A program made the translations under genes and the position numbers. Positions 1-64,000 of a DNA stretch of 64,000 nt are shown one piece after another (within the stretch, counting starts at the first letter, position 1; every line of letters begins with the position of its first letter). Below the pieces are notes generated by a model. It searched no databases. It had not been told where the DNA came from and was given only the letters and a program-made list of their open reading frames with translations. The DNA lies in the IMG/VR virus record IMGVR_UViG_3300042562_001017, positions 17,086-81,085 of that record; one strand, given 5' to 3'. Source of the stretch: a virus.

Positions 1-12
1 AGTTTTTCATAA

Positions 13-231
13 TTAAAAATTTATATGTTTATCATCTCTTAATGCTACAGTCCATCTTATTATAGTCATAACAAACATTCCTATTGTTATAAAAAATAAT
101 ATTATATAAACAAGAGTCAAATTTACATTAGATTGACAAAATGTTAATTTATACCAATCTAAAAATGGCATCATAAATAAAGGAAACACTATTAATGTTA
201 TAGTGTGAATAATTGCGATAATGTATTTCAT
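13..231 (-). CDS. small two-TM membrane protein, hypothetical
   Basis: 72-aa ORF with two hydrophobic stretches and an A-rich leader. Confidence 0.6.
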   Translation of the reverse strand: MKYIIAIIHTITLIVFPLFMMPFLDWYKLTFCQSNVNLTLVYIILFFITIGMFVMTIIRWTVALRDDKHINF

Positions 232-268
232 GTTTTTGTTTGTTAATTGTTTTTAATTGGTTTGTGTT

Positions 269-345
269 TAGCACCCTCTTTCTTATTTACCCCAACTAAT
301 CGTATAGATAGTTGCTTATGTTTAAGGATAAGAGTAGGGTTGCTA
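269..345 (-). ncRNA. putative multi-stem structured RNA
   Basis: Minus-strand nested helices ACCCU/AGGGU, UCUUAU/AUAAGA and CAACUA/UAGUUG, closed by UAGC/GCUA; intergenic. Confidence 0.4.
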
Positions 346-468
346 ACCCCTCTGCACTCAGTTGTAATAGATATATAAAAGCCGAGTTTTTACACAACAG
401 ATTTTTTACGTGTTCGTCTATTACAACTGCTCATCCTTGGGAAATGAGAATGGTGCATTAATTAAGCA
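341..468 (-). ncRNA. twister-like self-cleaving ribozyme (type P1, with long P5)
   Basis: Minus strand reads UGCUUAAU-UAA-UGCA-CC-AUU-CUCAU-UUCCCAAGG-AUGAG-[13-bp stem 359-371/417-429]-AG-UGCA-GA-GGG-GUUAGCA. P1, P2, P4, T1 (CCC/GGG) and T2 (CC/GG) can all form. Confidence 0.75.
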
Positions 469-469
469 G

Positions 470-489
470 TTTTACATCATGCTTAGGAT
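470..489. repeat. 20-bp direct repeat, copy 1 (TTTTACATCATGCTTAGGAT)
   Basis: Identical to 1208-1227. Confidence 0.9.
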
Positions 490-495
490 TAGGAG

Positions 496-699
496 TTATT
501 CTTCTAAAAAATCAATTTTAGTTGGTGTACCAGTTAATCTTTTGTAATGAACTTGAGCAACACTTGTTCTAGTTGCTTCTGCCATTGCTTTAACTGCTAG
601 TAATCCAGCTTTTAAATCTTCTGATTCAGCGTATTTTTCATGCGCTCTGTTTCCAATTTTAATTAGAGATTCTCTAACTTGTTTAATTTTAGTTGCCAT
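496..699 (-). CDS. hypothetical helical protein, partner of 707-1192
   Basis: 67-aa ORF, 7 nt downstream of the preceding gene. Confidence 0.7.
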   Translation of the reverse strand: MATKIKQVRESLIKIGNRAHEKYAESEDLKAGLLAVKAMAEATRTSVAQVHYKRLTGTPTKIDFLEE

Positions 700-706
700 T
701 TTTTAT

Positions 707-1192
707 TTATTTTATTGAATAAATTGAAATATTGTGAGTTTTAGCTAATTGTCTTTTAAATAATATAATATTTTTAAATTCTTGATGTAATTCAGGTGTT
801 ATATATTTAACTGGTATTTTTAATAAAGTAGATACATAAGATTTAGTTATATTAATTTTTATTTTTTTTTGGTCTTTTTGATGTCTATTTGTTTGACATT
901 TTAAACAAAGTTCATTTTTTGAAATTGTAATATTAGTATCACAATATTTACATTTAATATTGTTAAAATGTTCAATCAATAATTTTTTAATTTTAATTGT
1001 TTTATTTTTATTATTAATTCTAAGAATAACTTGTTTACAGTTTTTACTACTTTTACTTTCTTTAAGTATTTTATTTTTATAAATAATACTATAAACACCA
1101 TGAACTTTTAAATGTCTATAATGACTAATTACAACTCCATCTTCTCTAATAGAGTATTGTTGGTTAGTTCCTTCAATGAATTTAGTTTCCAT
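707..1192 (-). CDS. NUMOD4-like/zinc-finger protein related to homing endonucleases
   Basis: N-terminus KFIEGTNQQYSIREDGVV resembles NUMOD4; CKYC and CLKC cysteine pairs; no clear HNH catalytic motif. Confidence 0.55.
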   Translation of the reverse strand: METKFIEGTNQQYSIREDGVVISHYRHLKVHGVYSIIYKNKILKESKSSKNCKQVILRINNKNKTIKIKKLLIEHFNNIKCKYCDTNITISKNELCLKCQTNRHQKDQKKIKINITKSYVSTLLKIPVKYITPELHQEFKNIILFKRQLAKTHNISIYSIK

Positions 1193-1207
1193 AATTTTAA
1201 AAAGCCT

Positions 1208-1227
1208 TTTTACATCATGCTTAGGAT
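1208..1227. repeat. 20-bp direct repeat, copy 2
   Basis: Identical to 470-489. Confidence 0.9.
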
Positions 1228-1233
1228 GTTGTT

Positions 1234-1356
1234 TTACATGAGATACGTAATTTTGTTTTCTTTCTTAGTTTTATCAGCTTTGTTGTTTGATTCAACATAG
1301 TTGCAAAACATACTAGTTAAGATAGCTATGCAGGTTAAGGTTAGTAGTGATGTCAT
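1234..1356 (-). CDS. small hypothetical protein (40 aa, N-terminal hydrophobic segment)
   Basis: MTSLLTLTCIAILTSMFCNYVE...; ATGA overlap with the upstream ORF; below the ORF-track cutoff. Confidence 0.5.
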   Translation of the reverse strand: MTSLLTLTCIAILTSMFCNYVESNNKADKTKKENKITYLM

Positions 1357-1529
1357 TTTTTATTATTTTCTTGAATGAATAAAAATATACTAGTTGTCAT
1401 ACATAATATTGAACCAAATGAGAAGAACAATAGACTTTGATTGTCTATGTTGTCAATAAATGGAGTAATTATGAGCATTAATGTGCTAATAATTGCCATG
1501 ATGAAGAATAAATCTGCTTTGTTTTTCAT
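1353..1529 (-). CDS. small two-TM membrane protein (58 aa)
   Basis: MKNKADLFFIMAIISTLMLIITPF...; its stop overlaps the next start; below the ORF-track cutoff. Confidence 0.55.
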   Translation of the reverse strand: MKNKADLFFIMAIISTLMLIITPFIDNIDNQSLLFFSFGSILCMTTSIFLFIQENNKK

Positions 1530-1803
1530 GATGTTAATGTTTTGTTGGAAATGTGTGGTTTATGTGAGGTAATTGTAGTGGGAAGTGTTATATAAATATA
1601 GCGTAGTTATATGTTGATACTTGGGGAAACAACCTAAAAGTAGGCTTGGTTGTCTCCCAATCAAATATCTAGTGTACACTTCACACAGTATCAGTTAGTT
1701 AAGTCACATGACTTGAAGGGTTACTTTAAGTAAATATGCTTATAAAGTATTGATTATCAGTTAATGATTATCAGGTAATTATGTATAATGACAAGGGTAT
1801 GCT

Positions 1804-1826
1804 AAAATAAAGAGCCCGAAGGCTCT
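1804..1826 (-). terminator. intrinsic terminator with UUCG tetraloop
   Basis: Minus strand AGAGCC-TTCG-GGCTCT-TTATTTT right after the 1831-2127 stop. Confidence 0.85.
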
Positions 1827-1830
1827 ATTA

Positions 1831-2127
1831 TTAAAATCCGAAATCATCGGCAGTAGCTGTTTCAGCACCAACCAAATGGCTCATAGCAATGATAACTCCG
1901 TCTGCTGTCTTAGTAGCAGTAGTAAGGTATTCGTTACCTACTACCATTCCGTAAGCGAAGTTATTATCATAGACGATAGCTTGTCTAGTGATTAACTCAC
2001 CATTAATGTTTGGAAATTCAACGCTTGCGTTACGAAACATTGTACCGTTAACGTTAGGCTTAGCATTAGCACTAATGCTAATTAATTTTGCAACGAATTG
2101 CTTTTGTGTGTCGTTTAAAGTTTTCAT
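1831..2127 (-). CDS. hypothetical early protein (possibly OB-fold-like, acidic/aromatic C-terminus DDFGF)
   Basis: 98-aa ORF with its own terminator; first gene of the leftward unit. Confidence 0.75.
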   Translation of the reverse strand: MKTLNDTQKQFVAKLISISANAKPNVNGTMFRNASVEFPNINGELITRQAIVYDNNFAYGMVVGNEYLTTATKTADGVIIAMSHLVGAETATADDFGF

Positions 2128-2523
2128 ATGTGTGATAGCGGGGTTAATAGTTCCGCAAAACTGACGGGGGTGTTAATTGTTACCTGCAACACGCTCTCAT
2201 ACCCTTACCAATTTTTTTATATAGTTTTTAGGTAGGGGGATATGGAAATAAAACCTATTTTATATTCAATTTTTAACAAGTCGAAAAAAAAATTAAAAAA
2301 AAATTTTACAAAATATAACCTCTTGACTTTACATATTATTAAAAGAGTTTAATTTTTGCAACATTGCGCTATGTTCTAAGAACATAAAGCGGCCTTAATA
2401 TACTTAAGAAGGGAATAGCTGGAAACCCTTGGTACTGCTACATACCCAGTTCATGATTTATGAACTCGTAGTTTTCATTTCAGTTACTTTTTAAATAAAA
2501 TGAACTAAAAAATAAATAAAGTA

Positions 2524-2555
2524 CTTGTTTTATATATAATAATGATATAATTTTG
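2524..2555 (+). promoter_or_regulatory. Bacteroidota sigma70-type promoter
   Basis: cTTG (2524-2527), 20-nt spacer, TAATTTTG (2548-2555). Confidence 0.65.
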
Positions 2556-2571
2556 AACCAGTAACTGAAAT

Positions 2572-3033
2572 ATGAACAAGAAATTAAATGATTTTGAATC
2601 TTATAGTGAGAATCCTTCTAAAGTATTAAAAGAAGATATTAAGACTTTGCATTATATTAGTAAAGGTAAGGTAGTTTACTTTGTAGATGAGAATGGGGAG
2701 CAAAAGCAATATCAAGAATTAGGAGAAGAGGTACATAAAACTATAGATACTAAAGAGTATAGGAAGGTATTTGTTGAAGATTTACAAAATCTTAAAGATT
2801 TATCTACTGCTGGACTTAAGGTGTTATGTTATGTATTAAAAAACTTAGGTGTTAAAAGAGATGAGGTAAATATTGATATTATTGAGTGTATGACTTTTAC
2901 AGGTTATAAGAGTAAAGTTAATATTTATATAGGTATAGTAGAGTTATTAGATAAAAAATTAATTTTTAGAAAAGTAGGTTCAGGTAATTATTTTATTAAT
3001 GTAAATTCTTATTATAATGGTAGCAGACAATAA
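2572..3033 (+). CDS. RepL-like winged-HTH replication/regulatory protein
   Basis: Pattern LSTAGLKVLCYVL...YKSKVNIYIGIVELLDKKLI...YFINVNSYYNG. Confidence 0.7.
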   Translation: MNKKLNDFESYSENPSKVLKEDIKTLHYISKGKVVYFVDENGEQKQYQELGEEVHKTIDTKEYRKVFVEDLQNLKDLSTAGLKVLCYVLKNLGVKRDEVNIDIIECMTFTGYKSKVNIYIGIVELLDKKLIFRKVGSGNYFINVNSYYNGSRQ

Positions 3034-3367
3034 CTTAGAAATTGTAGATGGAAAAGTAATAAATACTCTTACTGGAGAAATAGTTAGTGATTACTCTTAT
3101 TATATAGATGCAGATGGAATCATTACATATAGAAATAAAAGAAAGTATGTTAGGAATCATGATGTTAATATAGAAAAGTTTATTGTTAAAGAGTATAATA
3201 AAATTGTAGAACATGGTCATAAGAAAGGAGCTTTATATTTTAGAACTTTAGATTATGTTAAAGGTACTGGTAATCATATGACTAAAAGAATATTAGAAAA
3301 AATAGCTAATCTTTGTGAGTATAATGAGTATTGGGTAAAGTATAAATGTGAGGAATTCGGAATCTAA
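3017..3367 (+). CDS. hypothetical protein
   Basis: 116-aa ORF overlapping the upstream stop. Confidence 0.65.
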   Translation: MVADNNLEIVDGKVINTLTGEIVSDYSYYIDADGIITYRNKRKYVRNHDVNIEKFIVKEYNKIVEHGHKKGALYFRTLDYVKGTGNHMTKRILEKIANLCEYNEYWVKYKCEEFGI

Positions 3368-3463
3368 TATGGAAGAGATTCTCAAATTAGCATCATTATT
3401 ACTTTTAGAAGAAGTAGAATACGAAATAGTAATTGGAGAAGATAATATAAGTATAGAAATAAA

Positions 3464-3640
3464 ATGAAAAAAGATTTACAAGATTGGTTTTTAAGCCAAA
3501 GATGGTTATGGAGAAAGTTTTATAATCATTATGACAACAGATGGACATACGAACATTTGATTATTAGAGGTTGTGTTATTAAATGTAATGACCCAGACTT
3601 AACAATAGAACAGATTAAAGAATTCATGTATATAAAATAA
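3464..3640 (+). CDS. small hypothetical protein (58 aa)
   Basis: MKKDLQDWFLSQRWLWRK...; fills the gap before the GroES-like gene. Confidence 0.55.
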   Translation: MKKDLQDWFLSQRWLWRKFYNHYDNRWTYEHLIIRGCVIKCNDPDLTIEQIKEFMYIK

Positions 3641-3647
3641 AACAAAA

Positions 3648-4040
3648 ATGAAAGAAGTAAAAGGAAAATTAGGAGTAGCATCAGATGGTACACTAATCGA
3701 AACGAATCAGCTAGACATTACAAAGATTGATAAACTAGCTAAGTTAAATGGAAAAGTTACTGAAGGACGTATTGTACTTCAACCACTTCCTCAAAAAGAA
3801 AAAACTATTGGAGGTATTATATTACCAACAGTATTAGGAGAGTTTAGATGTGCAGTAATTCTTTCACATTCTAGTTCTGAATATCTTAGAGGAGATGTAG
3901 TAGCACTTAAGTTAAGTGATTTTCCTGGAGGAATGCCTCCTCAAGTTGATTTCTTAGAAGGAAATCCTTGTGTAATTCTTTTTGAATCTTTTATATGGTA
4001 TAAGTATGCTTATAGAATCGAAGATGAGCAAGCAGTATAG
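3648..4040 (+). CDS. groES: GroES/Cpn10-like co-chaperonin
   Basis: RIVLQPLPQKEKTIGGIILP matches the GroES mobile-loop signature. Confidence 0.7.
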   Translation: MKEVKGKLGVASDGTLIETNQLDITKIDKLAKLNGKVTEGRIVLQPLPQKEKTIGGIILPTVLGEFRCAVILSHSSSEYLRGDVVALKLSDFPGGMPPQVDFLEGNPCVILFESFIWYKYAYRIEDEQAV

Positions 4041-4206
4041 AGATAAAGCATTAGAAGAAGGTCTAGCTATTGAAGTTAGACCTAACTTCTTAATGTTTAA
4101 TGTCTTAGATAATGCTAGATTATCTTTTGAAACATATGAAGAATATAAATTCAGACAAAAAGTTACTAAAAGAACAAGCAAAAAGTATTTAAATCCTAAA
4201 AATTAA
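4024..4206 (+). CDS. hypothetical protein
   Basis: Track ORF 3982-4206; ATG at 4024 is the more likely start. Confidence 0.55.
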   Translation: MSKQYRDKALEEGLAIEVRPNFLMFNVLDNARLSFETYEEYKFRQKVTKRTSKKYLNPKN

Positions 4207-4208
4207 AT

Positions 4209-4216
4209 TATCTTTG
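4209..4216 (+). promoter_or_regulatory. Bacteroidota -7 box TATCTTTG
   Basis: Matches TAnnTTTG; 5 nt before ATG 4222. Confidence 0.6.
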
Positions 4217-4221
4217 TCAAC

Positions 4222-4848
4222 ATGAATGAATTGTTTACAGTTAATTATGCGTTATTTTATGAAGGTTGGAAATATGCTAAAAACATAGCTCCTTATAATG
4301 TATATCAACTTGACCAATTTATTATTAGAGTTAGAAGAAATGATTTTTATTTAGTTTTATTTATTTATAATGGATGTCAAGAGTTAGTTTTTTGTGGTAG
4401 AATATATACTATTCGTGATTACAAAATGAAAATTAAAAGACATTTAAATAAATGGAAATGTAAACTAACTACTACTGTAACTCCTACTCCTCCTACTCAA
4501 GGATTAGTTATAAGTAATAATGATTATACTAATAGTTTTTTATTAGGAAGTACAGTTAATGACTTGGTTACTAATACTTTTAATGAAGATTTTACTTTTA
4601 TTAGTAATATTAGTATTAGCGGATTAACTTTAGTTAAGTCTGGTACTGAAATAAGAATTAGTGGAACACCTGATACACTTGAAATTTATAACCAAACTGT
4701 TTTAGTACAAGGAAACATAACAGGAGTCATATTAAGTATAGCAATTAATGTAACTGTTTATGAATTAAATCCTGAATCTTATATTTTACTAGAAGATGGT
4801 AATAAAATACTTTTAGAAGACAATGTTAACTTTATAATAATAGAATAA
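4222..4848 (+). CDS. putative virion protein (Ig-like region, C-terminal LLEDG motif)
   Basis: T/P-rich linker, beta-rich domain, YILLEDGNKILLED tail. Confidence 0.6.
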   Translation: MNELFTVNYALFYEGWKYAKNIAPYNVYQLDQFIIRVRRNDFYLVLFIYNGCQELVFCGRIYTIRDYKMKIKRHLNKWKCKLTTTVTPTPPTQGLVISNNDYTNSFLLGSTVNDLVTNTFNEDFTFISNISISGLTLVKSGTEIRISGTPDTLEIYNQTVLVQGNITGVILSIAINVTVYELNPESYILLEDGNKILLEDNVNFIIIE

Positions 4849-4849
4849 A

Positions 4850-5464
4850 ATGTCAAATCAAAAAATATCACAAATGACTTATAAGCAGTTAGCTGTTGAT
4901 GATGAATTTCCAACAGTTAACTCAGGTAGTATATTTAACACTAAAGCTTTAGGTGGAGATATTCCTTTATTAATAGGAATACTTCAATGGGATGCTAGTG
5001 CAATATATACTGCAGGACAAATAGTTATATATAATGGTGCAGAAGTAAAAGGAATATTTTTAGTTACTAGTACTACTTCTGCTGGTGATGCACCAGACGG
5101 TGCAGGTTATTCAAAATTTACTAGTTTAAGTTTAGTATTTATGCCATCAAATATTCATTTAAGTGGAATATGGAATATAGGTAAACAAAGAACAGGAAGG
5201 TTAGTTTTTAGTAATGGTATAGTATGTACAGGTACATCATCTGACCCAAGCATACATTTATTTCAAGTAACTAATGATTTTCTTAACGCTTTTCTTTTAA
5301 ATTGTAAATTCAATTTTAATATAGGAGCTACTGGACAATCTCCTACTATAGAACTTAGAAATGTAGTTGTTACAAATGATTCTATTCAAATTGTAGTAGC
5401 CGTTTACGCAACGAGTAGTACTGTATTAAACAATAGATATATTGATTTTGAAATAATGGGATAA
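4850..5464 (+). CDS. putative head/tail fibre-type protein
   Basis: MSNQKISQM start and WDASAIYTAGQIVIYNG carbohydrate-binding-like segment. Confidence 0.55.
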   Translation: MSNQKISQMTYKQLAVDDEFPTVNSGSIFNTKALGGDIPLLIGILQWDASAIYTAGQIVIYNGAEVKGIFLVTSTTSAGDAPDGAGYSKFTSLSLVFMPSNIHLSGIWNIGKQRTGRLVFSNGIVCTGTSSDPSIHLFQVTNDFLNAFLLNCKFNFNIGATGQSPTIELRNVVVTNDSIQIVVAVYATSSTVLNNRYIDFEIMG

Positions 5465-5736
5465 TGAATGAATTTTTAAAACCTAAAATTAAAGAGTTAG
5501 CTTTAAAATATAAACTAACTCAAAGTCAAGTGATTGACATATTTTATTCTCAATTTAAACATGCAGCTAAAGTAATATCAGAAGATTCATTTAAAGACCC
5601 TAACGAAAGAAGAAGTGTTAAGTTTAAAGGACTTGGCACTTTTGAATATAAAAAATATAAAGCTATTAGATTAACAAAAATTAAACAAGAACAAGATGCA
5701 AGAAAGAACATGGTTGAAACCGCTTCCGAAGATTGA
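5464..5736 (+). CDS. HU/IHF-like DNA-binding protein
   Basis: SVKFKGLGTFEYK motif, basic 90 aa. Confidence 0.7.
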   Translation: MNEFLKPKIKELALKYKLTQSQVIDIFYSQFKHAAKVISEDSFKDPNERRSVKFKGLGTFEYKKYKAIRLTKIKQEQDARKNMVETASED

Positions 5737-5914
5737 CAAAGAATTAGAATTAATTAAAATTTGTGTAGATACATTGCAAACATGTGCTGTACTACCTCAG
5801 TCTCCTGCCACTAAAAACATTCAGTTAAGTGCAGAAAATATCCTAATGAGATATTTACAACAATTAGATATCTTAACTAGACCTAATGAAACTTCTTTAA
5901 AAACAACATTATGA
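5696..5914 (+). CDS. hypothetical protein
   Basis: 72-aa ORF with overlapping start/stop coupling. Confidence 0.55.
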   Translation: MQERTWLKPLPKIDKELELIKICVDTLQTCAVLPQSPATKNIQLSAENILMRYLQQLDILTRPNETSLKTTL

Positions 5915-6930
5915 TAAACAAAGAAATTATTACTAGCGTGTTAGATTTACATAATCTTAACGTTGATGCTAGTTATAGTGAAATAGCTGATGAATTAGTT
6001 AAAGTTTTTCCTATTTCTCACAGAACAGCTAGAAGGTATGCTTCTATTATTATTAATAGTAATAATCCTACTCCTGAAGAAGTAACAATGCCTGAAATGA
6101 TTACTGATAAAAAGGTAGGAGTTTTTAATTGGAGAGATGCAGTAGAGCATGTTCAAAAAGGACAGTCTTTATTTAGTCAAGCTAAAAGTAGTCAAGATAA
6201 AGCTACAGTTAAAATAGTTACAGATGAACCTATTTATATACTTGCTTTAGGTGATGCTCACTTTGGTAGTTGGGGTACTGATTACGAAGTGCTTAAAAAA
6301 GTAACTGATGAAATTCTTAATACACCTAATTTGTATGTAATTCTTTTAGGAGATTTATTACAAATGTCTATTAAGTTAAGAGGAGTACTAGAAGTAGCAG
6401 ATAATGCTCTTCCTCCTAAATATCAAATGTTATTGTTAGACAGTTGGTTACAAGAAATATCTCATAAAGTTATTTGTTCTACTTGGGACAACCATGCAGT
6501 AATGAGAGAAGAAAATGTAACTGGTTATTCTAAATACGCTGAGATATTTGAAAGACATCATGTTTATTTTAATGGTATTGGTCATTTAGATTTACAAGTA
6601 GGAGAACAGATTTACAAAATAGCTGTATCTCATTTCTTTAGAGGTTATTCTTTAGAAAATCCTTGTCATGGTGGAATGAGATATATGAGAAGAATGGCTC
6701 AAGATAGAGAAATAGCAATGGCTGGAGATTCTCATAATCCTGGAGTTATTAAATATATTGATGGAGATAGAGTAAGATGTGTTGTAAATAGTGGAACTGC
6801 TCAAACAAATAGTGGTTATGCTAAAAGATTCTTTTCTCTTCATACTTCATCAGCATTTCCAGTTATTAAATTGGACCCTAAAACTCATGAATTTACACCT
6901 TATTGGAATTTAAACGAAGCAACAAAATGA
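5911..6930 (+). CDS. calcineurin-like metallophosphoesterase with N-terminal HTH-like region
   Basis: GDAHFG, LGDLL, DNHA, SH and GDSH motifs. Confidence 0.85.
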   Translation: MINKEIITSVLDLHNLNVDASYSEIADELVKVFPISHRTARRYASIIINSNNPTPEEVTMPEMITDKKVGVFNWRDAVEHVQKGQSLFSQAKSSQDKATVKIVTDEPIYILALGDAHFGSWGTDYEVLKKVTDEILNTPNLYVILLGDLLQMSIKLRGVLEVADNALPPKYQMLLLDSWLQEISHKVICSTWDNHAVMREENVTGYSKYAEIFERHHVYFNGIGHLDLQVGEQIYKIAVSHFFRGYSLENPCHGGMRYMRRMAQDREIAMAGDSHNPGVIKYIDGDRVRCVVNSGTAQTNSGYAKRFFSLHTSSAFPVIKLDPKTHEFTPYWNLNEATK

Positions 6931-7190
6931 AAATTATAGAATTTGAAGTATTAGTAAAATTAGTAAACGATGGTCATATTGACTATAGTAGTTTAGGTAT
7001 TGCTCCACCAGTAGAAGATGAAGAAGAACTGTTTTCTGAAAAAAGATGGTACAATTCTAAATGGTTAGAAGCTGAAATAGAGTGTGTTGCTGAAAACAAA
7101 GAAAACACTATATTGAATTTATACGATGGTCGTTGTATATTTGTACAAGAACCAATCAATATAGTTCTATCTAAACTTCATGATACCTAA
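6927..7190 (+). CDS. hypothetical protein
   Basis: Track ORF 6903-7190; ATGA-coupled start at 6927. Confidence 0.65.
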   Translation: MKIIEFEVLVKLVNDGHIDYSSLGIAPPVEDEEELFSEKRWYNSKWLEAEIECVAENKENTILNLYDGRCIFVQEPINIVLSKLHDT

Positions 7191-7524
7191 AGAATTCCAA
7201 ATATTAAATCATACTATTAATGTTGTTATTGATAATGAATACTGCCAAAAAAACGATTGTTTTGGACAATATCTTTATAAAGACAACAAAATAGTATTAG
7301 CTGACAAATATAAAAAAAGAAAAAATTGGATAAGTTATAAAAAAGAAACAATAGAACATGTGTTTTATCATGAATTAGTACATTGTATTCTTTATTATAT
7401 GAATAGTGATTTATGGTTAGACGAAAAGTTTGTAGACCAGTTTTCTGGTTTGCTTGCTCAAACAATGAAAAAAGATGAAAGTATTGAAATTAACAGAAGA
7501 ATTGAATCTAGAGATTCAAAGTGA
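7180..7524 (+). CDS. small zincin-like metallopeptidase
   Basis: HVFYHELVHCIL (HExxH) plus downstream E in DEKFV. Confidence 0.75.
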   Translation: MIPKEFQILNHTINVVIDNEYCQKNDCFGQYLYKDNKIVLADKYKKRKNWISYKKETIEHVFYHELVHCILYYMNSDLWLDEKFVDQFSGLLAQTMKKDESIEINRRIESRDSK

Positions 7525-8107
7525 ACTATTTGAAATAGAAGATTTTAAAACGCTAATTAAAAGAGTCAAGATTGGAAAAGGCGATAATGATGGTAGAAGA
7601 AAACTTATAGCTAAAAAAGAAATAGCTTATGTTTACCATATGGCTGACCCTAACTCTAGGTATTATAATTATGGTGAATCTGAAAGAAAAACTAAATTAA
7701 AAAGTGATATTTTTAATGAAGTAGATGAAGATTGGGAACCAGATGAAGCAGTTGAAATAGCTATATTAAAATATAGAGAGTTAATCAAAACTCCTTCACT
7801 TAGAACTGTAGACAGTATGTTAAATTCACTTCATGAATCTGAAGAAATTATTATTGAAATAACTAAACAGCTAAAGCAAGATTTAAAAGACGGTAAACAC
7901 AAAAGTGGTATAAATAATAAGAGAGGTCAAATCGTATCAGGAACAGAGTTAATGTTGAACGATTTGACTGCTCTCTTAAAAGTTAGTAAAGAAATTCCTA
8001 ATCATATAGAAGTATTAGAAAGATTACAAAAGAAATTACAAGAAGAAAACAAAACTCAAGCAGCTAAGGTTAGAGGAAATTTACAAATTAGTGAGAGGGA
8101 AAGATAA
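7475..8107 (+). CDS. putative terminase small subunit / conserved crAss-like protein
   Basis: Helical 210-aa ORF coupled directly to terL. Confidence 0.5.
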   Translation: MKVLKLTEELNLEIQSELFEIEDFKTLIKRVKIGKGDNDGRRKLIAKKEIAYVYHMADPNSRYYNYGESERKTKLKSDIFNEVDEDWEPDEAVEIAILKYRELIKTPSLRTVDSMLNSLHESEEIIIEITKQLKQDLKDGKHKSGINNKRGQIVSGTELMLNDLTALLKVSKEIPNHIEVLERLQKKLQEENKTQAAKVRGNLQISERER

Positions 8108-10146
8108 TGTTTGATGTAAGTTTTAGTCATATTAATACTCAAGAATTTTCTCCTGAAGCTACTAGATTTAGATTAAATAGTTTAAAAGGAAATCCATGTT
8201 ATATAGATGAACCTAAAAACAGTTTAGCTTGGAAAGAGTATTGGGATTTGCAACAACATTATTGTATGAATGGTTATTCTGTAGGAGGAGTTAGAATTAC
8301 AGGAGAACATTATTTTTATCTTAACTTTTGTCAAATTAAATTAACTGCTGTTGGTAATAATGAAGAAAAAGTTAGTAAAAAGAAAGTAGAAAAACAAGTT
8401 ACTTTTCCTGCATTTTGGGATAGTGACTGGTTTTACTTTACTGAATGTGAAGTAGCTAGAGAAGCAGGTGAGCATATGATTATTCTTAAACCTAGAAGGA
8501 GAGGATATTCATATAAGAATGCAGCTAAGTGCGCATACATGTATAGCTTTACTCGTTCATCTACTTCACTTATTGTAGCAGAATTATCTACATATTCTGA
8601 AGAAACAATGGGTATGGCTGTAAACTATTTAAATTTTTTACAACAATATACAGATTTTGGAAAGAACAGATTAGTTAACAAACCTAAAGAAGAAATAGAA
8701 AGTGGTTTTGAAGAAAACGGAATTAAGTTAGGTTTTAGAAGTAAAATACTTGCGTTTACAACAAAAACTAATGCAGGTATTCTTAGAGGAAAAGATGCTA
8801 ACATTGTTCTTTTTGAAGAAGCAGGAACATTTGGAAATCTCTTAGCTACATATAATGCAACTAAAGCTCTTGTTCAAGAAGGTACTAACGTATCAGGACA
8901 AATGTTTGTTTTTGGAACTGGTGGTGATTTTGCTGGAGGTCAAGTAGATTTTGAAAAAATGTTTTATGACCCTGAAACATATGGGTTTAGAGCATATCAA
9001 AATATATATGATGAAGGAAAAAGCAATACAACAATAGGTTATTTTCTTCCAGATTATTATTCTAAAGGTGGTTTTATAAGTAATGGTATATCTGAAATAG
9101 AATCAGCTAAAGCATCTATTGAACAAGAAGTTGAAAGACTTAAAAGAAGTTCAAAAGATAGAAATGCTCTTGATGCATATCTTGCAGAATTTCCTAGAAC
9201 TCCTCAAGAAGCTTTTATTAAAATGGGAACTAACATTTTTCCTAAAGCTGAACTAAATCAACAGATTAATGAAATACGTAGTCGTAAAGAATTACAACAT
9301 TTAGGTGTCACAGGTATATTTTATACAGATACAGATGGTAAAGTTAAATTTGAATTAAAAGATGATTTAAAACCTATACTTAATTATCCTTACAAACCTG
9401 ATGTAGATGGAGAGGGTTGTGTTATTATGTATCAACCTCCTTTTAAAATGAATGGTCACGTTCCTGATGATTTGTATTATATAGCTGTTGACCCTTATGC
9501 TATTGATAAAGGAAAAGATAAAAAACTTACTAAAAGAGACTCTTTGGGTTCAGCTTTTGTTTTTAAAAGAATAAATAATTTTTCTAAACCTTTTGATTTA
9601 ATTGTATGTGAGTATGTAGCTAGACCAGAAAGACATGATGATTTTAATAAAACTTTATTTGATATGGCTGAACATTACAATTGTAAAATTGTATATGAAA
9701 ATGATAGAGATGGCGATATAGAATCTTATGCTAGGATTAATAAAAAGTTACACAGATTAGAAGTTGAACTTACAGTTTATGATAGTAGTGACGCTCCACG
9801 TAAGCAATTAGGAAGACGTTATGGTGTAAGTATGAGTAACTTAGAAGTTAAAAAGACAGCAGTAAGTTATTTGAAAGATTGGCTATTAGCACCTAGAGAT
9901 AAAGATTTAAATGGAGTTCAAGAATTAAATCTTCATAAGATTTATAGTATTCCTTTACTTGAAGAAATTATTAAATTTGACTATCAAGGTAACTTTGATA
10001 GAGTTTCTGCAATGCTTGTAGCAATGCTTTATAAAAAAGAATTATTACTCAAACCACCAGTAAGTGAAAGAAAAACTTCAATCTATGAAGATGAATTTTT
10101 TAGAAGGTTTGATACAGAATTTGGTAAAAATGAATTGAATCTTTAA
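8107..10146 (+). CDS. terL: terminase large subunit
   Basis: Walker A-like KPRRRGYSY, Walker B VLFEEAG, GTGG coupling motif, nuclease IAVDPY and NFDRVSA. Confidence 0.95.
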   Translation: MFDVSFSHINTQEFSPEATRFRLNSLKGNPCYIDEPKNSLAWKEYWDLQQHYCMNGYSVGGVRITGEHYFYLNFCQIKLTAVGNNEEKVSKKKVEKQVTFPAFWDSDWFYFTECEVAREAGEHMIILKPRRRGYSYKNAAKCAYMYSFTRSSTSLIVAELSTYSEETMGMAVNYLNFLQQYTDFGKNRLVNKPKEEIESGFEENGIKLGFRSKILAFTTKTNAGILRGKDANIVLFEEAGTFGNLLATYNATKALVQEGTNVSGQMFVFGTGGDFAGGQVDFEKMFYDPETYGFRAYQNIYDEGKSNTTIGYFLPDYYSKGGFISNGISEIESAKASIEQEVERLKRSSKDRNALDAYLAEFPRTPQEAFIKMGTNIFPKAELNQQINEIRSRKELQHLGVTGIFYTDTDGKVKFELKDDLKPILNYPYKPDVDGEGCVIMYQPPFKMNGHVPDDLYYIAVDPYAIDKGKDKKLTKRDSLGSAFVFKRINNFSKPFDLIVCEYVARPERHDDFNKTLFDMAEHYNCKIVYENDRDGDIESYARINKKLHRLEVELTVYDSSDAPRKQLGRRYGVSMSNLEVKKTAVSYLKDWLLAPRDKDLNGVQELNLHKIYSIPLLEEIIKFDYQGNFDRVSAMLVAMLYKKELLLKPPVSERKTSIYEDEFFRRFDTEFGKNELNL

Positions 10147-10151
10147 CTTTG
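10120..10151 (+). promoter_or_regulatory. Bacteroidota sigma70-type promoter for portal
   Basis: TTTG (10120-10123), 20-nt spacer, TAACTTTG (10144-10151). Confidence 0.7.
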
Positions 10152-10168
10152 TAAATTAAATCGAAATA

Positions 10169-12502
10169 ATGAAAAATACTAATCAAGTAGGAATGCTGTT
10201 TGATATACCAAATCAAAATATATCTTATGCTGAAAAAATAAAAGATGATTTTGCTTGGAGTAAAATAACAATTAATGCTATAATAGGCAGGTCTACTTTT
10301 ACAACTAATAGTCAAAAAATTTGGATAAAAAAATTATATGATTATTATAATGGTAATATTCATACAGACGATTATAAATTAATTACAGAACCTTTTGGTA
10401 AACCTATGGAAGGTAGTTGGGGTGATGTAGAAAGTTATCCTATTATTAAAACTAAAGTTGATTTACTACGTTCTGAATATAATAAGCGTCCTAAAAAAGA
10501 TATGGTTTATGTAGTTAACGAAGATGTCGTTACTAACATGACTGAATCTTTAAATGAAGAGATTAACAAAAGCTTAGAATCTTTATTTGTAAATAAGCTT
10601 AATGAATTAGGTGTTCCTACAGGAGTTGAATCACAAGAAGTAGAATTACCTGAAAGGGTTAAGGAAAATTTTGAATCTACTTATTTAGACAAAAGAGCTA
10701 TCATTGGTCAAAACGCAATTAACTATATTAAAGTTCAACAACATTTAGATGAAAAATTAGATTTAAATTTCTTTCATTGGTTAGTAAGTGGAGAAATTTA
10801 TTCTCATAAAGATGTAGTTCATAACGAAGTTGTTTATGAAACAGTTAACCCACTTGATATAGATTTTGATAAAGACCCTGATATACAATTTGTTGAAGAT
10901 GGAGATTGGGTTGTAAGACGTAAATATATGCATCCTTCTTCTATTATAGATACATTCTATGATATTCTTGATGAAGACCAAATTAAAATGATTGATACTT
11001 TAGCTGTATCAGGACCAGCACTTACTTCTAACTCTTCTATATTTTATGATAGAAGTTTGAACAACAAAATGTGGTCTAGGTTAATTGAAGTAATGCATGT
11101 ATGTTGGAAATCACGTAAACAAATTGGTATTGTAGAGTTTATGGATGAGATGGGTCAATTTCAATCTTTAGAAGTTGATGAATCATATAAAGCAACTCCT
11201 GACCAAAAAGTTACATGGCATTGGGTAAGTGAAGTATGGGAAGGTTATAGAATAGGTTTAACAATGTTTGTTAAAATGAGAGCTTTACCTAATCAAAGAG
11301 GTAACTTAGATAATCTATCTAAATGTAAATTACCTTATAATGGTAGAATTATGTCTAACGTAAATTCTACAAATATATCTTTAGTTTCTTTAGGAGTACC
11401 TTATCAGACTTTATATAATGCTACTTTTCATCGTCTTAAATTAGCTATGGCTAAAATGAAAGATGATATGGCGTTAATTGATATTAACTGGAAACCTTTA
11501 GGTTGGTCAATGGATAAATGGTTAGAATATGCTGATAGAGTAAGTATGTTGTTTGTTGATTACAGTAAAGATTCAGTTAAAATGAATAATACTCACCAAA
11601 CAAGACTTCAGTTAGCTTCTCAAACTATTAGAATGTACACAGATTTATTAGCATTTATTAAAAATGAATGGGAAGAAGTTTGTGGTATAACAAGACAAAG
11701 AGAAGGTCAAGTTCAATCTTCTGAAACTGTAGGTGGTGTAGAAAGAGCAGTATTACAAAGTTCTTTAATTACTGAAACTTACTTTACTCTTTTTGAACAA
11801 TTTAAGAAAAGAGATTTAGAAGGCTTAATTGATTATTCTAAAATAGCTTGGATTAATGGTAAAAAAGGAAGCTATGTAATGCCTGATTCTACTAGTATAG
11901 TTTATATGGACGTTAATGGAATTGAGCATTGTGAAACTGAGTATGGTATTGCTATATCTAATTCAAGCAAAGAACAAGAAAGAGCTAATACAATTAAACA
12001 ACTTGCTCAACCAATGATGCAAAATGGTATTGCTGCTTCTACTATTGCTGAAGTATTAGATTCAGAAACTATATCTCAAGCTAAAGTTAAACTTAAAGTT
12101 GCTGAACGTAAGTTACAAGAATACAATCAATTAGTAGCTCAACAAGCACAAGAAGGTGAAATGGCTATGGCTGATAAACAAAAAGAAGTTATTGAATTAC
12201 AACATCAGTATAACTTAGAAGCTATTGATAGAAAAGGAGAATGGGATTTACGTAAGACTGAACTTACTGCATTAGGTATGGACGAAGGTGACGATAATGT
12301 TGCTATTCAAGAATCTATGATTGAAGCTGGTTTAAAAGAAAGAGAATTAGCTTTAAAGAATAAACAAATTGACTCTAATATTATGAATGATTTGTCTAGA
12401 CAACAGCATGAAAAACAAATGAAAGAAAAAGAAATGCAGTTAAAAAGAGAAGAGATGAAAAGTAAAGAAAAAATTGCAAGTAAAAGACCTAAAGGTAAGT
12501 AG
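10169..12502 (+). CDS. portal protein
   Basis: 777 aa after terL; crAss-type segments WVSEVWEG, KLPYNGR and GITRQREG; C-terminal coiled coil. Confidence 0.9.
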   Translation: MKNTNQVGMLFDIPNQNISYAEKIKDDFAWSKITINAIIGRSTFTTNSQKIWIKKLYDYYNGNIHTDDYKLITEPFGKPMEGSWGDVESYPIIKTKVDLLRSEYNKRPKKDMVYVVNEDVVTNMTESLNEEINKSLESLFVNKLNELGVPTGVESQEVELPERVKENFESTYLDKRAIIGQNAINYIKVQQHLDEKLDLNFFHWLVSGEIYSHKDVVHNEVVYETVNPLDIDFDKDPDIQFVEDGDWVVRRKYMHPSSIIDTFYDILDEDQIKMIDTLAVSGPALTSNSSIFYDRSLNNKMWSRLIEVMHVCWKSRKQIGIVEFMDEMGQFQSLEVDESYKATPDQKVTWHWVSEVWEGYRIGLTMFVKMRALPNQRGNLDNLSKCKLPYNGRIMSNVNSTNISLVSLGVPYQTLYNATFHRLKLAMAKMKDDMALIDINWKPLGWSMDKWLEYADRVSMLFVDYSKDSVKMNNTHQTRLQLASQTIRMYTDLLAFIKNEWEEVCGITRQREGQVQSSETVGGVERAVLQSSLITETYFTLFEQFKKRDLEGLIDYSKIAWINGKKGSYVMPDSTSIVYMDVNGIEHCETEYGIAISNSSKEQERANTIKQLAQPMMQNGIAASTIAEVLDSETISQAKVKLKVAERKLQEYNQLVAQQAQEGEMAMADKQKEVIELQHQYNLEAIDRKGEWDLRKTELTALGMDEGDDNVAIQESMIEAGLKERELALKNKQIDSNIMNDLSRQQHEKQMKEKEMQLKREEMKSKEKIASKRPKGK

Positions 12503-12554
12503 TGTTATATATATAAGAGAAATTAAAACTTAATAAAACAATAAAATAACAAAT

Positions 12555-12562
12555 TAACTTTG
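12555..12562 (+). promoter_or_regulatory. Bacteroidota -7 box TAACTTTG
   Basis: Intergenic, 9 nt before ATG 12572. Confidence 0.55.
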
Positions 12563-12571
12563 TATTAGAAA

Positions 12572-13648
12572 ATGACAGACACGATTGAAAACGAAGGGTT
12601 AGACGAATTAGATTTTGATATATCTAAAGTAGACGTAAACCCGACAGGAGTTGTTCCAAAAACGGAACTAGACCCTGAACCAGAAGAAGCTCCAGAAGCT
12701 CAACCAGAACCTAAAAGAGGTAGACCTAAAAAAGTTGAAAAACCTGTAGAGCCTGAACCTGAGCCAGAACCTGAAACAGAATTAGACGAAGAAGAACCTA
12801 AAGCTACTTCTAATTTATTTTCTACTTTAGCTGAAACTTTAGAGCTAGATTTAGAAGAAGAATTTGAAGAAACTGAAGAAGGTCTTTCTGCATTTGTTCA
12901 AAGTGCTGCTGATAAACTAGCAGACAAAAAATTGAATGGATGGTTAGAAAGTTTACCTGAAGTAGGTTCTAATTTTTTTGATTATCTTCAGATGTTAGGC
13001 CCTGATGCTAAAGAAGAAGATATACAAAAGTTCTTTAGTTCAGTTAAACCAGAAATTGATTACAAGTCAATTGATTTAACTAATGAAGATGCGCAAAAAG
13101 CTGTAATGCGTACCTTCTATAAAAAGATGGATTATGATGATAATGAAGTTAAAGATGCTATTGAAGATTTAGAGATAGCTGGTACTTTAGAAAAATCATC
13201 AAAAGTTGCTTCAACTAAATTAGCTGCTTCTCAAGAAAAAGAAAGAGCTGCTTTAATTGAAAAAACAAAAGCTGAAGATACAGTTAAAAGACAAAAGATA
13301 CAAGAATATTGGAACACAATAGATTCTACTATTAAAGGTGGTAGAGTTCATAGTTTTAATATTCCAGTTGCAGAACAAAAAGCTATGTTGGAATATATGT
13401 CAAGACCAACTAAAGCTGGAGTTCCACAACTACAAGAAGATTTAAATAATATGAATGTTGAAGATAGAATAGCTTTAGCAATCGCAGTAAAAAATAAATT
13501 TAACTTAGGTAAATATATTACTGCTGCTGTTAAAACTCAATCTGCTCAAACATTAAAAGAAAGATTAGCTTCAGGACAAACTAGATTAAAAAATGGTAAT
13601 GTTCCTAAGAGTGGTCTTTCAGATGATATATTATTTGATATAAAATAA
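12572..13648 (+). CDS. putative capsid scaffolding protein
   Basis: Acidic E/P-rich N-terminus, helical remainder, located between portal and MCP. Confidence 0.75.
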   Translation: MTDTIENEGLDELDFDISKVDVNPTGVVPKTELDPEPEEAPEAQPEPKRGRPKKVEKPVEPEPEPEPETELDEEEPKATSNLFSTLAETLELDLEEEFEETEEGLSAFVQSAADKLADKKLNGWLESLPEVGSNFFDYLQMLGPDAKEEDIQKFFSSVKPEIDYKSIDLTNEDAQKAVMRTFYKKMDYDDNEVKDAIEDLEIAGTLEKSSKVASTKLAASQEKERAALIEKTKAEDTVKRQKIQEYWNTIDSTIKGGRVHSFNIPVAEQKAMLEYMSRPTKAGVPQLQEDLNNMNVEDRIALAIAVKNKFNLGKYITAAVKTQSAQTLKERLASGQTRLKNGNVPKSGLSDDILFDIK

Positions 13649-13676
13649 ACACTTTAAAAAAACAAATAAATAAAAA

Positions 13677-15125
13677 ATGGCACAATTTCTAACAGACCAA
13701 GTGTGGAATGAACAAATGAAAAGCAATGATGCTTCTTTCGCTCGTTTAATTAACTCACAACCTGACAAAATCGCTCCTGTACTCACACATATGATGGGTC
13801 AAGAGAGTTCACGTTTCCCTCTTATGTACCTTTCTGAAGGTATGCAAGCTATTCAAGAAGTAGATGGTGACGAATTCGAGTATGATGTAATTGGACGTAT
13901 GATGAAAGCAGTTCCTTTACAAGCTCCTCCTACTGGTTCTTATTCTACATCTTTCGGTGTATCTGGAACTGAAGCAACTTTATTCTTCAACGAAGGTATT
14001 TTCCCTGTAGGATATACTATTCTTTCTCCTTTAGGTTATCAATTACGTATTACTAGTAGAGATAACGCTAACGGTAACTGGGCTTACAAAGTAAAATTAG
14101 TAGCTAAAAATCTTTCTGAAACTTTACCTGCAAGTGAATTAGCAACTGGTGCGTTATACGCTTCTGGTTGGAACTCGGTAGCAAGTTTTGGTTCATTCGG
14201 TTCACTTTCTACTAGCACTGCTCCTGTTAAAGTACGTGGTGATGTAGGTACTATTCGTAAAGGTTACGCTTATGAAGGTAACATTAAGTATCGTAAAGCT
14301 AAAACTGTACAATTAGACACTAAAGGTGGAGGTACTAAAGAAATGTATTGGCCTTACGAAGAGTATCAGCATAACTTAAGTTTCCGTATTGAATGTGAAA
14401 CTAACTACTGGTATTCAAAATCTAATCGTGATGCTTATGGTGTTATCAATGAGCGTGACGAACAAGGTAATCCTATTGTAAGGGGTTCAGGTATGTTTGA
14501 GCAAATCTCTAATAAAGATACTTATGGTACTTTAACTGCTGATAAAATTGACCAAACAATTCGTGATACTTTCTACGGTATGAGTGATGCTGAAAATAAA
14601 GTAATTACTCTTTTCACTGGTGTGGGTGGACGTATGGCTTTTGATAATGCAATGAAAGCTGAATTGTCAAATAGAGGTTACATCAAGTTAACTGACAACA
14701 AATTCGTTGGTGGTTCTGGATATAACTTGAGCTTAGGTGGTTTCTTTGATACATATCAACATGTTGATGGTTACAAAGTTATTATCAAAACTGCTTCTCT
14801 TTTTGATAACGGACCTCAAGCTTTAGCCAGTCCTAAACATCCTAACTATCCTAACTTACCTCTTGAGTCTTTCCGTATGGCTTTCACAGATACTTCTACT
14901 TATGATGGTATGAGTAACTTAGTTATGGTAAGCAAAAAAGGACGTAGTATGTTACGTGGTATGGTAAAAGGTATCAACGAAGCTGCTTCTGGAACTAGTT
15001 TCTCAGCTAATGATACTATTTCTACTGATAAAGACGGTAGTTCAGTACATTTCTTAAAAGCTGGTCAAGTTGTACTTAGAAGGTTTAACACTTCTATCGA
15101 CTTAACTTGTACAGCAGGTTTATAG
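13677..15125 (+). CDS. major capsid protein
   Basis: 482 aa, canonical position, highly biased codon use, followed by a strong terminator. Confidence 0.9.
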   Translation: MAQFLTDQVWNEQMKSNDASFARLINSQPDKIAPVLTHMMGQESSRFPLMYLSEGMQAIQEVDGDEFEYDVIGRMMKAVPLQAPPTGSYSTSFGVSGTEATLFFNEGIFPVGYTILSPLGYQLRITSRDNANGNWAYKVKLVAKNLSETLPASELATGALYASGWNSVASFGSFGSLSTSTAPVKVRGDVGTIRKGYAYEGNIKYRKAKTVQLDTKGGGTKEMYWPYEEYQHNLSFRIECETNYWYSKSNRDAYGVINERDEQGNPIVRGSGMFEQISNKDTYGTLTADKIDQTIRDTFYGMSDAENKVITLFTGVGGRMAFDNAMKAELSNRGYIKLTDNKFVGGSGYNLSLGGFFDTYQHVDGYKVIIKTASLFDNGPQALASPKHPNYPNLPLESFRMAFTDTSTYDGMSNLVMVSKKGRSMLRGMVKGINEAASGTSFSANDTISTDKDGSSVHFLKAGQVVLRRFNTSIDLTCTAGL

Positions 15126-15133
15126 TTTTAAAT

Positions 15134-15170
15134 AAGTGAGGGAGAGTAAAATCTCTCTCACTTTATTTTT
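15134..15170 (+). terminator. intrinsic terminator after MCP
   Basis: AAGTGAGGGAGA-GTAAAA-TCTCTCTCACTT followed by TATTTTT. Confidence 0.8.
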
Positions 15171-15215
15171 AAATAAACTAAAATTAAAAACAATTAAAAT
15201 AAAACGATAAAGAAA

Positions 15216-16094
15216 ATGAAAACGATTAAGATTCAAAGAAAAGAAGTACGAAGACATGGCGTACACATTAGTTTAACTCAAGAAAGGTCTGCTACAATTG
15301 GTGGATTTCTTTTAAAGTCTGGTGCAGTAGGCACAGGTATTACATTTGAAGAAATGAAAAAATGGATGCCAGGAGTTTTAGGAGTAGAAAGTACTGACCC
15401 TAAATTTAGACAAGAGGTAAACAGGTATTTTAACAATATTATGATTACTGTTCCTTATGAAGGAAAAGAACTTAATATTACAATTGATGAAAATGGTGAA
15501 CCTGAAGTATTGGAAGATTATTTGAGATATAAGTTTTGTTTGCAACATCCTAAAGTAGCTGATTCAAAAGTTTCTGCTGATGTTGACCAATACAAAGAAT
15601 ATTATATTGAAGACCAAGCTTTAGAATTAACTAAACGTACAACTAAACTTAAATCAAAAACTAATGCTACAATTAAATTTGCAGAATTAATTAATGATGA
15701 AGTGAAACTTGATTGGGTTCTTAGAGAATTAACTACTAAATATCCAAAAGAATTAGGTTCTATTACAAGACTTACTTCTTTAAGTAGAGAAGAAAAAGAA
15801 CTTAAGGTTTCTGAAATTTTTGATAAAGACCCTGAATACTTTATGAGTGTCGTATCTGACCCAGACTTGTTATTCAAAGCACAAATTGCTTCAATGGTTG
15901 AAAGTCAAATTATTCAAAAAGTAGGTAACGAGTATGTTTATGGTTCTGAACCATTAGGTAATTTAGATGCATCTATTGCTTATTTAAAGAATCCTAATAA
16001 CTCCGAAGCTTATGTTATTATGTTAGCTAAACTTAATAATATGGGAATTGGTTTTAGACAAAAAGAAACTAAAAAAGTAGAAAAAACAAAATAA
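15216..16094 (+). CDS. conserved crAss-like protein downstream of MCP (gene 75-like)
   Basis: Synteny; DYLRYKFCLQHPKVA segment. Confidence 0.65.
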   Translation: MKTIKIQRKEVRRHGVHISLTQERSATIGGFLLKSGAVGTGITFEEMKKWMPGVLGVESTDPKFRQEVNRYFNNIMITVPYEGKELNITIDENGEPEVLEDYLRYKFCLQHPKVADSKVSADVDQYKEYYIEDQALELTKRTTKLKSKTNATIKFAELINDEVKLDWVLRELTTKYPKELGSITRLTSLSREEKELKVSEIFDKDPEYFMSVVSDPDLLFKAQIASMVESQIIQKVGNEYVYGSEPLGNLDASIAYLKNPNNSEAYVIMLAKLNNMGIGFRQKETKKVEKTK

Positions 16095-16099
16095 AAAAT

Positions 16100-16123
16100 C
16101 TTTCCGAGAGCAATCTCGGAAAG
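16100..16123 (+). other. perfect GNRA hairpin upstream of the tRNA
   Basis: CTTTCCGAGA-GCAA-TCTCGGAAAG. Confidence 0.8.
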
Positions 16124-16128
16124 TATAT

Positions 16129-16200
16129 TGTGGGGTAGAGAAGTGGCATCTCATTAGGCTCATAACCTAAAGTTCGTTGGTTCGATTCCAGCTCCCGCAA
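16129..16200 (+). tRNA. tRNA-Met(CAT), initiator-like
   Basis: Cloverleaf: TGTGGGG/TCCCGCA acceptor, GAGA/TCTC D stem, TTAGG-CTCATAA-CCTAA anticodon arm, GTTGG-TTCGATT-CCAGC T arm; no encoded CCA. Confidence 0.92.
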
Positions 16201-16213
16201 CAATTTAAATACT

Positions 16214-17275
16214 ATGAATATAAAAGAAATGCATACGTCTATTGCTACTGAAATGAATAAAATCAATTCAGCTTTGTTTGAGAACATTCTTGAACAAGAG
16301 GTAGACTTTGCACTTAACAATAGTATTTTAAGATTTATAAAACAAAGATATAATGCTACTTCAAATCTAAAAGGTAAAGGATTTGAGATGAGTCAAAAAA
16401 GAATTGATGACCTTAGAACTTTAGTTACTAATTATTCAGCTAAAGCATTCTTACCTGTTTCTTTTGACCCAGACATAAATGAAAAAGTAGTTTTTTATTT
16501 TCCTGGTGATTATATGTTTGCAGTAAATTCTAGATTTAAAGTTGCAGAAAATGATTGTGGTACTTTTACTTATGCTTCTGCTAGTTTAACTACAAACATA
16601 AGTACTTTTGATTTTAGCTTAGTTACTGATTGGACATTATTTAGATTAAAAAATCTTACTAGTGGTTATGTATTAAATTTAGGTTCTGGAGCTAGTAACT
16701 ATAATACTACTGAAGATTTAACTTTTGTTATTAGAATTATTTTACAAAAGTTAAGAGAGAACTATAACTATTCTGAATATGAATTTTATTATGAATATTA
16801 CAATGGTTCTTATTTTAAGAATCAATTAGTTATTGTAAATAAAACAACTACTACTTGGCAGTATTCTATTGATAATGGAGTTAGTTATGTTAATTTAGCT
16901 ACTTCAAGTAATGTTAAAACACATTATACTAACGCACCTACTATTAGTGTTGCTGGAAAATTAGTTCAAGAAGATGATATATTTGCAATGCAAGTAGACC
17001 CATTTAACAAAACTGTTTCTGATTTTCCTTTATTTTATACATCTAACTACAACTTTAACATATACATAGATAGAAATATTTTTGTTGTAACAGATGTTAT
17101 TTTGTCTTATCTTCGCACCCCAAGAACTGTATCGTATTTTCTTAATCAAGATTGTGATTTACCAGACCACACACATCCTGAAATAGTAAGTATGACAGTT
17201 GATTACCTTCTAGAAGCAGTGCAAGCTGGTGATAGATATAAAACGCATCAAGAAATTGTTGCAACTAATGAATAA
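16214..17275 (+). CDS. head-tail connector/ring protein (gene 74-like)
   Basis: GFEMSQKRIDDL and YLRTP...CDLPDHTHPEIV motifs typical of crAss ring proteins. Confidence 0.7.
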   Translation: MNIKEMHTSIATEMNKINSALFENILEQEVDFALNNSILRFIKQRYNATSNLKGKGFEMSQKRIDDLRTLVTNYSAKAFLPVSFDPDINEKVVFYFPGDYMFAVNSRFKVAENDCGTFTYASASLTTNISTFDFSLVTDWTLFRLKNLTSGYVLNLGSGASNYNTTEDLTFVIRIILQKLRENYNYSEYEFYYEYYNGSYFKNQLVIVNKTTTTWQYSIDNGVSYVNLATSSNVKTHYTNAPTISVAGKLVQEDDIFAMQVDPFNKTVSDFPLFYTSNYNFNIYIDRNIFVVTDVILSYLRTPRTVSYFLNQDCDLPDHTHPEIVSMTVDYLLEAVQAGDRYKTHQEIVATNE

Positions 17276-17312
17276 TTTTTTTTAATTAATAACAAATAAA
17301 CAAAACAAAACA

Positions 17313-18650
17313 ATGTCAAAGACTGTTTTATTCGGAAATGCCGCAGCTTACTCAGCTAAAGCAAACCCTGCCCTTTTAGCTTCTGGAGAAATTGGAATTT
17401 ACTCTATCGCTGAAACTGGTGCTTTTACACTAATTACTACTACTTGTAGTGCTGCTCAAAAGCAATTGCCTATTATGATTGCTCAAGGTGGAGTTACTGG
17501 TGGTAATTTTAAAAGTGTAATTATCTATCCTAACGGTATCGTTAAGGCTGGTGCTACTGCATTACCTTACGTTGCTGCTGTACCTAATGTTGATATTGTA
17601 GGTTATGCTGGTTCTGGTTCAGACACTATTCAAGCTAGTGTTGCTGGAACTTACAACTTAACTATAACAAACACTTCTTTAGGAACTGTTCCAATGCCAT
17701 TTAACTTGGCTTCTTTGTATTACCAAAACGCTGCTCAAGCAACTCCTTTTCAGGTAGCTTACGATTGGGCTAAAGCTGTTAACGGTAAAACATTAAATGC
17801 TTCTTTGTTTCCTTATGACAGATTTGTGTTTGCTTCAGTTTTAACTAACCAAGCTTCAACTCAATTAGTAACTTCAGCTCCTGCAAACGTAACTGGTACA
17901 TTTGTAAATGGTTCAACTAGTGTAACTTTATCTGGTTCAACTGCTGGTGGTACTACTCCATTGTCAGTAGGTAGTTTTATTCGTGTAGGTCATGCAACTA
18001 CTACTACTTTACCTGTTTACAAAATTGCTTCAATGCCATCAGCTACAAGTATCATTCTTGATGCTCCTTACGTAAACGAAAGTTTAACTGTTGGTGCTAC
18101 TGTTGCTACTGTTGCTTTAGGTAGATTAGATGCTGCTCCTGATGTTAGTGATTTAGCTGGTGTTAGATTAGCTTCAAGAGGTAACTGGTTTGACGGAAGT
18201 TCATTTACTGAATTAAGACCTAACACTTCTATTGCTACTGGTGTATCTGGAAATGCTTTAGGAACTGTAATTGTTCATAATGGTAGTGCTTCTCAATCTT
18301 ACTTAGCTGCTTCAGGTGCTGTTACTTCAGGTGTTTTCAACATCGGTTATGGTATCGGATATCAAGCTAGAAAGCAAGAACTTCAATGGCAAGGTTACCA
18401 AGGTAACATGAACAGAAGTTTCTTACCTTACGCAGTTCAATATTTCTCTTCAGAAACTTCTTTGTATGATGGTTACTCTGTAATTTACAGAAGTTTTCCT
18501 AATAACGGAGCTAATGATGGAAATGCAAAAGAAGAAATGCATGATGTTCAAATATTCTGTATTAACGCTGGTGGTTCTGGAAGTGTTGCTACTAACGCTT
18601 TAGTAACTGCAAGTATTCCTACAATCTTGAGTTCATACATTAACGCATAG
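17313..18650 (+). CDS. structural protein (auxiliary capsid/gene 73-like)
   Basis: A/T/S/G-rich 445 aa, high-expression codon bias, synteny. Confidence 0.65.
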   Translation: MSKTVLFGNAAAYSAKANPALLASGEIGIYSIAETGAFTLITTTCSAAQKQLPIMIAQGGVTGGNFKSVIIYPNGIVKAGATALPYVAAVPNVDIVGYAGSGSDTIQASVAGTYNLTITNTSLGTVPMPFNLASLYYQNAAQATPFQVAYDWAKAVNGKTLNASLFPYDRFVFASVLTNQASTQLVTSAPANVTGTFVNGSTSVTLSGSTAGGTTPLSVGSFIRVGHATTTTLPVYKIASMPSATSIILDAPYVNESLTVGATVATVALGRLDAAPDVSDLAGVRLASRGNWFDGSSFTELRPNTSIATGVSGNALGTVIVHNGSASQSYLAASGAVTSGVFNIGYGIGYQARKQELQWQGYQGNMNRSFLPYAVQYFSSETSLYDGYSVIYRSFPNNGANDGNAKEEMHDVQIFCINAGGSGSVATNALVTASIPTILSSYINA

Positions 18651-18671
18651 TAAATTCTGATTTTTAATTTT

Positions 18672-18705
18672 AAAAAGCCATTACTTAATTGTAATGGCTT
18701 TTTTT
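18672..18705 (+). terminator. intrinsic terminator
   Basis: AAAAAGCCATTAC-TTAATT-GTAATGGCTTTTTTT. Confidence 0.85.
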
Positions 18706-18732
18706 ATTTATATTTTTTTTTAAAATAAATAC

Positions 18733-18740
18733 TATCTTTG
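18733..18740 (+). promoter_or_regulatory. Bacteroidota -7 box TATCTTTG
   Basis: Directly after a terminator and before ATG 18759. Confidence 0.6.
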
Positions 18741-18758
18741 TAATATAATATTATAAAT

Positions 18759-19178
18759 ATGACAAGAAATACATTAGGTGGTTCTCTTCTTCAAAATGAA
18801 GATAGAATAGTTATAGAAAGAAAAGGTGTTCCTTCTGAAGTTTCATTAAGAAATTTTAGAAAATATACTAATGGAACTGAACCTTTAATAGTTTCAGGTA
18901 GTACTTTAGAATTAGATTTTGCTAATGCTTTACTATTTGATATAACTTTAACAGCAGCTGCAACATTTACTTTTGTTAATGCTACACCAGGTGTTTACGT
19001 TATGAAGTTAACTCAAGGTGGTTCAGGTAGTAATACTGTAACGTTTCCTTCTAACGTAAAATGGTCTGGAGCAACTCCTCCAACACTTACTACAACAGTA
19101 GGAGCTTGGGATTATATAACTTTTGTATTTGATGGAACTTATTTCTCAGCAACTTCAATTCTTAATTTTGTAGTATAA
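18759..19178 (+). CDS. fibre/spike-associated small beta protein
   Basis: LTQGGSGSNTVTFPSNVKWSGATPPTLTTT, a common phage fibre C-terminal module. Confidence 0.65.
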   Translation: MTRNTLGGSLLQNEDRIVIERKGVPSEVSLRNFRKYTNGTEPLIVSGSTLELDFANALLFDITLTAAATFTFVNATPGVYVMKLTQGGSGSNTVTFPSNVKWSGATPPTLTTTVGAWDYITFVFDGTYFSATSILNFVV

Positions 19179-20635
19179 TGTATCCATTTAGTTTTTTAGG
19201 AGGCGCAGCAATAGACGCACAAGCACAAGCGCACTACGATAGAGTAATAGCTGATGGCGGTTTAGTTCCTAGCGGATTAAGTGGCGTTAATGCCTTTTTT
19301 ACTACTGTTAAAACCATTTATGCAACCTCAGATATAACAACGGCTATTAGTGTTGGTTTAGATGCGCAGGTGCTAGGCTATAAACTTGGAGCGGGTGCGG
19401 GTACTACTTTAGGGCAAGCAGCGCAAAAACTTTATTCATGCAGCGGGGCAAGTGGTGACGTGGAGCAAACAACCGCAGCAAGTCAGCCGCTTTTATTGGT
19501 TTATGAGGGGGTGAATTATTGGTGGAGTAGTGGGGTAAGTGGAAACTATTGTTCAACACCTAATTCAGCGGCTAATCAAATTACGGGGGATATTGAGATT
19601 ATTGTTAAATTAAATATTTTTGACATTTCTGCTTCAAAAAATATTCTCGGAAAATTCCCTGCTTCGGCGGGCAATTTTCAGTATGAATTTGCACTTGTTG
19701 GTAATAAGTTTTCTTTCTTCTTCTCACAGAATGGCACAAGTTATATTGGAATAGATAGTAGTTCAATTGTGGGTATAATTTCTAATAATACCAACTATTT
19801 TATCAAATTTACTCGTGTATCATCAAGTGGAACGTATGCTTTTTATTACTCAACAGATGGAATTACTTATACACTAATAAATAATGGTACTAGCACTTCA
19901 GGTTCTATGTATAATGGTAATGCAATACTTGAAATAGGTGCAGCAGAAGGTGGGGCATCTCCATTTAATGGCAAGATTTACCGAGTAACTCTTTCAAATA
20001 CAATTGGCGGAAATCCTGTAGTCGACTTCAACCCTAGCCAATACAACGCAGCAACAAGTCAAACACAATGGACAAGTTCAACGGGAGAGATTTGGTCGGT
20101 ACAAACGGGAACTGCAACAACGGGGTATAAAGGTGTTTTGGTGGATAGGACAATAACTATGTTTGACGGAATAGAAGATTTTCTACAAAACCCTACTATT
20201 TTAAGAGGCGATATTTGTAGTCAATATTTAGTTTATAAAACTGAAAACGCAATTGGAAGCGGTATAACAATAATAGATTCAGCATCATCGGCTTGGCAAA
20301 ATGCATTTACTCCAGAATCTTCAAATATGAGATTGTATATGAATGGTTCAGCAGGAAACGTTTCAAAATCATTAAATACGCTTTTAACTATGTATACAAC
20401 TACTAATAATCAAGGTGTATCTAATAGTATTCAAAAAAATAATGATACACCAACTACTAACGCTTATACTCCTGCACTATCAGGAACGGGTTTAAGTATT
20501 GGTAAATTAGCAAATCTTGCATTTTACCAAAAAGGGAATGTTCAAACTTATATTTCTGCTATTGGAGTTAATACAACAACTATAAGAACAGATATGTATA
20601 ATTATATCAGGTCAATAAACAACTCAGCATTTTAA
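19178..20635 (+). CDS. receptor-binding/fibre protein with LamG/ConA-like domain
   Basis: Beta-rich; LEIGAAEGGASPFNGKIY LamG-type ending; shifted codon use. Confidence 0.65.
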   Translation: MYPFSFLGGAAIDAQAQAHYDRVIADGGLVPSGLSGVNAFFTTVKTIYATSDITTAISVGLDAQVLGYKLGAGAGTTLGQAAQKLYSCSGASGDVEQTTAASQPLLLVYEGVNYWWSSGVSGNYCSTPNSAANQITGDIEIIVKLNIFDISASKNILGKFPASAGNFQYEFALVGNKFSFFFSQNGTSYIGIDSSSIVGIISNNTNYFIKFTRVSSSGTYAFYYSTDGITYTLINNGTSTSGSMYNGNAILEIGAAEGGASPFNGKIYRVTLSNTIGGNPVVDFNPSQYNAATSQTQWTSSTGEIWSVQTGTATTGYKGVLVDRTITMFDGIEDFLQNPTILRGDICSQYLVYKTENAIGSGITIIDSASSAWQNAFTPESSNMRLYMNGSAGNVSKSLNTLLTMYTTTNNQGVSNSIQKNNDTPTTNAYTPALSGTGLSIGKLANLAFYQKGNVQTYISAIGVNTTTIRTDMYNYIRSINNSAF

Positions 20636-20637
20636 TT

Positions 20638-20892
20638 ATGATAGAACCAACACAAATTTACCCTTGCTTTTATGCTTGCAAAAATGAAAGCGAGTTTGAA
20701 TCTTTAGATACACAAGCCTGCGAATTGTTAGACTTTCCTAATGCGGGGGCGAGCGATTATTGTAACCCAATTATTGATGTTAACGGGGTTTATTATTTTA
20801 TTGTTAACCCTGAGGTTAGCAGTTTAGTTAATTTGGAATTGTGCGTTCCTTATGAAAGCATAGTTTTACCAGAAGTAGCGCCAATAGGATAG
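20638..20892 (+). CDS. small fibre-associated protein
   Basis: 84-aa acidic ORF coupled to the fibre gene. Confidence 0.6.
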   Translation: MIEPTQIYPCFYACKNESEFESLDTQACELLDFPNAGASDYCNPIIDVNGVYYFIVNPEVSSLVNLELCVPYESIVLPEVAPIG

Positions 20893-20926
20893 TTTTGCAT
20901 AATTATAAAATAAAATAAATAAAATA

Positions 20927-21721
20927 ATGGCTTTAAGTACTAAAATAAATTTATCAGTTTCTACTGATTGGAAATCAATTATAATAACTGATTCTACTGG
21001 ATATGGTATTACTGGATATGGTTCTAATCAAGACCCTGTTGGTTTAAGAGAAGCTAGTGGTTCAGGAACAGATATTATTTCTACAAGAATAATTCTTACT
21101 TCACCTAGTGATACTATTTATACTTTTGATTTAAATGCTAGTCAAGCTTATACTGCAACAATATCTCCTTATACTATAACTAATGTAGCTTTAGGTTTAA
21201 ATGTTGATGAAATAATTGAAGAAGGTATTTGGAAAGTAAGTTATACTCCTTACTTTGCTAATAGTCAAAGTATAAATGTTACAAATAATTCAACAACTGT
21301 AACATATGGTGCTTCACCTCAATCTTTTACTAATATAGCTAAATTAAAAACAAATGTATCAGGAACTGCTGTGTATTATGATGTTACAGCTATTAATTCT
21401 TCAACAAATAATTTTACTTTAGCTACACCTTATGCTGCTACAACTACAGTAGGTTATACTAATTATAATGTAGGTTACGAAGCTATTGAACTTATACCTA
21501 TTTCTAAAACTATTAAAGATTGTTTAGATTCTAGAGTTGCAGCACTTCCTCAATCAAATTGTCCTTGTAAAGACAAACAAGTAAATACTCTTATGAATAA
21601 TTATTTGCTTTATGATGCTATGTTTATAAACGCTATGTTTAATAATGAACCTAAAGCAATTCAACTTTACGATATACTTTCTAATTATTGTTCAGACTCT
21701 GATTGTAAATGTAATGGATAA
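20927..21721 (+). CDS. structural protein (tail hub-like)
   Basis: IIITDSTGYG start, Cys-rich C-terminus (CPC, CSDSDCKC); TAGTTTTG box at 20890-20897. Confidence 0.55.
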   Translation: MALSTKINLSVSTDWKSIIITDSTGYGITGYGSNQDPVGLREASGSGTDIISTRIILTSPSDTIYTFDLNASQAYTATISPYTITNVALGLNVDEIIEEGIWKVSYTPYFANSQSINVTNNSTTVTYGASPQSFTNIAKLKTNVSGTAVYYDVTAINSSTNNFTLATPYAATTTVGYTNYNVGYEAIELIPISKTIKDCLDSRVAALPQSNCPCKDKQVNTLMNNYLLYDAMFINAMFNNEPKAIQLYDILSNYCSDSDCKCNG

Positions 21722-21959
21722 AACTCAAAATCTTTCTGCAATTAACAATATAAATTTGTCTATTCAGAAAATAAGCAATAACTTTGTAAATAAGTTAAGT
21801 TTTGGTATAATATCTAGACAATGTTTAGATGAAGCCAAACTTCTGTACTTGTACAGTCGAATTCTTGAAGATAGAAATTTTATTAATGACTATCTTACTG
21901 AAGACGAATATAACGCTATATATATAGATGTTCAACGTATAACTAAAAAAACAATATGA
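21714..21959 (+). CDS. small structural protein (tail hub partner-like)
   Basis: Track ORF 21645-21959; likely start at 21714 overlapping the previous stop. Confidence 0.55.
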   Translation: MDKTQNLSAINNINLSIQKISNNFVNKLSFGIISRQCLDEAKLLYLYSRILEDRNFINDYLTEDEYNAIYIDVQRITKKTI

Positions 21960-22237
21960 GTGGATTAACTGCTGGGGAATCATTCCTCAAATCAATTTTA
22001 GACCTTTGGAGAAATAGAACTGCTAACGGAGTTATTTCTAAATCATACACTTTAACTGCTACACCAACACCTCTTGCAGATTTTAACTGTAAAGCTGTTC
22101 AACTATTGACATCTTCTACAGTTACTTTAGGTAGTGGAGATTCTATAACTTATGCAGGAGGATTACTTCCTTGCAATAATGCTAATAATATATTAGTATC
22201 AGGTTCAGGTACTTTAAATTATTTAATTTTTATTTAA
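21956..22237 (+). CDS. small structural protein
   Basis: 93 aa, ATGA-coupled. Confidence 0.6.
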   Translation: MSGLTAGESFLKSILDLWRNRTANGVISKSYTLTATPTPLADFNCKAVQLLTSSTVTLGSGDSITYAGGLLPCNNANNILVSGSGTLNYLIFI

Positions 22238-22238
22238 T

Positions 22239-23801
22239 ATGGCAATAGGTATAGATTTAGCCATTGGTTCAAGTGCAGCTAGTGGTGGTGGTGGTTCTGT
22301 TAATACTGGAGTATTACAGATATCTGGCGGTGGAGCATTATCAGGAACATTACAAACAATTACTGACCAAAGTAGTAACGCAAGTCCATTGCAGTTAAGT
22401 ACTGCTTCGGTAAGTTTTGGAGGTTCAACGGGATTAAATTGGGATAATGCTAATACTAGACTAGGTATTGGAACAAATACTCCTTTAGGCATTTTACATT
22501 TAAAAGTGTCAGCCGCAGCTACTCGATTAATATTAGATGGTGACGCAGCGCAAAGTAAAATTATTACTTATAGAACTGCTGGACTTCAGCGTTTTGGGCT
22601 ATACACTAATAATACAGCCGAAAGTGGAGCAAATGTAGGTAGCGATTTTGCTATACGTGCTTACAACGATGCAGGTACTTTGCTTTCAACTCCTATTTTT
22701 ATTAAAAGAAGTACAGGTTTTGTAGGTATAGGAACAACCTCAGTAAGTGCAATGCTTCAAGTAAGAGGAGACGGGACTAATCCAATTGCTAGGTTTGAAA
22801 GTAGTGACGGAAGTATAAATTGGAGATTTTCAGCAGGCGGTTTTGGTCTTGAAAATTCTTATCAAGCAGGTATTTATGGCGCTGCAATAAGTGGAGATTA
22901 TTCTTTTGCAGCAAGTTCTTATAATAACTTAGGGTCAACGGTAGCTTTTCAGGGAATAGCTAATATAAATGGAACTATTGCAGTACCTTCATCAGGAACA
23001 GGAACTAAACATATTTTAGCAGTTAATTACATTATTAACAACGCAGGCGCACAAACGGGAACGGCAACGGGTATATTCTTAAATGCTACTGAAACGGCAT
23101 TGAATGGAATGACGCATAATTTAATGGATTTGCAAGTTGGGGGAGTAAGTAAGTTTTTAATAAAATCAAATGCAGCAGGTTTTATAAATGATGTAAATGG
23201 TTTAATTGTTGGTAATCAAATACAAACGGGAAATTATTATGCGACGAATACTACTTATGGATATAATGTTGGTAATCAAGCCTATGTTTTATCAAATGCA
23301 GTTGGTAACATAATTTTAAAAGATGCTGGTGGTGCTCATACTAGCGGTAGTTTTAATATGTTAATTCTTGGAGCAGCAACAAACGCTTTCCCTGCATTAA
23401 AGAGAAACGGGGCGGCGATTGATTTTAGGTTGGCGGATGATAGTGGGTATGCTGATGTTAATATGGGGCAAGCTACTTTTGGGGGTTCTAATGGTTATAT
23501 AGGTATTAATAACTCTGCTTCAATAGATTCTGCTTTAAGAGCTATTAGAACAAACTCTGGAAGCAGCCCACTAAGTATAAGCACAGGTGAAGTTGGGGTT
23601 GGAGATACTACAACTTATGCTTCTGCAATATTTGCGATTGGTTCTACTACTAGAGGTTTTTTACCTCCTAGAATGACTACAACGCAAGTAAATGCAATTG
23701 CAAGTCCGGCGGAAGGTTTAGTTGTTTTTAATACAACTATTTCGCACCTTTGCGTTTATCAATCGGGCGGTTGGGTTAAAATGAATCACTCACCAATGTA
23801 A
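22239..23801 (+). CDS. tail fibre protein
   Basis: GIGT repeats; C-terminal STTRGFLPPRMTTTQ...PAEGLVVFNTT motif common in Bacteroidota phage fibres. Confidence 0.8.
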   Translation: MAIGIDLAIGSSAASGGGGSVNTGVLQISGGGALSGTLQTITDQSSNASPLQLSTASVSFGGSTGLNWDNANTRLGIGTNTPLGILHLKVSAAATRLILDGDAAQSKIITYRTAGLQRFGLYTNNTAESGANVGSDFAIRAYNDAGTLLSTPIFIKRSTGFVGIGTTSVSAMLQVRGDGTNPIARFESSDGSINWRFSAGGFGLENSYQAGIYGAAISGDYSFAASSYNNLGSTVAFQGIANINGTIAVPSSGTGTKHILAVNYIINNAGAQTGTATGIFLNATETALNGMTHNLMDLQVGGVSKFLIKSNAAGFINDVNGLIVGNQIQTGNYYATNTTYGYNVGNQAYVLSNAVGNIILKDAGGAHTSGSFNMLILGAATNAFPALKRNGAAIDFRLADDSGYADVNMGQATFGGSNGYIGINNSASIDSALRAIRTNSGSSPLSISTGEVGVGDTTTYASAIFAIGSTTRGFLPPRMTTTQVNAIASPAEGLVVFNTTISHLCVYQSGGWVKMNHSPM

Positions 23802-23823
23802 TAACAATTTAATAAATAAAAAT

Positions 23824-24111
23824 ATGATACAAGCAAACGGAATCATAAAAGATTCAAACGGGGTCACTGAATATTCAAACCCTTTAATTAATGTTTACAT
23901 GAACTCAGGTTCAAAGTTTGTGCCTACTATTGGAGTGGCGCAAGTTGGTAAAATTGTAACTCAAGGAGAAACCGAAAGTTTCAATCCAGTTGCTCAAATA
24001 GGCACTTACGAATACACTTTAGAAAACCCTAGCTTTTTAGAAGTACAACAAGCAGTCTTGACAGGTTTAGAAACAGACTATCCAGAAGTAACATTTTCAA
24101 TAATCGAATAA
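23824..24111 (+). CDS. fibre-associated small protein/chaperone
   Basis: 95-aa ORF following the fibre gene. Confidence 0.6.
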   Translation: MIQANGIIKDSNGVTEYSNPLINVYMNSGSKFVPTIGVAQVGKIVTQGETESFNPVAQIGTYEYTLENPSFLEVQQAVLTGLETDYPEVTFSIIE

Positions 24112-24143
24112 AACCAAAAAATGCTAATTAAATTATAGCTGGG

Positions 24144-24175
24144 TTTGCTTTTTAATATTTTTTTTTGTATATTTG
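24144..24175 (+). promoter_or_regulatory. Bacteroidota sigma70-type promoter for the HNH gene
   Basis: TTTG (24144-24147), 20-nt spacer, TATATTTG (24168-24175). Confidence 0.75.
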
Positions 24176-24180
24176 TTTCT

Positions 24181-24993
24181 ATGAATAATACAGATAAAAT
24201 AGGACTAAGATTTAACAGATTAGTTATTGTTGAATTAGCAGGGAAAGATAAGTTTGGCAAAACTTTGTATAAATGCCTGTGCGACTGCGGAAATTATAAT
24301 ATTACAAATATTAGTCAGCTAAGAAGTGGTAAGACTGGAAGTTGCGGATGCTATCATAGAGAAAGGATTTCAGAAAGTAAAAAGAAAGATTTGACAGGAT
24401 TTTCTAATAATAGATTAACTGTCATAAAATTATCTTCTGAAAAAAAATCTAGCAATCAAATGTGGATATGCAAATGCGAGTGCGGCAACGAAGTGATTGT
24501 GAAAGGTGCTAGCATAGCAAATGGGAATACAAAATCTTGCGGATGTTTAAGTATTGAAAAAATAATAGAAAGAAACACAACGCATGGCAAAAGCAGCACT
24601 GATGAAGCCAAGGTTTGGTATAGAATTAGAAAAAGATGCTTAAACCCAAAAGACTATAATTATAATAGATACGGTGGCAGAGGAATAAAAATATGCGATA
24701 GGTGGTTAAATAGTTTTGAAAATTTTTTATCTGATATGGGCAAAAGACCAACTTCAAAACACAGTATAGATAGGATAGATAATAATGGGGATTATGAGCC
24801 AAATAATTGCAGGTGGGCAACAAGACTTGAGCAAGCTAATAATACCTCAAAATGTGTAGAGATTATGCATAAAGAAACTGGTGTTTTTTATACATCAATT
24901 AATGCAGCTTCTAGAGCATTTAATCTGCCTAAAGGTTTTCTGGATGACCAATTAAGAAAAAGAAATAAAAATAGTAAATTTGTAAAATTATGA
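24181..24993 (+). mobile_element. free-standing HNH homing endonuclease
   Basis: Two CxCxCG...SCGC zinc repeats, [30 protein letters not shown]; ATG 24181 is the likely start (track gives 24145). Confidence 0.9.
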
Positions 24994-25163
24994 ACAACAC
25001 AACAATTAAAGTAGAATTAAGCTTAGACCAGTGTCAGCTAATTCTTTCGGGTTTAGCGGAATTACCAGCTAAACATTCTATTGATTTAATCTTAAAACTT
25101 AAAACTGAGTTTGAATCACAAATCAAAGAATCAGGTGCTGAAGAAGCAGAAGTAGTAAAATAG
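24990..25163 (+). CDS. small helical fibre-associated protein (57 aa)
   Basis: [28 protein letters not shown]...; ATGA overlap with the HNH stop; not in the track. Confidence 0.7.
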
Positions 25164-25167
25164 TAAA

Positions 25168-25914
25168 ATGAAGAACTTACCTAAAGAAGAACTTTTAAGC
25201 CGACTAGAAGCAATTAATCGCAGCAATGCTATTATTTACTTTGACTTGAACGGATTTATTCTTGGCGTCAATGCAATCTTTTTGAAGGCTATGGGCTTTC
25301 AAGAAGACGAACACGATAAGCTAATTGGCAAACATCACTCTATCTTTGTTGACTATAAGTATAGCAAATCGGAAGAATATGTAAAGTTTTGGGAGGTTCT
25401 AAGAAGCGGAAAGTTCTTCGAAGGAGAGTTTGAAAGGAAAAAGATTGATGGTAGTCCAATTTATTTGCAGGCTACTTACAACCCAATCTTTGATGAAGAC
25501 GGAAACATCACTAAAATAATGAAGATTGCAACCGATATTTCTCAGATGGTTGTAAGTAAAAAAAAGATTGATGAATTATCCGCTAATCTACAAGCAGAAT
25601 TAGAAAATTCAAACAAGCTAAAAGAAGCTATTGAGATAGAAAAGGATGCAGCTTTAAACGACCTAGACGCAAGTATTAAGAAAAGCCAAAACGAACTGAT
25701 TAAAGTGATTGTGAAAAGTGCTTTATTTGTCATTATGAGCGTAGGCTTCATTACAACTATCATGTATTCCTTTGCTATTCTTTCAAACAAAGATACTCAG
25801 ATAATCGGCTCAACTTGGAGTAATATGTTTAGTGTTTTATTGACAAACGCATTCTCAATAGTTGGAACTATTATGGGTATTAAATACGCAACCTCAGATA
25901 ATCAAACTAAATAA
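25168..25914 (+). CDS. PAS-domain, coiled-coil, two-TM membrane protein (candidate sensor holin/antiholin)
   Basis: AINRSNAIIYFDLNG...IGKHHSIFV...FWEVLRSG...GEFER...LQATYNPIFDEDGNITKIMKIATDIS is a chemoreceptor-type PAS/PAC domain; two C-terminal hydrophobic helices; 7 nt before the endolysin. Confidence 0.85.
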   Translation: MKNLPKEELLSRLEAINRSNAIIYFDLNGFILGVNAIFLKAMGFQEDEHDKLIGKHHSIFVDYKYSKSEEYVKFWEVLRSGKFFEGEFERKKIDGSPIYLQATYNPIFDEDGNITKIMKIATDISQMVVSKKKIDELSANLQAELENSNKLKEAIEIEKDAALNDLDASIKKSQNELIKVIVKSALFVIMSVGFITTIMYSFAILSNKDTQIIGSTWSNMFSVLLTNAFSIVGTIMGIKYATSDNQTK

Positions 25915-25921
25915 ATAAACT

Positions 25922-26386
25922 ATGCAATTAAGTACTAATCTTTCATTAGCCGAAGTTACAAGAAGCGAAACCGCTAAACGTAAAGGAATTAGTAATATGC
26001 CAACTCCTGAGCATATTGAGAACTTTAAGAAGTTAGCTGCAAATATATTCCAACCAATTAGAGAACACTTTGGCAAACCTATTATAATCAGTTCAGGTTA
26101 TAGAAGCGCAGAGTTAAACAAGGCTATCAGTGGAAGTTTGTCCAGCCAACATTGCTCAGGTGAAGCGATTGATATTGATATGGATGGAACGGACATTACC
26201 AACAAGCAAATCTTTGATTACATTAAAGACAACTTAAATTTTGACCAAATGATTTGGGAATTTGGAACAGATGCTAATCCTGATTGGGTTCACGTTTCTT
26301 TTGCTGCAAATAGGTCACAACGTAAACAAATATTAGTTGCTAAAAAGGTAAATGGAAAAACCACCTACACTCCTTACGTTAAATAA
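25922..26386 (+). CDS. endolysin, peptidase M15 family
   Basis: ISSGYRS, SQHCSGEAIDI and WVHVS zinc-peptidase motifs. Confidence 0.92.
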   Translation: MQLSTNLSLAEVTRSETAKRKGISNMPTPEHIENFKKLAANIFQPIREHFGKPIIISSGYRSAELNKAISGSLSSQHCSGEAIDIDMDGTDITNKQIFDYIKDNLNFDQMIWEFGTDANPDWVHVSFAANRSQRKQILVAKKVNGKTTYTPYVK

Positions 26387-26387
26387 A

Positions 26388-26663
26388 ATGGCTGAAGCTA
26401 AGTTGACTGTTATAGATAGAATGAAGATATGGGCATTCCCTGTGAGTATGTCCATTATATCTTTTTACCTTTTTGCTACATTTAAAAAATTAGATGAGGT
26501 GCATGCTGATGTTCATGCAGTAAAGATTTCTATAGAAGTGCTTAAAAAGGATATAGATTATTCTAAAGCTACTGTTAGTGACCATGAACAAAGACTTAGA
26601 GGTTTAGAAAAATCAACATCAGTAGATAATACTAGAGTAAACTATGAAGCTTATAACAATTAA
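26388..26663 (+). CDS. single-TM coiled-coil lysis-cluster protein (holin/antiholin-like)
   Basis: TM WAFPVSMSIISFYLFATF then a coiled coil ending DHEQRLRGLE; ATG 26388. Confidence 0.6.
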   Translation: MAEAKLTVIDRMKIWAFPVSMSIISFYLFATFKKLDEVHADVHAVKISIEVLKKDIDYSKATVSDHEQRLRGLEKSTSVDNTRVNYEAYNN

Positions 26664-26684
26664 AACTAATTTTATAAAAATATA

Positions 26685-27116
26685 ATGAAATACTTAATTT
26701 TACTTTTAGTAATTATCTTTTGTTCAGCTGTAATGGACACAACAAATTACATTGCAGCTTTTTTAAAAAGAAAAGGCTATCAAAAATTATTTGAATGGTT
26801 TAATAGTAATAGCTGGAAAAACAAATGGCGTTTTTCAGAGTGGCTTCAAAAAATTGGATTAAGTAAGAGGTTAGCTAAATGGCTTGCAGCAGATGTACTT
26901 GTTATATTTACTGATGGATGGCATTTTTTTAAAGCAATAATGATGGCTTTGATTCAATATATGGTTGCTGTTCTATCTATTGGTAATGTAAATAGCTTTT
27001 TGATTTTTATTAACTTTCCTATTACAAATATTAGCGTTGAAGTATTAGCCTTTATTTTGTTCTTAGTAGGAGGTCAAATATTTAATTTAATTTTTTACAG
27101 ATTTAGAAGATTATGA
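26685..27116 (+). CDS. multi-TM membrane protein
   Basis: SWKNKW and FTDGWHFFK motifs, several hydrophobic helices. Confidence 0.65.
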   Translation: MKYLILLLVIIFCSAVMDTTNYIAAFLKRKGYQKLFEWFNSNSWKNKWRFSEWLQKIGLSKRLAKWLAADVLVIFTDGWHFFKAIMMALIQYMVAVLSIGNVNSFLIFINFPITNISVEVLAFILFLVGGQIFNLIFYRFRRL

Positions 27117-27397
27117 TGCCAAACATTCAAGAGTTTAAATGGATAGAAATGTTTACTGATAGTAAAGGTAGAACAAGTCCAAGTAAAGTATTAGGATTTT
27201 TTGGAGGAGTAATTTCTTTATTAGTATTCTTTATAGCTGCTATGGATGCTATATTTTTTTCTTTAAATGAATTTAGTAATGGTACATTAACAACACTTAC
27301 TGTTCAAGCATTAGCTTTATTTACTGCTAGTGGAACATTATTAGGTATTAGACGTTTTACAAAAGATAAAGAAGTATTAGATGAAAAAAACAATTAA
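27113..27397 (+). CDS. putative two-TM holin
   Basis: DSKGRTSPSKV then two TM helices and a charged C-terminus. Confidence 0.6.
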   Translation: MMPNIQEFKWIEMFTDSKGRTSPSKVLGFFGGVISLLVFFIAAMDAIFFSLNEFSNGTLTTLTVQALALFTASGTLLGIRRFTKDKEVLDEKNN

Positions 27398-27770
27398 AAA
27401 TTTTAAGATAAAAAATATGAGTGTTGATAAAGTATTAAATTTTATATTATTGCTATTTATAGTGTTAATTGTTATTTTTAAAAATAATGAAACAAATAAA
27501 TTAGAAAAACAAATAAATGAAATGTCTTTAAAAGAAGACACTTTATTTACTAATTACAATAAGTTATTGAATAATTATGAAACTCATGATTCAGTATTAA
27601 ATTTATCTATAAATAATAGAAAACAAAATGTATATGTTACTAATAAAATAATTTACGAAAATGAAAAAAAAGATATTGTTAACCTTTCTGATTATCACAC
27701 CGATAGTTTGTTTAAGTCAAATCTCAAATGGGCTTACGCTAGATACTTCTATTTATTTAACGAAAACTGA
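27381..27770 (+). CDS. putative inner-membrane spanin-like protein
   Basis: N-terminal TM plus periplasmic coiled coil; overlaps the next gene. Confidence 0.5.
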   Translation: MKKTIKNFKIKNMSVDKVLNFILLLFIVLIVIFKNNETNKLEKQINEMSLKEDTLFTNYNKLLNNYETHDSVLNLSINNRKQNVYVTNKIIYENEKKDIVNLSDYHTDSLFKSNLKWAYARYFYLFNEN

Positions 27771-28053
27771 TAAAATTGTAGTTAATCTTATGGCTAAAGA
27801 AATTAAACAATTAGAAAAACAGTCTTTAGGTAAAGATACTATAATCAATGAATTGGTTGAAAGAATCAATTGGAAAGATGTTATGATTAATTCAAATAAG
27901 AAAACTATTGCAGACTATAATAATAAAACTTCTAAATTAGAAAAAGAAAACGTAAATTTGAAGAATTCAATTATTAAATATAAATCTAGATATAATATTG
28001 CATTAACTGTTGCAATTATAGAAGGAGTTATATTAACTTTATTATTATTATGA
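27661..28053 (+). CDS. putative spanin-like protein (signal peptide, coiled coil, C-terminal TM)
   Basis: MKKKILLTFLIITPIVCLSQ...IALTVAIIEGVILTLLLL; 110-nt overlap with the previous gene. Confidence 0.5.
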   Translation: MKKKILLTFLIITPIVCLSQISNGLTLDTSIYLTKTDKIVVNLMAKEIKQLEKQSLGKDTIINELVERINWKDVMINSNKKTIADYNNKTSKLEKENVNLKNSIIKYKSRYNIALTVAIIEGVILTLLLL

Positions 28054-28715
28054 CAAAAAACGAAATAGTTTATAATTGGTTAAATTTAATTAAGTCTGGA
28101 AGAATATCAGATGATTTTACTCCCAGTATAAATCAATTGTCTTTTATAGCTGATTATAAAAGAGCACAATACATACGTCAAGACCAAACTAAAAACTATT
28201 TCGATACTGACCAGTTTTATCAAGATTTAGGTTGCATCAACATGATTAAAGTTGATAAAGCTGAATGTTGTACTATTGGTTTAGATTGTGAAGTCTTAAG
28301 AACTGAAGTTAAAATTCCAGCTATTATTAGATTAAAAGAAAGATATGGTTTAAAGATATCAGCAGTAGATAGACAAACCAGATTTACTATTGTCTTACCA
28401 GAAAGAAGTCCTTTTTTAGGTAATACTAAATTTCCTCAATTAGGAGTTAAAGTTTATTTTTTAAATGGATATATTTATATTCCTGAAAGTTTTGACATTA
28501 GAGCTCTTAATGTAAGAGCAATATTAGAAAAACCTGAACAAGCTAAAACTTTTATTTGTGATGGTGATGCTTGTTATACTAATGATTCAGATTATCCAAT
28601 GACAGCAGACATGATAGATTTAATTACAAAAGATATAATGAGTAGTGAATTGAATATTTTAACGAGAATGATTCCTGATGAAACAAACGATGGAACCGAT
28701 AAAATCCAAAGCTAG
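28050..28715 (+). CDS. tail ring/adaptor protein
   Basis: crAss-type CINMIKVDKAECC and DYPMTADM...DETND pattern; synteny. Confidence 0.65.
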   Translation: MTKNEIVYNWLNLIKSGRISDDFTPSINQLSFIADYKRAQYIRQDQTKNYFDTDQFYQDLGCINMIKVDKAECCTIGLDCEVLRTEVKIPAIIRLKERYGLKISAVDRQTRFTIVLPERSPFLGNTKFPQLGVKVYFLNGYIYIPESFDIRALNVRAILEKPEQAKTFICDGDACYTNDSDYPMTADMIDLITKDIMSSELNILTRMIPDETNDGTDKIQS

Positions 28716-29178
28716 ATATAATTGGTATAAAGAAAATTATCAAAAACCTGTAGATTTAGTTTTATATAATCAGATATGTTGGGAATTAAACCAAGAAGTA
28801 ATTGATTATTTAATTCTAGGTGAAGGTAATAAGTTTTATTTTAATTCAAGATTAGGCTATATATCTGTATATAAGTTTATTAGAGAAATAAAATTAAAAA
28901 ATGGTAAACTAAATGCTCCTCCTGATTGGGGTAAAACTCGTAAACTTAAAGCTGAAGGTAAACTAGAAAAAGGCAAAGTAGTTTATATAACTGACAATTA
29001 CTATGTAGGTTTTAAATGGGTTAAAGAAAAATGTAATGTCAAAGGACATAACGCATATAAGTTTAAATCTTCTAGAACTAATGGAATTGAAAGTACTACT
29101 GGAGCTAACAATAAACTAAGACAAGTTCTTAAAGAACCTTTAAATCATTTTAAATTTCCTATATATTCTAAAAAATAA
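28678..29178 (+). CDS. IHF-like protein of the crAss tail module
   Basis: RLGYISV, PPDWGKT and YKFKSSR; lies before the tail tubular gene. Confidence 0.65.
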   Translation: MKQTMEPIKSKARYNWYKENYQKPVDLVLYNQICWELNQEVIDYLILGEGNKFYFNSRLGYISVYKFIREIKLKNGKLNAPPDWGKTRKLKAEGKLEKGKVVYITDNYYVGFKWVKEKCNVKGHNAYKFKSSRTNGIESTTGANNKLRQVLKEPLNHFKFPIYSKK

Positions 29179-29201
29179 TTACCTTTGTAACTCAAAGGTA
29201 A
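29179..29201 (+). promoter_or_regulatory. -7 box TACCTTTG inside an inverted repeat
   Basis: TTACCTTTG-TAACT-CAAAGGTAA. Confidence 0.55.
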
Positions 29202-29206
29202 AAGTT

Positions 29207-29932
29207 ATGAATTATAAAGCTGTTTCTTGCAAACGTGTAATAGATAAAGTATTTGGTGCTTATGGTAATTTACTTTCTCAACATACTGATAGATTAATTG
29301 GCGAAAGTATTGTCTGGGCAGGTGATGCTTTAGAAAGTATTGGTAGTGTAATTAATCTTGAAGACAAAACAGCTTATCTTACTATAACTAATGGTAAGAC
29401 ACCTTTACCTTGTGATTTACATTTAATTAAATCTGTAAGCTATAGAGGTCATTGGTTAAGATATGGTTCTCAAACATTTAATTATAATTTACATTGTGAT
29501 GATTGTATTAATGCTACTATAAGTGAATATGATTTTAGCTATACAGTTAATCCTAATTATATTAATACTAATATAGAAGATAACGAAGAGATATGTGTTT
29601 TCTATCAAGCTATTCCTACAGATGAAGAAGGTTATCCTTTAGTTCCAGATAATTTTGCTACAAGTGAATGTATATTTTGGTACATTACTAAACAGTTAAT
29701 GCTAGGAGGATTTGAACATCCTAATAGACAAATTACTTATGAGAAAGCAGAAATGAATTATATTAAACATAGAGGTCAAGCAGAAAATCAATTAGAGATG
29801 TTTGATATTCCTAGATTTGAAGCATTTGCTAATAGTTGGGCCCGATTAATTCCTAACACTAATGCTGCTAGAGATTTCTTCTATACTAATAGTATTCCTG
29901 AAACATTTATCAATCAAAAATATAGAAGATAA
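29207..29932 (+). CDS. tail tubular/ring protein
   Basis: LPCDL and YQAIPTDEEGYPLVPD motifs; synteny. Confidence 0.75.
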   Translation: MNYKAVSCKRVIDKVFGAYGNLLSQHTDRLIGESIVWAGDALESIGSVINLEDKTAYLTITNGKTPLPCDLHLIKSVSYRGHWLRYGSQTFNYNLHCDDCINATISEYDFSYTVNPNYINTNIEDNEEICVFYQAIPTDEEGYPLVPDNFATSECIFWYITKQLMLGGFEHPNRQITYEKAEMNYIKHRGQAENQLEMFDIPRFEAFANSWARLIPNTNAARDFFYTNSIPETFINQKYRR

Positions 29933-32900
29933 TGCAACCATTTTTATTAAATACTGAAGGCGACCCTAAGAATCAACCTGATAAAAGTTCAAGATTAAAT
30001 ATAAATGTTAACTTAACTTCTGAACTTGGTTCTATTGTAACTGAAGATGGAAACGACCCTTTACATCTATATCCTACTCTTGAAACTTTTACTGCTGTAA
30101 CTATTGGTAAAATTCCATTATTAGATGGAAAAACTGTTATATTTTCTTGTGTTCCTGGAAATTCAGTTATTAACAGTCTTAACAGAAGATTGGTTAATGC
30201 TGAAATAGGAGTCTTGTCTACAGATGGAAGTTATAGAGTTTTGTTGCGAGATAATTATCCTGACCCTGCTGCTGGAGATGTTATTGATTTTGGTTGGGAT
30301 TTAAATACTCAAATTCAAGGAACATATAAAATCAATTTTGATAATACAATTACTGTTTATTTTGTTGATAATAAGAATCCTATAAGATGTCTAAATATAG
30401 ATAATCCTAATATAAATACTGATAATTTTTATAGAATAGTTAGTACTGTTGAGTTTAATAAATTAAATGTATTAACTCCTTTTACTAATAATATAATAAA
30501 TTTACAAGAAATAAATACTGGTGGAAATTTACCTTCAGGTGTATATTATGCTATAGCTGCTTACGCTGATGAAAATTTTAATGAAACTAATACTTTATTT
30601 CCTTCAAATCCTATATCTATAGTAGATGAAAACTTTTTAAGTGATGTAAGCCAATATGATGGTTGTGCAGCTAATACTCCTACTTCTAAAAGTTTTACTA
30701 TATCTATATCTAATGTTGAAACATCTTTTACTTATTTTAGAATATATATTGTAGCTAAGATAGGTGGTGTATTTACTGTTTATGATTATGATTTTCATGC
30801 TATAACTGGTTCTACATTTTCTTTATCAATACCTACTTTAACTAATAAACCTACATCTTCTTTAGATGTATTAGTAAATAAAATTGGTTGGATAGCTAAA
30901 ACTGTTACTCAAATTGATAGTCAATTATATATAGGTAATTTAAAAGAAAAAGAAAGAACTAGTTTACAACCTTGGATTAATAATATAGTAGTTAATGCTG
31001 ATATTGATGAAATAGGTAATGTAAATAATAGTGATGATTTTCGTAATGAAAAAACTATATATACAGATAGAGTATTTCAATATGATGAAGTGTATGCACT
31101 TTATGCAACTGTTTCTTATGTAGATGGTAGCGAAAGTGAAGCTTATCATATTCCTGGAAGAAGTTCAGCTAATATAGATTTACCCAAATATGCTGGTGGT
31201 GTTAAAGCTACAACTGAAACTATTAGAATTGCAGATTTTGGTTTACCATATGATGTTTGGACATATGATGGTGGTGGAGATGCTGATACTAGTCCAGGTG
31301 GAGAAATGACTAATATAGATATTAACTCTCAAACTTTTCATGCATTTGATACTTCTTATAATCCATTAGCTAGTACTAACTTAGGATATTGGGAAAATCA
31401 AAATGAATTTTATCCTAATTTAAGTGATTGGGATATTTTAGATTCAGATGGAACAAGTTTAGGTACTTTAAGAAGTACTCATGTTAAACATCATAGAATG
31501 CCTAATCCTAAATATTTACAAACTGATGGAAATGATACAAGCCAGTATAAAAGATTAGGTTTAGTATTTAGTAATATAAGACTTCCTGAAGAATTAGAAA
31601 ATGAAATAGTTGCTATTAATTTTTACTATGCTAAGAGAAGTAATGAAAACAGATTAGTATTTGGTCAAAGTTTATTATTAAATGATGTATTGTTAGTTAA
31701 AGTTAGTGACGACAATGCTCCTTTTAGTGATGGTTCAGGTCAATTATCTAACGATACTAGTTATAGTGTAGGAACTACATTATCTATAGCTGATTTTGGT
31801 AGTACTGGTACAACTGAATTTGAATTACCTCTTGCTAAAAGACTTATACTTTCTGAAGATAGATTTAAAGCAGCACCTTTTGATGCTATATCTCAATTAA
31901 CAAACCCTTCTTCAATTTCATATTTAAAACCTATAAAAACTTTAAAAATGAAATTACTTAACTATAATAGTAGTGGAGATGTTTGGTCTAATACTGGAAA
32001 TTTAAATTATGTAGTTAAAGCTTATTGGGATGTAGATGATGCTAATGCTGAAATTATGCATTCAACTAATCCTGCTATAGCTTTAAGAAGAACAAAACCT
32101 TGTTTAACAATAGAAAACATACCTAACAATGCTCTTACTGGAGGTGTACCTTTAGCTGATTTTACATTAAAAACTAATCATTATAAAAGTGATAAACATA
32201 TAATTCTTGAAACTGAAAATATATTAGATTCTGATGATTTATATCCTAATGGATTTATAGCATATACTTTTAGTGCTGCCCACCCTGGTTTTGAAACTTC
32301 TGGTTCTCCTGGTACAGAAAGTAATGAGTATAACGAATTAGTTGTATGTAACTTATATAATTATAAAACAGATGTTTATAATTCATTTGATTTTCAAGAA
32401 TTAGCTTTTACTAATAATAGTTTTGCTCTTACTTCTGATGCTTTTGACGGAACAGGTCAATCTACATCTGTAGTTTATGGTGGAGATACTTTTGTTGGTT
32501 GGAGTGGTTATAGAGGTACAAGTGATATTGTTCCTGCTCTTAATTTTGCAACAACTGGTAATACAGCAGGTGAATGGAGAATATTACATAAATACTTAGC
32601 TGAAACTATTAACAATGTAAACTATAGACATGAAGGTCCTAATCAATATGATATATATTATCCTAAAACAGATATAGTACCTGTATTGAATGTACCTCTT
32701 TTACCTAATGGATTTGGTAATTATTATGGTTACAATACTGATTACACTTCTGTTAATGATTTAAAACAACCTAATATTCATTCTAAAAATTTTATACCTA
32801 GTGTTAATTCTTTTCCTACTAGAATAGCAAGGTCAAGTAAAGATAATCCTGAAGGTATTGTTGATAACTATAGAACATTTTTAGCTAACGAATATACTGA

Positions 32901-34578
32901 TATTGAAAAATCAAAAGGTGAAATAGTAAATATTACAAATTATAATAATAGATTAATAATACATCATGAAAATAGTATTAAAGCTACAGCTACAAGAGAT
33001 AGGATTAAAACTGATGAAAGTGAAGCATTTGTTGGAGCAGGCGATTTGTTTGATTATCCTCCAAAAGATTTAATTCTTACTGATAGTGGGTATGGAGGAT
33101 TACATCACCAATTTGCTAGTGTTCTTACTCAATACGGTATATTCTATCCAGACGTTAATACTAATAAAATTATATTATTAGCTGATGGATTAAAAATTAT
33201 ATCTGATGAAGGTTTGTCTATATTTTTTATGAGAAATATAAAATTAAATTTTGAAAACTTTTATAGAAATTTAATATTTAATCTTTGTCCTACTTGGACA
33301 GCAGGTACTTATGTAACAGGACAAGTTCGTAAATATAATAATGCTTTATGGAATTGTTTAAATACAACAACTGATGTCCCTACTTTTACAAGTACTAATT
33401 GGGAAATACTATATAGTTATGATAATTTTAAATTTAAAGGTAAAGATTCTATATATTATGGATACATAGCTGGATTTGATAATTATTATAAAAGATATTT
33501 ACTTACTAAAAAAGATTTAACTGTAACTGATACTTTTATAGACCAATTTAAAGGTCAATATGATAAAGAAGAAATTGACAACAATTGGTCAATAGGAAAT
33601 CTTTTTATATATGAAAATCAATTATATAGAATAACTTCTACTTTATTACCTGATGGTATAGATTTAGGTGGGGGTCATTATGCAGTAGGTGTATACTTTA
33701 ACGATAAAACTTATTTTGTTGAAGAAAGATATACAATAGGATATTATCCTGATTTTAAAGGTTGGGCTAGTTATTATAATTTTTATCCTGATAATTATGT
33801 AAATAATAATACTCAATTTTTTTGGACTAAAGAAAATGTTATGTTTGAACATAATAAAGATGTATTGCTTATTCCTAATAACAATGGGCCCGTACCTTCA
33901 ATTATTGAACCTGTATTTAATAATAATGAACCAGCTAGATTGATATCTAGTCAATGGAAGACTAAAGCTTTAGATACTAGTAATAATGAAGAAGTACTTA
34001 CTACATTTGATACTGCTCAAGCTTATAACTCTTATCAACTATCTAAAGAAAATACAATTGTAAATACTGATAATAGTAGAAACTTAGAAGGATATTGGTC
34101 ACATAATGAATTTAGAGATAATACTGCTGATAATAATTTAAAAGTAGTTGACAATGATTTATGGTATAGACCTTTTACTAATAACTTAAATCTTAATAAA
34201 CATTGGACTAAGATTAAAAAATTAGTAGATTTTTGGTTTGGAGTTAGATTTAAATATTTTACTCATACAGAAGAAGAAGATTTATTAGGTGGTACAAGTG
34301 AATTATTGTCACCATCTGATTATGCTACTTATATTACTGCTGATTTAAATACCCCTGTAACTTTTAGTGCAGGTGATATATTAAAATTAACTACAAGTAC
34401 TTTTTCTATATATGTTAAAGTTATATCTTACAATTCAGGTGTAAATTATTTTATTAAATTATATGAACCTATTGTATTTGGTGGTAATTTTGAATTAACT
34501 GAAATAAGTAGAATTAATAAAAAACCTAAACTGTATTTACTTGATGTAACTAAATTAGTAATTAAAAATATACGATAA
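29932..34578 (+). CDS. tail stabilization (muzzle) protein
   Basis: 1548-aa beta-rich protein; YFVDNKNPIRCLNI, YGGDTF and RTFLANEYTD...KGEI motifs. Confidence 0.8.
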   Translation: MQPFLLNTEGDPKNQPDKSSRLNINVNLTSELGSIVTEDGNDPLHLYPTLETFTAVTIGKIPLLDGKTVIFSCVPGNSVINSLNRRLVNAEIGVLSTDGSYRVLLRDNYPDPAAGDVIDFGWDLNTQIQGTYKINFDNTITVYFVDNKNPIRCLNIDNPNINTDNFYRIVSTVEFNKLNVLTPFTNNIINLQEINTGGNLPSGVYYAIAAYADENFNETNTLFPSNPISIVDENFLSDVSQYDGCAANTPTSKSFTISISNVETSFTYFRIYIVAKIGGVFTVYDYDFHAITGSTFSLSIPTLTNKPTSSLDVLVNKIGWIAKTVTQIDSQLYIGNLKEKERTSLQPWINNIVVNADIDEIGNVNNSDDFRNEKTIYTDRVFQYDEVYALYATVSYVDGSESEAYHIPGRSSANIDLPKYAGGVKATTETIRIADFGLPYDVWTYDGGGDADTSPGGEMTNIDINSQTFHAFDTSYNPLASTNLGYWENQNEFYPNLSDWDILDSDGTSLGTLRSTHVKHHRMPNPKYLQTDGNDTSQYKRLGLVFSNIRLPEELENEIVAINFYYAKRSNENRLVFGQSLLLNDVLLVKVSDDNAPFSDGSGQLSNDTSYSVGTTLSIADFGSTGTTEFELPLAKRLILSEDRFKAAPFDAISQLTNPSSISYLKPIKTLKMKLLNYNSSGDVWSNTGNLNYVVKAYWDVDDANAEIMHSTNPAIALRRTKPCLTIENIPNNALTGGVPLADFTLKTNHYKSDKHIILETENILDSDDLYPNGFIAYTFSAAHPGFETSGSPGTESNEYNELVVCNLYNYKTDVYNSFDFQELAFTNNSFALTSDAFDGTGQSTSVVYGGDTFVGWSGYRGTSDIVPALNFATTGNTAGEWRILHKYLAETINNVNYRHEGPNQYDIYYPKTDIVPVLNVPLLPNGFGNYYGYNTDYTSVNDLKQPNIHSKNFIPSVNSFPTRIARSSKDNPEGIVDNYRTFLANEYTDIEKSKGEIVNITNYNNRLIIHHENSIKATATRDRIKTDESEAFVGAGDLFDYPPKDLILTDSGYGGLHHQFASVLTQYGIFYPDVNTNKIILLADGLKIISDEGLSIFFMRNIKLNFENFYRNLIFNLCPTWTAGTYVTGQVRKYNNALWNCLNTTTDVPTFTSTNWEILYSYDNFKFKGKDSIYYGYIAGFDNYYKRYLLTKKDLTVTDTFIDQFKGQYDKEEIDNNWSIGNLFIYENQLYRITSTLLPDGIDLGGGHYAVGVYFNDKTYFVEERYTIGYYPDFKGWASYYNFYPDNYVNNNTQFFWTKENVMFEHNKDVLLIPNNNGPVPSIIEPVFNNNEPARLISSQWKTKALDTSNNEEVLTTFDTAQAYNSYQLSKENTIVNTDNSRNLEGYWSHNEFRDNTADNNLKVVDNDLWYRPFTNNLNLNKHWTKIKKLVDFWFGVRFKYFTHTEEEDLLGGTSELLSPSDYATYITADLNTPVTFSAGDILKLTTSTFSIYVKVISYNSGVNYFIKLYEPIVFGGNFELTEISRINKKPKLYLLDVTKLVIKNIR

Positions 34579-34596
34579 CAATTAAAAATAAAAATT

Positions 34597-34977
34597 ATGA
34601 TGCTTAATATTAAAAAATCTGAATCTAGATATAGTGTTCCTCAATTAGTAGCTGAATTATTAGAATCAGTAACTATTATACATAAATTTCATTTAGTATC
34701 TAAATCTTATTCTGAGCATAAAGCTTTAGGAGGATTTTATGAAGAGATAGCAGGTTTTGCAGATTCTTTATTTGAAACATTTGCTTGGAGAAATAACTCA
34801 ATAGAAATACCTCGTCCTACTTTAACAGATGTTAATGCAATAAGTTATTTAGAAAAATTAGCTAACTTTGTAGAAAATGCTAGAATGGTTACAACTTTTT
34901 CTGATTTACAAAATCAAATGGATGAAGTTAAAACATTAATTTACAGCACATTGTACAAACTTAAAAACTTAAAATAA
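34597..34977 (+). CDS. Dps/ferritin-like four-helix protein
   Basis: HKFHLVSKSYSEHKALGGFYE...D and terminal LYKL. Confidence 0.7.
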   Translation: MMLNIKKSESRYSVPQLVAELLESVTIIHKFHLVSKSYSEHKALGGFYEEIAGFADSLFETFAWRNNSIEIPRPTLTDVNAISYLEKLANFVENARMVTTFSDLQNQMDEVKTLIYSTLYKLKNLK

Positions 34978-37404
34978 ATGAAACAAAGAACATTACCCGA
35001 ATATAAAAAAGGTGGAATGATTAAAAGAGCTGATGGTTCTTATTCTAAACGTGGTTTATGGGACAACGTGAGAAATAATGCTGGTTCTGGCAAAAAGCCT
35101 ACCAAAGAAATGTTAAAGCAAGAACGTAAGATTAAAGCTAAAATGGAAGAAGGAGGTGTCATAGACAATCCAGGATTTAATGCTTTACCTAAAGAAGTTC
35201 AAGAAAATATTATAGCTAATATGGCTATGGGAGGTTATATTTATAGTGAAGGAGGTAATATACATATTAAACCTGAAAACAAAGGTAAATTTACTTCATG
35301 GGCAGAATCTCATGGTATGGGAGTACAAGAAGCAGCTAGTCACGTAATGGCTAATAAAGAAGATTATTCTTCTACTATTGTTAAACGTGCAAACTTTGCT
35401 AAAAATGCTTCTAAATGGAAACATCAAGATGGAGGAACAATTAATCGTTCTTTAAATCAATATTCTCAAGGTGGAGATATGACTGGACCTATTCAATTAG
35501 GTGCTATGGTTGGTGAACTAGCATTAGGTGCTATTCCTGATAATCAAGTAACTGATACTGAAGGTAATGCTGTTGGTACATATCAAGGTACAGGAAAATC
35601 TATTGGTCAAGGTGCTTTAAAAGGAGCAGCTGCTGGTTCTATGTTTGGTCCTGTAGGTACTGTTGTTGGTGGTCTTGCTGGTGGAGCAATGGGATATTTT
35701 CAAGGCAAAGAGGAAGAAAATGAAGTAAAGAAAATGCAAGCTGAAGCTAACAACATTATTACGTCTAAAAGAAGAATTGGAGGACCTAATTCTCCAATAA
35801 CTACTATGCCTACTAATGTTAATAATATGTATCCTTATGGAGGAACAATTAATGATGACCAACCTGGTGCTATTGCTGAATTAGAATTGCAAGAACAAAT
35901 GCAATTACCTAATGGTACTGTAATGGGAGTTGATGGTCCGTCTCATGAAATGGGTGGTATTGAAGTTAATGTACCTGAAGGAACTAGAGTATTTAGCGAT
36001 AGATTAAAAAATGGTAAAAGAACTTTTGCTCAAGACGCTAAATCAATTAATAGTAAAATAGCTAAATTAGATAAAAAACCTGATAGTCAAGCTAAGTCTA
36101 ATACTGAAATGTTATTTAATAAACAATTAGATAATTTATTTAATACTCAAGAAGAAATGAAAGCAATAAAAGAAGAAACTAAACAACGTAGAATGTTTGC
36201 TAAAGGTGGAACAGTAGAAAAAGGAAATCCTATACAACAATTTAATAATAAATATAATACAGATTACGTAAGTCCTGGTGATATGAGTAATTATAAATAT
36301 CCAGGAACTGAAAAATTTATTGATTCGGATAAAATAAAACTTAATGAGTTATATAATTTTTATGTACAAGCTCAAGAACAGATGACTAACGATAATATGA
36401 TACCTCTTGCAAATATGTACGATAAAAAAGGATATAATTTAATAAAACGTACAGGTTATGATAAAAGAACAATAAATAATATTCCTTATGAAGAAGGTGG
36501 GCGTATTCCTGCACATAATGTTAGAATTATGAGGCATGGTGGATTAACGCATTATGATGGTGAAAACGGTAATGGTGTAATTTTTAGCGACCCTGCTGTA
36601 GTTATTACAGACCCTTTAGCTCAATATAAATGGGGAATGGAAAACAAAAATTCTAATCTGTTTCCTTCACAACCTAATCAAGTTGTTGCTGATAATTATG
36701 GAGTTCAAAGACCTTCTGTAACAAAAGGTACTCAATCTTTTAGACAAAGTGAACCAAATAATACAAATTCTAATTATTTTACTCCTCAAAATATGGGTTA
36801 TGCTACTCAAGGTTTAACTAACTTAATGCAAAATCAACAAATTAATAAAGTAAAAGCTCCTAGAAGTATTGGGCCTGTAACTTTTAGTGCAGGTAGAAGT
36901 CCTGAGTATGTTGACTATTCTGCTGAAAGAGCTGCTATTGATGCTGAAACTGCTGCTGCAAGAAGAGGTTTAAATTTAGGAAGCGGTAGTTATTCTACTC
37001 AAGCTGCTAACTTACAAAAGATTAGAAATCAACAAATGATGGGTAAAGGTCGTTCTTTCCAAACTCAAGAAAATGCTAATAGACAATTAAACAATGCTTA
37101 TAGTGGAGCACAAGCTGCTGCTTATAATCAAGGTGTAAGTTCTAATTTAGGTATTGACCAATATAATTTAGAAAATAGACAAAATTATGAATTATGGAAA
37201 GCTGGTAATAGAATGAAATCTACTGGTGCTATGGGAGATAACATGAGTAATATGTTTAATAATCAAATATCTAAAGAAAATCAATTAGCTTATTGGAATG
37301 TTATGAAAAACATGTATGCTAGTAATGTTGGTAGAGATATAGGAATGCCTGATGGAAAAGGAAAATATGGCGGTACTATTAAAAAACGTTCTTTAAAGAA
37401 ATAA
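34978..37404 (+). CDS. virion cargo protein with glycine zipper and repeated [YMFH]xxGG motifs
   Basis: GALKGAAAGSMFGPVGTVVGGLAGG zipper; GPSHEMGGI; synteny before the ejection proteins. Confidence 0.7.
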   Translation: MKQRTLPEYKKGGMIKRADGSYSKRGLWDNVRNNAGSGKKPTKEMLKQERKIKAKMEEGGVIDNPGFNALPKEVQENIIANMAMGGYIYSEGGNIHIKPENKGKFTSWAESHGMGVQEAASHVMANKEDYSSTIVKRANFAKNASKWKHQDGGTINRSLNQYSQGGDMTGPIQLGAMVGELALGAIPDNQVTDTEGNAVGTYQGTGKSIGQGALKGAAAGSMFGPVGTVVGGLAGGAMGYFQGKEEENEVKKMQAEANNIITSKRRIGGPNSPITTMPTNVNNMYPYGGTINDDQPGAIAELELQEQMQLPNGTVMGVDGPSHEMGGIEVNVPEGTRVFSDRLKNGKRTFAQDAKSINSKIAKLDKKPDSQAKSNTEMLFNKQLDNLFNTQEEMKAIKEETKQRRMFAKGGTVEKGNPIQQFNNKYNTDYVSPGDMSNYKYPGTEKFIDSDKIKLNELYNFYVQAQEQMTNDNMIPLANMYDKKGYNLIKRTGYDKRTINNIPYEEGGRIPAHNVRIMRHGGLTHYDGENGNGVIFSDPAVVITDPLAQYKWGMENKNSNLFPSQPNQVVADNYGVQRPSVTKGTQSFRQSEPNNTNSNYFTPQNMGYATQGLTNLMQNQQINKVKAPRSIGPVTFSAGRSPEYVDYSAERAAIDAETAAARRGLNLGSGSYSTQAANLQKIRNQQMMGKGRSFQTQENANRQLNNAYSGAQAAAYNQGVSSNLGIDQYNLENRQNYELWKAGNRMKSTGAMGDNMSNMFNNQISKENQLAYWNVMKNMYASNVGRDIGMPDGKGKYGGTIKKRSLKK

Positions 37405-37408
37405 AACT

Positions 37409-37442
37409 AAAAAAAGTCCAAGTAATAATTTGGACTTTTTTT
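37409..37442 (+). terminator. intrinsic terminator
   Basis: AAAAAAAGTCCAA-loop-TTGGACTTTTTTT. Confidence 0.8.
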
Positions 37443-37456
37443 ATTTAAAATATATC

Positions 37457-37464
37457 TATCTTTG
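37457..37464 (+). promoter_or_regulatory. Bacteroidota -7 box TATCTTTG
   Basis: After the terminator and before ATG 37493. Confidence 0.6.
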
Positions 37465-37492
37465 TAGTTCAGTATTAAAAATAAAACTACAA

Positions 37493-39406
37493 ATGGCTAT
37501 AAATTGGAATCAGGCGGAATATGTCGCACCAAAACTACAGATTGTTCCAGAACAACTACCTTTAGAAGCAGGTATTAAAGTAGGAGAAGTCTTACAAAAT
37601 CGTTATGATAAAGCTATCGAAACAGATACAAAAATCGGAGCACTTACAAAAAAATTAATGGGGTCAATTGACCCAAAAGACCAAGAGTTAGCAAAAGAAA
37701 TTACAGATACTTATTCTGCACGTCTTAAAGATAGAGCAACAACTGGAGATTATCACAAAATGCAATGGCAAACATTAGCTGATGCTGAAGATTTTGCTAA
37801 CATCTATACAGGTTTAACTGAAAAAGCTAAAACTATGCAAAAGTATAGAGATTATATTGATACTAATAAAGATGTTATTGACCCTAGAGTTAAAGCTTAT
37901 CAAAAAGCAGAATGGGAAAAAGCTCAAGGAAAATCAACATTTGATAAAGAAAATAGATTTGTTAGTGGATTAGGTGTATCTGCTCCTAGTTTAGTAGCTG
38001 ATACTGATTTTGCTAAATTTGCAGATAGTTTTGCTAGTGGTTTTAAAGCAGATTCTGGTGGTGGTAAAAAAGGTAAAACTATATTTACTAAGCCTGGAGA
38101 TAAGTTATCAGATGGAACTATATCTGCTGGAGGTGCTTACAATGAAATTAGTGCAAACAAATGGGAAAAAGTAAAAGATACTGATATTATTAAAGCACTT
38201 GATGATTATGCTGCTGCTAGTCCTAGTTTACAAGCTACAATAGATAGAGATACTAAAGCTAGTGTATATTATGAACCTTTGCGTGAAGGAGAAACTTTAG
38301 AGCAAAGACGAGAAATGGTTAAACGTGATAATATGAGTAGAGCTTGGAATGCTGCTGCTAATAAATTTGGTTATACTAATAGTTATAGTGATGTTCAAAG
38401 CGAATACAATACTGAATTAAATGCTTCTTTAGCTGCAAAAAATAAAGTAAATGCTCCAACAGTAGTTAATTCTTTAGCTGATTCTTATGGTAAAGACGGT
38501 TCTGTTTTAAGAAGAGCACTTGTTAACGGTCTTGAAGGTGAAGCAGGTTCTTTATATAATATAAAATCATGGGTTAAAAATGAATTAAAAACAAGTTCTG
38601 CATCAGAAAAAAGTAATTATCAAAATTTAAACAATGCATTAGATAAAATAAAAGATTTATCTCCAGAAGAACAAAAAAGTTTAGCTAATTATTTTCAAAT
38701 GGATATAGGTGATGCATTGACATCATTAGATGAAAAGTCTTCTTTAGATTCACCTAAAGTAAAATCGCTTTTTAAAGAATTAAATAAACATATTGGGGCA
38801 ACAATATCTTTAGATACTGAAATAGAAAGAAGATATAATAAAGCAAGTAAAGAAAATGTTGGGTTTCAAAACGTAAATATGTTAGTCCCACATTATAATA
38901 ATGCAGAAGAAATAAATCAGTTAAATACATGGATGAAAACCTCATTAAGTAATAACGATTTTAAACAATTTAAAGGTAAACTTGAACCTGAAGCAGATTA
39001 TCAAATTAGTAAAGTAACTGACAGACCATTAGGTAATGGAACAGGTATTGTTATAGAACTAAAAGACAATAAAACAAATAAAACTGTTTTAGTTGAACCT
39101 AAAGATGATAGGTTGTTAGTTGCTTTAGAAAAAAGTTTTCCTGGAATAAGTACTATGAATTCGTTTAAAAATACTTCTGATTTTAGTCAAGGAGAAAGAA
39201 AAAGTATAAACACTATTTTAGAAGAAAATCAAATTGGAAATACAGGAATGCCTGCTGGGCAAGGAGAATTAGAAATTCAATATGGTATTAATCCTGAAAC
39301 TAAAGAAAAATCTAATAGATATTATTTAATTACTCCTTCAGGAAGACCTGTTAAAGATGAAAACGGAAACATTAAACAATCAACTTCGTATATAGATTTA
39401 TTATAA
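37493..39406 (+). CDS. virion cargo protein
   Basis: The track start at 37430 lies in the terminator, so ATG 37493 is more plausible; synteny. Confidence 0.7.
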   Translation: MAINWNQAEYVAPKLQIVPEQLPLEAGIKVGEVLQNRYDKAIETDTKIGALTKKLMGSIDPKDQELAKEITDTYSARLKDRATTGDYHKMQWQTLADAEDFANIYTGLTEKAKTMQKYRDYIDTNKDVIDPRVKAYQKAEWEKAQGKSTFDKENRFVSGLGVSAPSLVADTDFAKFADSFASGFKADSGGGKKGKTIFTKPGDKLSDGTISAGGAYNEISANKWEKVKDTDIIKALDDYAAASPSLQATIDRDTKASVYYEPLREGETLEQRREMVKRDNMSRAWNAAANKFGYTNSYSDVQSEYNTELNASLAAKNKVNAPTVVNSLADSYGKDGSVLRRALVNGLEGEAGSLYNIKSWVKNELKTSSASEKSNYQNLNNALDKIKDLSPEEQKSLANYFQMDIGDALTSLDEKSSLDSPKVKSLFKELNKHIGATISLDTEIERRYNKASKENVGFQNVNMLVPHYNNAEEINQLNTWMKTSLSNNDFKQFKGKLEPEADYQISKVTDRPLGNGTGIVIELKDNKTNKTVLVEPKDDRLLVALEKSFPGISTMNSFKNTSDFSQGERKSINTILEENQIGNTGMPAGQGELEIQYGINPETKEKSNRYYLITPSGRPVKDENGNIKQSTSYIDLL

Positions 39407-39407
39407 T

Positions 39408-42400
39408 ATGCCATTTACTAAAAATCAAAATGGAGAATTAGTTTATGTTGAAAGTGCTTCTCCAATAAATGCACAACTAGAGAACATAAGAGGTGTAGAC
39501 TTAAGAAAATACGAACCTTATATAGGAGGTGAATCTGAATATATTAAAGGACCATATGACCAAAAAAGTTGGAATGATGAAAGAGCAGAAGGTCAATCAT
39601 CTATATCTAAAATAGGTAATACTTTAGGTCAAGGATTAGGTACTTTCTTAACTGCAACTTTAAGTACTGCTGGTACATTAGCAGGAGCAGGTGCTGGAGC
39701 AATAGGTCAAATAGGTGATGCTATAACTGGTGAAGATAATACTGATTTTATGGATACAATGTTAAACAATCCATTAAATCAAAGTATTAGTGAGTTAGAT
39801 AAATACATTAAAGAAGATTTGCTTCCTACATATTATACTCAAGAACAACAAGAAAGTTTAATAAGTGCAGCTACAGGTACAGAACTAGTTAACGGTTTAG
39901 GTTTTATGTTATCTGCAATGATACCTGGAGCAGGTATTACCAAAGCTTTAGGTGGAATAAGTAAGTTAGGTACAATGGCTAAACTTGGTACATTAGAAGC
40001 TAATGTTGCTAAATCAATAGCTATGGGTGCTATGAAAGCTGAAACTGGTCAAGTCGCATTAGCTTTAGGTAAATTTATGTCTAAAGTTCCTTCTGTTACT
40101 GGAGCAGTTGTAGGTAGAATTGGTGAATCAGCAATGGAAGCTAATCAAACTTATGAGTCATTAATTGCAGAAGGAATTGATGAAGAAACTGCTAAAAGAC
40201 AAAGAGATAATGTTTTTTATGGTAACATGGCTTTAGCTGTAAGTGACGTTGCTCAGTACACAAGATGGTTTAAACCAAATCCTTTTGAACGTATTATAAA
40301 AAATACTGCTGAAAAAGGAATAGGTTATGCAGTAAAACAAGTTGGTAAAAAAGAAGCTATATCAGAAATATTAAAAGAATCTAGTCAAGAAGCAGGTGAA
40401 GAAGGTATTCAATTCCTTTTACAAAAAGGTGCAGAAAAAGCAGCTAAAGAACCTGGAAAATATAGTTTTGGTACTGGAGTATTAGGTTCTATGAATGAAT
40501 TGTTTACAACAGTAGAAGGTCAAAAGTCTATGTTGCTTGGAGCAGTTCTTGGTGGAGGTGTAGGAACTATATTAAAAGGAGTAAACTCTAAACAAGTTAA
40601 TGCTCAATTGCAATCTACTGTTGATGAGTTAAATGCTAATCCTACTTTTAGTAGTGAAAAATTTATTAAAAATACTGAAGGTAAATATATTTTAAATCCT
40701 GAGTTTGTAAAAGCTCAAACTGTATATGCTAATTTAGAAACTAAACGTGAAGAAGCTATTGCTAAAGGAGATTTAGAATCTGCTGAATTAATTGATAAAC
40801 TTCAATTTAATAATTTAGTTGCTTCAAGAGTACAAGCTAATAAATTTGATGATTTAATTGAAGAGTTAGAAGTAATGGGTAAAGCTACTGATGTTGAATT
40901 AGAACAATATTTTGGTCAAGTACCTACTGATAAACAAGGTAATAAAATGTCAGCTTCACAAATAGCAACTACTAAAATTGAAGAAGCTAAAGCATTAAAA
41001 AGAAATATTGAATCTTTAAGGTTAATTCCTCAATTTCAAAATTTATCTACTCCAGCATTTAATTTATTAACTGAAACTACTATACGTCAAGATGCTATTA
41101 ATAGACAAATTCAAGATGTAGATAAACAATTATCTAATATTGCTCCTGATTTTACAACAGGAGAATTAACTCCACCTAATAAAGTTAGGTTAGACAGTTT
41201 AACTGAAACTAGAAAAGCTTTAGTTGACCAATACACTAGTTTAAATAAAACTCTTGAACTTTTTACAGCTAAACCTGAAAAATTAGAAAAGAAAGCAGAT
41301 GAAATTGCTGAAAAAACTAATAAAGCTTTTGAGAAAAAAATAGATGATGAGATTAAAACATCTATTGAAGCAGATGAAGTTATAGAAAATGGAATAAAAA
41401 ACGGTACACCTATTATTATTAAGAATGCTGATGGAACTACTAAAACAGTTACCTATCAAGATGGAAATTATGTTGAGCAAGACGGTATATTTGTAGAAGA
41501 AATTGAAGTTAAGCAAGGAGTTATTAATGAACTTAATGAACAAAATAGTGCTGACGTTATAGATAATGATATAGATGATGTAGAAGAAAGTACTATTAAC
41601 TATAGTATTAAAAAACCAAACATTCATTCTTCTTCAATTCAAGGTCATAACTTTAAGAAAAATAGTGATGGAACTATTGATAGAACAGAAAAGCAAAAAG
41701 AAACTACTGTTGCAGGTAAAATTATATATCAATTAAATGGATTGTTTAAAAGATTTATAGAGTATTCTTCTAAAGCTTTAAATACACCTTTAGTTAGAAA
41801 AGCTACTTCAGAACCAACTATTTATAGTTTTGTAGCTACTATTGGAGAAGTTACAGATGAAGAATTAAATTCTATAAATAGTGATAGAGCATTCTTTGCT
41901 AAAGAAAATAATGTAAGTTTACCTCCAGTAACTAGAGAAGACTTAATGTCAAATCCTGCATTTATTCCAATAAGTTTACAATTACAAGCTAATGGTAAAA
42001 ATGTTGGTGGTGCTGTTACTCGTATGCATAATCCTGATTACATATACAGAACTCAAGAGTTTGATGCTATTATGGAAAATGAAAATATTGTTGATAAACA
42101 AGGAGCTATTGATAGTTTGTTAGAACAATATACTACTTATAGAAAACAATTAATTGATAAAATTAAAACAGGTCAAAAAGTAAATTTACTTGTTGATACT
42201 AAATCTGGAGGAATAATGAATGTTACTCCTATGATTGATGGTAAAATGCAAGTTAATCCTATTACTGATACTTTTAAACATATTAATGAATATGAATCTG
42301 GACTTTATGTAGATAATGTACAACTAATGCCTAATGGTATAGGTGTTGTAACAGAAATTGATGAAAAAGGAAATGGTATTATTGAGTTTTCTAATGGTAA

Positions 42401-44051
42401 TAAAGGAATTGTAGCTAATGCTAATTTAGGAGAAATGATATTTCAAACTATTGATGCTGGAGCTAACATAGTTAACATTAGAGCTTTATCTAAAAATAAA
42501 TTATCAGACGAACAACTTAACAATTTAGTAGATTTAATATATTATAAACTATCAACAGGAGAAAATACTATAACTGTTAATGGTAAAGAGCAAACTATAG
42601 TTGGTAATCAATCTGTTGGTAGAGGTATAGTAGATAGTTTAATTCTAATTGCAGCTAGACAAAATAAAGAAAAACAGATATTCTTTAAAAAGAATGGAAG
42701 TTTAGTTGTTGGTAGAAAAGAATTTACTTTTGAAAATAGTCCTGAAGTTGTTAAACAAGCTATATATGAAACATTATTGGCTGGTAATAATGAAGTTAAC
42801 TTTAAAAAAGATATAAAACCTGATTCTGATTTTATGCTTCCTGCATTGATTGATGGAGAATGGAAAGGTAAAACTACAACATATAATGATTATATTTTTG
42901 GTGGAGAAAATCCTTTAATTGGAACTTTTGTAGATAGTGAAACTCCATTTATTAATAGTTACTATGGTTATAAAATGGATGAAAACGGATATGTTACTGA
43001 CCCAATTGAAGAAACAAAACCTGAACCTATATATGTTATAGATGTTGATTTTGATGATGAAGGAAGAGCTATGCCTACATATAGTACTGAACCAGAAGTT
43101 AAAGTTGTTACAGATGCTAAAGCTGATATAGAAAGAAGAAGGCAAGAAGAATTAAATAAAGAAACTCCCATAAAAAACGAAAATATAACTGTAAATGATG
43201 GGACAAATAATTTAATATTTAAAATTATAACTTATAAAGATGGAAGTACACTAGTTAGGCACATAAAGACAAATGAAACTACAGCAGATAACGCAAGTAA
43301 AAATTTCCAAAGTTACCCCACATTAGAAGATTTTCAAAATTTACTTAAATATGATTTTGATGAAAATGCAAAAATTATAAAGACAGAACTTGTAAAGGAT
43401 GATTATACTGATAAACAATCACAAGACATTAAAGCTGCTAAAGAAAAAACAATCAATGCTAAATATGATGCAGAACTAGCTGCTTTAGAAAGTAAAGTTG
43501 TAACACCTGTACAAAAAACTAATATAGAAAAAAGAATTAACGATACTATATCAAAAGTATTTGGGTCTGAATCTTTATTTAATTTTGATACAAATCAACC
43601 AGGTAAAATTGTTGAAGGTGAATTTATACCTGATAATTTAGGTTCTCAAATATTTGAGGCTATGAATAAAACTCTTAAAGGTGAAGTAGTACAAACAAAT
43701 AAAATAGAAGCTGGAAAATTATTTAAAGAATACGCTAAAACTGTACATCCTGATAAAAATACACAATCTGAAGAACGTCAAATTATAGCTGAAGCATTTT
43801 TTAAAGCAATGCAAACAGCTAAAGAACAAGGAAGAGTTGATATATTAAATGAATTAAAAACTAAATTTGATACAGAACTAGCAGCTTTAGAAAGTAAACC
43901 TGAAACAGTTGACAATTCTGAAATTATTAAGATTCAAGAAGATATGAAACAAGATGCAGATGAATCTATTAGTGATTGTAATGGAAAAACTCCTGCTTTA
44001 CCTGATGGTAAAAATTTAAGTGGAAAAGCAAATAAATACAAAAAGAAATAA
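39408..44051 (+). CDS. large ejection/cargo protein with a C-terminal J-domain-like cassette
   Basis: G/A-rich membrane-like N-terminus, EAGEEGIQ motif, coiled coils; HPD at 43746-43754. Confidence 0.8.
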   Translation: MPFTKNQNGELVYVESASPINAQLENIRGVDLRKYEPYIGGESEYIKGPYDQKSWNDERAEGQSSISKIGNTLGQGLGTFLTATLSTAGTLAGAGAGAIGQIGDAITGEDNTDFMDTMLNNPLNQSISELDKYIKEDLLPTYYTQEQQESLISAATGTELVNGLGFMLSAMIPGAGITKALGGISKLGTMAKLGTLEANVAKSIAMGAMKAETGQVALALGKFMSKVPSVTGAVVGRIGESAMEANQTYESLIAEGIDEETAKRQRDNVFYGNMALAVSDVAQYTRWFKPNPFERIIKNTAEKGIGYAVKQVGKKEAISEILKESSQEAGEEGIQFLLQKGAEKAAKEPGKYSFGTGVLGSMNELFTTVEGQKSMLLGAVLGGGVGTILKGVNSKQVNAQLQSTVDELNANPTFSSEKFIKNTEGKYILNPEFVKAQTVYANLETKREEAIAKGDLESAELIDKLQFNNLVASRVQANKFDDLIEELEVMGKATDVELEQYFGQVPTDKQGNKMSASQIATTKIEEAKALKRNIESLRLIPQFQNLSTPAFNLLTETTIRQDAINRQIQDVDKQLSNIAPDFTTGELTPPNKVRLDSLTETRKALVDQYTSLNKTLELFTAKPEKLEKKADEIAEKTNKAFEKKIDDEIKTSIEADEVIENGIKNGTPIIIKNADGTTKTVTYQDGNYVEQDGIFVEEIEVKQGVINELNEQNSADVIDNDIDDVEESTINYSIKKPNIHSSSIQGHNFKKNSDGTIDRTEKQKETTVAGKIIYQLNGLFKRFIEYSSKALNTPLVRKATSEPTIYSFVATIGEVTDEELNSINSDRAFFAKENNVSLPPVTREDLMSNPAFIPISLQLQANGKNVGGAVTRMHNPDYIYRTQEFDAIMENENIVDKQGAIDSLLEQYTTYRKQLIDKIKTGQKVNLLVDTKSGGIMNVTPMIDGKMQVNPITDTFKHINEYESGLYVDNVQLMPNGIGVVTEIDEKGNGIIEFSNGNKGIVANANLGEMIFQTIDAGANIVNIRALSKNKLSDEQLNNLVDLIYYKLSTGENTITVNGKEQTIVGNQSVGRGIVDSLILIAARQNKEKQIFFKKNGSLVVGRKEFTFENSPEVVKQAIYETLLAGNNEVNFKKDIKPDSDFMLPALIDGEWKGKTTTYNDYIFGGENPLIGTFVDSETPFINSYYGYKMDENGYVTDPIEETKPEPIYVIDVDFDDEGRAMPTYSTEPEVKVVTDAKADIERRRQEELNKETPIKNENITVNDGTNNLIFKIITYKDGSTLVRHIKTNETTADNASKNFQSYPTLEDFQNLLKYDFDENAKIIKTELVKDDYTDKQSQDIKAAKEKTINAKYDAELAALESKVVTPVQKTNIEKRINDTISKVFGSESLFNFDTNQPGKIVEGEFIPDNLGSQIFEAMNKTLKGEVVQTNKIEAGKLFKEYAKTVHPDKNTQSEERQIIAEAFFKAMQTAKEQGRVDILNELKTKFDTELAALESKPETVDNSEIIKIQEDMKQDADESISDCNGKTPALPDGKNLSGKANKYKKK
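43459..43898 (+). repeat. 38-bp intragenic direct repeat (43459-43496 and 43861-43898, 35/38 identical)
   Basis: Encodes K[YF]DxELAALESK twice. Confidence 0.85.
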
Positions 44052-44052
44052 T

Positions 44053-44060
44053 TATCTTTG
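44053..44060 (+). promoter_or_regulatory. Bacteroidota -7 box TATCTTTG
   Basis: 6 nt before ATG 44067. Confidence 0.55.
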
Positions 44061-44066
44061 TATCGT

Positions 44067-47000
44067 ATGTCAAAATCTTGTATAGACCCAAACTTACCTC
44101 AAGTGAGGCAGTTTGTAAAAAAAATGCAACCTACATTTAGCAGTTTTCTAAATGATACTCAAATAGTAGGTTTATTAAACAATTGGTTAGATGATAATCA
44201 AACTTCATCATTTCCTACTGCGGAAGAACTAATTGCGTTTTATTATAAAAAAACAGAGTCTGTACCTGACATAGAGAATATTTTAGATATACTCCAATCA
44301 TTATATTTTGAGTGGATAATGGATTTTTCTGAATCTCCAGTTATTACTCGTAAAATTATTAATGAATATAGTGCTGATGTATTAGAAACTTTGCCTCAAT
44401 TTTTGAGAGATGAAGGAATGAATCACATTGCTGATAACTTTAAAGAATACATTCAGTTATTAAATGCTACTAGATTTCAACATCTTTCTGTTCCTATTGA
44501 TGATAGTTTTGATGAAGATTCTAATTCTAAAGATAAGATAGGAGAGTTTTCTTCTAACATGGTTGATTTAATGGCTAGAGGTTCTGATGAAGTTCAGTAT
44601 CTTTTTGCTTCATTAAAAAGTGATGAAATGACTTATGGTTTAGCTAGACCAATAAATTCTAATTATGTATGGGGAGTTGTTAGTAATTTATTAGCTAATA
44701 GCGTTAGTTATCCTGAAGGCATACAAATATTACAAGCAAATTCTTATAAATATCCTTTTATTAATCAAATTTTAGATAGATTAGGTGTTAATGGTAATGA
44801 TATAGCTTATTCATCTTTACAAGATTCATTTGCTGAATCATTTAACAAAGCTAATTATGATATAACTGTTGCACAAGTTGGTGAAAAACAATCATACAGT
44901 GAAGTTGATATGAAAACTAAAAATAGTTTAATCAATCAATTTAAATCTAATTTTAGAACTTCTAAATATGCTAAAAAATTAAGTGGTAAAACTGTAGTTA
45001 ATTATGAAGCTATTAAAGATATGTTAGTAGATAAACCTACTTCAGAACAAAGTCTAGCTTTATTAAATGCAATGGGTATTCCTTTAACAGAATTGCCTTC
45101 TTATTTAGAATTACCTGCTAGTTATATAATGGCGTTTGTTAAAAAACATCCTAATATTGAATGGTTAGATGAAGGTTTTGGTAGAGATACTGAAAGAGGT
45201 AATTTAGATAAAATATTAAGTTATTTAGTTAGCAAAGAAAAAGAAGTAATTAGAACTTCTGTTAGAAATGCAGAAGGAGAAACTATCAATACTAACTCTA
45301 ATCATAATTATTTTAGTAGATTATTTAATGGTTTAAAAAGTCTTACTAAAAGAAATTTATTTGAAAATATGTTAGTTAGTGCATTAAAACCTAATATATC
45401 TTCAGGATTAAAAGAACGTAATGGAAGTGAATCTAAAAACTTTAACAAGTTAACTTTAGGTGAAATTTATCTTACTAAGATAAACAACATGTTTAGTTCA
45501 GAACCTTCTATAAATATTCCAGTTACTTCAGATAAAACATTAGTTAGAAGTTTAAAATTTACTAAACCTCTTAGCGGTAATCAAGAAGAATATTATAATG
45601 GTTATATGGCTTATACTGCTATTGGACCTAAATTATATACTAGATTATTTGAAGCTTATCAAAGAGATACAGTTAGTAATTTTCATCCTGATTGGAAATA
45701 TGGTGCAGAAAACCCTATTGATTTTTGGCATGGTAGAGGAGAAGTTGAAGGTGTGTTAGGAATTGTAACTAAACCTTTAAATAAAGAAGAATTTAAAACT
45801 GCTTTTCAAAAATGGTTAGCTTTTCAACAAGGTGAGTTAAAAAAATCATTAGTTTCTAGCGGAGCAATTGTAATGGAAAACGGTAATCCTATTCCTAAAT
45901 TTGTTATGCCTAAAATTAGTGAACCTAATTTTATAACTAAATTAAATACTACATTAGATTTAATTAATTTTAATGAGTTTTTATTTGGTGTAGAAATTAC
46001 TCAAGAAATGTATGGTTCAATGGTAGCTGTTAAACCTGATAACTTTTTTAAACGTAATGCTGGAGGTGTAGCTGAAGGTAGACAAGTTAGAGTTGATGCT
46101 GCTAGAGATACTATTGTTCAAAACGATAGGTCTAATCTTCCTATTCCTATGAATTATCCTATTAATAAAATTAAAGTAATGATTCATGCTGAAACTATGG
46201 CTTCGTCTAATGATGAAGATTTAAAAAAGTTTCATCCTGGATATAGAGATGATGCTATTAATGTAGATGATGCTCAAGGTACTATGCCTTTAGAAATATA
46301 TAGAGAAGTTTTAAGTAGAGCTTCTCAATGGAGTGATGCTCAAGAACAAGCTTTTCAAAAATTAATAAAAGGTCAAAAATTAGGAAAAGAATATAAAGGT
46401 ATATTTCCTCCTATAAAACCTGTAGGTTATTCTTTAGTTACTGTTAAAGGTAAAAACGGAATAGAATATAAAGTTCCTGTATATATTAAGACTTCGGTTT
46501 ACCCTATATTTCAAAGTGATGTTGTTGGAACATTAAATGAAGATAAGTATAATTTAATGAGAGAAAAAGGTATAGGATTAGTTATACCTAAAAGCGGAAT
46601 TAAAATGGCTAACCCTAAAGAGTTACGTGATTTATTTAAAGATGGAACTATAGATTTTAATGAATCTGCAATTGTAGATTTTCCTATGGAAGATTTTAGA
46701 ATTCAGTTAGACATTAATCAAAAAACAAGTTCTCGTCAATTACAAGGAACTCAGCAACGTAAGTTAGTTTATATGGATTTGTTTGAGAATGGAGAAGCTA
46801 CTGACCCTCAATACAAACAATGGTTAGACGAAAATATTGAAACATTAAAAGAAATTTCTAAAATTGAAGAAGATAAATTAAATGATAAAGCTGGTATAGT
46901 TAACGGAGAAATAACTAATTATAAAAAATTAGTTGATATGTTAAATCAAGAATTACTTTCTAGAAACTTACCTGTTAACATTATTGAGGCTATAAAAACT

Positions 47001-50000
47001 ATTATTGACGAGGGAGGAAACTTGCTTCATCCTATTGATGGTATGCCTTCAAGACAAAAGTTAATGAATTTACTTAACTCTATAGTTACTAATAAATTAA
47101 TTAAACTTTATACTCATGGTTCTGCTTTAGTACAAGTATCTCAACATGGTTGGGAATTAAAACCAGGAAGTACTGTAGATACTAAAACATCTATTGATTT
47201 TGTTAGTGATACTCATAAACAAGATTATATAGATAATAATGGATTAAAGTTTTTATCTTTAGGTAAAAATACTGGAGCTGCTCAAATTATTCTTCCTGCT
47301 AAATACAAAGAATTTGTAAGAAAAGGAGAAGATGGTAAATATATTATTGATGATAAAAGATGTTTAATTAATATAGGTTATCGTATTCCTACTCAAGGTC
47401 ATAACTCTATGCTTCATTTAGAAGTAGTAGGTTTCTTACCAGAACATTTTGACCAAATGATTATAATGCCTAGAGAAATTACTACTCAAGGTGGTTCTGA
47501 CTTTGACGTGGATAAAATGAATCTTTTTATACCTAATGTTAGAGAGGTAGATGGTAAATTAGTATTTGTTGATGAGTCTATTGATGGTGATGCTTTATGG
47601 AAAGCTGGTTATAAATCTGGTGATGAAGCTGGAGATAAATTATTAACTGCTATTTTTAATGATGTTACTTCTATTGAAGAAGAACCTGAAGAAATTGCAT
47701 CAAAAGAAGATTTTTTACAAAAATTAAGATTAGAAGTTCTTCAAAATAAATTAATTACTCAATCATTAAGAATATTAGAAGACCCTAAAGTTAGAGAACA
47801 ATTATTAACTCCTAACTCTGCTGATACATTAAAAGCTGAAGCTAACGAGTTAACTAAAGAGTTAACAAAAAGAAAATTACCTACTATTAAAATTGTTCCT
47901 ACTTGGAAAAATATGTTAAGTAGTAGAACATTAAGTGAAATTGCTAATCAAATGTCAGCAGCTAAAGCTTTAGTTGGAATATTTGCTCAACAAGTTACTA
48001 ATCATGTACTTGCTCAACAAGTAGGTTTGCATTTTAAATCAGGAAGACCTTTGTTTTTTGAACATAATACTGTTAACATAAATGGTAAAGAAGAAATATC
48101 ATTATCAGGAGTTAAAAGTAAAGATGGCAGTTATGTTATATCTAACATGTTAGGTAATGAATATTTAACTGCTGCTGTAGATGCTGCAAAAGAAGATTAT
48201 CTTTCTGAATTAGGAGTAACTTTAGCTACTGGAGATGTTACTGCTGCTTTTACTAGAGTAGGGGGAAATAATAAATACTTAAGATATTGGATTAAAAATC
48301 CTATAGTTCAAGAATACTTAAAAGAAGTTGAATTAAATAAATCTTTAATTGTTAAAGGTAAAGAAGCTAAAAGTAAAAAGAATATATTACAAAATATAAC
48401 TAAAAAATACAAAACTAGGTTAGAATATTTTGTAGATAAATATGATAATAATTCTGAAGAAGCTGCTAAAATGTTAGCTAGTAGAAGTAAAAGAACTATT
48501 AGCATTGATAATGTAAAAGCATTAGCTTTACGTGATAAAACAAATGATGAAATGTCAATTGATTTATTAAATGACTTTTTATATTTTGAGGATATGGCAA
48601 ATGTTATACGTCAAAATATAGCTAATACTTCTTTTGATGTTAAAGGTCCTGGTAAAGATATAGTTGAAACTAAATTACAACAATTAAGTTATGAGAATTT
48701 TATTAAAGGTATGGCTAACAATAAAGGTTATACTTTAGCTACTATTGTTAATAACGAACAAGCTCCTTATGAAAATTTAATACGTAATACAGTTCTTGAT
48801 GTGTTTTATCAAAAATCTTTTACTTTCGTACAATCTATATATAAGGATTTAGTTTTGTTACAAAAAAATGATTTTATAACAAGTATTGTTGATAATTTAA
48901 TAGTTCCTAGTGAGTATGTAACTAAAAAAGCTACTCCTGAAGAAGCTACTTTAATATACGGTAGTATAATTAACTATATTATTCAACAAAACAATCCTAT
49001 TAAAAACTCATTGTTTTATGGAGATAATACTTTAGCTAAAAGAATTCAAAAAATTCAAACTGACCCTACTAATGTTCTTTATAACAATTATATAGTTCAA
49101 TCTATTCAAGCTGAAGAATCAGGTAAAACTGATGTACCTTCACTTATAGGATTTAAAGATAAAAACATTAACTCTTTAGAAGCTAATTTCATAACTAAAT
49201 CTTTTGGTGAAATTAAAGAAATGAATAAAGAGTTATATGATGATATGATACTTGCTTCACTTTATCAATCAGGTGTAGTTCAATCTCCATTATCTTATTA
49301 TAGTTTAATTCCTTATAATGATATTTTACCTATTATTAATAAAGCTTTGTCTCAACAATCTGAAATCATAGGTAATCCTAAACAAGTTAATAATGCTATA
49401 ACTGAAGTATTATCTAATATTGGAGATAAATTAGATAACATTCAAAAAGTATTTTTAAAATCTTCTGATATATCTGGAGATTTAAATGGTACTGTAACTA
49501 TTGTTTCAGAAAAAAGTAGAGAAAAAGAATTTATTAGGTTAAGTGTAACTATGCCTGATGGAACTTCTAAAGTAGGTTTGTATGAAAAATACTATGGAGA
49601 TAAATATAAATTTGTACCTAGTAAAAACTATAGAACTTTATTCTACAATTTATCTTCAGAACAAGAAATAGAAAATGAAGAAGAAGATTTTATTGAAAAT
49701 GTAGATGAATTTGAAGATATGTCAATTAGAGAAGAAATAAACATTTATGCTGGTACAGGAGAAAATGCTGAGTTAAGTAATTTTGCTATTAGACCTTTTA
49801 CAACTAATGTAGAAACTTCTTCTGGTAATAAACAATATACTTTTCAATCTGTAGAACAAGGATTTCATTTTTATAAAGCAGTAATGGCTAATAATCCGCA
49901 AATAGCAGCACAAATTTTAAAAACTACTAATGGAGGAACATTAAGAAATTTAACAAATAGAAATAATCTTAAACTGACTCCTGAACAAGTTATAGAATGG

Positions 50001-50789
50001 GATAATACTTCTAAATCAATAATGTTAAATTTAATGTACGATTCTTATGTTCAAAATCCTCAAGCTGCTCAAAAGTTATTAGCTACTGGAAATGCTATTA
50101 TAACTCATAAAGTTAGAGAAATTGAACAAGATAATGGTAGATTTTCAGAAGTTGTTATGACTGTAAGAGATATGTTAAGAGAAGAAATAAATGAAATGCA
50201 ATCTTTAATAACTTTTGAAGAAGAACCTTCATCTGGTTATAGAGAAAGAACAATTAAAAACGCATCTGCTGACGCTACTATTGCAATAGCAGTAGATTTT
50301 AATTCTGCTGGAGAATTACTTACTAAAAAATCTGTATTAGGTCAAAATAAAAAATATATTTCAATTGATGCTAACACTTTAACAGTTACTCAAGAAAGAG
50401 TAGATAAAATAGTAGAACAGTTAAATTCAGTTAATGCTAAAACATTAAACATTGCAGGTAATGGTATTTATACTATGAAAGGTAAATATACTCAACAACA
50501 AGTTGATGATTTTACTTATGATTTATTAAATAAAGTTGTAAACTCACCTAATCTTAAAACTAAAATAGAAAGTATTAGAAGTGGTGGACAAACAGGATTT
50601 GATGAAGCAGGTGCTAAAGCTGGAATTAAATTAGGATTGCCTACATTAGTTCTTGCTCCTAAAGGTTGGAAATTTAGAAATGAACTTGGTGTAGATATAT
50701 CTAATGAACAACAATTTAAAGATAGATTTACTCAAAGCGATGATAATCTTCCAGACGTAGGACAAAATGATTTAAAATGTTATAAATAA
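44067..50789 (+). CDS. virion-packaged two-barrel RNA polymerase with C-terminal NADAR and SLOG-like domains
   Basis: Catalytic GSDFDVDK (47499-47513), YRIPTQ and DDAQG motifs; about 2240 aa, as for crAss-like vRNAPs. Confidence 0.92.
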   Translation: MSKSCIDPNLPQVRQFVKKMQPTFSSFLNDTQIVGLLNNWLDDNQTSSFPTAEELIAFYYKKTESVPDIENILDILQSLYFEWIMDFSESPVITRKIINEYSADVLETLPQFLRDEGMNHIADNFKEYIQLLNATRFQHLSVPIDDSFDEDSNSKDKIGEFSSNMVDLMARGSDEVQYLFASLKSDEMTYGLARPINSNYVWGVVSNLLANSVSYPEGIQILQANSYKYPFINQILDRLGVNGNDIAYSSLQDSFAESFNKANYDITVAQVGEKQSYSEVDMKTKNSLINQFKSNFRTSKYAKKLSGKTVVNYEAIKDMLVDKPTSEQSLALLNAMGIPLTELPSYLELPASYIMAFVKKHPNIEWLDEGFGRDTERGNLDKILSYLVSKEKEVIRTSVRNAEGETINTNSNHNYFSRLFNGLKSLTKRNLFENMLVSALKPNISSGLKERNGSESKNFNKLTLGEIYLTKINNMFSSEPSINIPVTSDKTLVRSLKFTKPLSGNQEEYYNGYMAYTAIGPKLYTRLFEAYQRDTVSNFHPDWKYGAENPIDFWHGRGEVEGVLGIVTKPLNKEEFKTAFQKWLAFQQGELKKSLVSSGAIVMENGNPIPKFVMPKISEPNFITKLNTTLDLINFNEFLFGVEITQEMYGSMVAVKPDNFFKRNAGGVAEGRQVRVDAARDTIVQNDRSNLPIPMNYPINKIKVMIHAETMASSNDEDLKKFHPGYRDDAINVDDAQGTMPLEIYREVLSRASQWSDAQEQAFQKLIKGQKLGKEYKGIFPPIKPVGYSLVTVKGKNGIEYKVPVYIKTSVYPIFQSDVVGTLNEDKYNLMREKGIGLVIPKSGIKMANPKELRDLFKDGTIDFNESAIVDFPMEDFRIQLDINQKTSSRQLQGTQQRKLVYMDLFENGEATDPQYKQWLDENIETLKEISKIEEDKLNDKAGIVNGEITNYKKLVDMLNQELLSRNLPVNIIEAIKTIIDEGGNLLHPIDGMPSRQKLMNLLNSIVTNKLIKLYTHGSALVQVSQHGWELKPGSTVDTKTSIDFVSDTHKQDYIDNNGLKFLSLGKNTGAAQIILPAKYKEFVRKGEDGKYIIDDKRCLINIGYRIPTQGHNSMLHLEVVGFLPEHFDQMIIMPREITTQGGSDFDVDKMNLFIPNVREVDGKLVFVDESIDGDALWKAGYKSGDEAGDKLLTAIFNDVTSIEEEPEEIASKEDFLQKLRLEVLQNKLITQSLRILEDPKVREQLLTPNSADTLKAEANELTKELTKRKLPTIKIVPTWKNMLSSRTLSEIANQMSAAKALVGIFAQQVTNHVLAQQVGLHFKSGRPLFFEHNTVNINGKEEISLSGVKSKDGSYVISNMLGNEYLTAAVDAAKEDYLSELGVTLATGDVTAAFTRVGGNNKYLRYWIKNPIVQEYLKEVELNKSLIVKGKEAKSKKNILQNITKKYKTRLEYFVDKYDNNSEEAAKMLASRSKRTISIDNVKALALRDKTNDEMSIDLLNDFLYFEDMANVIRQNIANTSFDVKGPGKDIVETKLQQLSYENFIKGMANNKGYTLATIVNNEQAPYENLIRNTVLDVFYQKSFTFVQSIYKDLVLLQKNDFITSIVDNLIVPSEYVTKKATPEEATLIYGSIINYIIQQNNPIKNSLFYGDNTLAKRIQKIQTDPTNVLYNNYIVQSIQAEESGKTDVPSLIGFKDKNINSLEANFITKSFGEIKEMNKELYDDMILASLYQSGVVQSPLSYYSLIPYNDILPIINKALSQQSEIIGNPKQVNNAITEVLSNIGDKLDNIQKVFLKSSDISGDLNGTVTIVSEKSREKEFIRLSVTMPDGTSKVGLYEKYYGDKYKFVPSKNYRTLFYNLSSEQEIENEEEDFIENVDEFEDMSIREEINIYAGTGENAELSNFAIRPFTTNVETSSGNKQYTFQSVEQGFHFYKAVMANNPQIAAQILKTTNGGTLRNLTNRNNLKLTPEQVIEWDNTSKSIMLNLMYDSYVQNPQAAQKLLATGNAIITHKVREIEQDNGRFSEVVMTVRDMLREEINEMQSLITFEEEPSSGYRERTIKNASADATIAIAVDFNSAGELLTKKSVLGQNKKYISIDANTLTVTQERVDKIVEQLNSVNAKTLNIAGNGIYTMKGKYTQQQVDDFTYDLLNKVVNSPNLKTKIESIRSGGQTGFDEAGAKAGIKLGLPTLVLAPKGWKFRNELGVDISNEQQFKDRFTQSDDNLPDVGQNDLKCYK

Positions 50790-50796
50790 AATTAAA

Positions 50797-53700
50797 ATGA
50801 CACAACCAAATTGTAGATTACAAATAAAAAGAAATGTAGCTCAAAAAGTTATAGAAAAAGCTACTAATGATTATAACAATCAAGTTATTACTAAAATTAA
50901 TTCTTATACTATAGGAGTTAATTTTAGTCCTAGATTTGAAAAATCTAAAGACCGTAAACAAGCTGAAGCTATTGCTAATAGAATTGCAGATGAAGCTAAT
51001 GCTACATTTCAATCTAAAAGTTATGGTAAAGTTGCTACAGTTAATTATGAAAAATTAAATGTACATGTAGAGCTAAAACCTTCTGAAAGATTATTAACTG
51101 CTTATGAGCAAAAAGCTTTAAAAGCTAATAACAAATTACCTAATTTAGGTCAATTAGTTATGTTTAATTCAGTACAAGGTGATACTGCTTCTAATCAAGC
51201 TGTTACTAAAATACTTGATACATTTAAAGAAAGATTTAAAATTGATTATGAAATAATTAGTCCTGAACAAGCTCAAGAAGTATTAAAAGATACTGAAGAA
51301 AAATATACTAATGAAACTGGATTTTATTTTGACAATAAAGTATATATTGTTGATTACGGTAACGGATTAGATTGGGATTCAGCTATTCATGAATATGGTC
51401 ATCCTTTTATGAGAGCTTTAAATAAATATAATCCTAATTTATTTACTTCTATTGTTCAACAAATAGCTAATACTCCTGAAGGAGAACAATTACGTGATGA
51501 AATTATTGCAGCAGGATATCCTGAAAATCAAATAGCTGAAGAATTAGCTGTTAGAGCATTAACTAAATTAGCTAAAAAGAATATTAATCCTGAAACAGGA
51601 AGTTTATTTGAAAAAGCAGTCGATAAGTTATTAAAGTTTTTAACTTCAATGATGAGAGATTTGTTTGGTAAAAAAGATTTAAAATTATCTACTTTATCTC
51701 CAAATACTACTATTGAAGAGTTAGCTGATATATTTAGTTTAAAACAAGGATTTATTGAAACTAAATCTATTGAGGTTAAACCAGGAGTACAAGAACTATT
51801 TGATTCTAATCCTGAATTAGCTAATCAGGTATATGAAGCTTTAGGGTTTAAAGTAAGTAATTCTTCTATTGCTTTAAATAAAATTAACAATACTGAAATA
51901 GGAAAAAATGTTACTTTATTTATAAACAATATGCCTGTTGAATATAAAAGGGTTAGTGAAAATTATTTTGAAGGCAAACAAATAACTAAAAAACAAGAAA
52001 CTGATTTTATAAATAGTTCAGAATCTGTTACTACTTCTATTGAAAAGTTTATAGAAAAAGAAGGTACTACAATTAGATATAGTTTAGATGAGTTAATTAA
52101 TTTTTATTTAGAAAAATTACCTAAATTTCAAGCAACATCACAACAAAAACAACAAGCTTTAGAAGCATATTCTCAATATTTAGATACTGTATTTCCTGAT
52201 AGTCAAGTAAAAGATATTGTTTATCATGGAACACCTGATGGCAGATTTGATAATTTTGACATTAATCAAGTTGGAAAAAACACAAAGCAATCTACTAAAG
52301 GTATTTATTTTACTGACAGTAAAAAAACTGCAGATTTTTATGCAGAAGGTTCTATAGATTTTAGTCAATTTGAATCTTTAGAAGAATACAATGCAGTTAA
52401 AACAGCAAAAGTTTTTTCTGCAATTTTAAATGCTAAAAATTTAAAATTAGTTAACAATCCTCAAGCTCAAGATAGACAGGGAGATGCAGTACTTAGAACT
52501 AAAGAAAAATTATCTGACAAAGGATTTGTTGGAGAATTAGATTATGCTTATCAATATATTGTATTTGAACCAGAACAAATTCATATATTAGGTTCTAAAC
52601 AAGATATAGAAGGATTTAAAAAGTTTACTCGTAATCAAAATAAACCATCTTTTAATAGAAAAGTTTCTCAACAAAACGTATCTACTACTTTAGATACTTT
52701 ACAAAGTAAAGTAAATGAAAAAGATGGAATGTTATCAGTTGACGGATTTGATAATATTTGGAAAAGAATATTTAAAACAGTTAAAGGAAAATATTCAGCT
52801 GCTAAAACTGAAAAGCAATTAGATGCTGAAAAAGTTCGTAATGAAGCAGATATAGTTATTCAAAATATCCAATCTGATATTATTAAAAAAGCTTTTCCTC
52901 TTGAAAATACTTATGTTGCTGATTATGTAGAGACTCCTGGAACTAAAGGAATGTATGATTTATTGTCTAAACAACTAGCTCCAATTATAGAAAAAGCTAA
53001 ACAAAGAGGTTCTGTAATGAAAGCTGAAATCTTTGTAGGTAATTCTGTTAGTTCTAAAGGAGATATAGTAAGTATATTAGAAATAGACCCTGAAGGTAAT
53101 TATTATATTTATGATTTAGGTACTAGATATAGTAATGTTTCAGCTAAAAATAAATATAAAAGTTTAAGTGAATGGACTAGTCAAATTAACCAAGTTAAAA
53201 CTATTCTTGAAACTGGAGATAGTGTTTTAGGTTTAAAAGCAGGTAAAGTTGAAGGTGCATATTTATTAGAATTAGAAATTGATTATAAAACAAAAGGATT
53301 AAATATTAAATCTAAAGCTACCTATAATGGTACAAATCAAAATGCAATTAATAAGTTTTTAAAAAATAGAGAGATTAAAGCTATGAATATAGTAGCTCCT
53401 AAATTTTTAAGAACTAAATCTGAAAAGATTAATGATTTTATTGATAGATTGTATTTGCAAATTGACGCTTTAACACAAAAAACTCCTAATACAGATATAG
53501 CTAAAGCTGCTAACAATGCTTTAATAGAATCTAAATTAAAATTAGCTCAAGAATTACAAATTGAAGCTAATACTAAAAATTTAATTAATCACGTTCAAAC
53601 TGAATTAGAAGAAATACAAAATATTTTATCTGAAGCTGATACTGCTGGATTACCTGATAGTAGTGATTTGTTATCGCAATTAGATGTATATAGTAAAATA

Positions 53701-56187
53701 CCTAATTTTATAGACAAACCTACTCCTGAACAACGTAAAGAAATGTTATATGTTCAAGGATTATCTGTTCAATTAAAAAATGAAATTTTAGAATATGAAC
53801 GTAAACTAATACAAAATGCAGCAGAAAAAACTGGAATTACTAGTTTTGTATCTGATATTTTTGCAGCAGTTAAAGATATAGGTTGGTTTAGAAAAGCAAC
53901 TATGGGTATATCTAAAATAGATAATCCTTTAGTAGCTACAGCTTTTAGATTATATACTGATGCAATGGGTAAAGCTAGAACTTCTGTTCAAACATTAGCT
54001 GATAAAATACTAGAAGCTTCTAAAGAATATAAAAGATTTACTGGAACAGATGATTATAAATTAATTATTGAAGGTAATAGTTTAGTTGGTGAATACACTC
54101 CTGATTTCTGGAAAGAATTTAGTAAAGCTAAAGACAATAATAATTGGGAATGGTTAAGTGAAAATGTAGTTTATAATAAAGAAAGATATTTAGCTAAAAG
54201 AGAAAATATGTTAAATTTCTTAGATTCTCAAAGAAATAAAAACATTAACGCTTTAAAAATAGCTAACCCTTCAATTTCAGAACAAGAATTAACTAAAGAA
54301 TTAGTTGAATTAGAAAAAACTGAAATGCGTAAATGGGATAATGCTAATAAGAATAATCTTTCTATTCATTTTACTCCTAAGTCTAAACATATTAATCCTA
54401 AATGGAAAGAAATTAAAGAAGGTAAATATAAAGGAACTCCTGTTGAAGCATTTTACGATTTATATCGTTCTGTATTAGAAGGAGCAAATGAATTATTTCC
54501 TGAACATATTAAATCTAATTTTATACCTAGTTTTAATCAAGAATTTATTGAAAAAACTGCTAATTTAGGTTTAGCTGGAGCAATTAGAGCATCAGCTTCA
54601 GGAATTTTAGATGATTTATCTACAAATTACGATGAAAACTTATATGGAGAAATAGATTCTGCTACTGGTATGCCTATAGATAAATTATTTATTCCAGGTT
54701 TAAATAATAAAGAAAATAAATCAATGGATTTAGGTGTAGTTTTATTTAGATTTATGGAAGGAGTTTATAGATATAAAGAACTTTCTGAAGTAGAACAAAC
54801 TATACTAGCTGTACAAAGACAGTTACGTAATGGTAAAACTAAAGTAGTTGATAGTTTAGGTAGAGAATTACCTGAAGGTAAAGTTGCTGATAGAAATGTT
54901 ACTAACAATCGTACTGCTGATGCTTTTGATGATTGGGTTAAATCTTCAATTTACAATCAAAAAAGAGTCGACGAGGGTTCTTTTGAAATTACTGATAAAA
55001 GTGCTGGTGGATTTTTAAAACTAATGGGTCTTATTAAAGAAGGTGATACTAAAAAGATTTCTTATGCTAGAATAGCTGATAAATTAATTAGATATACTTC
55101 TTTACATAACTTAGCTTTTAATATGTATTCTCCATTAGTCAATTTATTTGGTGGAGCTTCTAACATGTATATGTCTGGTGCTGGAGGATTAGATTACAGT
55201 AATGAAAATTTAACTAAAGCTTTTAGTTATGTAATGCAAGGTAAAACTGGAATATCATCAGAAGATGCTCAAAAAGCAAAGTTAATATATGAATATTTTG
55301 CTATTGAACAATCAGATGTTAACAGAGATATAGCTAATGAATTATCTAACAGATATTTAACTAAACTTACTGATAAGTATAATGGTATGACATTGCAAAG
55401 AGAATCTGAAAATGTTTTACAAAGAGCAGGTTTAATCGCTATGATATTATCAAACAAACATTCTATGAAATGGAATGATTTTAGTGTAGTTGATGGTAAA
55501 TTAGTTGTAGAAGATAACAATATGACTAAAGAAACATTTAGACAAAAAGTTATAACAGTTAATAGTAAAAATATAGGTGGTGTAAATCCTGATGATTTAG
55601 CTTCAGCTAAAAGATATATTGCTGGTAGAATGATTATGCAACATAGAAGTTGGCTACCTGCAATGGCTATTGAAAGATTTGGACAAAAACAATTTGATTA
55701 TGTATTAGAAAGAGATGTTGAAGGAAGATATAGAACAGCAGTTAGATTATATAAAGCATTGTTTAGCAAATCTTTATTAGAGAAATTAACTCCAATGGAA
55801 CAAGCTAATCTTAAAGCTACTAGAATGGAAGCTATGTTATTATTGGGAACTGCTTTGTTAGTAATTGCTTTAAAAGGAGTTGATGATGATGAAAAAGAAA
55901 AATCTTGGTATAAGATATCAAATAAAATTTCGACAAGGGCTTTAGGTGAATTAGGGTTTTTTGTTGACCCAACTTTACAATCTCAATATCAGATTTTATT
56001 ATCTCCAGCAGCATCAACAGGTGTTTTAGAAGATGTTGGAGGATTAGGCAAGTCTATATGGAAAGAAGCTTTTGGAGATGAAGAAGAAAAAAAGAGAGCT
56101 AAACCTTTGAAAAAAACTGTTAAGTTATTTCCTTTAGCTAACAAAGGATATTCGTTTTTAGAAGATTTAAATGTAATAGAAGATTAA
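50797..56187 (+). CDS. large polyvalent ejection protein (zincin, ADP-ribosyltransferase-like, degenerate PD-(D/E)xK)
   Basis: HEYGH at 51388-51402; VYHGT...GIYFTDS...YIVFEPEQIH; helical C-terminal region. Confidence 0.8.
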   Translation: MTQPNCRLQIKRNVAQKVIEKATNDYNNQVITKINSYTIGVNFSPRFEKSKDRKQAEAIANRIADEANATFQSKSYGKVATVNYEKLNVHVELKPSERLLTAYEQKALKANNKLPNLGQLVMFNSVQGDTASNQAVTKILDTFKERFKIDYEIISPEQAQEVLKDTEEKYTNETGFYFDNKVYIVDYGNGLDWDSAIHEYGHPFMRALNKYNPNLFTSIVQQIANTPEGEQLRDEIIAAGYPENQIAEELAVRALTKLAKKNINPETGSLFEKAVDKLLKFLTSMMRDLFGKKDLKLSTLSPNTTIEELADIFSLKQGFIETKSIEVKPGVQELFDSNPELANQVYEALGFKVSNSSIALNKINNTEIGKNVTLFINNMPVEYKRVSENYFEGKQITKKQETDFINSSESVTTSIEKFIEKEGTTIRYSLDELINFYLEKLPKFQATSQQKQQALEAYSQYLDTVFPDSQVKDIVYHGTPDGRFDNFDINQVGKNTKQSTKGIYFTDSKKTADFYAEGSIDFSQFESLEEYNAVKTAKVFSAILNAKNLKLVNNPQAQDRQGDAVLRTKEKLSDKGFVGELDYAYQYIVFEPEQIHILGSKQDIEGFKKFTRNQNKPSFNRKVSQQNVSTTLDTLQSKVNEKDGMLSVDGFDNIWKRIFKTVKGKYSAAKTEKQLDAEKVRNEADIVIQNIQSDIIKKAFPLENTYVADYVETPGTKGMYDLLSKQLAPIIEKAKQRGSVMKAEIFVGNSVSSKGDIVSILEIDPEGNYYIYDLGTRYSNVSAKNKYKSLSEWTSQINQVKTILETGDSVLGLKAGKVEGAYLLELEIDYKTKGLNIKSKATYNGTNQNAINKFLKNREIKAMNIVAPKFLRTKSEKINDFIDRLYLQIDALTQKTPNTDIAKAANNALIESKLKLAQELQIEANTKNLINHVQTELEEIQNILSEADTAGLPDSSDLLSQLDVYSKIPNFIDKPTPEQRKEMLYVQGLSVQLKNEILEYERKLIQNAAEKTGITSFVSDIFAAVKDIGWFRKATMGISKIDNPLVATAFRLYTDAMGKARTSVQTLADKILEASKEYKRFTGTDDYKLIIEGNSLVGEYTPDFWKEFSKAKDNNNWEWLSENVVYNKERYLAKRENMLNFLDSQRNKNINALKIANPSISEQELTKELVELEKTEMRKWDNANKNNLSIHFTPKSKHINPKWKEIKEGKYKGTPVEAFYDLYRSVLEGANELFPEHIKSNFIPSFNQEFIEKTANLGLAGAIRASASGILDDLSTNYDENLYGEIDSATGMPIDKLFIPGLNNKENKSMDLGVVLFRFMEGVYRYKELSEVEQTILAVQRQLRNGKTKVVDSLGRELPEGKVADRNVTNNRTADAFDDWVKSSIYNQKRVDEGSFEITDKSAGGFLKLMGLIKEGDTKKISYARIADKLIRYTSLHNLAFNMYSPLVNLFGGASNMYMSGAGGLDYSNENLTKAFSYVMQGKTGISSEDAQKAKLIYEYFAIEQSDVNRDIANELSNRYLTKLTDKYNGMTLQRESENVLQRAGLIAMILSNKHSMKWNDFSVVDGKLVVEDNNMTKETFRQKVITVNSKNIGGVNPDDLASAKRYIAGRMIMQHRSWLPAMAIERFGQKQFDYVLERDVEGRYRTAVRLYKALFSKSLLEKLTPMEQANLKATRMEAMLLLGTALLVIALKGVDDDEKEKSWYKISNKISTRALGELGFFVDPTLQSQYQILLSPAASTGVLEDVGGLGKSIWKEAFGDEEEKKRAKPLKKTVKLFPLANKGYSFLEDLNVIED

Positions 56188-56188
56188 A

Positions 56189-56214
56189 AAAAGAGTAGGG
56201 AAACCTACTCTTTT
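56189..56214. terminator. bidirectional terminator at the convergence of the two gene blocks
   Basis: AAAAGAGTAGG-GAAA-CCTACTCTTTT. Confidence 0.88.
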
Positions 56215-56404
56215 AATTATTATTTAATAAAACATGAAGAAACTTTTGTTTAAAAGCTTCTTTTATTTCATTGTTAGTGTAACCTACTACTCTCATTCCA
56301 GTTATTAGAGAGTCTAATACTTCGTGTACATCATCTTTTTCTAATGTATGAGTATATTCTGATGCATCTGTAAAAAATTTTATTTTTATTAACTTGCTAT
56401 CCAT
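56213..56404 (-). CDS. hypothetical protein
   Basis: 63 aa; loosely resembles 60868-61047. Confidence 0.6.
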   Translation of the reverse strand: MDSKLIKIKFFTDASEYTHTLEKDDVHEVLDSLITGMRVVGYTNNEIKEAFKQKFLHVLLNNN

Positions 56405-56601
56405 AGTGTGTATATTATATAAGAAATTATTGCAAAAATACTTATTACAGATAGTATGAAAAATAATATTTCTATCATTAAAAATATATAATCAATAAAA
56501 TCAATACTATTAGTAATAGTAGGTATCATTTTATAAGAACTTACAGCGAATTTAAAAAATAGCAAACATAGTAAGATTGCTAATATTATATCTATTACCA
56601 T
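56389..56601 (-). CDS. small two-TM membrane protein
   Basis: 70 aa, hydrophobic. Confidence 0.6.
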   Translation of the reverse strand: MVIDIILAILLCLLFFKFAVSSYKMIPTITNSIDFIDYIFLMIEILFFILSVISIFAIISYIIYTLWIAS

Positions 56602-57245
56602 ATTATTTCAATTAAAGGTCCGTAATGTTTTTTTAAAAACTTATTACATTCTGCAAAACAATCATCAGCATTCCAAGAAGATGCAGAAGGATGACGAATT
56701 TGTTGTACACTAATGTAATCATTTTTAATAAGTTGTGTATATTCTTTAGCTAAATCTCCCATTGATATTATATAAATAGGCCATTCTAAAGTATTAAGTA
56801 AGTTTACAAATTCATAATTAAATTGTTTCCAAAGTTCATCATGATGAAATTCAGATACAGTTAAATTAGAATTGTAAAGTAAAACTCCTTGTGTAGATAA
56901 ATACGATAAATCATTGTCATAGTTTAATTTTAAACCATCGTATATTTGATTTTCTATTTCCGAATGTATCTTACTTAAAATATAAGGAGTTATAGAAGAG
57001 TTTGCTGAAAAAGCTAATCCATCAGAAATGTTACTAGTGTATGGTTCATCACTCCATACAATAACAACAGTTTTGTTTATATCAGTTTCTTTAAAACATC
57101 TAAAAACATTTTGTCTTTCAGGATAAACTTTTTGAACTTTTCTAAGTTTAGCTAAAGTACTTCCTAATTCAGCAAACATGGTTGATGAGGTTATAGATGA
57201 GAATTTCTCATTCCATGTATTAAACAAAGTTTTATATATTTCCAT
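56595..57245 (-). CDS. ung: uracil-DNA glycosylase family 1-like, divergent active site
   Basis: VYPERQNVF, SDEPY (for GQDPY), GLAFS, QGVLLYN, HPS. Confidence 0.8.
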   Translation of the reverse strand: MEIYKTLFNTWNEKFSSITSSTMFAELGSTLAKLRKVQKVYPERQNVFRCFKETDINKTVVIVWSDEPYTSNISDGLAFSANSSITPYILSKIHSEIENQIYDGLKLNYDNDLSYLSTQGVLLYNSNLTVSEFHHDELWKQFNYEFVNLLNTLEWPIYIISMGDLAKEYTQLIKNDYISVQQIRHPSASSWNADDCFAECNKFLKKHYGPLIEIIW

Positions 57246-57433
57246 TAAAGTATATTAGCTTTACCGTTTATAGATTCTCTAATATACTTAACAGTAATGC
57301 TAAAGTCTTTATACTTTTTTTGTATAAGATTTAATATATAATCTTTATTATTTGAGTCTGAAGATACTGTTTCAAATTTAGGTTGAGTATTTCCATTTTT
57401 TTCTATTGTAAATGCACAATTATATCTCATTTT
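57245..57433 (-). CDS. hypothetical protein
   Basis: Track ORF 57245-57487; the internal start near KMRYNCAF is more plausible. Confidence 0.45.
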   Translation of the reverse strand, partial: KMRYNCAFTIEKNGNTQPKFETVSSDSNNKDYILNLIQKKYKDFSITVKYIRESINGKANIL

Positions 57434-57680
57434 CTTTAACTTTAAATCCCCACATAAGGTTAATCCACATAAATTGTTTTTCAGCAAAAGTTTTATTAAA
57501 CTTAAGTTTTTTTCTTAATAACTCTATACTAAAGTTTTTCCATTCTTTAAATTGTTCTTCAGTAAAAGAATTTTCTTCATACCATTTTTCATTATCTTTA
57601 ACATCATCTACAGTTTTGTCAAAGTAAGATAATTGTTTATTAAGTATTTCTAATACTACTTCATCTTTTTTAGAGGTCAT
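57420..57680 (-). CDS. hypothetical phage protein
   Basis: 86 aa, coupled to its neighbours. Confidence 0.65.
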   Translation of the reverse strand: MTSKKDEVVLEILNKQLSYFDKTVDDVKDNEKWYEENSFTEEQFKEWKNFSIELLRKKLKFNKTFAEKQFMWINLMWGFKVKENEI

Positions 57681-58077
57681 CTATTTTAATATTATTTTGT
57701 TTACGATACTCTATTTCATTTTTATAGATAGGTAAGTATGGATTATCAGGTTCACAATAAGTAAGTAAAGCATTTAAATGTCCATCTGTCATATTTTTTA
57801 ATAAAGTGACTGTAAACTTACCATAATCTTTAGTACCAGGTTTACCGTAACCAAATCTTTTTACATATTCTCTTATTGCCCAATGAGGGTCAGTAGAATA
57901 CGTATCTAATTCAACATAATCTATTCCATCTCTATGTGCTCTATGAATATAATCTAAACCTCCATCAGTTGTACAACCACCACAACTGCATAATTTGCAA
58001 TCATGGCGGTATTTACTTTCTATTACATCATTGCAATTTAAACATTGCATTGCATTTCTAACTAAAAAACGTTCCAT
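57670..58077 (-). CDS. zinc-ribbon phage protein
   Basis: NAMQCLNCNDVIES..RHD...CSCG....DGG. Confidence 0.7.
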   Translation of the reverse strand: MERFLVRNAMQCLNCNDVIESKYRHDCKLCSCGGCTTDGGLDYIHRAHRDGIDYVELDTYSTDPHWAIREYVKRFGYGKPGTKDYGKFTVTLLKNMTDGHLNALLTYCEPDNPYLPIYKNEIEYRKQNNIKIDDL

Positions 58078-58838
58078 TCTTTTACTACATTATTATCAAC
58101 AATTATATTATCTATAACTTTTAACGATTTAAAATTCTTATAAAATTCATCAATAGCTAAAGTTACATCTTTATAATGGTCAATATACTCAATTAAAATA
58201 ACATTAGCTGTATGGTCTTTAAATATATCTATGCCTTTTAAAACATTTTCTGCATATTTTGCACCTTTCTTAGCTAAACCCTTAATATTATTATGATTTC
58301 CTGTAATCATTTGACTCCAAAAAGCATATCTTTCTTGGTCTTCTGTTACAGTTACCCACTCATTTTTTCTCCAGTTGTAATGAGTACCTGTTGTTGCAAG
58401 AATATCTGAATCAATAGCTACAATATGAGAATTAGGAATACATTTATAAGCTGAAACAACATAATCGTCAACTTCAAAATCATTAGCTAAAAATATATTA
58501 TAGTTGTTTACCAAATAAGATTTAACAAAATTCCACCACTTAGGTTGTTCTAATTTTCTATCTTGTTTGTAAGTTGGATTAAAACTTAATTTATGAGATA
58601 TAGTGTTAACTCCTTTAATATAACCAACATAATGAGTAAAACCTCCTTTGTTTAAAATATCTCCTATAACATAATTACAAGATTCTATTAATTGTTCTTC
58701 GGTTTTCTCATTGTAAACTAATCTTCCTAATTCATCTCTTTGATATACAGGTTGTCCATCAACTTCATCAATTTGTATTTTGTTACCATGACCAATTGTA
58801 TAAGCAATTGAATCACAATCAAGAATAGCTATTTTCAT
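58062..58838 (-). CDS. 5'-3' exonuclease (T7 gp6/FEN-like)
   Basis: ILDCDSIAY, YKQDRK, FEVDD, IDSD and IKGL..KG motifs. Confidence 0.85.
   Translation of the reverse strand: MKIAILDCDSIAYTIGHGNKIQIDEVDGQPVYQRDELGRLVYNEKTEEQLIESCNYVIGDILNKGGFTHYVGYIKGVNTISHKLSFNPTYKQDRKLEQPKWWNFVKSYLVNNYNIFLANDFEVDDYVVSAYKCIPNSHIVAIDSDILATTGTHYNWRKNEWVTVTEDQERYAFWSQMITGNHNNIKGLAKKGAKYAENVLKGIDIFKDHTANVILIEYIDHYKDVTLAIDEFYKNFKSLKVIDNIIVDNNVVKEWNVF

Positions 58839-64000: not shown

Follow-up and report, generated by a model that had tools for sequence, protein, structure and literature searches.

The 128 bases on the minus strand at positions 468 to 341 of the window, by which we mean the whole stretch of 64,000 nucleotides that was analysed, represent one member of a large RNA family that is specific to phages and has a twister-like fold. 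The helices P1, P2, P4, and P5 of this family covary and are nested twister-type helices, and a pseudoknot, T1, that joins the loop L4 to the strand following a conserved GA is proven by covariation. Judging from the conservation of the sequence and from the arrangement of the neighbouring genes, the element is probably a variant of the twister class that would cleave itself between U460 and A459 and thereby process a polycistronic transcript. Twisters are among the best-studied small ribozymes, and what is described here is a numerous phage-specific branch that is missed by the standard covariance models. Because these models miss the family, surveys based on Rfam would undercount phage ribozymes. 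No publication describing this twister variant was found in literature searches.

The element and its family

The initial annotation had proposed that the parts of this RNA follow one another in the order seen in twisters. That order is correct, and each of the parts it had named is present on the minus strand where it had been placed. Reading from 5' to 3' on this strand, the 5' strand of P1 (UGC-U-UAAU, 468-461) pairs with the 3' strand at 347-341 (GUUA-GCA) and is followed by the 5' side of L1, consisting of U460, A459, and A458 (460-458), with the predicted scissile bond at 460/459. P2 is UGCA/UGCA (457-454 with 356-353), to which C453-G357 adds a fifth pair, and after it come C452, the inner nucleotide of the T2 pseudoknot, and the linker AUU at 451-449, the two together spanning 452-449. 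The five pairs of P4, CUCAU/AUGAG (448-444 with 434-430), carry the L4 loop UUCCCAAGG (443-435), in which C441-C439 are the 5' side of T1 and G436 and G435 are the 3' side of T2. P5, a perfect stem of 13 bp (429-417 with 371-359), encloses a variable insert of 45 nt (416-372). On its 3' side lie A358 and G357 (358-357), the latter being the partner of C453, and beyond the 3' strand of P2 (P2') there are G352 and A351 (352-351), which correspond to the general-base G of twisters and the A beside it, and then GGG (350-348), the 3' side of T1, which pairs with C441-C439. When the single sequence was folded with ViennaRNA the same nested helices were obtained, with an energy of -32.1 kcal/mol and a z of -2.5. 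A P0-like hairpin module is located upstream at 489-464, also on the minus strand, in which AAGCA (484-480) pairs with UGCUU (468-464). This module and the outer portion of the P1 5' strand share bases, and in the window's copy the upstream hairpin could compete with outer P1.

The exact 19-mer made up of P4 and L4 was found at at least 13 IMG/VR viral loci whose flanks are unrelated, and a looser pattern, in which P4 and part of P2 were freed, was found at at least 120 viral loci. A structural filter was placed on the 3' half, which had to show A, purine, P2', GA, and GGG downstream of a P5 hairpin whose length is 12 to about 195 nt, and this filter was passed by about 113 distinct copies of the 139 pattern matches on viral contigs, among the matches listed. 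When 596 Gb of prokaryote genomes were searched with the same pattern, there were 95 raw matches and the same structural filter was passed by 1 of the 95, which shows that the filter is stringent and that the family is essentially phage-restricted. A covariance model built from the family, R1, was used to find copies that the pattern had missed, and the pattern and covariance-model searches combined bring the number of distinct relatives in IMG/VR viral contigs to more than 130, which is a lower bound, as are the viral copy counts in general except for two complete scans. The sole copy in the prokaryote collection (L397:3780-3928) is on a 104-kb contig that was binned with an Allosphingosinicella MAG, and since a contig of this size is phage-like it may be a mis-binned phage.

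A blastn search of the GenBank phage collection with the region gave no match, and when the 67-aa protein flanking the element was used as the query the search recovered near-identical phages only, which were uninformative for covariation. In one run of a freshwater metatranscriptome, 5% of the sampled words were present and a contig of 202 nt shared the conserved core only. The P5 insert of this contig is another one, and it is a different family member that is represented in an RNA library; the run consists of contigs, which do not show the ends of molecules.

Tandem or closely spaced copies on the same strand were seen at L053:9205-9560 and L009:10122-10479 and, as three copies each, in L081 and L326; in L053 the second copy begins one base past the end of the first. 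A short form of the element is also recurrent, in which L4, P4', P5, P2', and GAGGG are kept and the 5' half reads UUAAUCAG(U/C). It is without the 5' strands of P2 and P4, a deletion of about 12 nt, and an intact copy is often a few hundred nucleotides away. This short form, which may have arisen by decay of a full copy or be a variant in its own right, is present at L009:9872-10020, L061:8437-8577, L101:12887-12997, L033:2426-2587, L018:7447-7634, and L112:1554-1677, and further in L518, L527, L534, and L540.

Covariation and the candidate active site

Pair counts and the covariation score are based on an alignment of 110 copies (A1), whose members were selected on the pairing of P2 and P4 and not on that of P1, P5, T1, or the 453-357 pair. 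In this alignment 89.9% of the cells were paired compared to 76.4% in shuffles, and the covariation score was 0.394 compared to 0.154 in shuffles, a level that was reached by none of 500 shuffles. With slid-partner controls on the same alignment, pairing fell to 32-46%. P4 was 99.5% paired, with double changes at all 5 pairs and about 30 stem variants, and P2 was 100% paired, being found as UGCA/UGCA and UGUA/UACA and, in the sample anchored on L4 and P5, also as UGCG/CGCA and UGUG/CACA, but both of these percentages are inflated because P2 and P4 pairing was used as a selection criterion. The basal 11 pairs of P5 (429-419 with 369-359) were 93% paired and contain double changes. P1 is weak in many members; 62% of its columns in A1 were paired, with many pair types and with double changes, and an uninterrupted run of 4 bp or more is formed with the copy's own 3' strand in 38 of 113 copies compared to 11 of 113 with a random partner. 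The linker between C452 and P4 is AUU, AUAA, or ACAA. P2, P4, and P5 were recovered independently when RNAalifold was run on the family. The initial annotation had made its reading depend on covariation in homologues, and such covariation is seen in the helices as well as in T1.

The base of P5, CAGUUGUAAUA/UAUUACAACUG, is conserved in sequence in most copies, and the distal insert is unrelated between members and varies in length from 12 to about 195 nt across copies. The sequence conservation of the P5 base is not explained by the ribozyme fold alone. The pair that closes P4 varies freely (C-G 74, A-U 15, U-A 15, and G-C 5), and next to it comes the extra U in L4 that the initial annotation had reported, which is present and is invariant across the family. 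This U443 is juxtaposed to G435, and as the juxtaposition never varies it gives no covariation signal; the U-G juxtaposition at 443/435 could substitute for the invariant G-C that closes P4 in twisters.

In T1 the majority combination of L4 and the 3' strand is CCC/GGG, and the others are CCA/UGG in 15 copies, CAC/GUG in nine, and UCC/GGA in two, with almost no mismatches. All 15 true members with CCA in L4 carry GA-UGG, and the copies with CAC/GUG and UCC/GGA are among those found by covariance model R1 and not by the pattern. Together CCA/UGG, CAC/GUG, and UCC/GGA thus provide a compensatory double change in each of the three pairs of T1.

T2 had been described in the initial annotation as a compensatory CC/GG variant of the usual pseudoknot, and this description is correct in part. 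The inner pair, C452-G436, is invariant and shows no compensatory change: C452 is present in 110 of 110 aligned copies, a single U, making a U-G pair, was seen in a model-found copy, and a complete scan for G436 variants returned no true member, so that G436 never varies. The outer nucleotide, C453, is always a pyrimidine and shows Watson-Crick covariation with G357 (C-G in 94 copies, U-A in 16, and none unpaired), and from this perfect covariation it follows that C453 extends P2. The outer T2 pair is therefore C or U with G, and not G with C. Pairing of C453 with G435 is also compatible with the data, as the outer G435 of L4 is replaced by A in two intact copies and both of them carry U at position 13, so that a U-A pair is preserved. 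Since U13 is present in about 15% of the members, these two copies give modest support to the outer pair of T2. A separate scan for variants of the outer G gave false positives only, among the matches listed. In a simple helix the partners G357 and G435 of C453 are mutually exclusive, so that the bases may form a triple, T2 may be shifted, or the RNA may alternate between conformers.

The candidate active site was followed in an unconstrained sample of 110 distinct copies that was obtained by a search anchored only on L4 and the conserved P5 base. In this sample the nucleotide at -1 is U in 96 copies, C in 2, and A in 1, the AA after the candidate cut site is present in 99 of 99, and the GA before T1 is present in 91 of the 93 parsed copies. 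In the 110-copy alignment A1 both this AA and the GA are invariant. The U and AA of L4 were fixed by the search anchors and their constancy is not independent, and the same is true of several core positions. Both the cut site at 460/459 and the catalytic G352 that had been predicted from the single sequence are thus positions that are near-invariant family-wide. It has been shown for twisters that the general acid is the A located 3' of the cut and that the general base is a G, and that both are intolerant of change (PMC5408937; PMC11662667, the CHiTA study). The twister rule given in PMC5408937 would place the scissile bond of this element between U460 and A459, and by analogy with the twisters studied in PMC5408937 and PMC11662667 a catalytic role is predicted for G352.

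Genomic setting and proposed mechanism

The source genome, an IMG/VR virus record of 81 kb, has giant ORFs as well as matches to crAss-like PHROGs for terminase, portal, and major head, and the element is present in it as one copy. The element takes up the greater part of a 265-nt gap that separates a 67-aa ORF (699-496) from a 72-aa ORF (231-13), both of which are part of a tightly packed leftward operon of small ORFs. In the window no promoter or terminator was called adjoining the element. The processing of a polycistronic message, which was the role first suggested for it, agrees with this setting in a co-directional operon of small genes. In the family, 100 of 115 copies are intergenic, and the nearest ORFs are co-oriented with the element in ratios of 89:21 upstream and 79:25 downstream; the stop of the preceding ORF is at a median distance of 183 nt and the start of the following one at 143 nt. 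Over 45 nt on their upstream side the copies have a more stable fold than control windows (median -8.2 compared to -4.9 kcal/mol). Many copies are directly 3' of a hairpin and a U-tract, the Us of which form the P1 5' strand, and many are then followed by an A-rich leader and ATG. The proteins encoded on either side are small, with a median length of 80 aa, and unrelated to one another (128 clusters among 174), and clustering of the neighbouring proteins revealed no recurrent partner gene.

Several other features were observed near members of the family. Between many members and the following ATG, for example in L019, L040, L058, L107, L114, L128, and L130, there are 30-60 nt rich in A, in which AACUUA-like words recur and which end in ...AACUU-AUG, and this stretch may be a conserved translation leader. 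An Rfam-certified hatchet (79.3 bits) is at L026:6387-6553, and two copies of the element lie about 1 kb downstream of it on the same strand. At L016:5482-5724 and L102:3230-3429 a tRNA-like gene is directly 3' of the element on the same strand, and that of L016, which is about 100 nt long, was called by Rfam and not by ARAGORN. A tmRNA gene (73 bits) is at L101:9393-9837 on a phage contig that carries the element.

In the window the 26-nt hairpin module (464-489) is repeated at 1202-1227 with 92% identity, and the two repeats bracket an HNH-like 161-aa gene and the 67-aa gene, the second repeat being just upstream of the HNH-like gene. These bracketing repeats suggest a cassette insertion beside the element. 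The same hairpin module is present upstream of family members in other phages, where its stem covaries. Between the element and the 72-aa ORF the minus strand of the window (340-232) folds well, with ACCCUACUCUUAU... pairing with ...AUAAGAAAGAGGGU. The initial annotation had suggested, as a second role, that cleavage releases a structured RNA downstream. This finds no support, as 340-232 is not conserved elsewhere, and since no homologue of it was found in the fetched loci that reading was dropped.

What the element does is most likely, as far as its sequence and setting can tell, to cut a long phage message between two small genes. Cleavage and its consequences, which we infer from the computed fold and conservation, would proceed as follows. 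The element would be made within the leftward polycistronic transcript that covers the small genes, and as the RNA folds L4 would dock onto the internal loop through T1, which has the support of covariation, and through a reduced or altered T2, which has it in part. The backbone would then be cleaved by the RNA itself between U460 and A459. This would leave the upstream message of the 67-aa gene ending just past the hairpin with a 2',3'-cyclic phosphate, and the downstream message of the 72-aa gene would start with a 5'-OH and a compact ribozyme fold; across the family, a downstream message or a tRNA would likewise carry the folded ribozyme and a 5'-OH at its head. The stability and the translation of the two messages could then be different. 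The context of the family, which is intergenic and co-oriented with the genes, has a hairpin upstream, and is found in the company of tRNAs and a hatchet, makes self-cleavage at N^AA in polycistronic transcripts the best supported reading. What speaks against a self-cleaving twister is that there is no Rfam match at E<=10, that the canonical GC/GC T2 is absent, that P4 is closed by a freely varying pair, with an extra U, and not by the invariant G-C, that P1 is weak in many members, and that in the window the upstream hairpin may compete with outer P1. The role of twisters in bacteria and phages is still an open question (PMC6765202). As the setting is so consistent, with small co-directional genes and with the element following a hairpin and preceding an A-rich leader or a tRNA, the hypothesis of message processing is directly testable.

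The same departures from the twister consensus bear on an alternative that we consider unlikely and still worth weighing, namely that the element is a conserved twister-like structured RNA that does not cleave itself and acts as a protein-binding or stabilising 5'-UTR element or as a site for a host or phage RNase. The conserved base of P5, whose sequence conservation catalysis alone does not explain, would then be the functional feature. The lack of an Rfam match and the non-canonical T2 and P4 closing pair also favour this alternative, and T2-type pseudoknots were sensitive to defects in published twister assays, where such defects usually lowered the activity (PMC11662667). However, invariance is found precisely at the active-site and T1 nucleotides of twisters, which would not be needed for a mere scaffold, and the element co-occurs with hatchet ribozymes and tRNAs in RNA-processing islands.

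The two partners of the pyrimidine at 453, G357 in P2 and G435 in T2, are exclusive, and if selection kept both pairings the family would be a natural conformationally gated twister, a reading that we hold to be doubtful. The partner of 453 would in that case be picked by the conserved P5 base together with the variable insert, or by a factor binding to them, and this choice would decide when or whether the message is cut. If this were true, phages would control genes by means of a natural self-cleaving ribozyme that is allosteric.

More improbable again is that the conservation acts at the level of DNA, with the core of about 60 nt being a joint for homologous recombination by which cassettes of small genes are swapped and the RNA fold being secondary. 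Identical cores are indeed found between wholly unrelated small genes, decayed or partial copies and tandem copies exist, and the 26-mer repeats in the window bracket the HNH-like two-gene cassette beside the element. But the compensatory changes in four helices and a pseudoknot show that pairing in the RNA, and not identity of the DNA, has been selected for, and the orientation of the element is tied to the direction of transcription. A role as a DNA module is also compatible with ribozyme function and need not replace it. Finally, that an AT-rich intergenic hairpin resembles the twister consensus by chance, for which the single-sequence z of only -2.5 and the lack of an Rfam match could be cited, has next to no probability and is refuted by the covariation among more than 130 homologues and by the control scan of cellular genomes, in which the filter passed 1 of 95 matches compared to about 113 of 139 viral ones.

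Comparison with twister, twister-sister, and hatchet ribozymes

The reading of the element as a self-cleaving RNA of the twister kind can be set against what is known of twisters, the comparison having been made through published descriptions and the Rfam models. Twisters are built of P1, P2, and P4 with optional P0, P3, and P5, they have a U-A cleavage site and a T1 of three Watson-Crick pairs, and in their T2 a conserved GC in L2 pairs with GC in L4 (PMC5408937, PMC6154101). An essentially invariant G-C extends P4, a conserved U.A trans pair is present in L4, and P5 is found in about 1% of the catalogued twisters (PMC5408937, PMC6154101). Compared with the twister of type P1 (RF03160), the phage family, whose architecture is likewise of type P1, has the same order of P1, N^AA, P2, linker, P4, L4, P5, P2', GA, T1, and P1'. 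It also shares with twisters a U-A at the predicted cut, the T1 of three Watson-Crick pairs, the inner C-G of T2, the conserved U and AA in L4, a P1 that is weak or dispensable, a P0-like hairpin upstream, and the association with phage genes. Unlike in twisters, the outer pair of T2 is Y-G and not G-C, and this Y also covaries with the purine 5' of P2'; L4 has the extra U, and no invariant G-C closes P4. Every member of the family has a P5 with a conserved base and a variable insert, unlike the small fraction of twisters with this helix, and the family differs further in being confined to phage contigs and in having no covariance-model match.

The initial annotation had looked to the Rfam twister models for a check on its reading, and no match to RF03160, RF03154, or RF02684 was obtained with the window sequence, either at gathering or at E<=10. 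When the same Rfam search was done with a member that has a 12-nt P5 and with five records that contain short-P5 members, there was likewise no twister match at E<=10. The only matches were noise, to mir-994, Corona_pk3, Ysr283, and SNORA26. As neither twister nor twister-sister models matched at E<=10, the family is classed as a variant of the twister kind and not as a catalogued member. Its altered T2, the missing G-C closing pair, and the conserved P5 base offer natural variation for asking which tertiary contacts are needed for catalysis.

The twister-sister ribozyme (RF02681) has a P4 terminal loop that resembles the one in the family, its cut is likewise followed by an A, and it is found in the vicinity of phage genes. 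It has no pseudoknot, however, and cleaves on the opposite strand of the internal loop (PMC5408937, PMC6154101), whereas the family has T1. The covariation-proven T1 together with the lack of a match to RF02681 at E<=10 speaks against the element being a twister-sister. Hatchets (RF02678), which according to one preprint are largely confined to Crassvirales and of which none was found in the window's own genome, are unrelated to the family in fold and consensus, and they occupy the same niche.

What the first reader, a model, noticed from the sequence alone, without database searches (positions are those of the whole stretch)
25168..26386. PAS-sensor membrane protein heading the lysis cassette: candidate signal-gated holin or antiholin
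Seen: a 248-aa ORF with a complete PAS/PAC domain (aa ~10-125), a coiled coil and two C-terminal TM helices. It ends 7 nt before the M15 endolysin and is followed by holin- and spanin-like genes. It has no kinase, MCP signalling or GGDEF output domain, so the membrane helices appear to be the output. Established: this PAS subtype (GKHHSIFV, FW..L..G, ATYNPI..KIATDI) occurs in BdlA/Aer-like chemoreceptors, which are linked to cofactor-based redox/oxygen sensing, and holin timing depends on membrane energetics. Inference: the phage joined a host chemoreceptor sensor to a holin-like module so that lysis timing follows host redox, oxygen or metabolic state. I do not know of a described PAS-holin.
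Basis: partly seen in the sequence, partly recalled or inferred. Interest (0 to 1): 0.92.

Follow-up and report, generated by a model that had tools for sequence, protein, structure and literature searches.

The report
Phage sensor-coupled membrane hairpin beside endolysin
An uncultured lake-water phage carries, directly before its cell-wall-cutting enzyme, an optional gene joining a cytoplasmic PAS sensor through one long helix to an almost invariant two-helix membrane hairpin; it probably tunes when the host bursts, which no studied phage is known to do and which is untested.

Summary
ORF 25168-25914 encodes 248 aa: a PAS domain, a long helix and two C-terminal membrane helices. It stops 7 nt before an M15 endolysin gene.

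It is not a one-off. It belongs to a large family seen almost only in viral contigs, with three forms:
- two PAS domains (~370 aa);
- one PAS domain (this window);
- no PAS (~190 aa), always preceded by a phage PAS-histidine kinase gene and a receiver-only response regulator gene.

All forms share a loop plus second membrane helix that is invariant at 30 of 32 residues, although synonymous sites are scrambled.

PAS-fused members lie within four genes of an endolysin in 51 of 52 loci, and five unrelated endolysin types occur across the family. However, the gene is absent from 24 cassettes with closely related endolysins, which keep other holin candidates. In one complete 252-kb phage it lies 120 kb from the endolysin. 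It matches no described holin family.

Best reading: an accessory, signal-driven lysis-timing regulator, not the essential holin. The redox signal and the host-chemoreceptor origin are not shown.

This scan found the same family earlier on other DNA and read it the same way. Nothing has been tested experimentally.

The parts
25168..25914 (+). Gene for the 248-aa PAS + long helix + two-helix membrane hairpin protein, called 'the family' in this report
   Evidence: ORF; start and stop read. 4562 near-length homologues. 186 viral contigs hold relatives.
25195..25545 (+). PAS domain (aa ~10-126), cytoplasmic, cofactor or ligand unknown
   Evidence: Pfam PAS_9 E 5e-11; PAS, PAS_3 and PAS_4 above cut-off. 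Family PAS profile against PDB: MmoS 3EWK E 4.9e-14, Aer 8DIK E 1.1e-9, NifL 2GJ3, LOV domains.
25540..25701 (+). Cytoplasmic part of the long connecting helix (aa ~125-178), continuous with the first membrane helix
   Evidence: AlphaFold2 helix 125-206, pLDDT 72-81. The PAS-less relative gives a single helix 38-151 at mean pLDDT 82. The heptad pattern is weak.
25702..25785 (+). Membrane helix 1 (aa ~179-206), variable in sequence across the family
   Evidence: Kyte-Doolittle 19-residue mean up to 2.2. Alignment A2. No polar face.
25795..25890 (+). Turn plus membrane helix 2 (aa 210-241), invariant at 30 of 32 residues, with a Ser/Thr/Asn/Gly face
   Evidence: Invariant columns T210-A241 in 43 dereplicated sequences. 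Third codon positions are only 49% identical, including AGY/TCN serine switches. Polar and small residues cluster on one helical face, permutation p 0.002.
25922..26386 (+). Endolysin, Peptidase_M15_3, with no signal or membrane segment
   Evidence: Pfam E 1.1e-20, phrog_894 endolysin E 3.4e-41. No hydrophobic segment.
26388..26663 (+). Small protein with one membrane helix followed by a helical region. The ORF opens at 26352, but the ATG at 26388, 1 nt after the endolysin stop, is the likelier start. It occupies the place where the closest relatives carry a Phage_holin_4_1 gene. Holin candidate.
   Evidence: Relatives L036-L045 have a PF05105 holin here. The window's record has no PF05105 match.
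26685..27116 (+). 143-aa multi-pass membrane protein, conserved after the holin in close relatives (32-35% identity); function unknown
   Evidence: No family match.
27113..27397 (+). 94-aa protein with one strong and one weaker hydrophobic segment and a charged C-terminal tail; holin-like in layout only
   Evidence: Profile comparison with the small two-helix family found beside relatives is not significant (probability 9%).
27381..27770 (+). 129-aa protein with an N-terminal membrane helix; spanin-like in layout only
   Evidence: No family match.
27661..28053 (+). 130-aa protein with an N-terminal signal-like segment containing Cys17 and a C-terminal membrane helix. It overlaps the previous gene in another frame. 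Unimolecular-spanin-like in layout only.
   Evidence: No family match.

Best explanation
The gene encodes an accessory, signal-responsive regulator of lysis timing. It belongs to a crAss-like lake-water phage that probably infects Bacteroidota.

Proposed mechanism:
1. The PAS domain sits in the cytoplasm and binds a cofactor or small ligand that is still unknown.
2. Its state is passed along one uninterrupted helix into membrane helix 1, and so to the tightly packed, almost invariant helix 2.
3. The hairpin then acts in the inner membrane. It either holds back or releases the phage's hole-forming protein, or it changes membrane energisation, which holins respond to.
4. The result is that endolysin release comes earlier or later according to the state of the infected cell.

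In related phages the same hairpin has a small N-terminal domain instead of PAS. There it is presumably driven by the phage's own PAS-histidine kinase and single-domain response regulator.

What is shown: the architecture, the family, the gene neighbourhoods, the selection on the hairpin and the optional presence of the gene.

What is inferred: membrane topology, signal transmission, action on lysis, the direction of the effect and the nature of the signal.
For: Architecture:
- PAS plus a continuous helix plus a hairpin, with no enzymatic output domain.

The hairpin is the conserved output:
- 30 of 32 residues of the turn and helix 2 are invariant across 43 dereplicated sequences that are otherwise about 40% identical.
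- Third codon positions are 49% identical, so the constraint is on the protein.
- Helix 2 has a one-sided Ser/Thr/Asn/Gly face.

Sensory input is a constant of the family:
- It is either fused PAS domains, one or two.
- Or, in the PAS-less form, an upstream PAS-histidine kinase (55/56 loci) and receiver protein (53/56 loci; 20/20 dereplicated clusters) with overlapping or 2-8 nt gene junctions.
- The receiver keeps its acidic pocket, phospho-acceptor Asp, Ser and Lys.

Link to lysis:
- An endolysin lies within four genes in 34/34 one-PAS and 17/18 two-PAS loci.
- Across the family these endolysins are of five unrelated types: M15_3, GH19, GH24 lysozyme, Amidase_2 + PG_binding_1, and DUF5675 in the endolysin slot. 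Gene order varies, and Phage_holin_4_1 and unimolecular-spanin-like genes sit alongside.
- In the window the gene is 7 nt from the endolysin, in a co-directional late block between tail-fibre-like and virion genes.

Accessory rather than essential:
- Of loci whose M15 endolysin is 78-84% identical to the window's, 20 carry the gene.
- 24 loci with at least 2.5 kb on both sides lack it. 21 of those keep the small two-helix protein just upstream of the endolysin, and one joins a Phage_holin_4_1 gene directly to the endolysin.

Virus-restricted:
- 186 + 317 viral contigs carry family members.
- One full-length hit among 185,579 species genomes, on a 32-kb phage-like contig.
Against: - No experiment and no expression data exist.
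- No homology to any known antiholin or holin. The PHROG holin family phrog_689 is reached by only 5 of 43 members, best E 0.007. The commonest match, phrog_1544, has unknown function.
- In half of the PAS-less clusters no lysis gene lies within four genes.
- In a complete 252-kb record the gene lies about 120 kb from the only endolysin-type match and about 158 kb from the small two-helix gene.
- An antiholin would be expected to co-vary with its holin. Yet the hairpin is invariant while the neighbouring holin candidates differ: Phage_holin_4_1, the small two-helix family, or neither, as in this window.
- Conserved neighbourhood among related phages is not independent evidence in every locus.
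Confidence: 0.5

Rival explanations
1. It is itself a holin. The hairpin oligomerises into holes that release the endolysin, and the PAS domain gates when this happens.
For: - The two-helix hairpin, probably with both ends in the cytoplasm, resembles class II holins (the comparison rests on my own knowledge).
- Helix 2 is amphipathic, with a polar and small face that could line a pore.
- The gene lies directly before a signal-less endolysin.
- The window's record has no Phage_holin_4_1 and no member of the small two-helix family.
- In loci such as L087 it is the only multi-pass membrane protein next to the endolysin.
- A few members weakly touch a PHROG holin family.
Against: - It is optional in cassettes with closely related endolysins, which keep other holin candidates.
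- L087-type records still carry the small two-helix gene about 6 kb away.
- The window has three other small membrane proteins downstream that could be the holin.
- Its size (181-381 aa), very short C-terminal tail and extreme sequence conservation are unlike holins.
- It has no significant holin family match.
Confidence: 0.15
2. It is a signal-gated membrane effector whose purpose is not lysis timing. It might manipulate host membrane energetics or a conserved host membrane protein, exclude superinfecting phages, or counter a host defence. Its place beside lysis genes would then reflect a shared accessory region.
For: - The invariance of helix 2 across marine and freshwater phages with different holins points to a conserved target or a fixed channel geometry, not a co-evolving phage partner.
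- Sensory input is universal in the family, but lysis linkage is not.
- The layout of sensor domain plus membrane helices recalls ligand-gated depolarising effectors such as Cam1 (PMC10808066).
Against: - 51 of 52 PAS-fused loci have an endolysin within four genes, despite changes of endolysin family and gene order.
- There is no match to defence or anti-defence models.
- Any depolarising activity late in infection would itself trigger holins. This rival therefore merges with the main explanation unless the gene is expressed early.
Confidence: 0.25
3. It is a membrane-tethered PAS decoy or sink. It would titrate a host ligand or heterodimerise with host PAS sensors, and the hairpin would be only an anchor.
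For: - The PAS domain is 45-51% identical to PAS domains of cellular multi-PAS signalling proteins.
- It has no output domain.
Against: - An anchor does not need 30 of 32 invariant residues.
- The hairpin also occurs without any PAS domain, behind a kinase and receiver pair. The hairpin, not PAS, is therefore the constant functional part.
Confidence: 0.07

Closest known systems
Phage T4 lysis inhibition: holin T with antiholins RI (periplasmic) and RIII (cytoplasmic) (PMC11413866, PMC8385771)
   Same: An accessory phage protein adjusts the moment of holin triggering in response to a signal, and lysis still occurs without it. Here the gene is likewise optional and lies among lysis genes.
   Different: There is no sequence relation. 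RI senses superinfection in the periplasm and has no sensor domain of a general signalling class. Here the input is a cytoplasmic PAS domain or a phage two-component system, and the acting part is a membrane hairpin. Binding to a holin is not shown.
Class II holins and their antiholin forms, with two membrane helices (for example phage 21 S68/S71); own knowledge, not tested here
   Same: Two membrane helices joined by a short turn, probably with both ends in the cytoplasm. One helix is rich in small and polar residues. The gene sits next to the endolysin.
   Different: It is 248 aa against about 70. It carries a 180-aa cytoplasmic sensor and helix in front, has almost no charged C-terminal tail, shows extreme conservation, and matches no family.
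VqmA-Phage of vibriophage VP882 (PMC7790227)
   Same: A phage-encoded receptor, which by my own knowledge has a PAS-type ligand-binding domain, lets a phage time host killing according to a small-molecule signal.
   Different: VqmA-Phage is a soluble transcription factor that acts on the lysis-lysogeny switch through Qtip. Here there is no DNA-binding domain, and the output is a membrane hairpin in the lysis cassette of an apparently lytic phage.
Ligand-gated membrane effectors of defence systems, for example CARF-transmembrane Cam1 (PMC10808066)
   Same: A cytoplasmic sensor domain is coupled to a few membrane helices, with no enzymatic domain. Activation changes membrane integrity or potential.
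   Different: Those are host defence proteins with CARF, SAVED or cNMP sensors. There is no homology, the gene is phage-encoded, and pore or depolarising activity is not shown here.
Aer / MmoS / NifL-type flavin PAS sensors
   Same: They are the best solved matches to the family's PAS profile: 3EWK E 4.9e-14, 8DIK E 1.1e-9, 2GJ3 E 1.7e-5.
   Different: No HAMP, MCP or kinase output is present. The Aer Arg-His-Pro-Asp stretch aligns with Val-Ser-Lys-Glu, so flavin binding is not established.

Membership tests
PAS domain superfamily | Significant match to the PAS fold models over the full domain | tested here: met
   PAS_9 43 bits (cut-off 27), PAS 38.9 (22.6), PAS_3 39 (25.6), PAS_4 30.6 (23.1), covering aa 20-126. 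The profile hits solved PAS structures.
Aer/BdlA-type chemoreceptors (MCP) | MCP signalling domain (and HAMP in Aer) after the PAS domain | tested here: not met
   No MCPsignal or HAMP match at E <= 0.1. Precomputed Pfam lists of 120 homologues hold PAS families only. The JGI name 'methyl-accepting chemotaxis protein' is a transfer from the PAS part.
Flavin-binding PAS sensors (Aer, MmoS, NifL) | Bound FAD or FMN and the residues that hold it | tested here: inconclusive
   These are the nearest solved relatives, but the Aer R-H-P-D stretch aligns with V-S-K-E. The model of the PAS part is poor, with pLDDT below 50 in places. Spectroscopy is needed.
Holins (described families) | Sequence membership in a described holin family | tested here: not met
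   No Pfam holin match at E <= 0.1. phrog_689 (holin) is reached by 5 of 43 family members, best E 0.0072. The most frequent match is phrog_1544, of unknown function.
Holins (described families) | Small protein (about 60-150 aa) with one or more membrane helices and a charged C-terminal cytoplasmic tail | tested here: not met
   The protein is 248 aa (family range 181-381). Only about 8 residues follow helix 2. Two membrane helices are present.
Holins (described families) | Gene adjacent to the endolysin gene | tested here: met
   7 nt upstream of the M15 endolysin. An endolysin lies within four genes in 51 of 52 PAS-fused loci.
Holins (described families) | Forms membrane lesions and is required for endolysin release | not testable with these tools
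   Indirect evidence points the other way: the gene is absent from 24 cassettes with closely related endolysins.
Antiholins / lysis-timing regulators | Dispensable accessory gene encoded with the lysis genes | tested here: met
   Presence or absence varies among cassettes with 78-90% identical endolysins. Lysis-gene neighbourhood.
Antiholins / lysis-timing regulators | Binds the holin and alters its triggering time | not testable with these tools
No experiment exists.
Two-component signal transduction (relatives only) | Histidine kinase with an ATPase domain plus a receiver with a phospho-acceptor Asp, encoded together | tested here: met
   In the PAS-less relatives the 410-aa protein has PAS_3 + HATPase_c, and the 148-aa protein has Response_reg. 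Receiver D12, D13, D66, S97-99 and K119 are invariant. Gene order is constant. The window itself has neither gene.

The most novel reading that the evidence does not exclude
The invariant hairpin is a new kind of phage membrane switch. It would be a gated conductance, or a clamp on a conserved host membrane component. Phages would drive it either with a fused PAS sensor or with their own histidine kinase and receiver protein. An infected cell's internal state, such as redox, energy or a metabolite, would then set the moment of lysis. That would be the first lysis clock with a dedicated intracellular sensor, and the first phage two-component system with a membrane protein as its output.
Probability: 0.3. 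Interest if true: 0.9.

Novelty: new variant of a known kind. Interest (0 to 1): 0.75.

Why it matters
Lysis timing sets burst size and phage fitness. The known regulators either respond to superinfection, as in T4 lysis inhibition, or act on transcription, as with quorum-sensing receptors.

Here a sensor is wired directly, or through a phage two-component system, to a membrane element in the lysis cassette. That would mean common aquatic phages of Bacteroidota read the physiological state of the infected cell to decide when to burst it. Such behaviour bears on virus-driven carbon turnover in lakes and the sea.

The family is abundant: thousands of sequences, and this stretch recurs in at least 24 lake-water metagenome runs. 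It is unannotated, or misnamed 'methyl-accepting chemotaxis protein'. It is also compact enough for direct tests. The 32-residue invariant segment is a clear target for mutagenesis.

Tried and rejected
Searches that found nothing useful:
- Cultured phages (INPHARED). Only three partial matches to the PAS part and none to the hairpin. No DNA match for the region. No match for the PAS-less form.
- ESM Atlas on the helix and hairpin: no usable hit.
- Foldseek against BFVD with the PAS-less model: only one uncharacterised family member was significant.
- PADLOC: nothing significant for the protein, kinase, receiver or neighbours.
- Longer fused forms of the hairpin (over 434 aa): none found, which is weak evidence.
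- Literature: no paper describes a PAS-holin, or a phage kinase and receiver pair linked to lysis.
- Sigma-70 promoter and terminator scan: fewer promoter-like sites than in shuffles and no informative terminator.
- Sequencing runs: no RNA holder listed.

Ideas tested and not supported:
- The window's 94-aa protein as a divergent member of the small two-helix family: not supported (hhalign probability 9%). That small family has no PHROG match.
- The single PAS as a clean PAS1/PAS2 recombinant: not supported. The first 35 residues are PAS1-like and the rest is mixed. In the quick tree it groups with PAS1 (SH-aLRT 88).
- The fused PAS as copied from the phage kinase's PAS: not supported. Identity is 38-39%, against 45-51% to cellular PAS domains, and the two form separate groups in the tree. 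The careful tree search did not finish, so only the quick tree was used.

Tools that could not be used:
The receiver with the N-terminal domain, and the hairpin with holin candidates, could not be tested.

Method note:
- My simple ORF picker missed some small genes, such as the two-helix gene in L062 and L111. This was corrected with an HMM search of six-frame translations.
Full report
**1. The observation**

The window is bases 17086-81085 of an 81,085-bp IMG/VR virus record that CheckV rates 93% complete.

ORF 25168-25914 (+) encodes 248 aa.
- Its ATG lies 4 nt after the stop of a 57-aa gene.
- Its TAA ends 7 nt before the ATG of the next gene.
- Pfam finds one PAS domain at aa 20-126, with four PAS models above cut-off (best E 5e-11), and nothing else.
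- Hydropathy gives a strong hydrophobic segment around aa 180-205 and a weaker one around aa 212-240.
- AlphaFold2 on a 43-sequence family alignment gives one unbroken helix over aa 125-206, a four-residue turn, and a helix over aa 211-244, with pLDDT 70-81 in that part. The PAS part is poorly modelled.

The next gene (25922-26386) is a Peptidase_M15_3 endolysin (Pfam E 1e-20, phrog_894 E 3e-41) without a signal or membrane segment.

Downstream lie five small membrane proteins (26352-28053). None matches any holin or spanin family. They are lysis candidates by layout only.

The block sits between a tail-fibre-like gene and virion structural genes. The phage has TerL, portal and major head genes. 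Its TerL is closest, at 33% identity, to Flavobacterium phage FpV4 and Bacteroides crAss-like phages.

**2. It is one member of a large, virus-restricted family**

- A near-length search found 4562 homologues. The best are 70-78% identical over 94% of the query, but about 370 aa long, because they carry two tandem PAS domains before the same helix and hairpin.
- In IMG/VR, 186 contigs encode relatives, in both one-PAS (246-253 aa) and two-PAS forms.
- Among 185,579 species genomes only one full-length relative appeared. It lies on a 32-kb contig binned with a Saprospira MAG, and its neighbours are phage lysis genes. All other cellular hits match the PAS part alone.
- A search for short relatives of the C-terminal part led to a third form in 317 further viral contigs, mostly marine by their sample series.
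- This third form has 181-218 aa and a small conserved N-terminal domain instead of PAS.
- AlphaFold2 models it confidently (mean pLDDT 82) as a 37-residue cap, one 114-residue helix that runs into the membrane, a turn and a return helix.
- No form longer than 434 aa was found.
- No cultured phage in INPHARED has the hairpin.

**3. The hairpin is the constrained part**

In 43 sequences dereplicated at 88% identity, the stretch T210-A241 of the window protein (turn plus helix 2) is invariant at 30 of 32 positions. The rest of the PAS-less forms is only about 40% identical to the window protein.

The same 32 codons are 49% identical at third positions and include serine AGY/TCN switches. The constraint is therefore on the peptide, not the DNA.

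The Ser/Thr/Asn/Gly residues of helix 2 fall on one helical face (resultant 0.52, permutation p 0.002). Helix 1 shows no such pattern.

**4. Sensory input is constant across the family**

In PAS-less loci with enough flank, the gene is preceded by two phage genes:
- a 410-aa membrane protein with PAS_3 and HATPase_c, in 55/56 loci;
- a 148-aa receiver-only response regulator, in 53/56 loci.

Both are present in all 20 dereplicated clusters.

In L116 the kinase and receiver genes overlap by 4 nt. The receiver and hairpin genes are 8 nt apart, and a conserved 176-aa gene of unknown function follows after 2 nt.

The receiver keeps its invariant acidic pocket, Asp66, Ser97-99 and Lys119.

PAS-fused forms never have the kinase and receiver pair. 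The simplest reading is that the hairpin is an output module that phages drive either with fused PAS domains or with their own two-component system.

The fused PAS is not a recent copy of the kinase's PAS. Identity is 38-39%, against 45-51% to PAS domains of large cellular multi-PAS proteins, and a weakly resolved quick tree puts them in separate groups.

A profile of the family's PAS domains matches flavin sensors best among solved structures:
- MmoS 3EWK, E 4.9e-14
- Aer 8DIK, E 1.1e-9
- NifL 2GJ3
- LOV domains

The Arg-His-Pro-Asp stretch of Aer aligns with Val-Ser-Lys-Glu, so the cofactor remains open.

**5. Link to lysis**

The table counts loci with at least three called genes on each side and looks within four genes of the family gene.

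| Form | Loci with an endolysin nearby | Dereplicated clusters |
|---|---|---|
| One PAS | 34/34 | 7/7 |
| Two PAS | 17/18 | 7/8 |
| PAS-less (any lysis gene) | 23/56 | 10/20 |

The neighbouring endolysins across the family belong to five unrelated types: M15_3, GH19, GH24 phage lysozyme, Amidase_2 with PG_binding_1, and DUF5675 in the endolysin slot. Gene order varies.

Frequent companions:
- A Phage_holin_4_1 protein.
- An unannotated small two-helix protein of about 79 aa. It lies within 1.5 kb in 34/50 one-PAS, 26/30 two-PAS and 26/77 PAS-less loci.
- A lipobox-plus-C-terminal-helix protein that looks like a unimolecular spanin.

The linkage is weaker in the PAS-less branch. In the complete 252-kb record G002 the gene lies near 50 kb. 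The only endolysin-type match (Amidase_2) is at 170 kb and the small two-helix gene is at 208 kb.

**6. Holin or accessory?**

I searched viral contigs with the window's endolysin.
- Of loci whose M15 is 78-84% identical to the window's, 20 carry the family gene.
- 24 loci with at least 2.5 kb on each side do not.
- 21 of those 24 have the small two-helix gene directly upstream of the endolysin.
- In L231, L243-L245, L249 and L270 the two-helix gene, GH24 and M15 trio of L085 is kept at 82-91% identity without the sensor gene.
- In L259 a Phage_holin_4_1 gene abuts the endolysin where L086 has the sensor gene between them.

Lysis cassettes of this kind therefore work without it. The protein also matches no holin family, is much larger than holins, and is far more conserved than holins usually are.

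Points in favour of a holin role:
- The window's own record has neither Phage_holin_4_1 nor the small two-helix family.
- In L087-type loci it is the only multi-pass protein beside the endolysin, although the two-helix gene is present about 6 kb away.

I therefore favour an accessory lysis-timing regulator (0.5) over a gated holin (0.15).

The invariance of helix 2, set against variable holin neighbours, keeps a third reading alive at 0.25. That reading is a gated membrane effector acting on membrane energisation or a conserved host component. If expressed late, it would still end in holin triggering.

A plain PAS decoy is unlikely (0.07), because the hairpin, not the PAS domain, is the constant part.

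**7. Comparison with known systems**

- The closest functional parallel is T4 lysis inhibition. There, antiholin RI binds holin T and delays lysis in response to superinfection (PMC11413866, PMC8385771).
- VqmA-Phage shows that phages do carry receptors that time host killing, but it works through transcription (PMC7790227).
- Sensor-plus-membrane-helix effectors such as Cam1 show that ligand binding to a cytoplasmic domain can open a depolarising membrane element (PMC10808066).

None of these is homologous to this family. I found no paper on a PAS-coupled lysis protein, or on a phage kinase and receiver pair next to one.

**8. Relation to earlier notes of this scan**

After my own analysis of the family, its neighbourhoods and the kinase and receiver link, a look-up showed follow-up reports on the same family in four other genomes, with the same reading. 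Their remark that the gene is optional was a lead, which I then tested here.

**9. Limits**

- There are no expression data. No RNA run was listed, while 24 lake-water metagenome runs hold the stretch as DNA.
- Gene calls in the loci come from a simple ORF picker, checked by hand and by HMM where it mattered.
- Neighbouring loci are phylogenetically related, so locus counts overstate independent events. Counts by dereplicated cluster are given for that reason.

Noticed in passing
L116:817-3606 (and L117-L195): Marine viral contigs, including a complete 252-kb record, encode their own two-component system directly upstream of the hairpin gene. It consists of a membrane PAS-histidine kinase (410 aa) and a receiver-only response regulator (148 aa) with intact phosphorylation residues. 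A conserved 176-aa gene of unknown function follows.
   Followed up: partly
L093:3309-3545, L111:5688-5957, L062:1873-2112 and about 90 other loci: An unannotated family of roughly 75-95-aa proteins has two membrane helices and a charged tail and sits directly beside endolysins of several types. It is the likely holin of these phages, yet has no Pfam or PHROG match. It is absent from the window's own record.
   Followed up: partly
window 24145-24993: An HNH endonuclease gene (phrog_374, E 9e-85) lies between the 95-aa and 57-aa genes upstream of the lysis block. Close relatives (L038, L043) have those two genes adjacent without it, so it looks like a homing-endonuclease insertion.
   Followed up: partly
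window 26352-26663: In the closest relatives (L036-L045) a Phage_holin_4_1 gene follows the endolysin. In the window, and in the near-identical L049, that slot holds an unrelated protein with one membrane helix. Its likely start is the ATG at 26388, 1 nt after the endolysin stop.
   Followed up: partly
window 27381-28053: Two genes overlap by 110 nt in different frames. One product has an N-terminal membrane helix. The other has an N-terminal signal-like segment with a Cys and a C-terminal membrane helix. The layout resembles spanins, but there is no family match.
   Followed up: no
L190:1693-2148, L187 (cluster c62): A DUF5675 protein (Pfam E 8.5e-28) occupies the endolysin position, between the small two-helix gene and the Phage_holin_4_1 gene, in some marine loci. 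This suggests DUF5675 is an endolysin family.
   Followed up: no
L002 (JBIPOO010000016.1, 32 kb): A contig binned into a Lake Mendota Saprospira MAG carries the two-PAS hairpin gene with a GH19 endolysin, the small two-helix gene and a Phage_holin_4_1 gene. It is probably a phage contig or prophage, and is only a weak hint that the hosts are Saprospiraceae or other Bacteroidota.
   Followed up: no
L087:4764-5864 (- strand): A polyphosphate-kinase-2-like 366-aa gene lies divergently upstream of the two-PAS hairpin gene in 55-118-kb viral contigs. I identified it by eye and did not scan it.
   Followed up: no
window 29932-56187: A run of giant ORFs (1548, 808, 658, 1547, 2243 and 1796 aa) follows the lysis block. 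Together with the TerL relation to FpV4 and Bacteroides crAss-like phages, this fits a crAss-like genome plan.
   Followed up: partly

What the first reader, a model, noticed from the sequence alone, without database searches (positions are those of the whole stretch)
49737..50740. Virion RNA polymerase carries NADAR and permuted SLOG domains at its C-terminus
Seen: after an acidic linker the RNAP continues with INIYAGTGENAELSNFAIRPF...FQSVEQGFHFYKA...KLLATGNAIITH (NADAR/YbiA pattern LSNF, SVE..F..K, LLATG). It then has GYRERTIKNASADATIA...LNIAGN...IRSGGQTGFDEAG, a SLOG/YpsA-MoCo-carrier-like domain with the SGGQTG motif placed after the LNIAGN strand, which suggests permutation. Established: crAss-like vRNAPs are injected with the DNA, and NADAR enzymes remove ADP-ribose from guanine modified by DarT1 anti-phage toxins. 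Inference: the polymerase brings its own ADP-ribose eraser and a nucleotide-binding module to the incoming genome as pre-packaged counter-defence.
Basis: partly seen in the sequence, partly recalled or inferred. Interest (0 to 1): 0.75.

Follow-up and report, generated by a model that had tools for sequence, protein, structure and literature searches.

The report
ADP-ribose-processing cassette in crAss-type polymerase
A lake-water crAss-like phage has spliced two small enzyme domains, a NADAR ADP-ribose remover and a SLOG nucleotide-binding domain, into the tail of the giant RNA polymerase that such phages pack into the particle, so they probably enter the host with the DNA as ready-made counter-defence; the strategy is known, this carrier is not described in papers, and the function is untested.

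Summary
ORF 44067-50789 (2240 aa) is a crAss-type two-barrel virion RNA polymerase (phi14:2 gp66, E 8e-33; DFDVD motif). Residues about 1887-2222 hold a NADAR domain (Pfam above cut-off; fold Z 15.9 to 8BAU) and a cpYpsA-type SLOG domain (Pfam above cut-off; Z 9.2 to 3IMK). The SLOG segments are in swapped order relative to the Pfam model and 3IMK.

The NADAR keeps the Glu and Lys that NADARs need for activity. At the third catalytic position it has His, as in T4 AdfN, a proven anti-DarT1 factor.

The pair is an insertion of about 329 aa, not an end-fusion. Polymerases 96-99% identical in the core lack it or carry other tails, and it sits upstream of a retained Cys-bearing C-terminal peptide. 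In one lake metagenome, higher-depth contigs with near-identical flanks replace exactly this stretch. Related polymerases carry NADAR or SLOG at N-terminal, internal or C-terminal sites.

Best reading: a swappable ADP-ribose-processing cassette on a polyvalent injected protein. The anti-DarT1 role is only one candidate. Delivery, cleavage and activity are untested.

This scan has met the same theme, and the terminal-cysteine pattern, on many other genomes. Rating: new variant of a known kind.

The parts
44067..50789 (+). Gene for the 2240-aa crAss-type virion RNA polymerase (vRNAP). A TTG at 44058 is an alternative start.
   Evidence: ORF listed. phmmer to 6VR4 (phi14:2 gp66) gives E 8e-33. 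There are 226 homologues at E<=1e-10.
47499..47513 (+). DFDVD catalytic motif of the DPBB domain.
   Evidence: Aligned to gp66 DFDID. Coordinates.
49650..49742 (+). Acidic linker (LSSEQEIENEEEDFIENVDEFEDMSIREEIN). This is the last stretch shared with module-less relatives.
   Evidence: Alignment with P0122-P0127. pLDDT is about 50.
49743..50729 (+). The 329-aa insert (NADAR + SLOG). It is absent from P0124 and P0125, whose cores are 95-96% identical to the window's.
   Evidence: BLASTP break points q1895/q2225. Alignment. Lake-metagenome contigs at 81-102x depth leave the window sequence at 49708/49719 and rejoin at 50729.
49725..50195 (+). NADAR domain, His variant. Catalytic-position residues are Glu1930 (49854), Lys1937 (49875) and His2014 (50106).
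   Evidence: Pfam PF08719 above cut-off. Z 15.9 to 8BAU and 14.8 to YbiA. Residue equivalences come from the profile alignment to 8BAU.
49728..49741 (+). Left copy of the exact 14-nt direct repeat AGAGAAGAAATAAA (encodes REEIN) bracketing the NADAR unit.
   Evidence: the repeat finder family D3, spacing 450 nt.
50178..50191 (+). Right copy of the 14-nt direct repeat (REEIN inside ...DMLREEINEMQS).
   Evidence: The peptide resembles the linker EEEMNE(M/T)Q of relatives P0122 and P0124.
50205..50735 (+). SLOG domain of the cpYpsA type, with segment order swapped relative to Pfam PF12694 and 3IMK. LNIAGN strand at 50445; SGGQTGFDE loop at 50580-50606.
   Evidence: Pfam above cut-off. PHROG 10774 is colinear, E 3e-32. 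3IMK Z 9.2. Swapped order shown.
50733..50786 (+). Retained C-terminal peptide QSDDNLPDVGQNDLKCYK, with Cys2238 (codon 50778-50780).
   Evidence: 100% identical in P0124 and P0125. 115 of 120 homologues have a Cys in their last 8 residues, although Cys makes up only 0.12% of their residues.
44079..44081 (+). Conserved N-terminal Cys5 (MSKSC).
   Evidence: 72 of 74 closer homologues have a Cys at residue 3-6.

Best explanation
The vRNAP of this freshwater crAss-like phage works as a polyvalent carrier. Its catalytic body is conserved. A slot between the acidic linker and a fixed Cys-bearing C-terminal peptide accepts interchangeable small domains.

In this genome the slot holds two domains:
- A NADAR N-glycosidase of the His-variant (AdfN-like) type.
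- A cpYpsA-type SLOG nucleotide/ADP-ribose-binding, possibly hydrolytic, domain.

Shown here: the domain identities, the intact catalytic and binding motifs, the insert boundaries, the presence/absence polymorphism among near-identical polymerases and within a lake population, and the recurrence of the same two domains at other positions of related vRNAPs.

Inferred from homologues: the protein is packaged and ejected with the DNA.

Inferred mechanism: on entry the cassette, fused or perhaps clipped by the zincin of the neighbouring cargo protein, removes base-linked ADP-ribose from phage DNA or early transcripts next to the polymerase. It may also bind or degrade ADP-ribose-derived immune signals, before any phage gene is expressed.
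For: - Carrier identity: (6VR4, E 8e-33, DFDVD). The muzzle-protein gene in the same block matches crAss_MUZ.
- Domains.
- Catalytic positions: E1930, K1937 and H2014 correspond to E43, K50 and E125 of P. nicotianae NADAR (roles in PMC11543638). His at that position is the signature of phage AdfN-type NADARs, which counter DarTG1. All 12 vRNAP-borne NADARs found share LSN..RP, xVE, K and LTH.
- SLOG: GGQTG.DE and 31 invariant columns across stand-alone and fused homologues.
- Optional insert: P0124 (1918 aa, on a 67-kb contig) equals this protein minus residues 1896-2224. P0122 is 99% identical in the core and carries DUF7831 instead.
- Population polymorphism: in run X11 the flanks are at about 100x and the module at about 16-30x. 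Higher-depth contigs replace 49709-50728.
- Mobility: the SLOG is 73% identical to that of P0194, whose core is only 34% identical and where SLOG and NADAR sit N-terminally. The same SLOG (76% identical) is a free 196-aa gene in L003.
- Other cargo in the same family: RecD/PIF1-type helicase, AlkB-like 2OG oxygenase, kinase and ART-PolyVal domains.
- Virion delivery of homologues: PMC10172136 (gp47, gp49 and gp50 found by virion mass spectrometry) and 10.1101/2020.03.07.982082.
- General concept: PMC5512222 and PMC9503650.
Against: - There are no data on packaging, ejection, processing or activity for this protein.
- The host and its defence systems are unknown.
- The Trp equivalent to W133 of P. 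nicotianae NADAR, a pyrophosphate contact, is missing in this loop variant (QDNGRF).
- The match to Pfam Phage_30_3 (T4 AdfN family) is far below cut-off.
- T4 AdfN works poorly outside its own DNA-modification context, so activity on unmodified DNA cannot be assumed.
- No viral cpYpsA SLOG has been characterised in the papers I found.
- Near-identical phages do without the module, so it is dispensable.
Confidence: 0.65

Rival explanations
1. Specific anti-DarT1 device. The NADAR removes ADP-ribose from guanine in single-stranded phage DNA modified by a host DarT1, and the SLOG only helps to bind the ADP-ribose moiety.
For: His-variant NADAR as in T4 AdfN, with E and K retained. All NADAR subtypes tested in the literature hydrolyse guanine-ADPr. 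A polymerase that opens DNA would place the eraser at single-stranded DNA (my inference).
Against: - It lacks the N-terminal extension of DarT1-linked NADARs. 8BAT aligns only from its residue 48, with Z 7.9.
- PADLOC gives no DarG hit, only PDC-M42C.
- T4 NADAR and YbiA failed to rescue DarT1 toxicity in uninfected cells.
- Iyer et al. argue that phage NADAR+SLOG pairs act on soluble ADPr derivatives.
- The host is unknown.
Confidence: 0.25
2. Signal-quenching module. SLOG plus NADAR binds and cleaves low-molecular-weight NAD/ADPr-derived immune messengers or toxic metabolites (cADPR isomers of Thoeris-type systems, ADPr-1''P and the like) at the moment of entry.
For: This is the published prediction for viral SLOG fused to NADAR, Macro or DUF4326 (PMC9503650). 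The same SLOG is also found fused to DUF4326, to 5'(3')-deoxyribonucleotidase and to an AAA_28 domain, and the NADAR to ART-PolyVal, which is a nucleotide-processing context. The GGQTG.DE ligand loop is conserved.
Against: No biochemical data exist for any cpYpsA-type viral SLOG. A few polymerase copies per virion make a weak sponge unless the module is catalytic. Every experimentally tested NADAR activity so far is on nucleic-acid bases or riboflavin intermediates.
Confidence: 0.3
3. Self-protection against the phage's own injected writer. The downstream cargo protein carries an ART-PolyVal-like domain. The NADAR-SLOG on the polymerase keeps phage DNA, RNA or the polymerase itself free of collateral ADP-ribosylation, as an eraser paired with a writer.
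For: ART-PolyVal-like match in ORF 50797-56187 (30.3 bits, E 8e-7). P0029 combines this NADAR type with ART-PolyVal in one polypeptide. ART-YbiA toxin-antitoxin pairs exist (PMC11125620 abstract).
Against: The ART match is just below the Pfam cut-off (31.2). ART-PolyVal domains are predicted to modify proteins, whereas NADARs act on base N-glycosidic links. Polymerases 96-99% identical lack the module.
Confidence: 0.12
4. Inert passenger or metabolic enzyme. The pair is a recently captured cassette with no role in infection, or a YbiA/LOG-like housekeeping N-glycosidase.
For: The module is dispensable in near-identical phages. There is a weak NCBIfam match to the riboflavin N-glycosidase domain.
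Against: The NCBIfam score is 34 against a cut-off of 73.7. His replaces the YbiA Glu. Motifs are intact and identity to homologues in unrelated contexts is 60-84%. The allele is held in 20 lake-water and freshwater runs dated 2016-2025, and it recurs independently at three kinds of positions in vRNAPs.
Confidence: 0.06

Closest known systems
Polyvalent proteins of phages and conjugative elements (Iyer, Burroughs, Anand, de Souza, Aravind 2017, PMC5512222), including N4-like virion RNAPs fused to zincin, ART, lysozyme or PBECR domains
   Same: A giant virion-delivered protein combines a polymerase with variable small conflict domains. A zincin-type protease lies in the same gene block (HEYGH in ORF 50797-56187). 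Domain content differs between close relatives.
   Different: The carrier is the two-barrel crAss/QDE-1-type RNAP, not the T7-like N4 vRNAP. NADAR and SLOG are not mentioned in that paper (0 occurrences). Here the slot is bounded by conserved terminal Cys peptides.
T4 gp30.3 / AdfN and other phage NADAR anti-DarT1 factors (bioRxiv 10.1101/2024.07.11.602962; PMC11125620)
   Same: NADAR fold, conserved Glu and Lys, His in place of the third catalytic acid, and no DarG1-type N-terminal extension.
   Different: AdfN is a free early gene product made after infection. The window's NADAR is fused to a virion protein and to a SLOG domain. The Pfam Phage_30_3 score is far below cut-off (12-16 against 36 bits). 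The window's NADAR has a shorter C-terminal loop without the Trp.
Viral SLOG-NADAR/Macro/DUF4326 ADPr-processing architectures and virion-packaged NADAR, Macro and Nudix proteins (Iyer et al. 2022, PMC9503650)
   Same: The same pair of domains, and the same predicted early deployment against NAD/ADPr-based immunity.
   Different: That survey calls these 'typically standalone proteins' and never mentions crAss phages. In the window the pair is inserted in the vRNAP.
Giant proteins of published Crassvirales genomes: cr126_1 QOR59539.1 ('DUF1768 domain-containing protein'), cr130_1 YP_010113266.1 ('DprA-like...'), cr10_1 QOR58745.1, PhiCrAssBcn/crAss001-type 'putative RNA polymerase'
   Same: NADAR and/or the same SLOG type embedded in the giant transcription-block proteins.
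   Different: Different positions: N-terminal in Steigviridae, C-proximal in Suoliviridae. The cores are only about 26% identical to the window's. These cases are known only as automatic annotations. I found no paper discussing them.
3IMK, 'putative molybdenum carrier protein' of Syntrophus aciditrophicus (Pfam cpYpsA, PF12694)
   Same: Same fold and motifs (SGGQTG.D, R..KN, LNIAG); Z 9.2.
   Different: The segment order is swapped. 3IMK residues 5-41 follow, rather than precede, residues 53-136 in the window protein.

Membership tests
NADAR superfamily (Pfam PF08719) | Profile score above the curated cut-off | tested here: met
   46-49 bits against 35.1. 50.6 bits in the genome scan.
NADAR superfamily (Pfam PF08719) | YbiA-like alpha+beta fold | tested here: met
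   8BAU Z 15.9, rmsd 2.4 over 144 residues. 2B3W Z 14.8. Foldseek probability 1.00.
NADAR superfamily (Pfam PF08719) | Conserved Glu and Lys (E43/K50 of P. nicotianae; E88/K95 of E. coli C7) | tested here: met
   E1930 and K1937 align to them. Their roles are given in PMC11543638.
NADAR superfamily (Pfam PF08719) | ADP-ribosyl N-glycohydrolase activity | not testable with these tools
   Needs an enzyme assay.
AdfN-like phage NADARs (T4 gp30.3, Pfam PF08010) | His replacing the third catalytic acid (E125 position) | tested here: met
   H2014 aligns to E125. All 12 vRNAP NADARs have LTH or FTH. The signature is stated.
AdfN-like phage NADARs (T4 gp30.3, Pfam PF08010) | Profile score above the curated cut-off | tested here: not met
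   12-15.7 bits against 36. It shares the signature with this family but is not a member of the Pfam family.
DarG1 (DarT1-associated NADAR antitoxin) | N-terminal beta-beta-alpha extension, and an operon with DarT1 | tested here: not met
   The domain starts directly after the acidic linker. 8BAT aligns only from its residue 48, with Z 7.9. There is no DarG hit in PADLOC. The neighbours are cargo proteins.
YbiA-type riboflavin-intermediate N-glycosidase (TIGR02464) | Equivalog score above cut-off | tested here: not met
   34.3 bits against 73.7. His replaces the YbiA Glu.
SLOG superfamily, cpYpsA family (Pfam PF12694) | Profile score above cut-off and a Rossmannoid fold like 3IMK | tested here: met
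   42-47 bits against 26.2. 3IMK Z 9.2, rmsd 2.3 over 104 residues.
SLOG superfamily, cpYpsA family (Pfam PF12694) | Gly-rich ligand loop (SGGQTG.DE) | tested here: met
   Invariant G127, G128, G131, D133 and E134 in alignment A4.
SLOG superfamily, cpYpsA family (Pfam PF12694) | Same segment order as the family model and 3IMK | tested here: not met
   Model positions 45-125 come before positions 1-32. The phage family PHROG 10774 is colinear with the window.
crAss-type virion RNA polymerase (phi14:2 gp66) | Sequence homology across the two-barrel core, and a DFDxD motif with Ile or Val at position 4 | tested here: met
   E 8e-33 over residues 633-1161 and 1215-1753, with DFDVD. The I/V rule is stated.
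crAss-type virion RNA polymerase (phi14:2 gp66) | Presence in virions and ejection into the host | not testable with these tools
   Shown only for homologues.
Polyvalent proteins (Iyer et al. 2017) | Multidomain virion-block protein whose accessory domains vary between relatives, with an associated zincin protease | tested here: met
   Variable tails. HEYGH in the next gene. Muzzle gene upstream.

The most novel reading that the evidence does not exclude
The vRNAP tail is a population-level hot-swap slot. Cassettes such as NADAR-SLOG are exchanged by short-homology recombination in linker codons. Two observations point that way: the 14-nt REEIN repeat, and the shared ML.EE / EE(I/M)NE peptides at the joints. 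The cassettes must stay inside the terminal Cys peptides, which may chain the cargo proteins head to tail.

Because the eraser is tethered to the polymerase, it could act co-transcriptionally on the single-stranded DNA of the bubble and on nascent early RNA. That would be a spatially targeted protection that a free enzyme such as AdfN does not provide.
Probability: 0.25. Interest if true: 0.75.

Novelty: new variant of a known kind. Interest (0 to 1): 0.5.

Why it matters
Crassvirales are among the most abundant phages in guts and, as this window shows, also occur in lakes. Most of their giant virion proteins have no assigned function.

If the polymerase doubles as a delivery vehicle for interchangeable ADP-ribose-processing enzymes, that has three consequences:
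- It explains part of the length variation of these proteins.
- It predicts which host defences (DarT-type DNA/RNA ADP-ribosylation, NAD-derived signalling) matter for these phages.
- It offers a natural set of matched alleles, the same polymerase with and without the cassette, for direct tests.

It would also extend NADAR counter-defence from early-expressed free proteins (T4 AdfN) to pre-packaged enzymes that act before any phage gene is expressed.

Tried and rejected
I could not fetch the contigs of P0124 or P0122 to compare DNA junctions, or to see whether module-less relatives keep the ART-bearing neighbour.
- Degenerate DNA-pattern scans for the C-terminal peptide found nothing in viral contigs or metagenome contigs.
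- Megablast of the gene against the phage collection gave no match.
- The search for related loci with the last 799 aa returned only 4 loci.
- Two literature searches with the bare terms 'crAss' + 'NADAR' and 'crAss' + 'SLOG' returned only unrelated papers.
- Alignment A2, which mixed NADAR-SLOG and SLOG-NADAR orders, was unusable. It was replaced by A3.
- Pfam scans of nine alternative tails named only DUF7831 and a sub-threshold ART-PolyVal.
- B. subtilis YpsA did not appear in either the profile search or the listed fold matches. The relation of this permutation to canonical YpsA order is therefore my reading of the motif order, not a tested result.
- I first read 'EEINEMQS' as a flexible inter-domain linker, then withdrew that. 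The model places it at the end of the last NADAR helix, which runs straight into the first SLOG strand.
- An assembly chimera was considered and rejected. The stretch is held in 20 lake-water and freshwater runs, and a contig of run X6 spans both junctions of the NADAR unit.
- In run X17, parts of the module have no contig cover. That proves nothing.

Full report
**What is there**

The window is the right-hand 64 kb of an 81-kb IMG/VR virus record estimated to be 93% complete. ORF 44067-50789 (an upstream TTG lies at 44058) encodes 2240 residues.

It matches the crystal-structure sequence of the phi14:2 gp66 virion RNA polymerase (6VR4) at E 8e-33 over two long stretches. DFDVD (window 47499-47513) aligns to the catalytic DFDID of gp66. 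A crassvirus muzzle-protein gene lies upstream (Pfam crAss_MUZ). Giant cargo-type genes flank the polymerase on both sides. The closest annotated polymerases (crAss001, PhiCrAssBcn) are only about 26% identical. Sequencing runs that hold the stretch are lake-water or freshwater metagenomes.

**The two domains**

- Pfam gives NADAR (46-49 bits, cut-off 35.1) and cpYpsA (42-47 bits, cut-off 26.2).
- PHROGs gives families 1017 and 10774.
- An AlphaFold2 model of the last 379 residues, built on 32 aligned sequences, has mean pLDDT 90.6 and pTM 0.79. Only the acidic linker and the last about 14 residues are disordered.
- Fold searches put P. nicotianae NADAR (8BAU, Z 15.9, rmsd 2.4 over 144 residues) and E. 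coli YbiA (Z 14.8) first for model residues about 25-185.
- The cpYpsA structure 3IMK comes first (Z 9.2, rmsd 2.3 over 104 residues) for residues 187-298.

**NADAR active site**

A profile of the window's NADAR and its relatives aligns to 8BAU and YbiA (E 4e-6 and 3e-17). Counting along that alignment gives these equivalences to P. nicotianae NADAR:

- Glu1930 (SVE) corresponds to E43.
- Lys1937 (FYK) corresponds to K50.
- His2014 (AIITH) corresponds to E125.

Schuller et al. showed the first two are needed for guanine-ADPr hydrolysis. They also report that the third position is Glu in YbiA, Asp in another subfamily and His in phage NADARs (PMC11543638). The preprint on T4 gp30.3/AdfN states that AdfN-like NADARs all carry this His and that AdfN counters DarTG1.

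All 12 NADAR domains I found on related vRNAPs share LSN..RP, xVE, Lys at +7 and L(T/F)H.

The window's copy belongs to a loop variant (EQDNGRF) that lacks the Trp equivalent to W133, a pyrophosphate contact. It is not a member of three narrower groups:

- Pfam Phage_30_3: 12-16 bits against 36.
- The YbiA equivalog: 34 bits against 73.7.
- The DarG1 type: no N-terminal extension and no PADLOC DarG hit.

**SLOG permutation**

Against 3IMK, window-tail residues 188-270 match chain residues 54-136, and residues 303-339 match chain residues 5-41. A profile of 14 homologues gives the same result.

The genome scan places Pfam positions 45-125 at window 50214-50462 and positions 1-32 at 50574-50669. 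So the domain is permuted relative to the family that Pfam already calls circularly permuted. The phage family PHROG 10774 is colinear with the window, so this order is the norm in phages.

The Gly-rich loop SGGQTGFDE and 31 columns are invariant across fused and free homologues.

Some homologues carry another domain, including NADAR, nested exactly between the LNIAGN strand and the SGGQTG segment. That loop therefore tolerates breaks.

**The pair is an insert in a variable slot**

Among 120 listed cluster representatives of the polymerase, those with cores 88-99% identical to the window's have 1918-2080 residues and no NADAR or SLOG.

BLASTP shows that P0124 (1918 aa, on a 67-kb contig) and P0125 align up to query residue 1895. 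They align again, at 100% identity, over the last 19 residues. The alignment shows the shared ...EQEIENEEEDFIENVD, then divergence, then ...SDDNLPDVGQNDLKCYK. P0122 (99% identical core) has a DUF7831 domain there instead.

HMMs built from the window's two domains find these placements in the other vRNAPs:

- NADAR in 11 and SLOG in 4 of the 120.
- C-proximal in seven.
- Internal in P0190 and P0224.
- N-terminal in P0194 and P0235.
- Both domains together only in P0194 (order SLOG-NADAR, N-terminal) and P0224.

Domain identities are uncoupled from core identity. In P0194 the SLOG is 73% identical while the core is 34% identical.

The same SLOG also occurs as a free 196-aa gene (76% identical) next to DnaB-like and primase-like genes in L003. 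It also occurs next to helA in Vibrio phage ICP1.

Other cargo domains in this polymerase family include RecD/PIF1-type helicases, an AlkB-like 2OG oxygenase, a kinase and ART-PolyVal.

An exact 14-nt direct repeat (AGAGAAGAAATAAA, encoding REEIN) brackets the 450-nt NADAR unit. The peptides at the joints resemble the linker of module-less relatives. This is compatible with short-homology recombination. In an AT-rich gene such a repeat could also arise by chance.

**Population evidence**

Twenty lake-water or freshwater runs dated 2016-2025 hold at least half of the sampled words of window 49300-51100.

Four runs were laid on the stretch:

- In X6, one contig spans 49597-50578 without differences.
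- In X11, the flanks are covered by contigs of depth about 100 and the module by contigs of depth about 16-30.
- Also in X11, a joint at depth 81 leaves the window at 49708 and returns at 50729, with other, unresolved sequence between.
- The loose end after 49719 translates, in frame, to TVENNKSAWD, which resembles the tail of P0126.

Another tail allele on near-identical flanks therefore coexists with this one in that sample and appears to be at higher depth. Contig depths are only rough guides.

**Mechanism**

Shown here: the domains, their motifs, the insert, its mobility and its polymorphism.

Inferred from homologues: the protein is packaged and ejected. gp66 is a virion component that transcribes early genes, and crAss001 gp47, gp49 and gp50 were found in virions by mass spectrometry.

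Inferred: the cassette acts at entry on ADP-ribose chemistry.

Published NADAR activities cover guanine-ADPr in DNA and RNA, and cytidine-ADPr. Iyer et al. predict that viral SLOG with NADAR or Macro acts on soluble ADPr-derived signals. I found no experiment on a viral cpYpsA SLOG.

I therefore keep the general reading at 0.65. The DNA/RNA-eraser and signal-quencher versions are open sub-hypotheses.

The next gene encodes a zincin motif (HEYGH) and an ART-PolyVal-like domain just under the Pfam cut-off. This allows two further ideas: proteolytic release of the cassette, and a writer/eraser pairing. Neither is tested.

**Comparison with what is known**

Polyvalent proteins, including N4-like vRNAPs fused to ART, zincin, lysozyme or RNase domains, were described in 2017. 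Virion-packaged NADAR, Macro and Nudix proteins and SLOG-NADAR fusions were described in 2022. Neither paper mentions crAss phages or the two-barrel vRNAP.

GenBank records of Crassvirales already show the fusions as automatic names: 'DUF1768 domain-containing protein', 'DprA-like...' and 'putative RNA polymerase'. BFVD models of the giant proteins of cr10_1, cr130_1, cr131_1 and cr272_1 are among the top five viral fold matches.

Searches of the held literature found no discussion of them.

Earlier reports of this scan describe the same theme on many other genomes. My verdict agrees with theirs: a new variant of a known kind.

**In passing**

- The polymerase has only three Cys: residue 5, residue 1099 and the third residue from the end.
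- The upstream cargo protein has one Cys, 24 residues from its end.
- The downstream cargo protein has one Cys, at residue 6.
- 115 of 120 homologues have a Cys in their last 8 residues, against a Cys frequency of 0.12%.
- 72 of 74 closer homologues have a Cys at residue 3-6.
- In L005 a 901-aa protein after the polymerase has exactly two Cys, at residue 2 and at the last residue.
- Most of the listed 3500-3900-aa forms, in which extra sequence precedes the polymerase core, have only one or two Cys; P0198, P0201 and P0206 have one, the C-terminal Cys.

This fits head-to-tail disulfide chaining of cargo proteins, as seen for Cys1715-Cys5 of gp27-gp26 in cyanopodophage A4 (PMC12002296). The scan has reported it before.

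It bears on this finding because every NADAR/SLOG insertion, whether N- or C-terminal, lies inside these terminal peptides.

Noticed in passing
window 43977-43979 (Cys1524 of ORF 39408-44051), 44079-44081 (Cys5 of vRNAP), 50778-50780 (Cys2238 of vRNAP), 50812-50814 (Cys6 of ORF 50797-56187): Terminal-cysteine relay. The three consecutive giant cargo proteins have almost no Cys except at the ends that face each other. 115 of 120 vRNAP homologues have a Cys in their last 8 residues, against a Cys frequency of 0.12%. In L005 a 901-aa protein has Cys only at residue 2 and at its last residue. Longer forms in which extra sequence precedes the polymerase core (P0198, P0201, P0206) have a single Cys, the C-terminal one. 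This suggests head-to-tail disulfide chaining. There is a precedent in cyanopodophage A4 (PMC12002296), and the scan has seen the pattern before.
   Followed up: partly
window 50797-56187: The downstream cargo protein has a zincin motif HEYGH at residue 198 and an ART-PolyVal-like domain at residues 474-595 (30.3 bits, cut-off 31.2). That places a possible injected protease and ADP-ribose writer next to the eraser.
   Followed up: partly
proteins P0030, P0036, P0040, P0045, P0073, P0075: In these homologues the SLOG domain is split by an insert of about 150-480 aa, a NADAR by precomputed Pfam in P0040, P0073 and P0075. The split is exactly between the LNIAGN strand and the SGGQTG segment, which is the junction created by the permutation.
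   Followed up: no
L003 5944-6534; Vibrio phage ICP1 records: The same SLOG type (76% identical) is a free 196-aa gene near DnaB-like helicase and primase-like genes in another viral contig. In ICP1 it lies beside the accessory helicase helA. This is a replication-module context, quite unlike the virion context here.
   Followed up: no
vRNAP core, query residues about 1035-1040, 1160-1216 and 1566 (window about 47160-47190, 47540-47710, 48760): Relatives carry extra segments of about 80-500 aa at these three internal points of the core. Examples are P0167/P0172 at about 1040, P0186-P0189 at about 1160-1216, and P0125, P0166, P0176 and P0180 at about 1566. P0190 has its NADAR near residue 1065. 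These are further insertion hot spots.
   Followed up: no
tails of P0122, P0123, P0126, P0130-P0132, P0163, P0188 etc.: Many relatives end in a conserved module of about 40 aa, W(D/S).L(S/T)...K..L.K.GI(S/T).E.FN.....E....I.C(Y/H)G. This Cys-bearing terminal domain is longer than the window's DNLPDVGQNDLKCYK version.
   Followed up: no
window 49735-49801, run X15: A 30.7-kb contig of another, more abundant phage in the same lake sample ends in a NADAR start (…LPGPETK-INIYAG…) that matches the window for only about 54 nt. Related cassettes therefore circulate among co-occurring phages.
   Followed up: no
window 50776-50783, run X6: One low-depth contig (2.7x) has a 1-nt insertion and a 1-nt deletion around the C-terminal Cys codon. 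This may be an assembly error or a variant of the terminal peptide.
   Followed up: no
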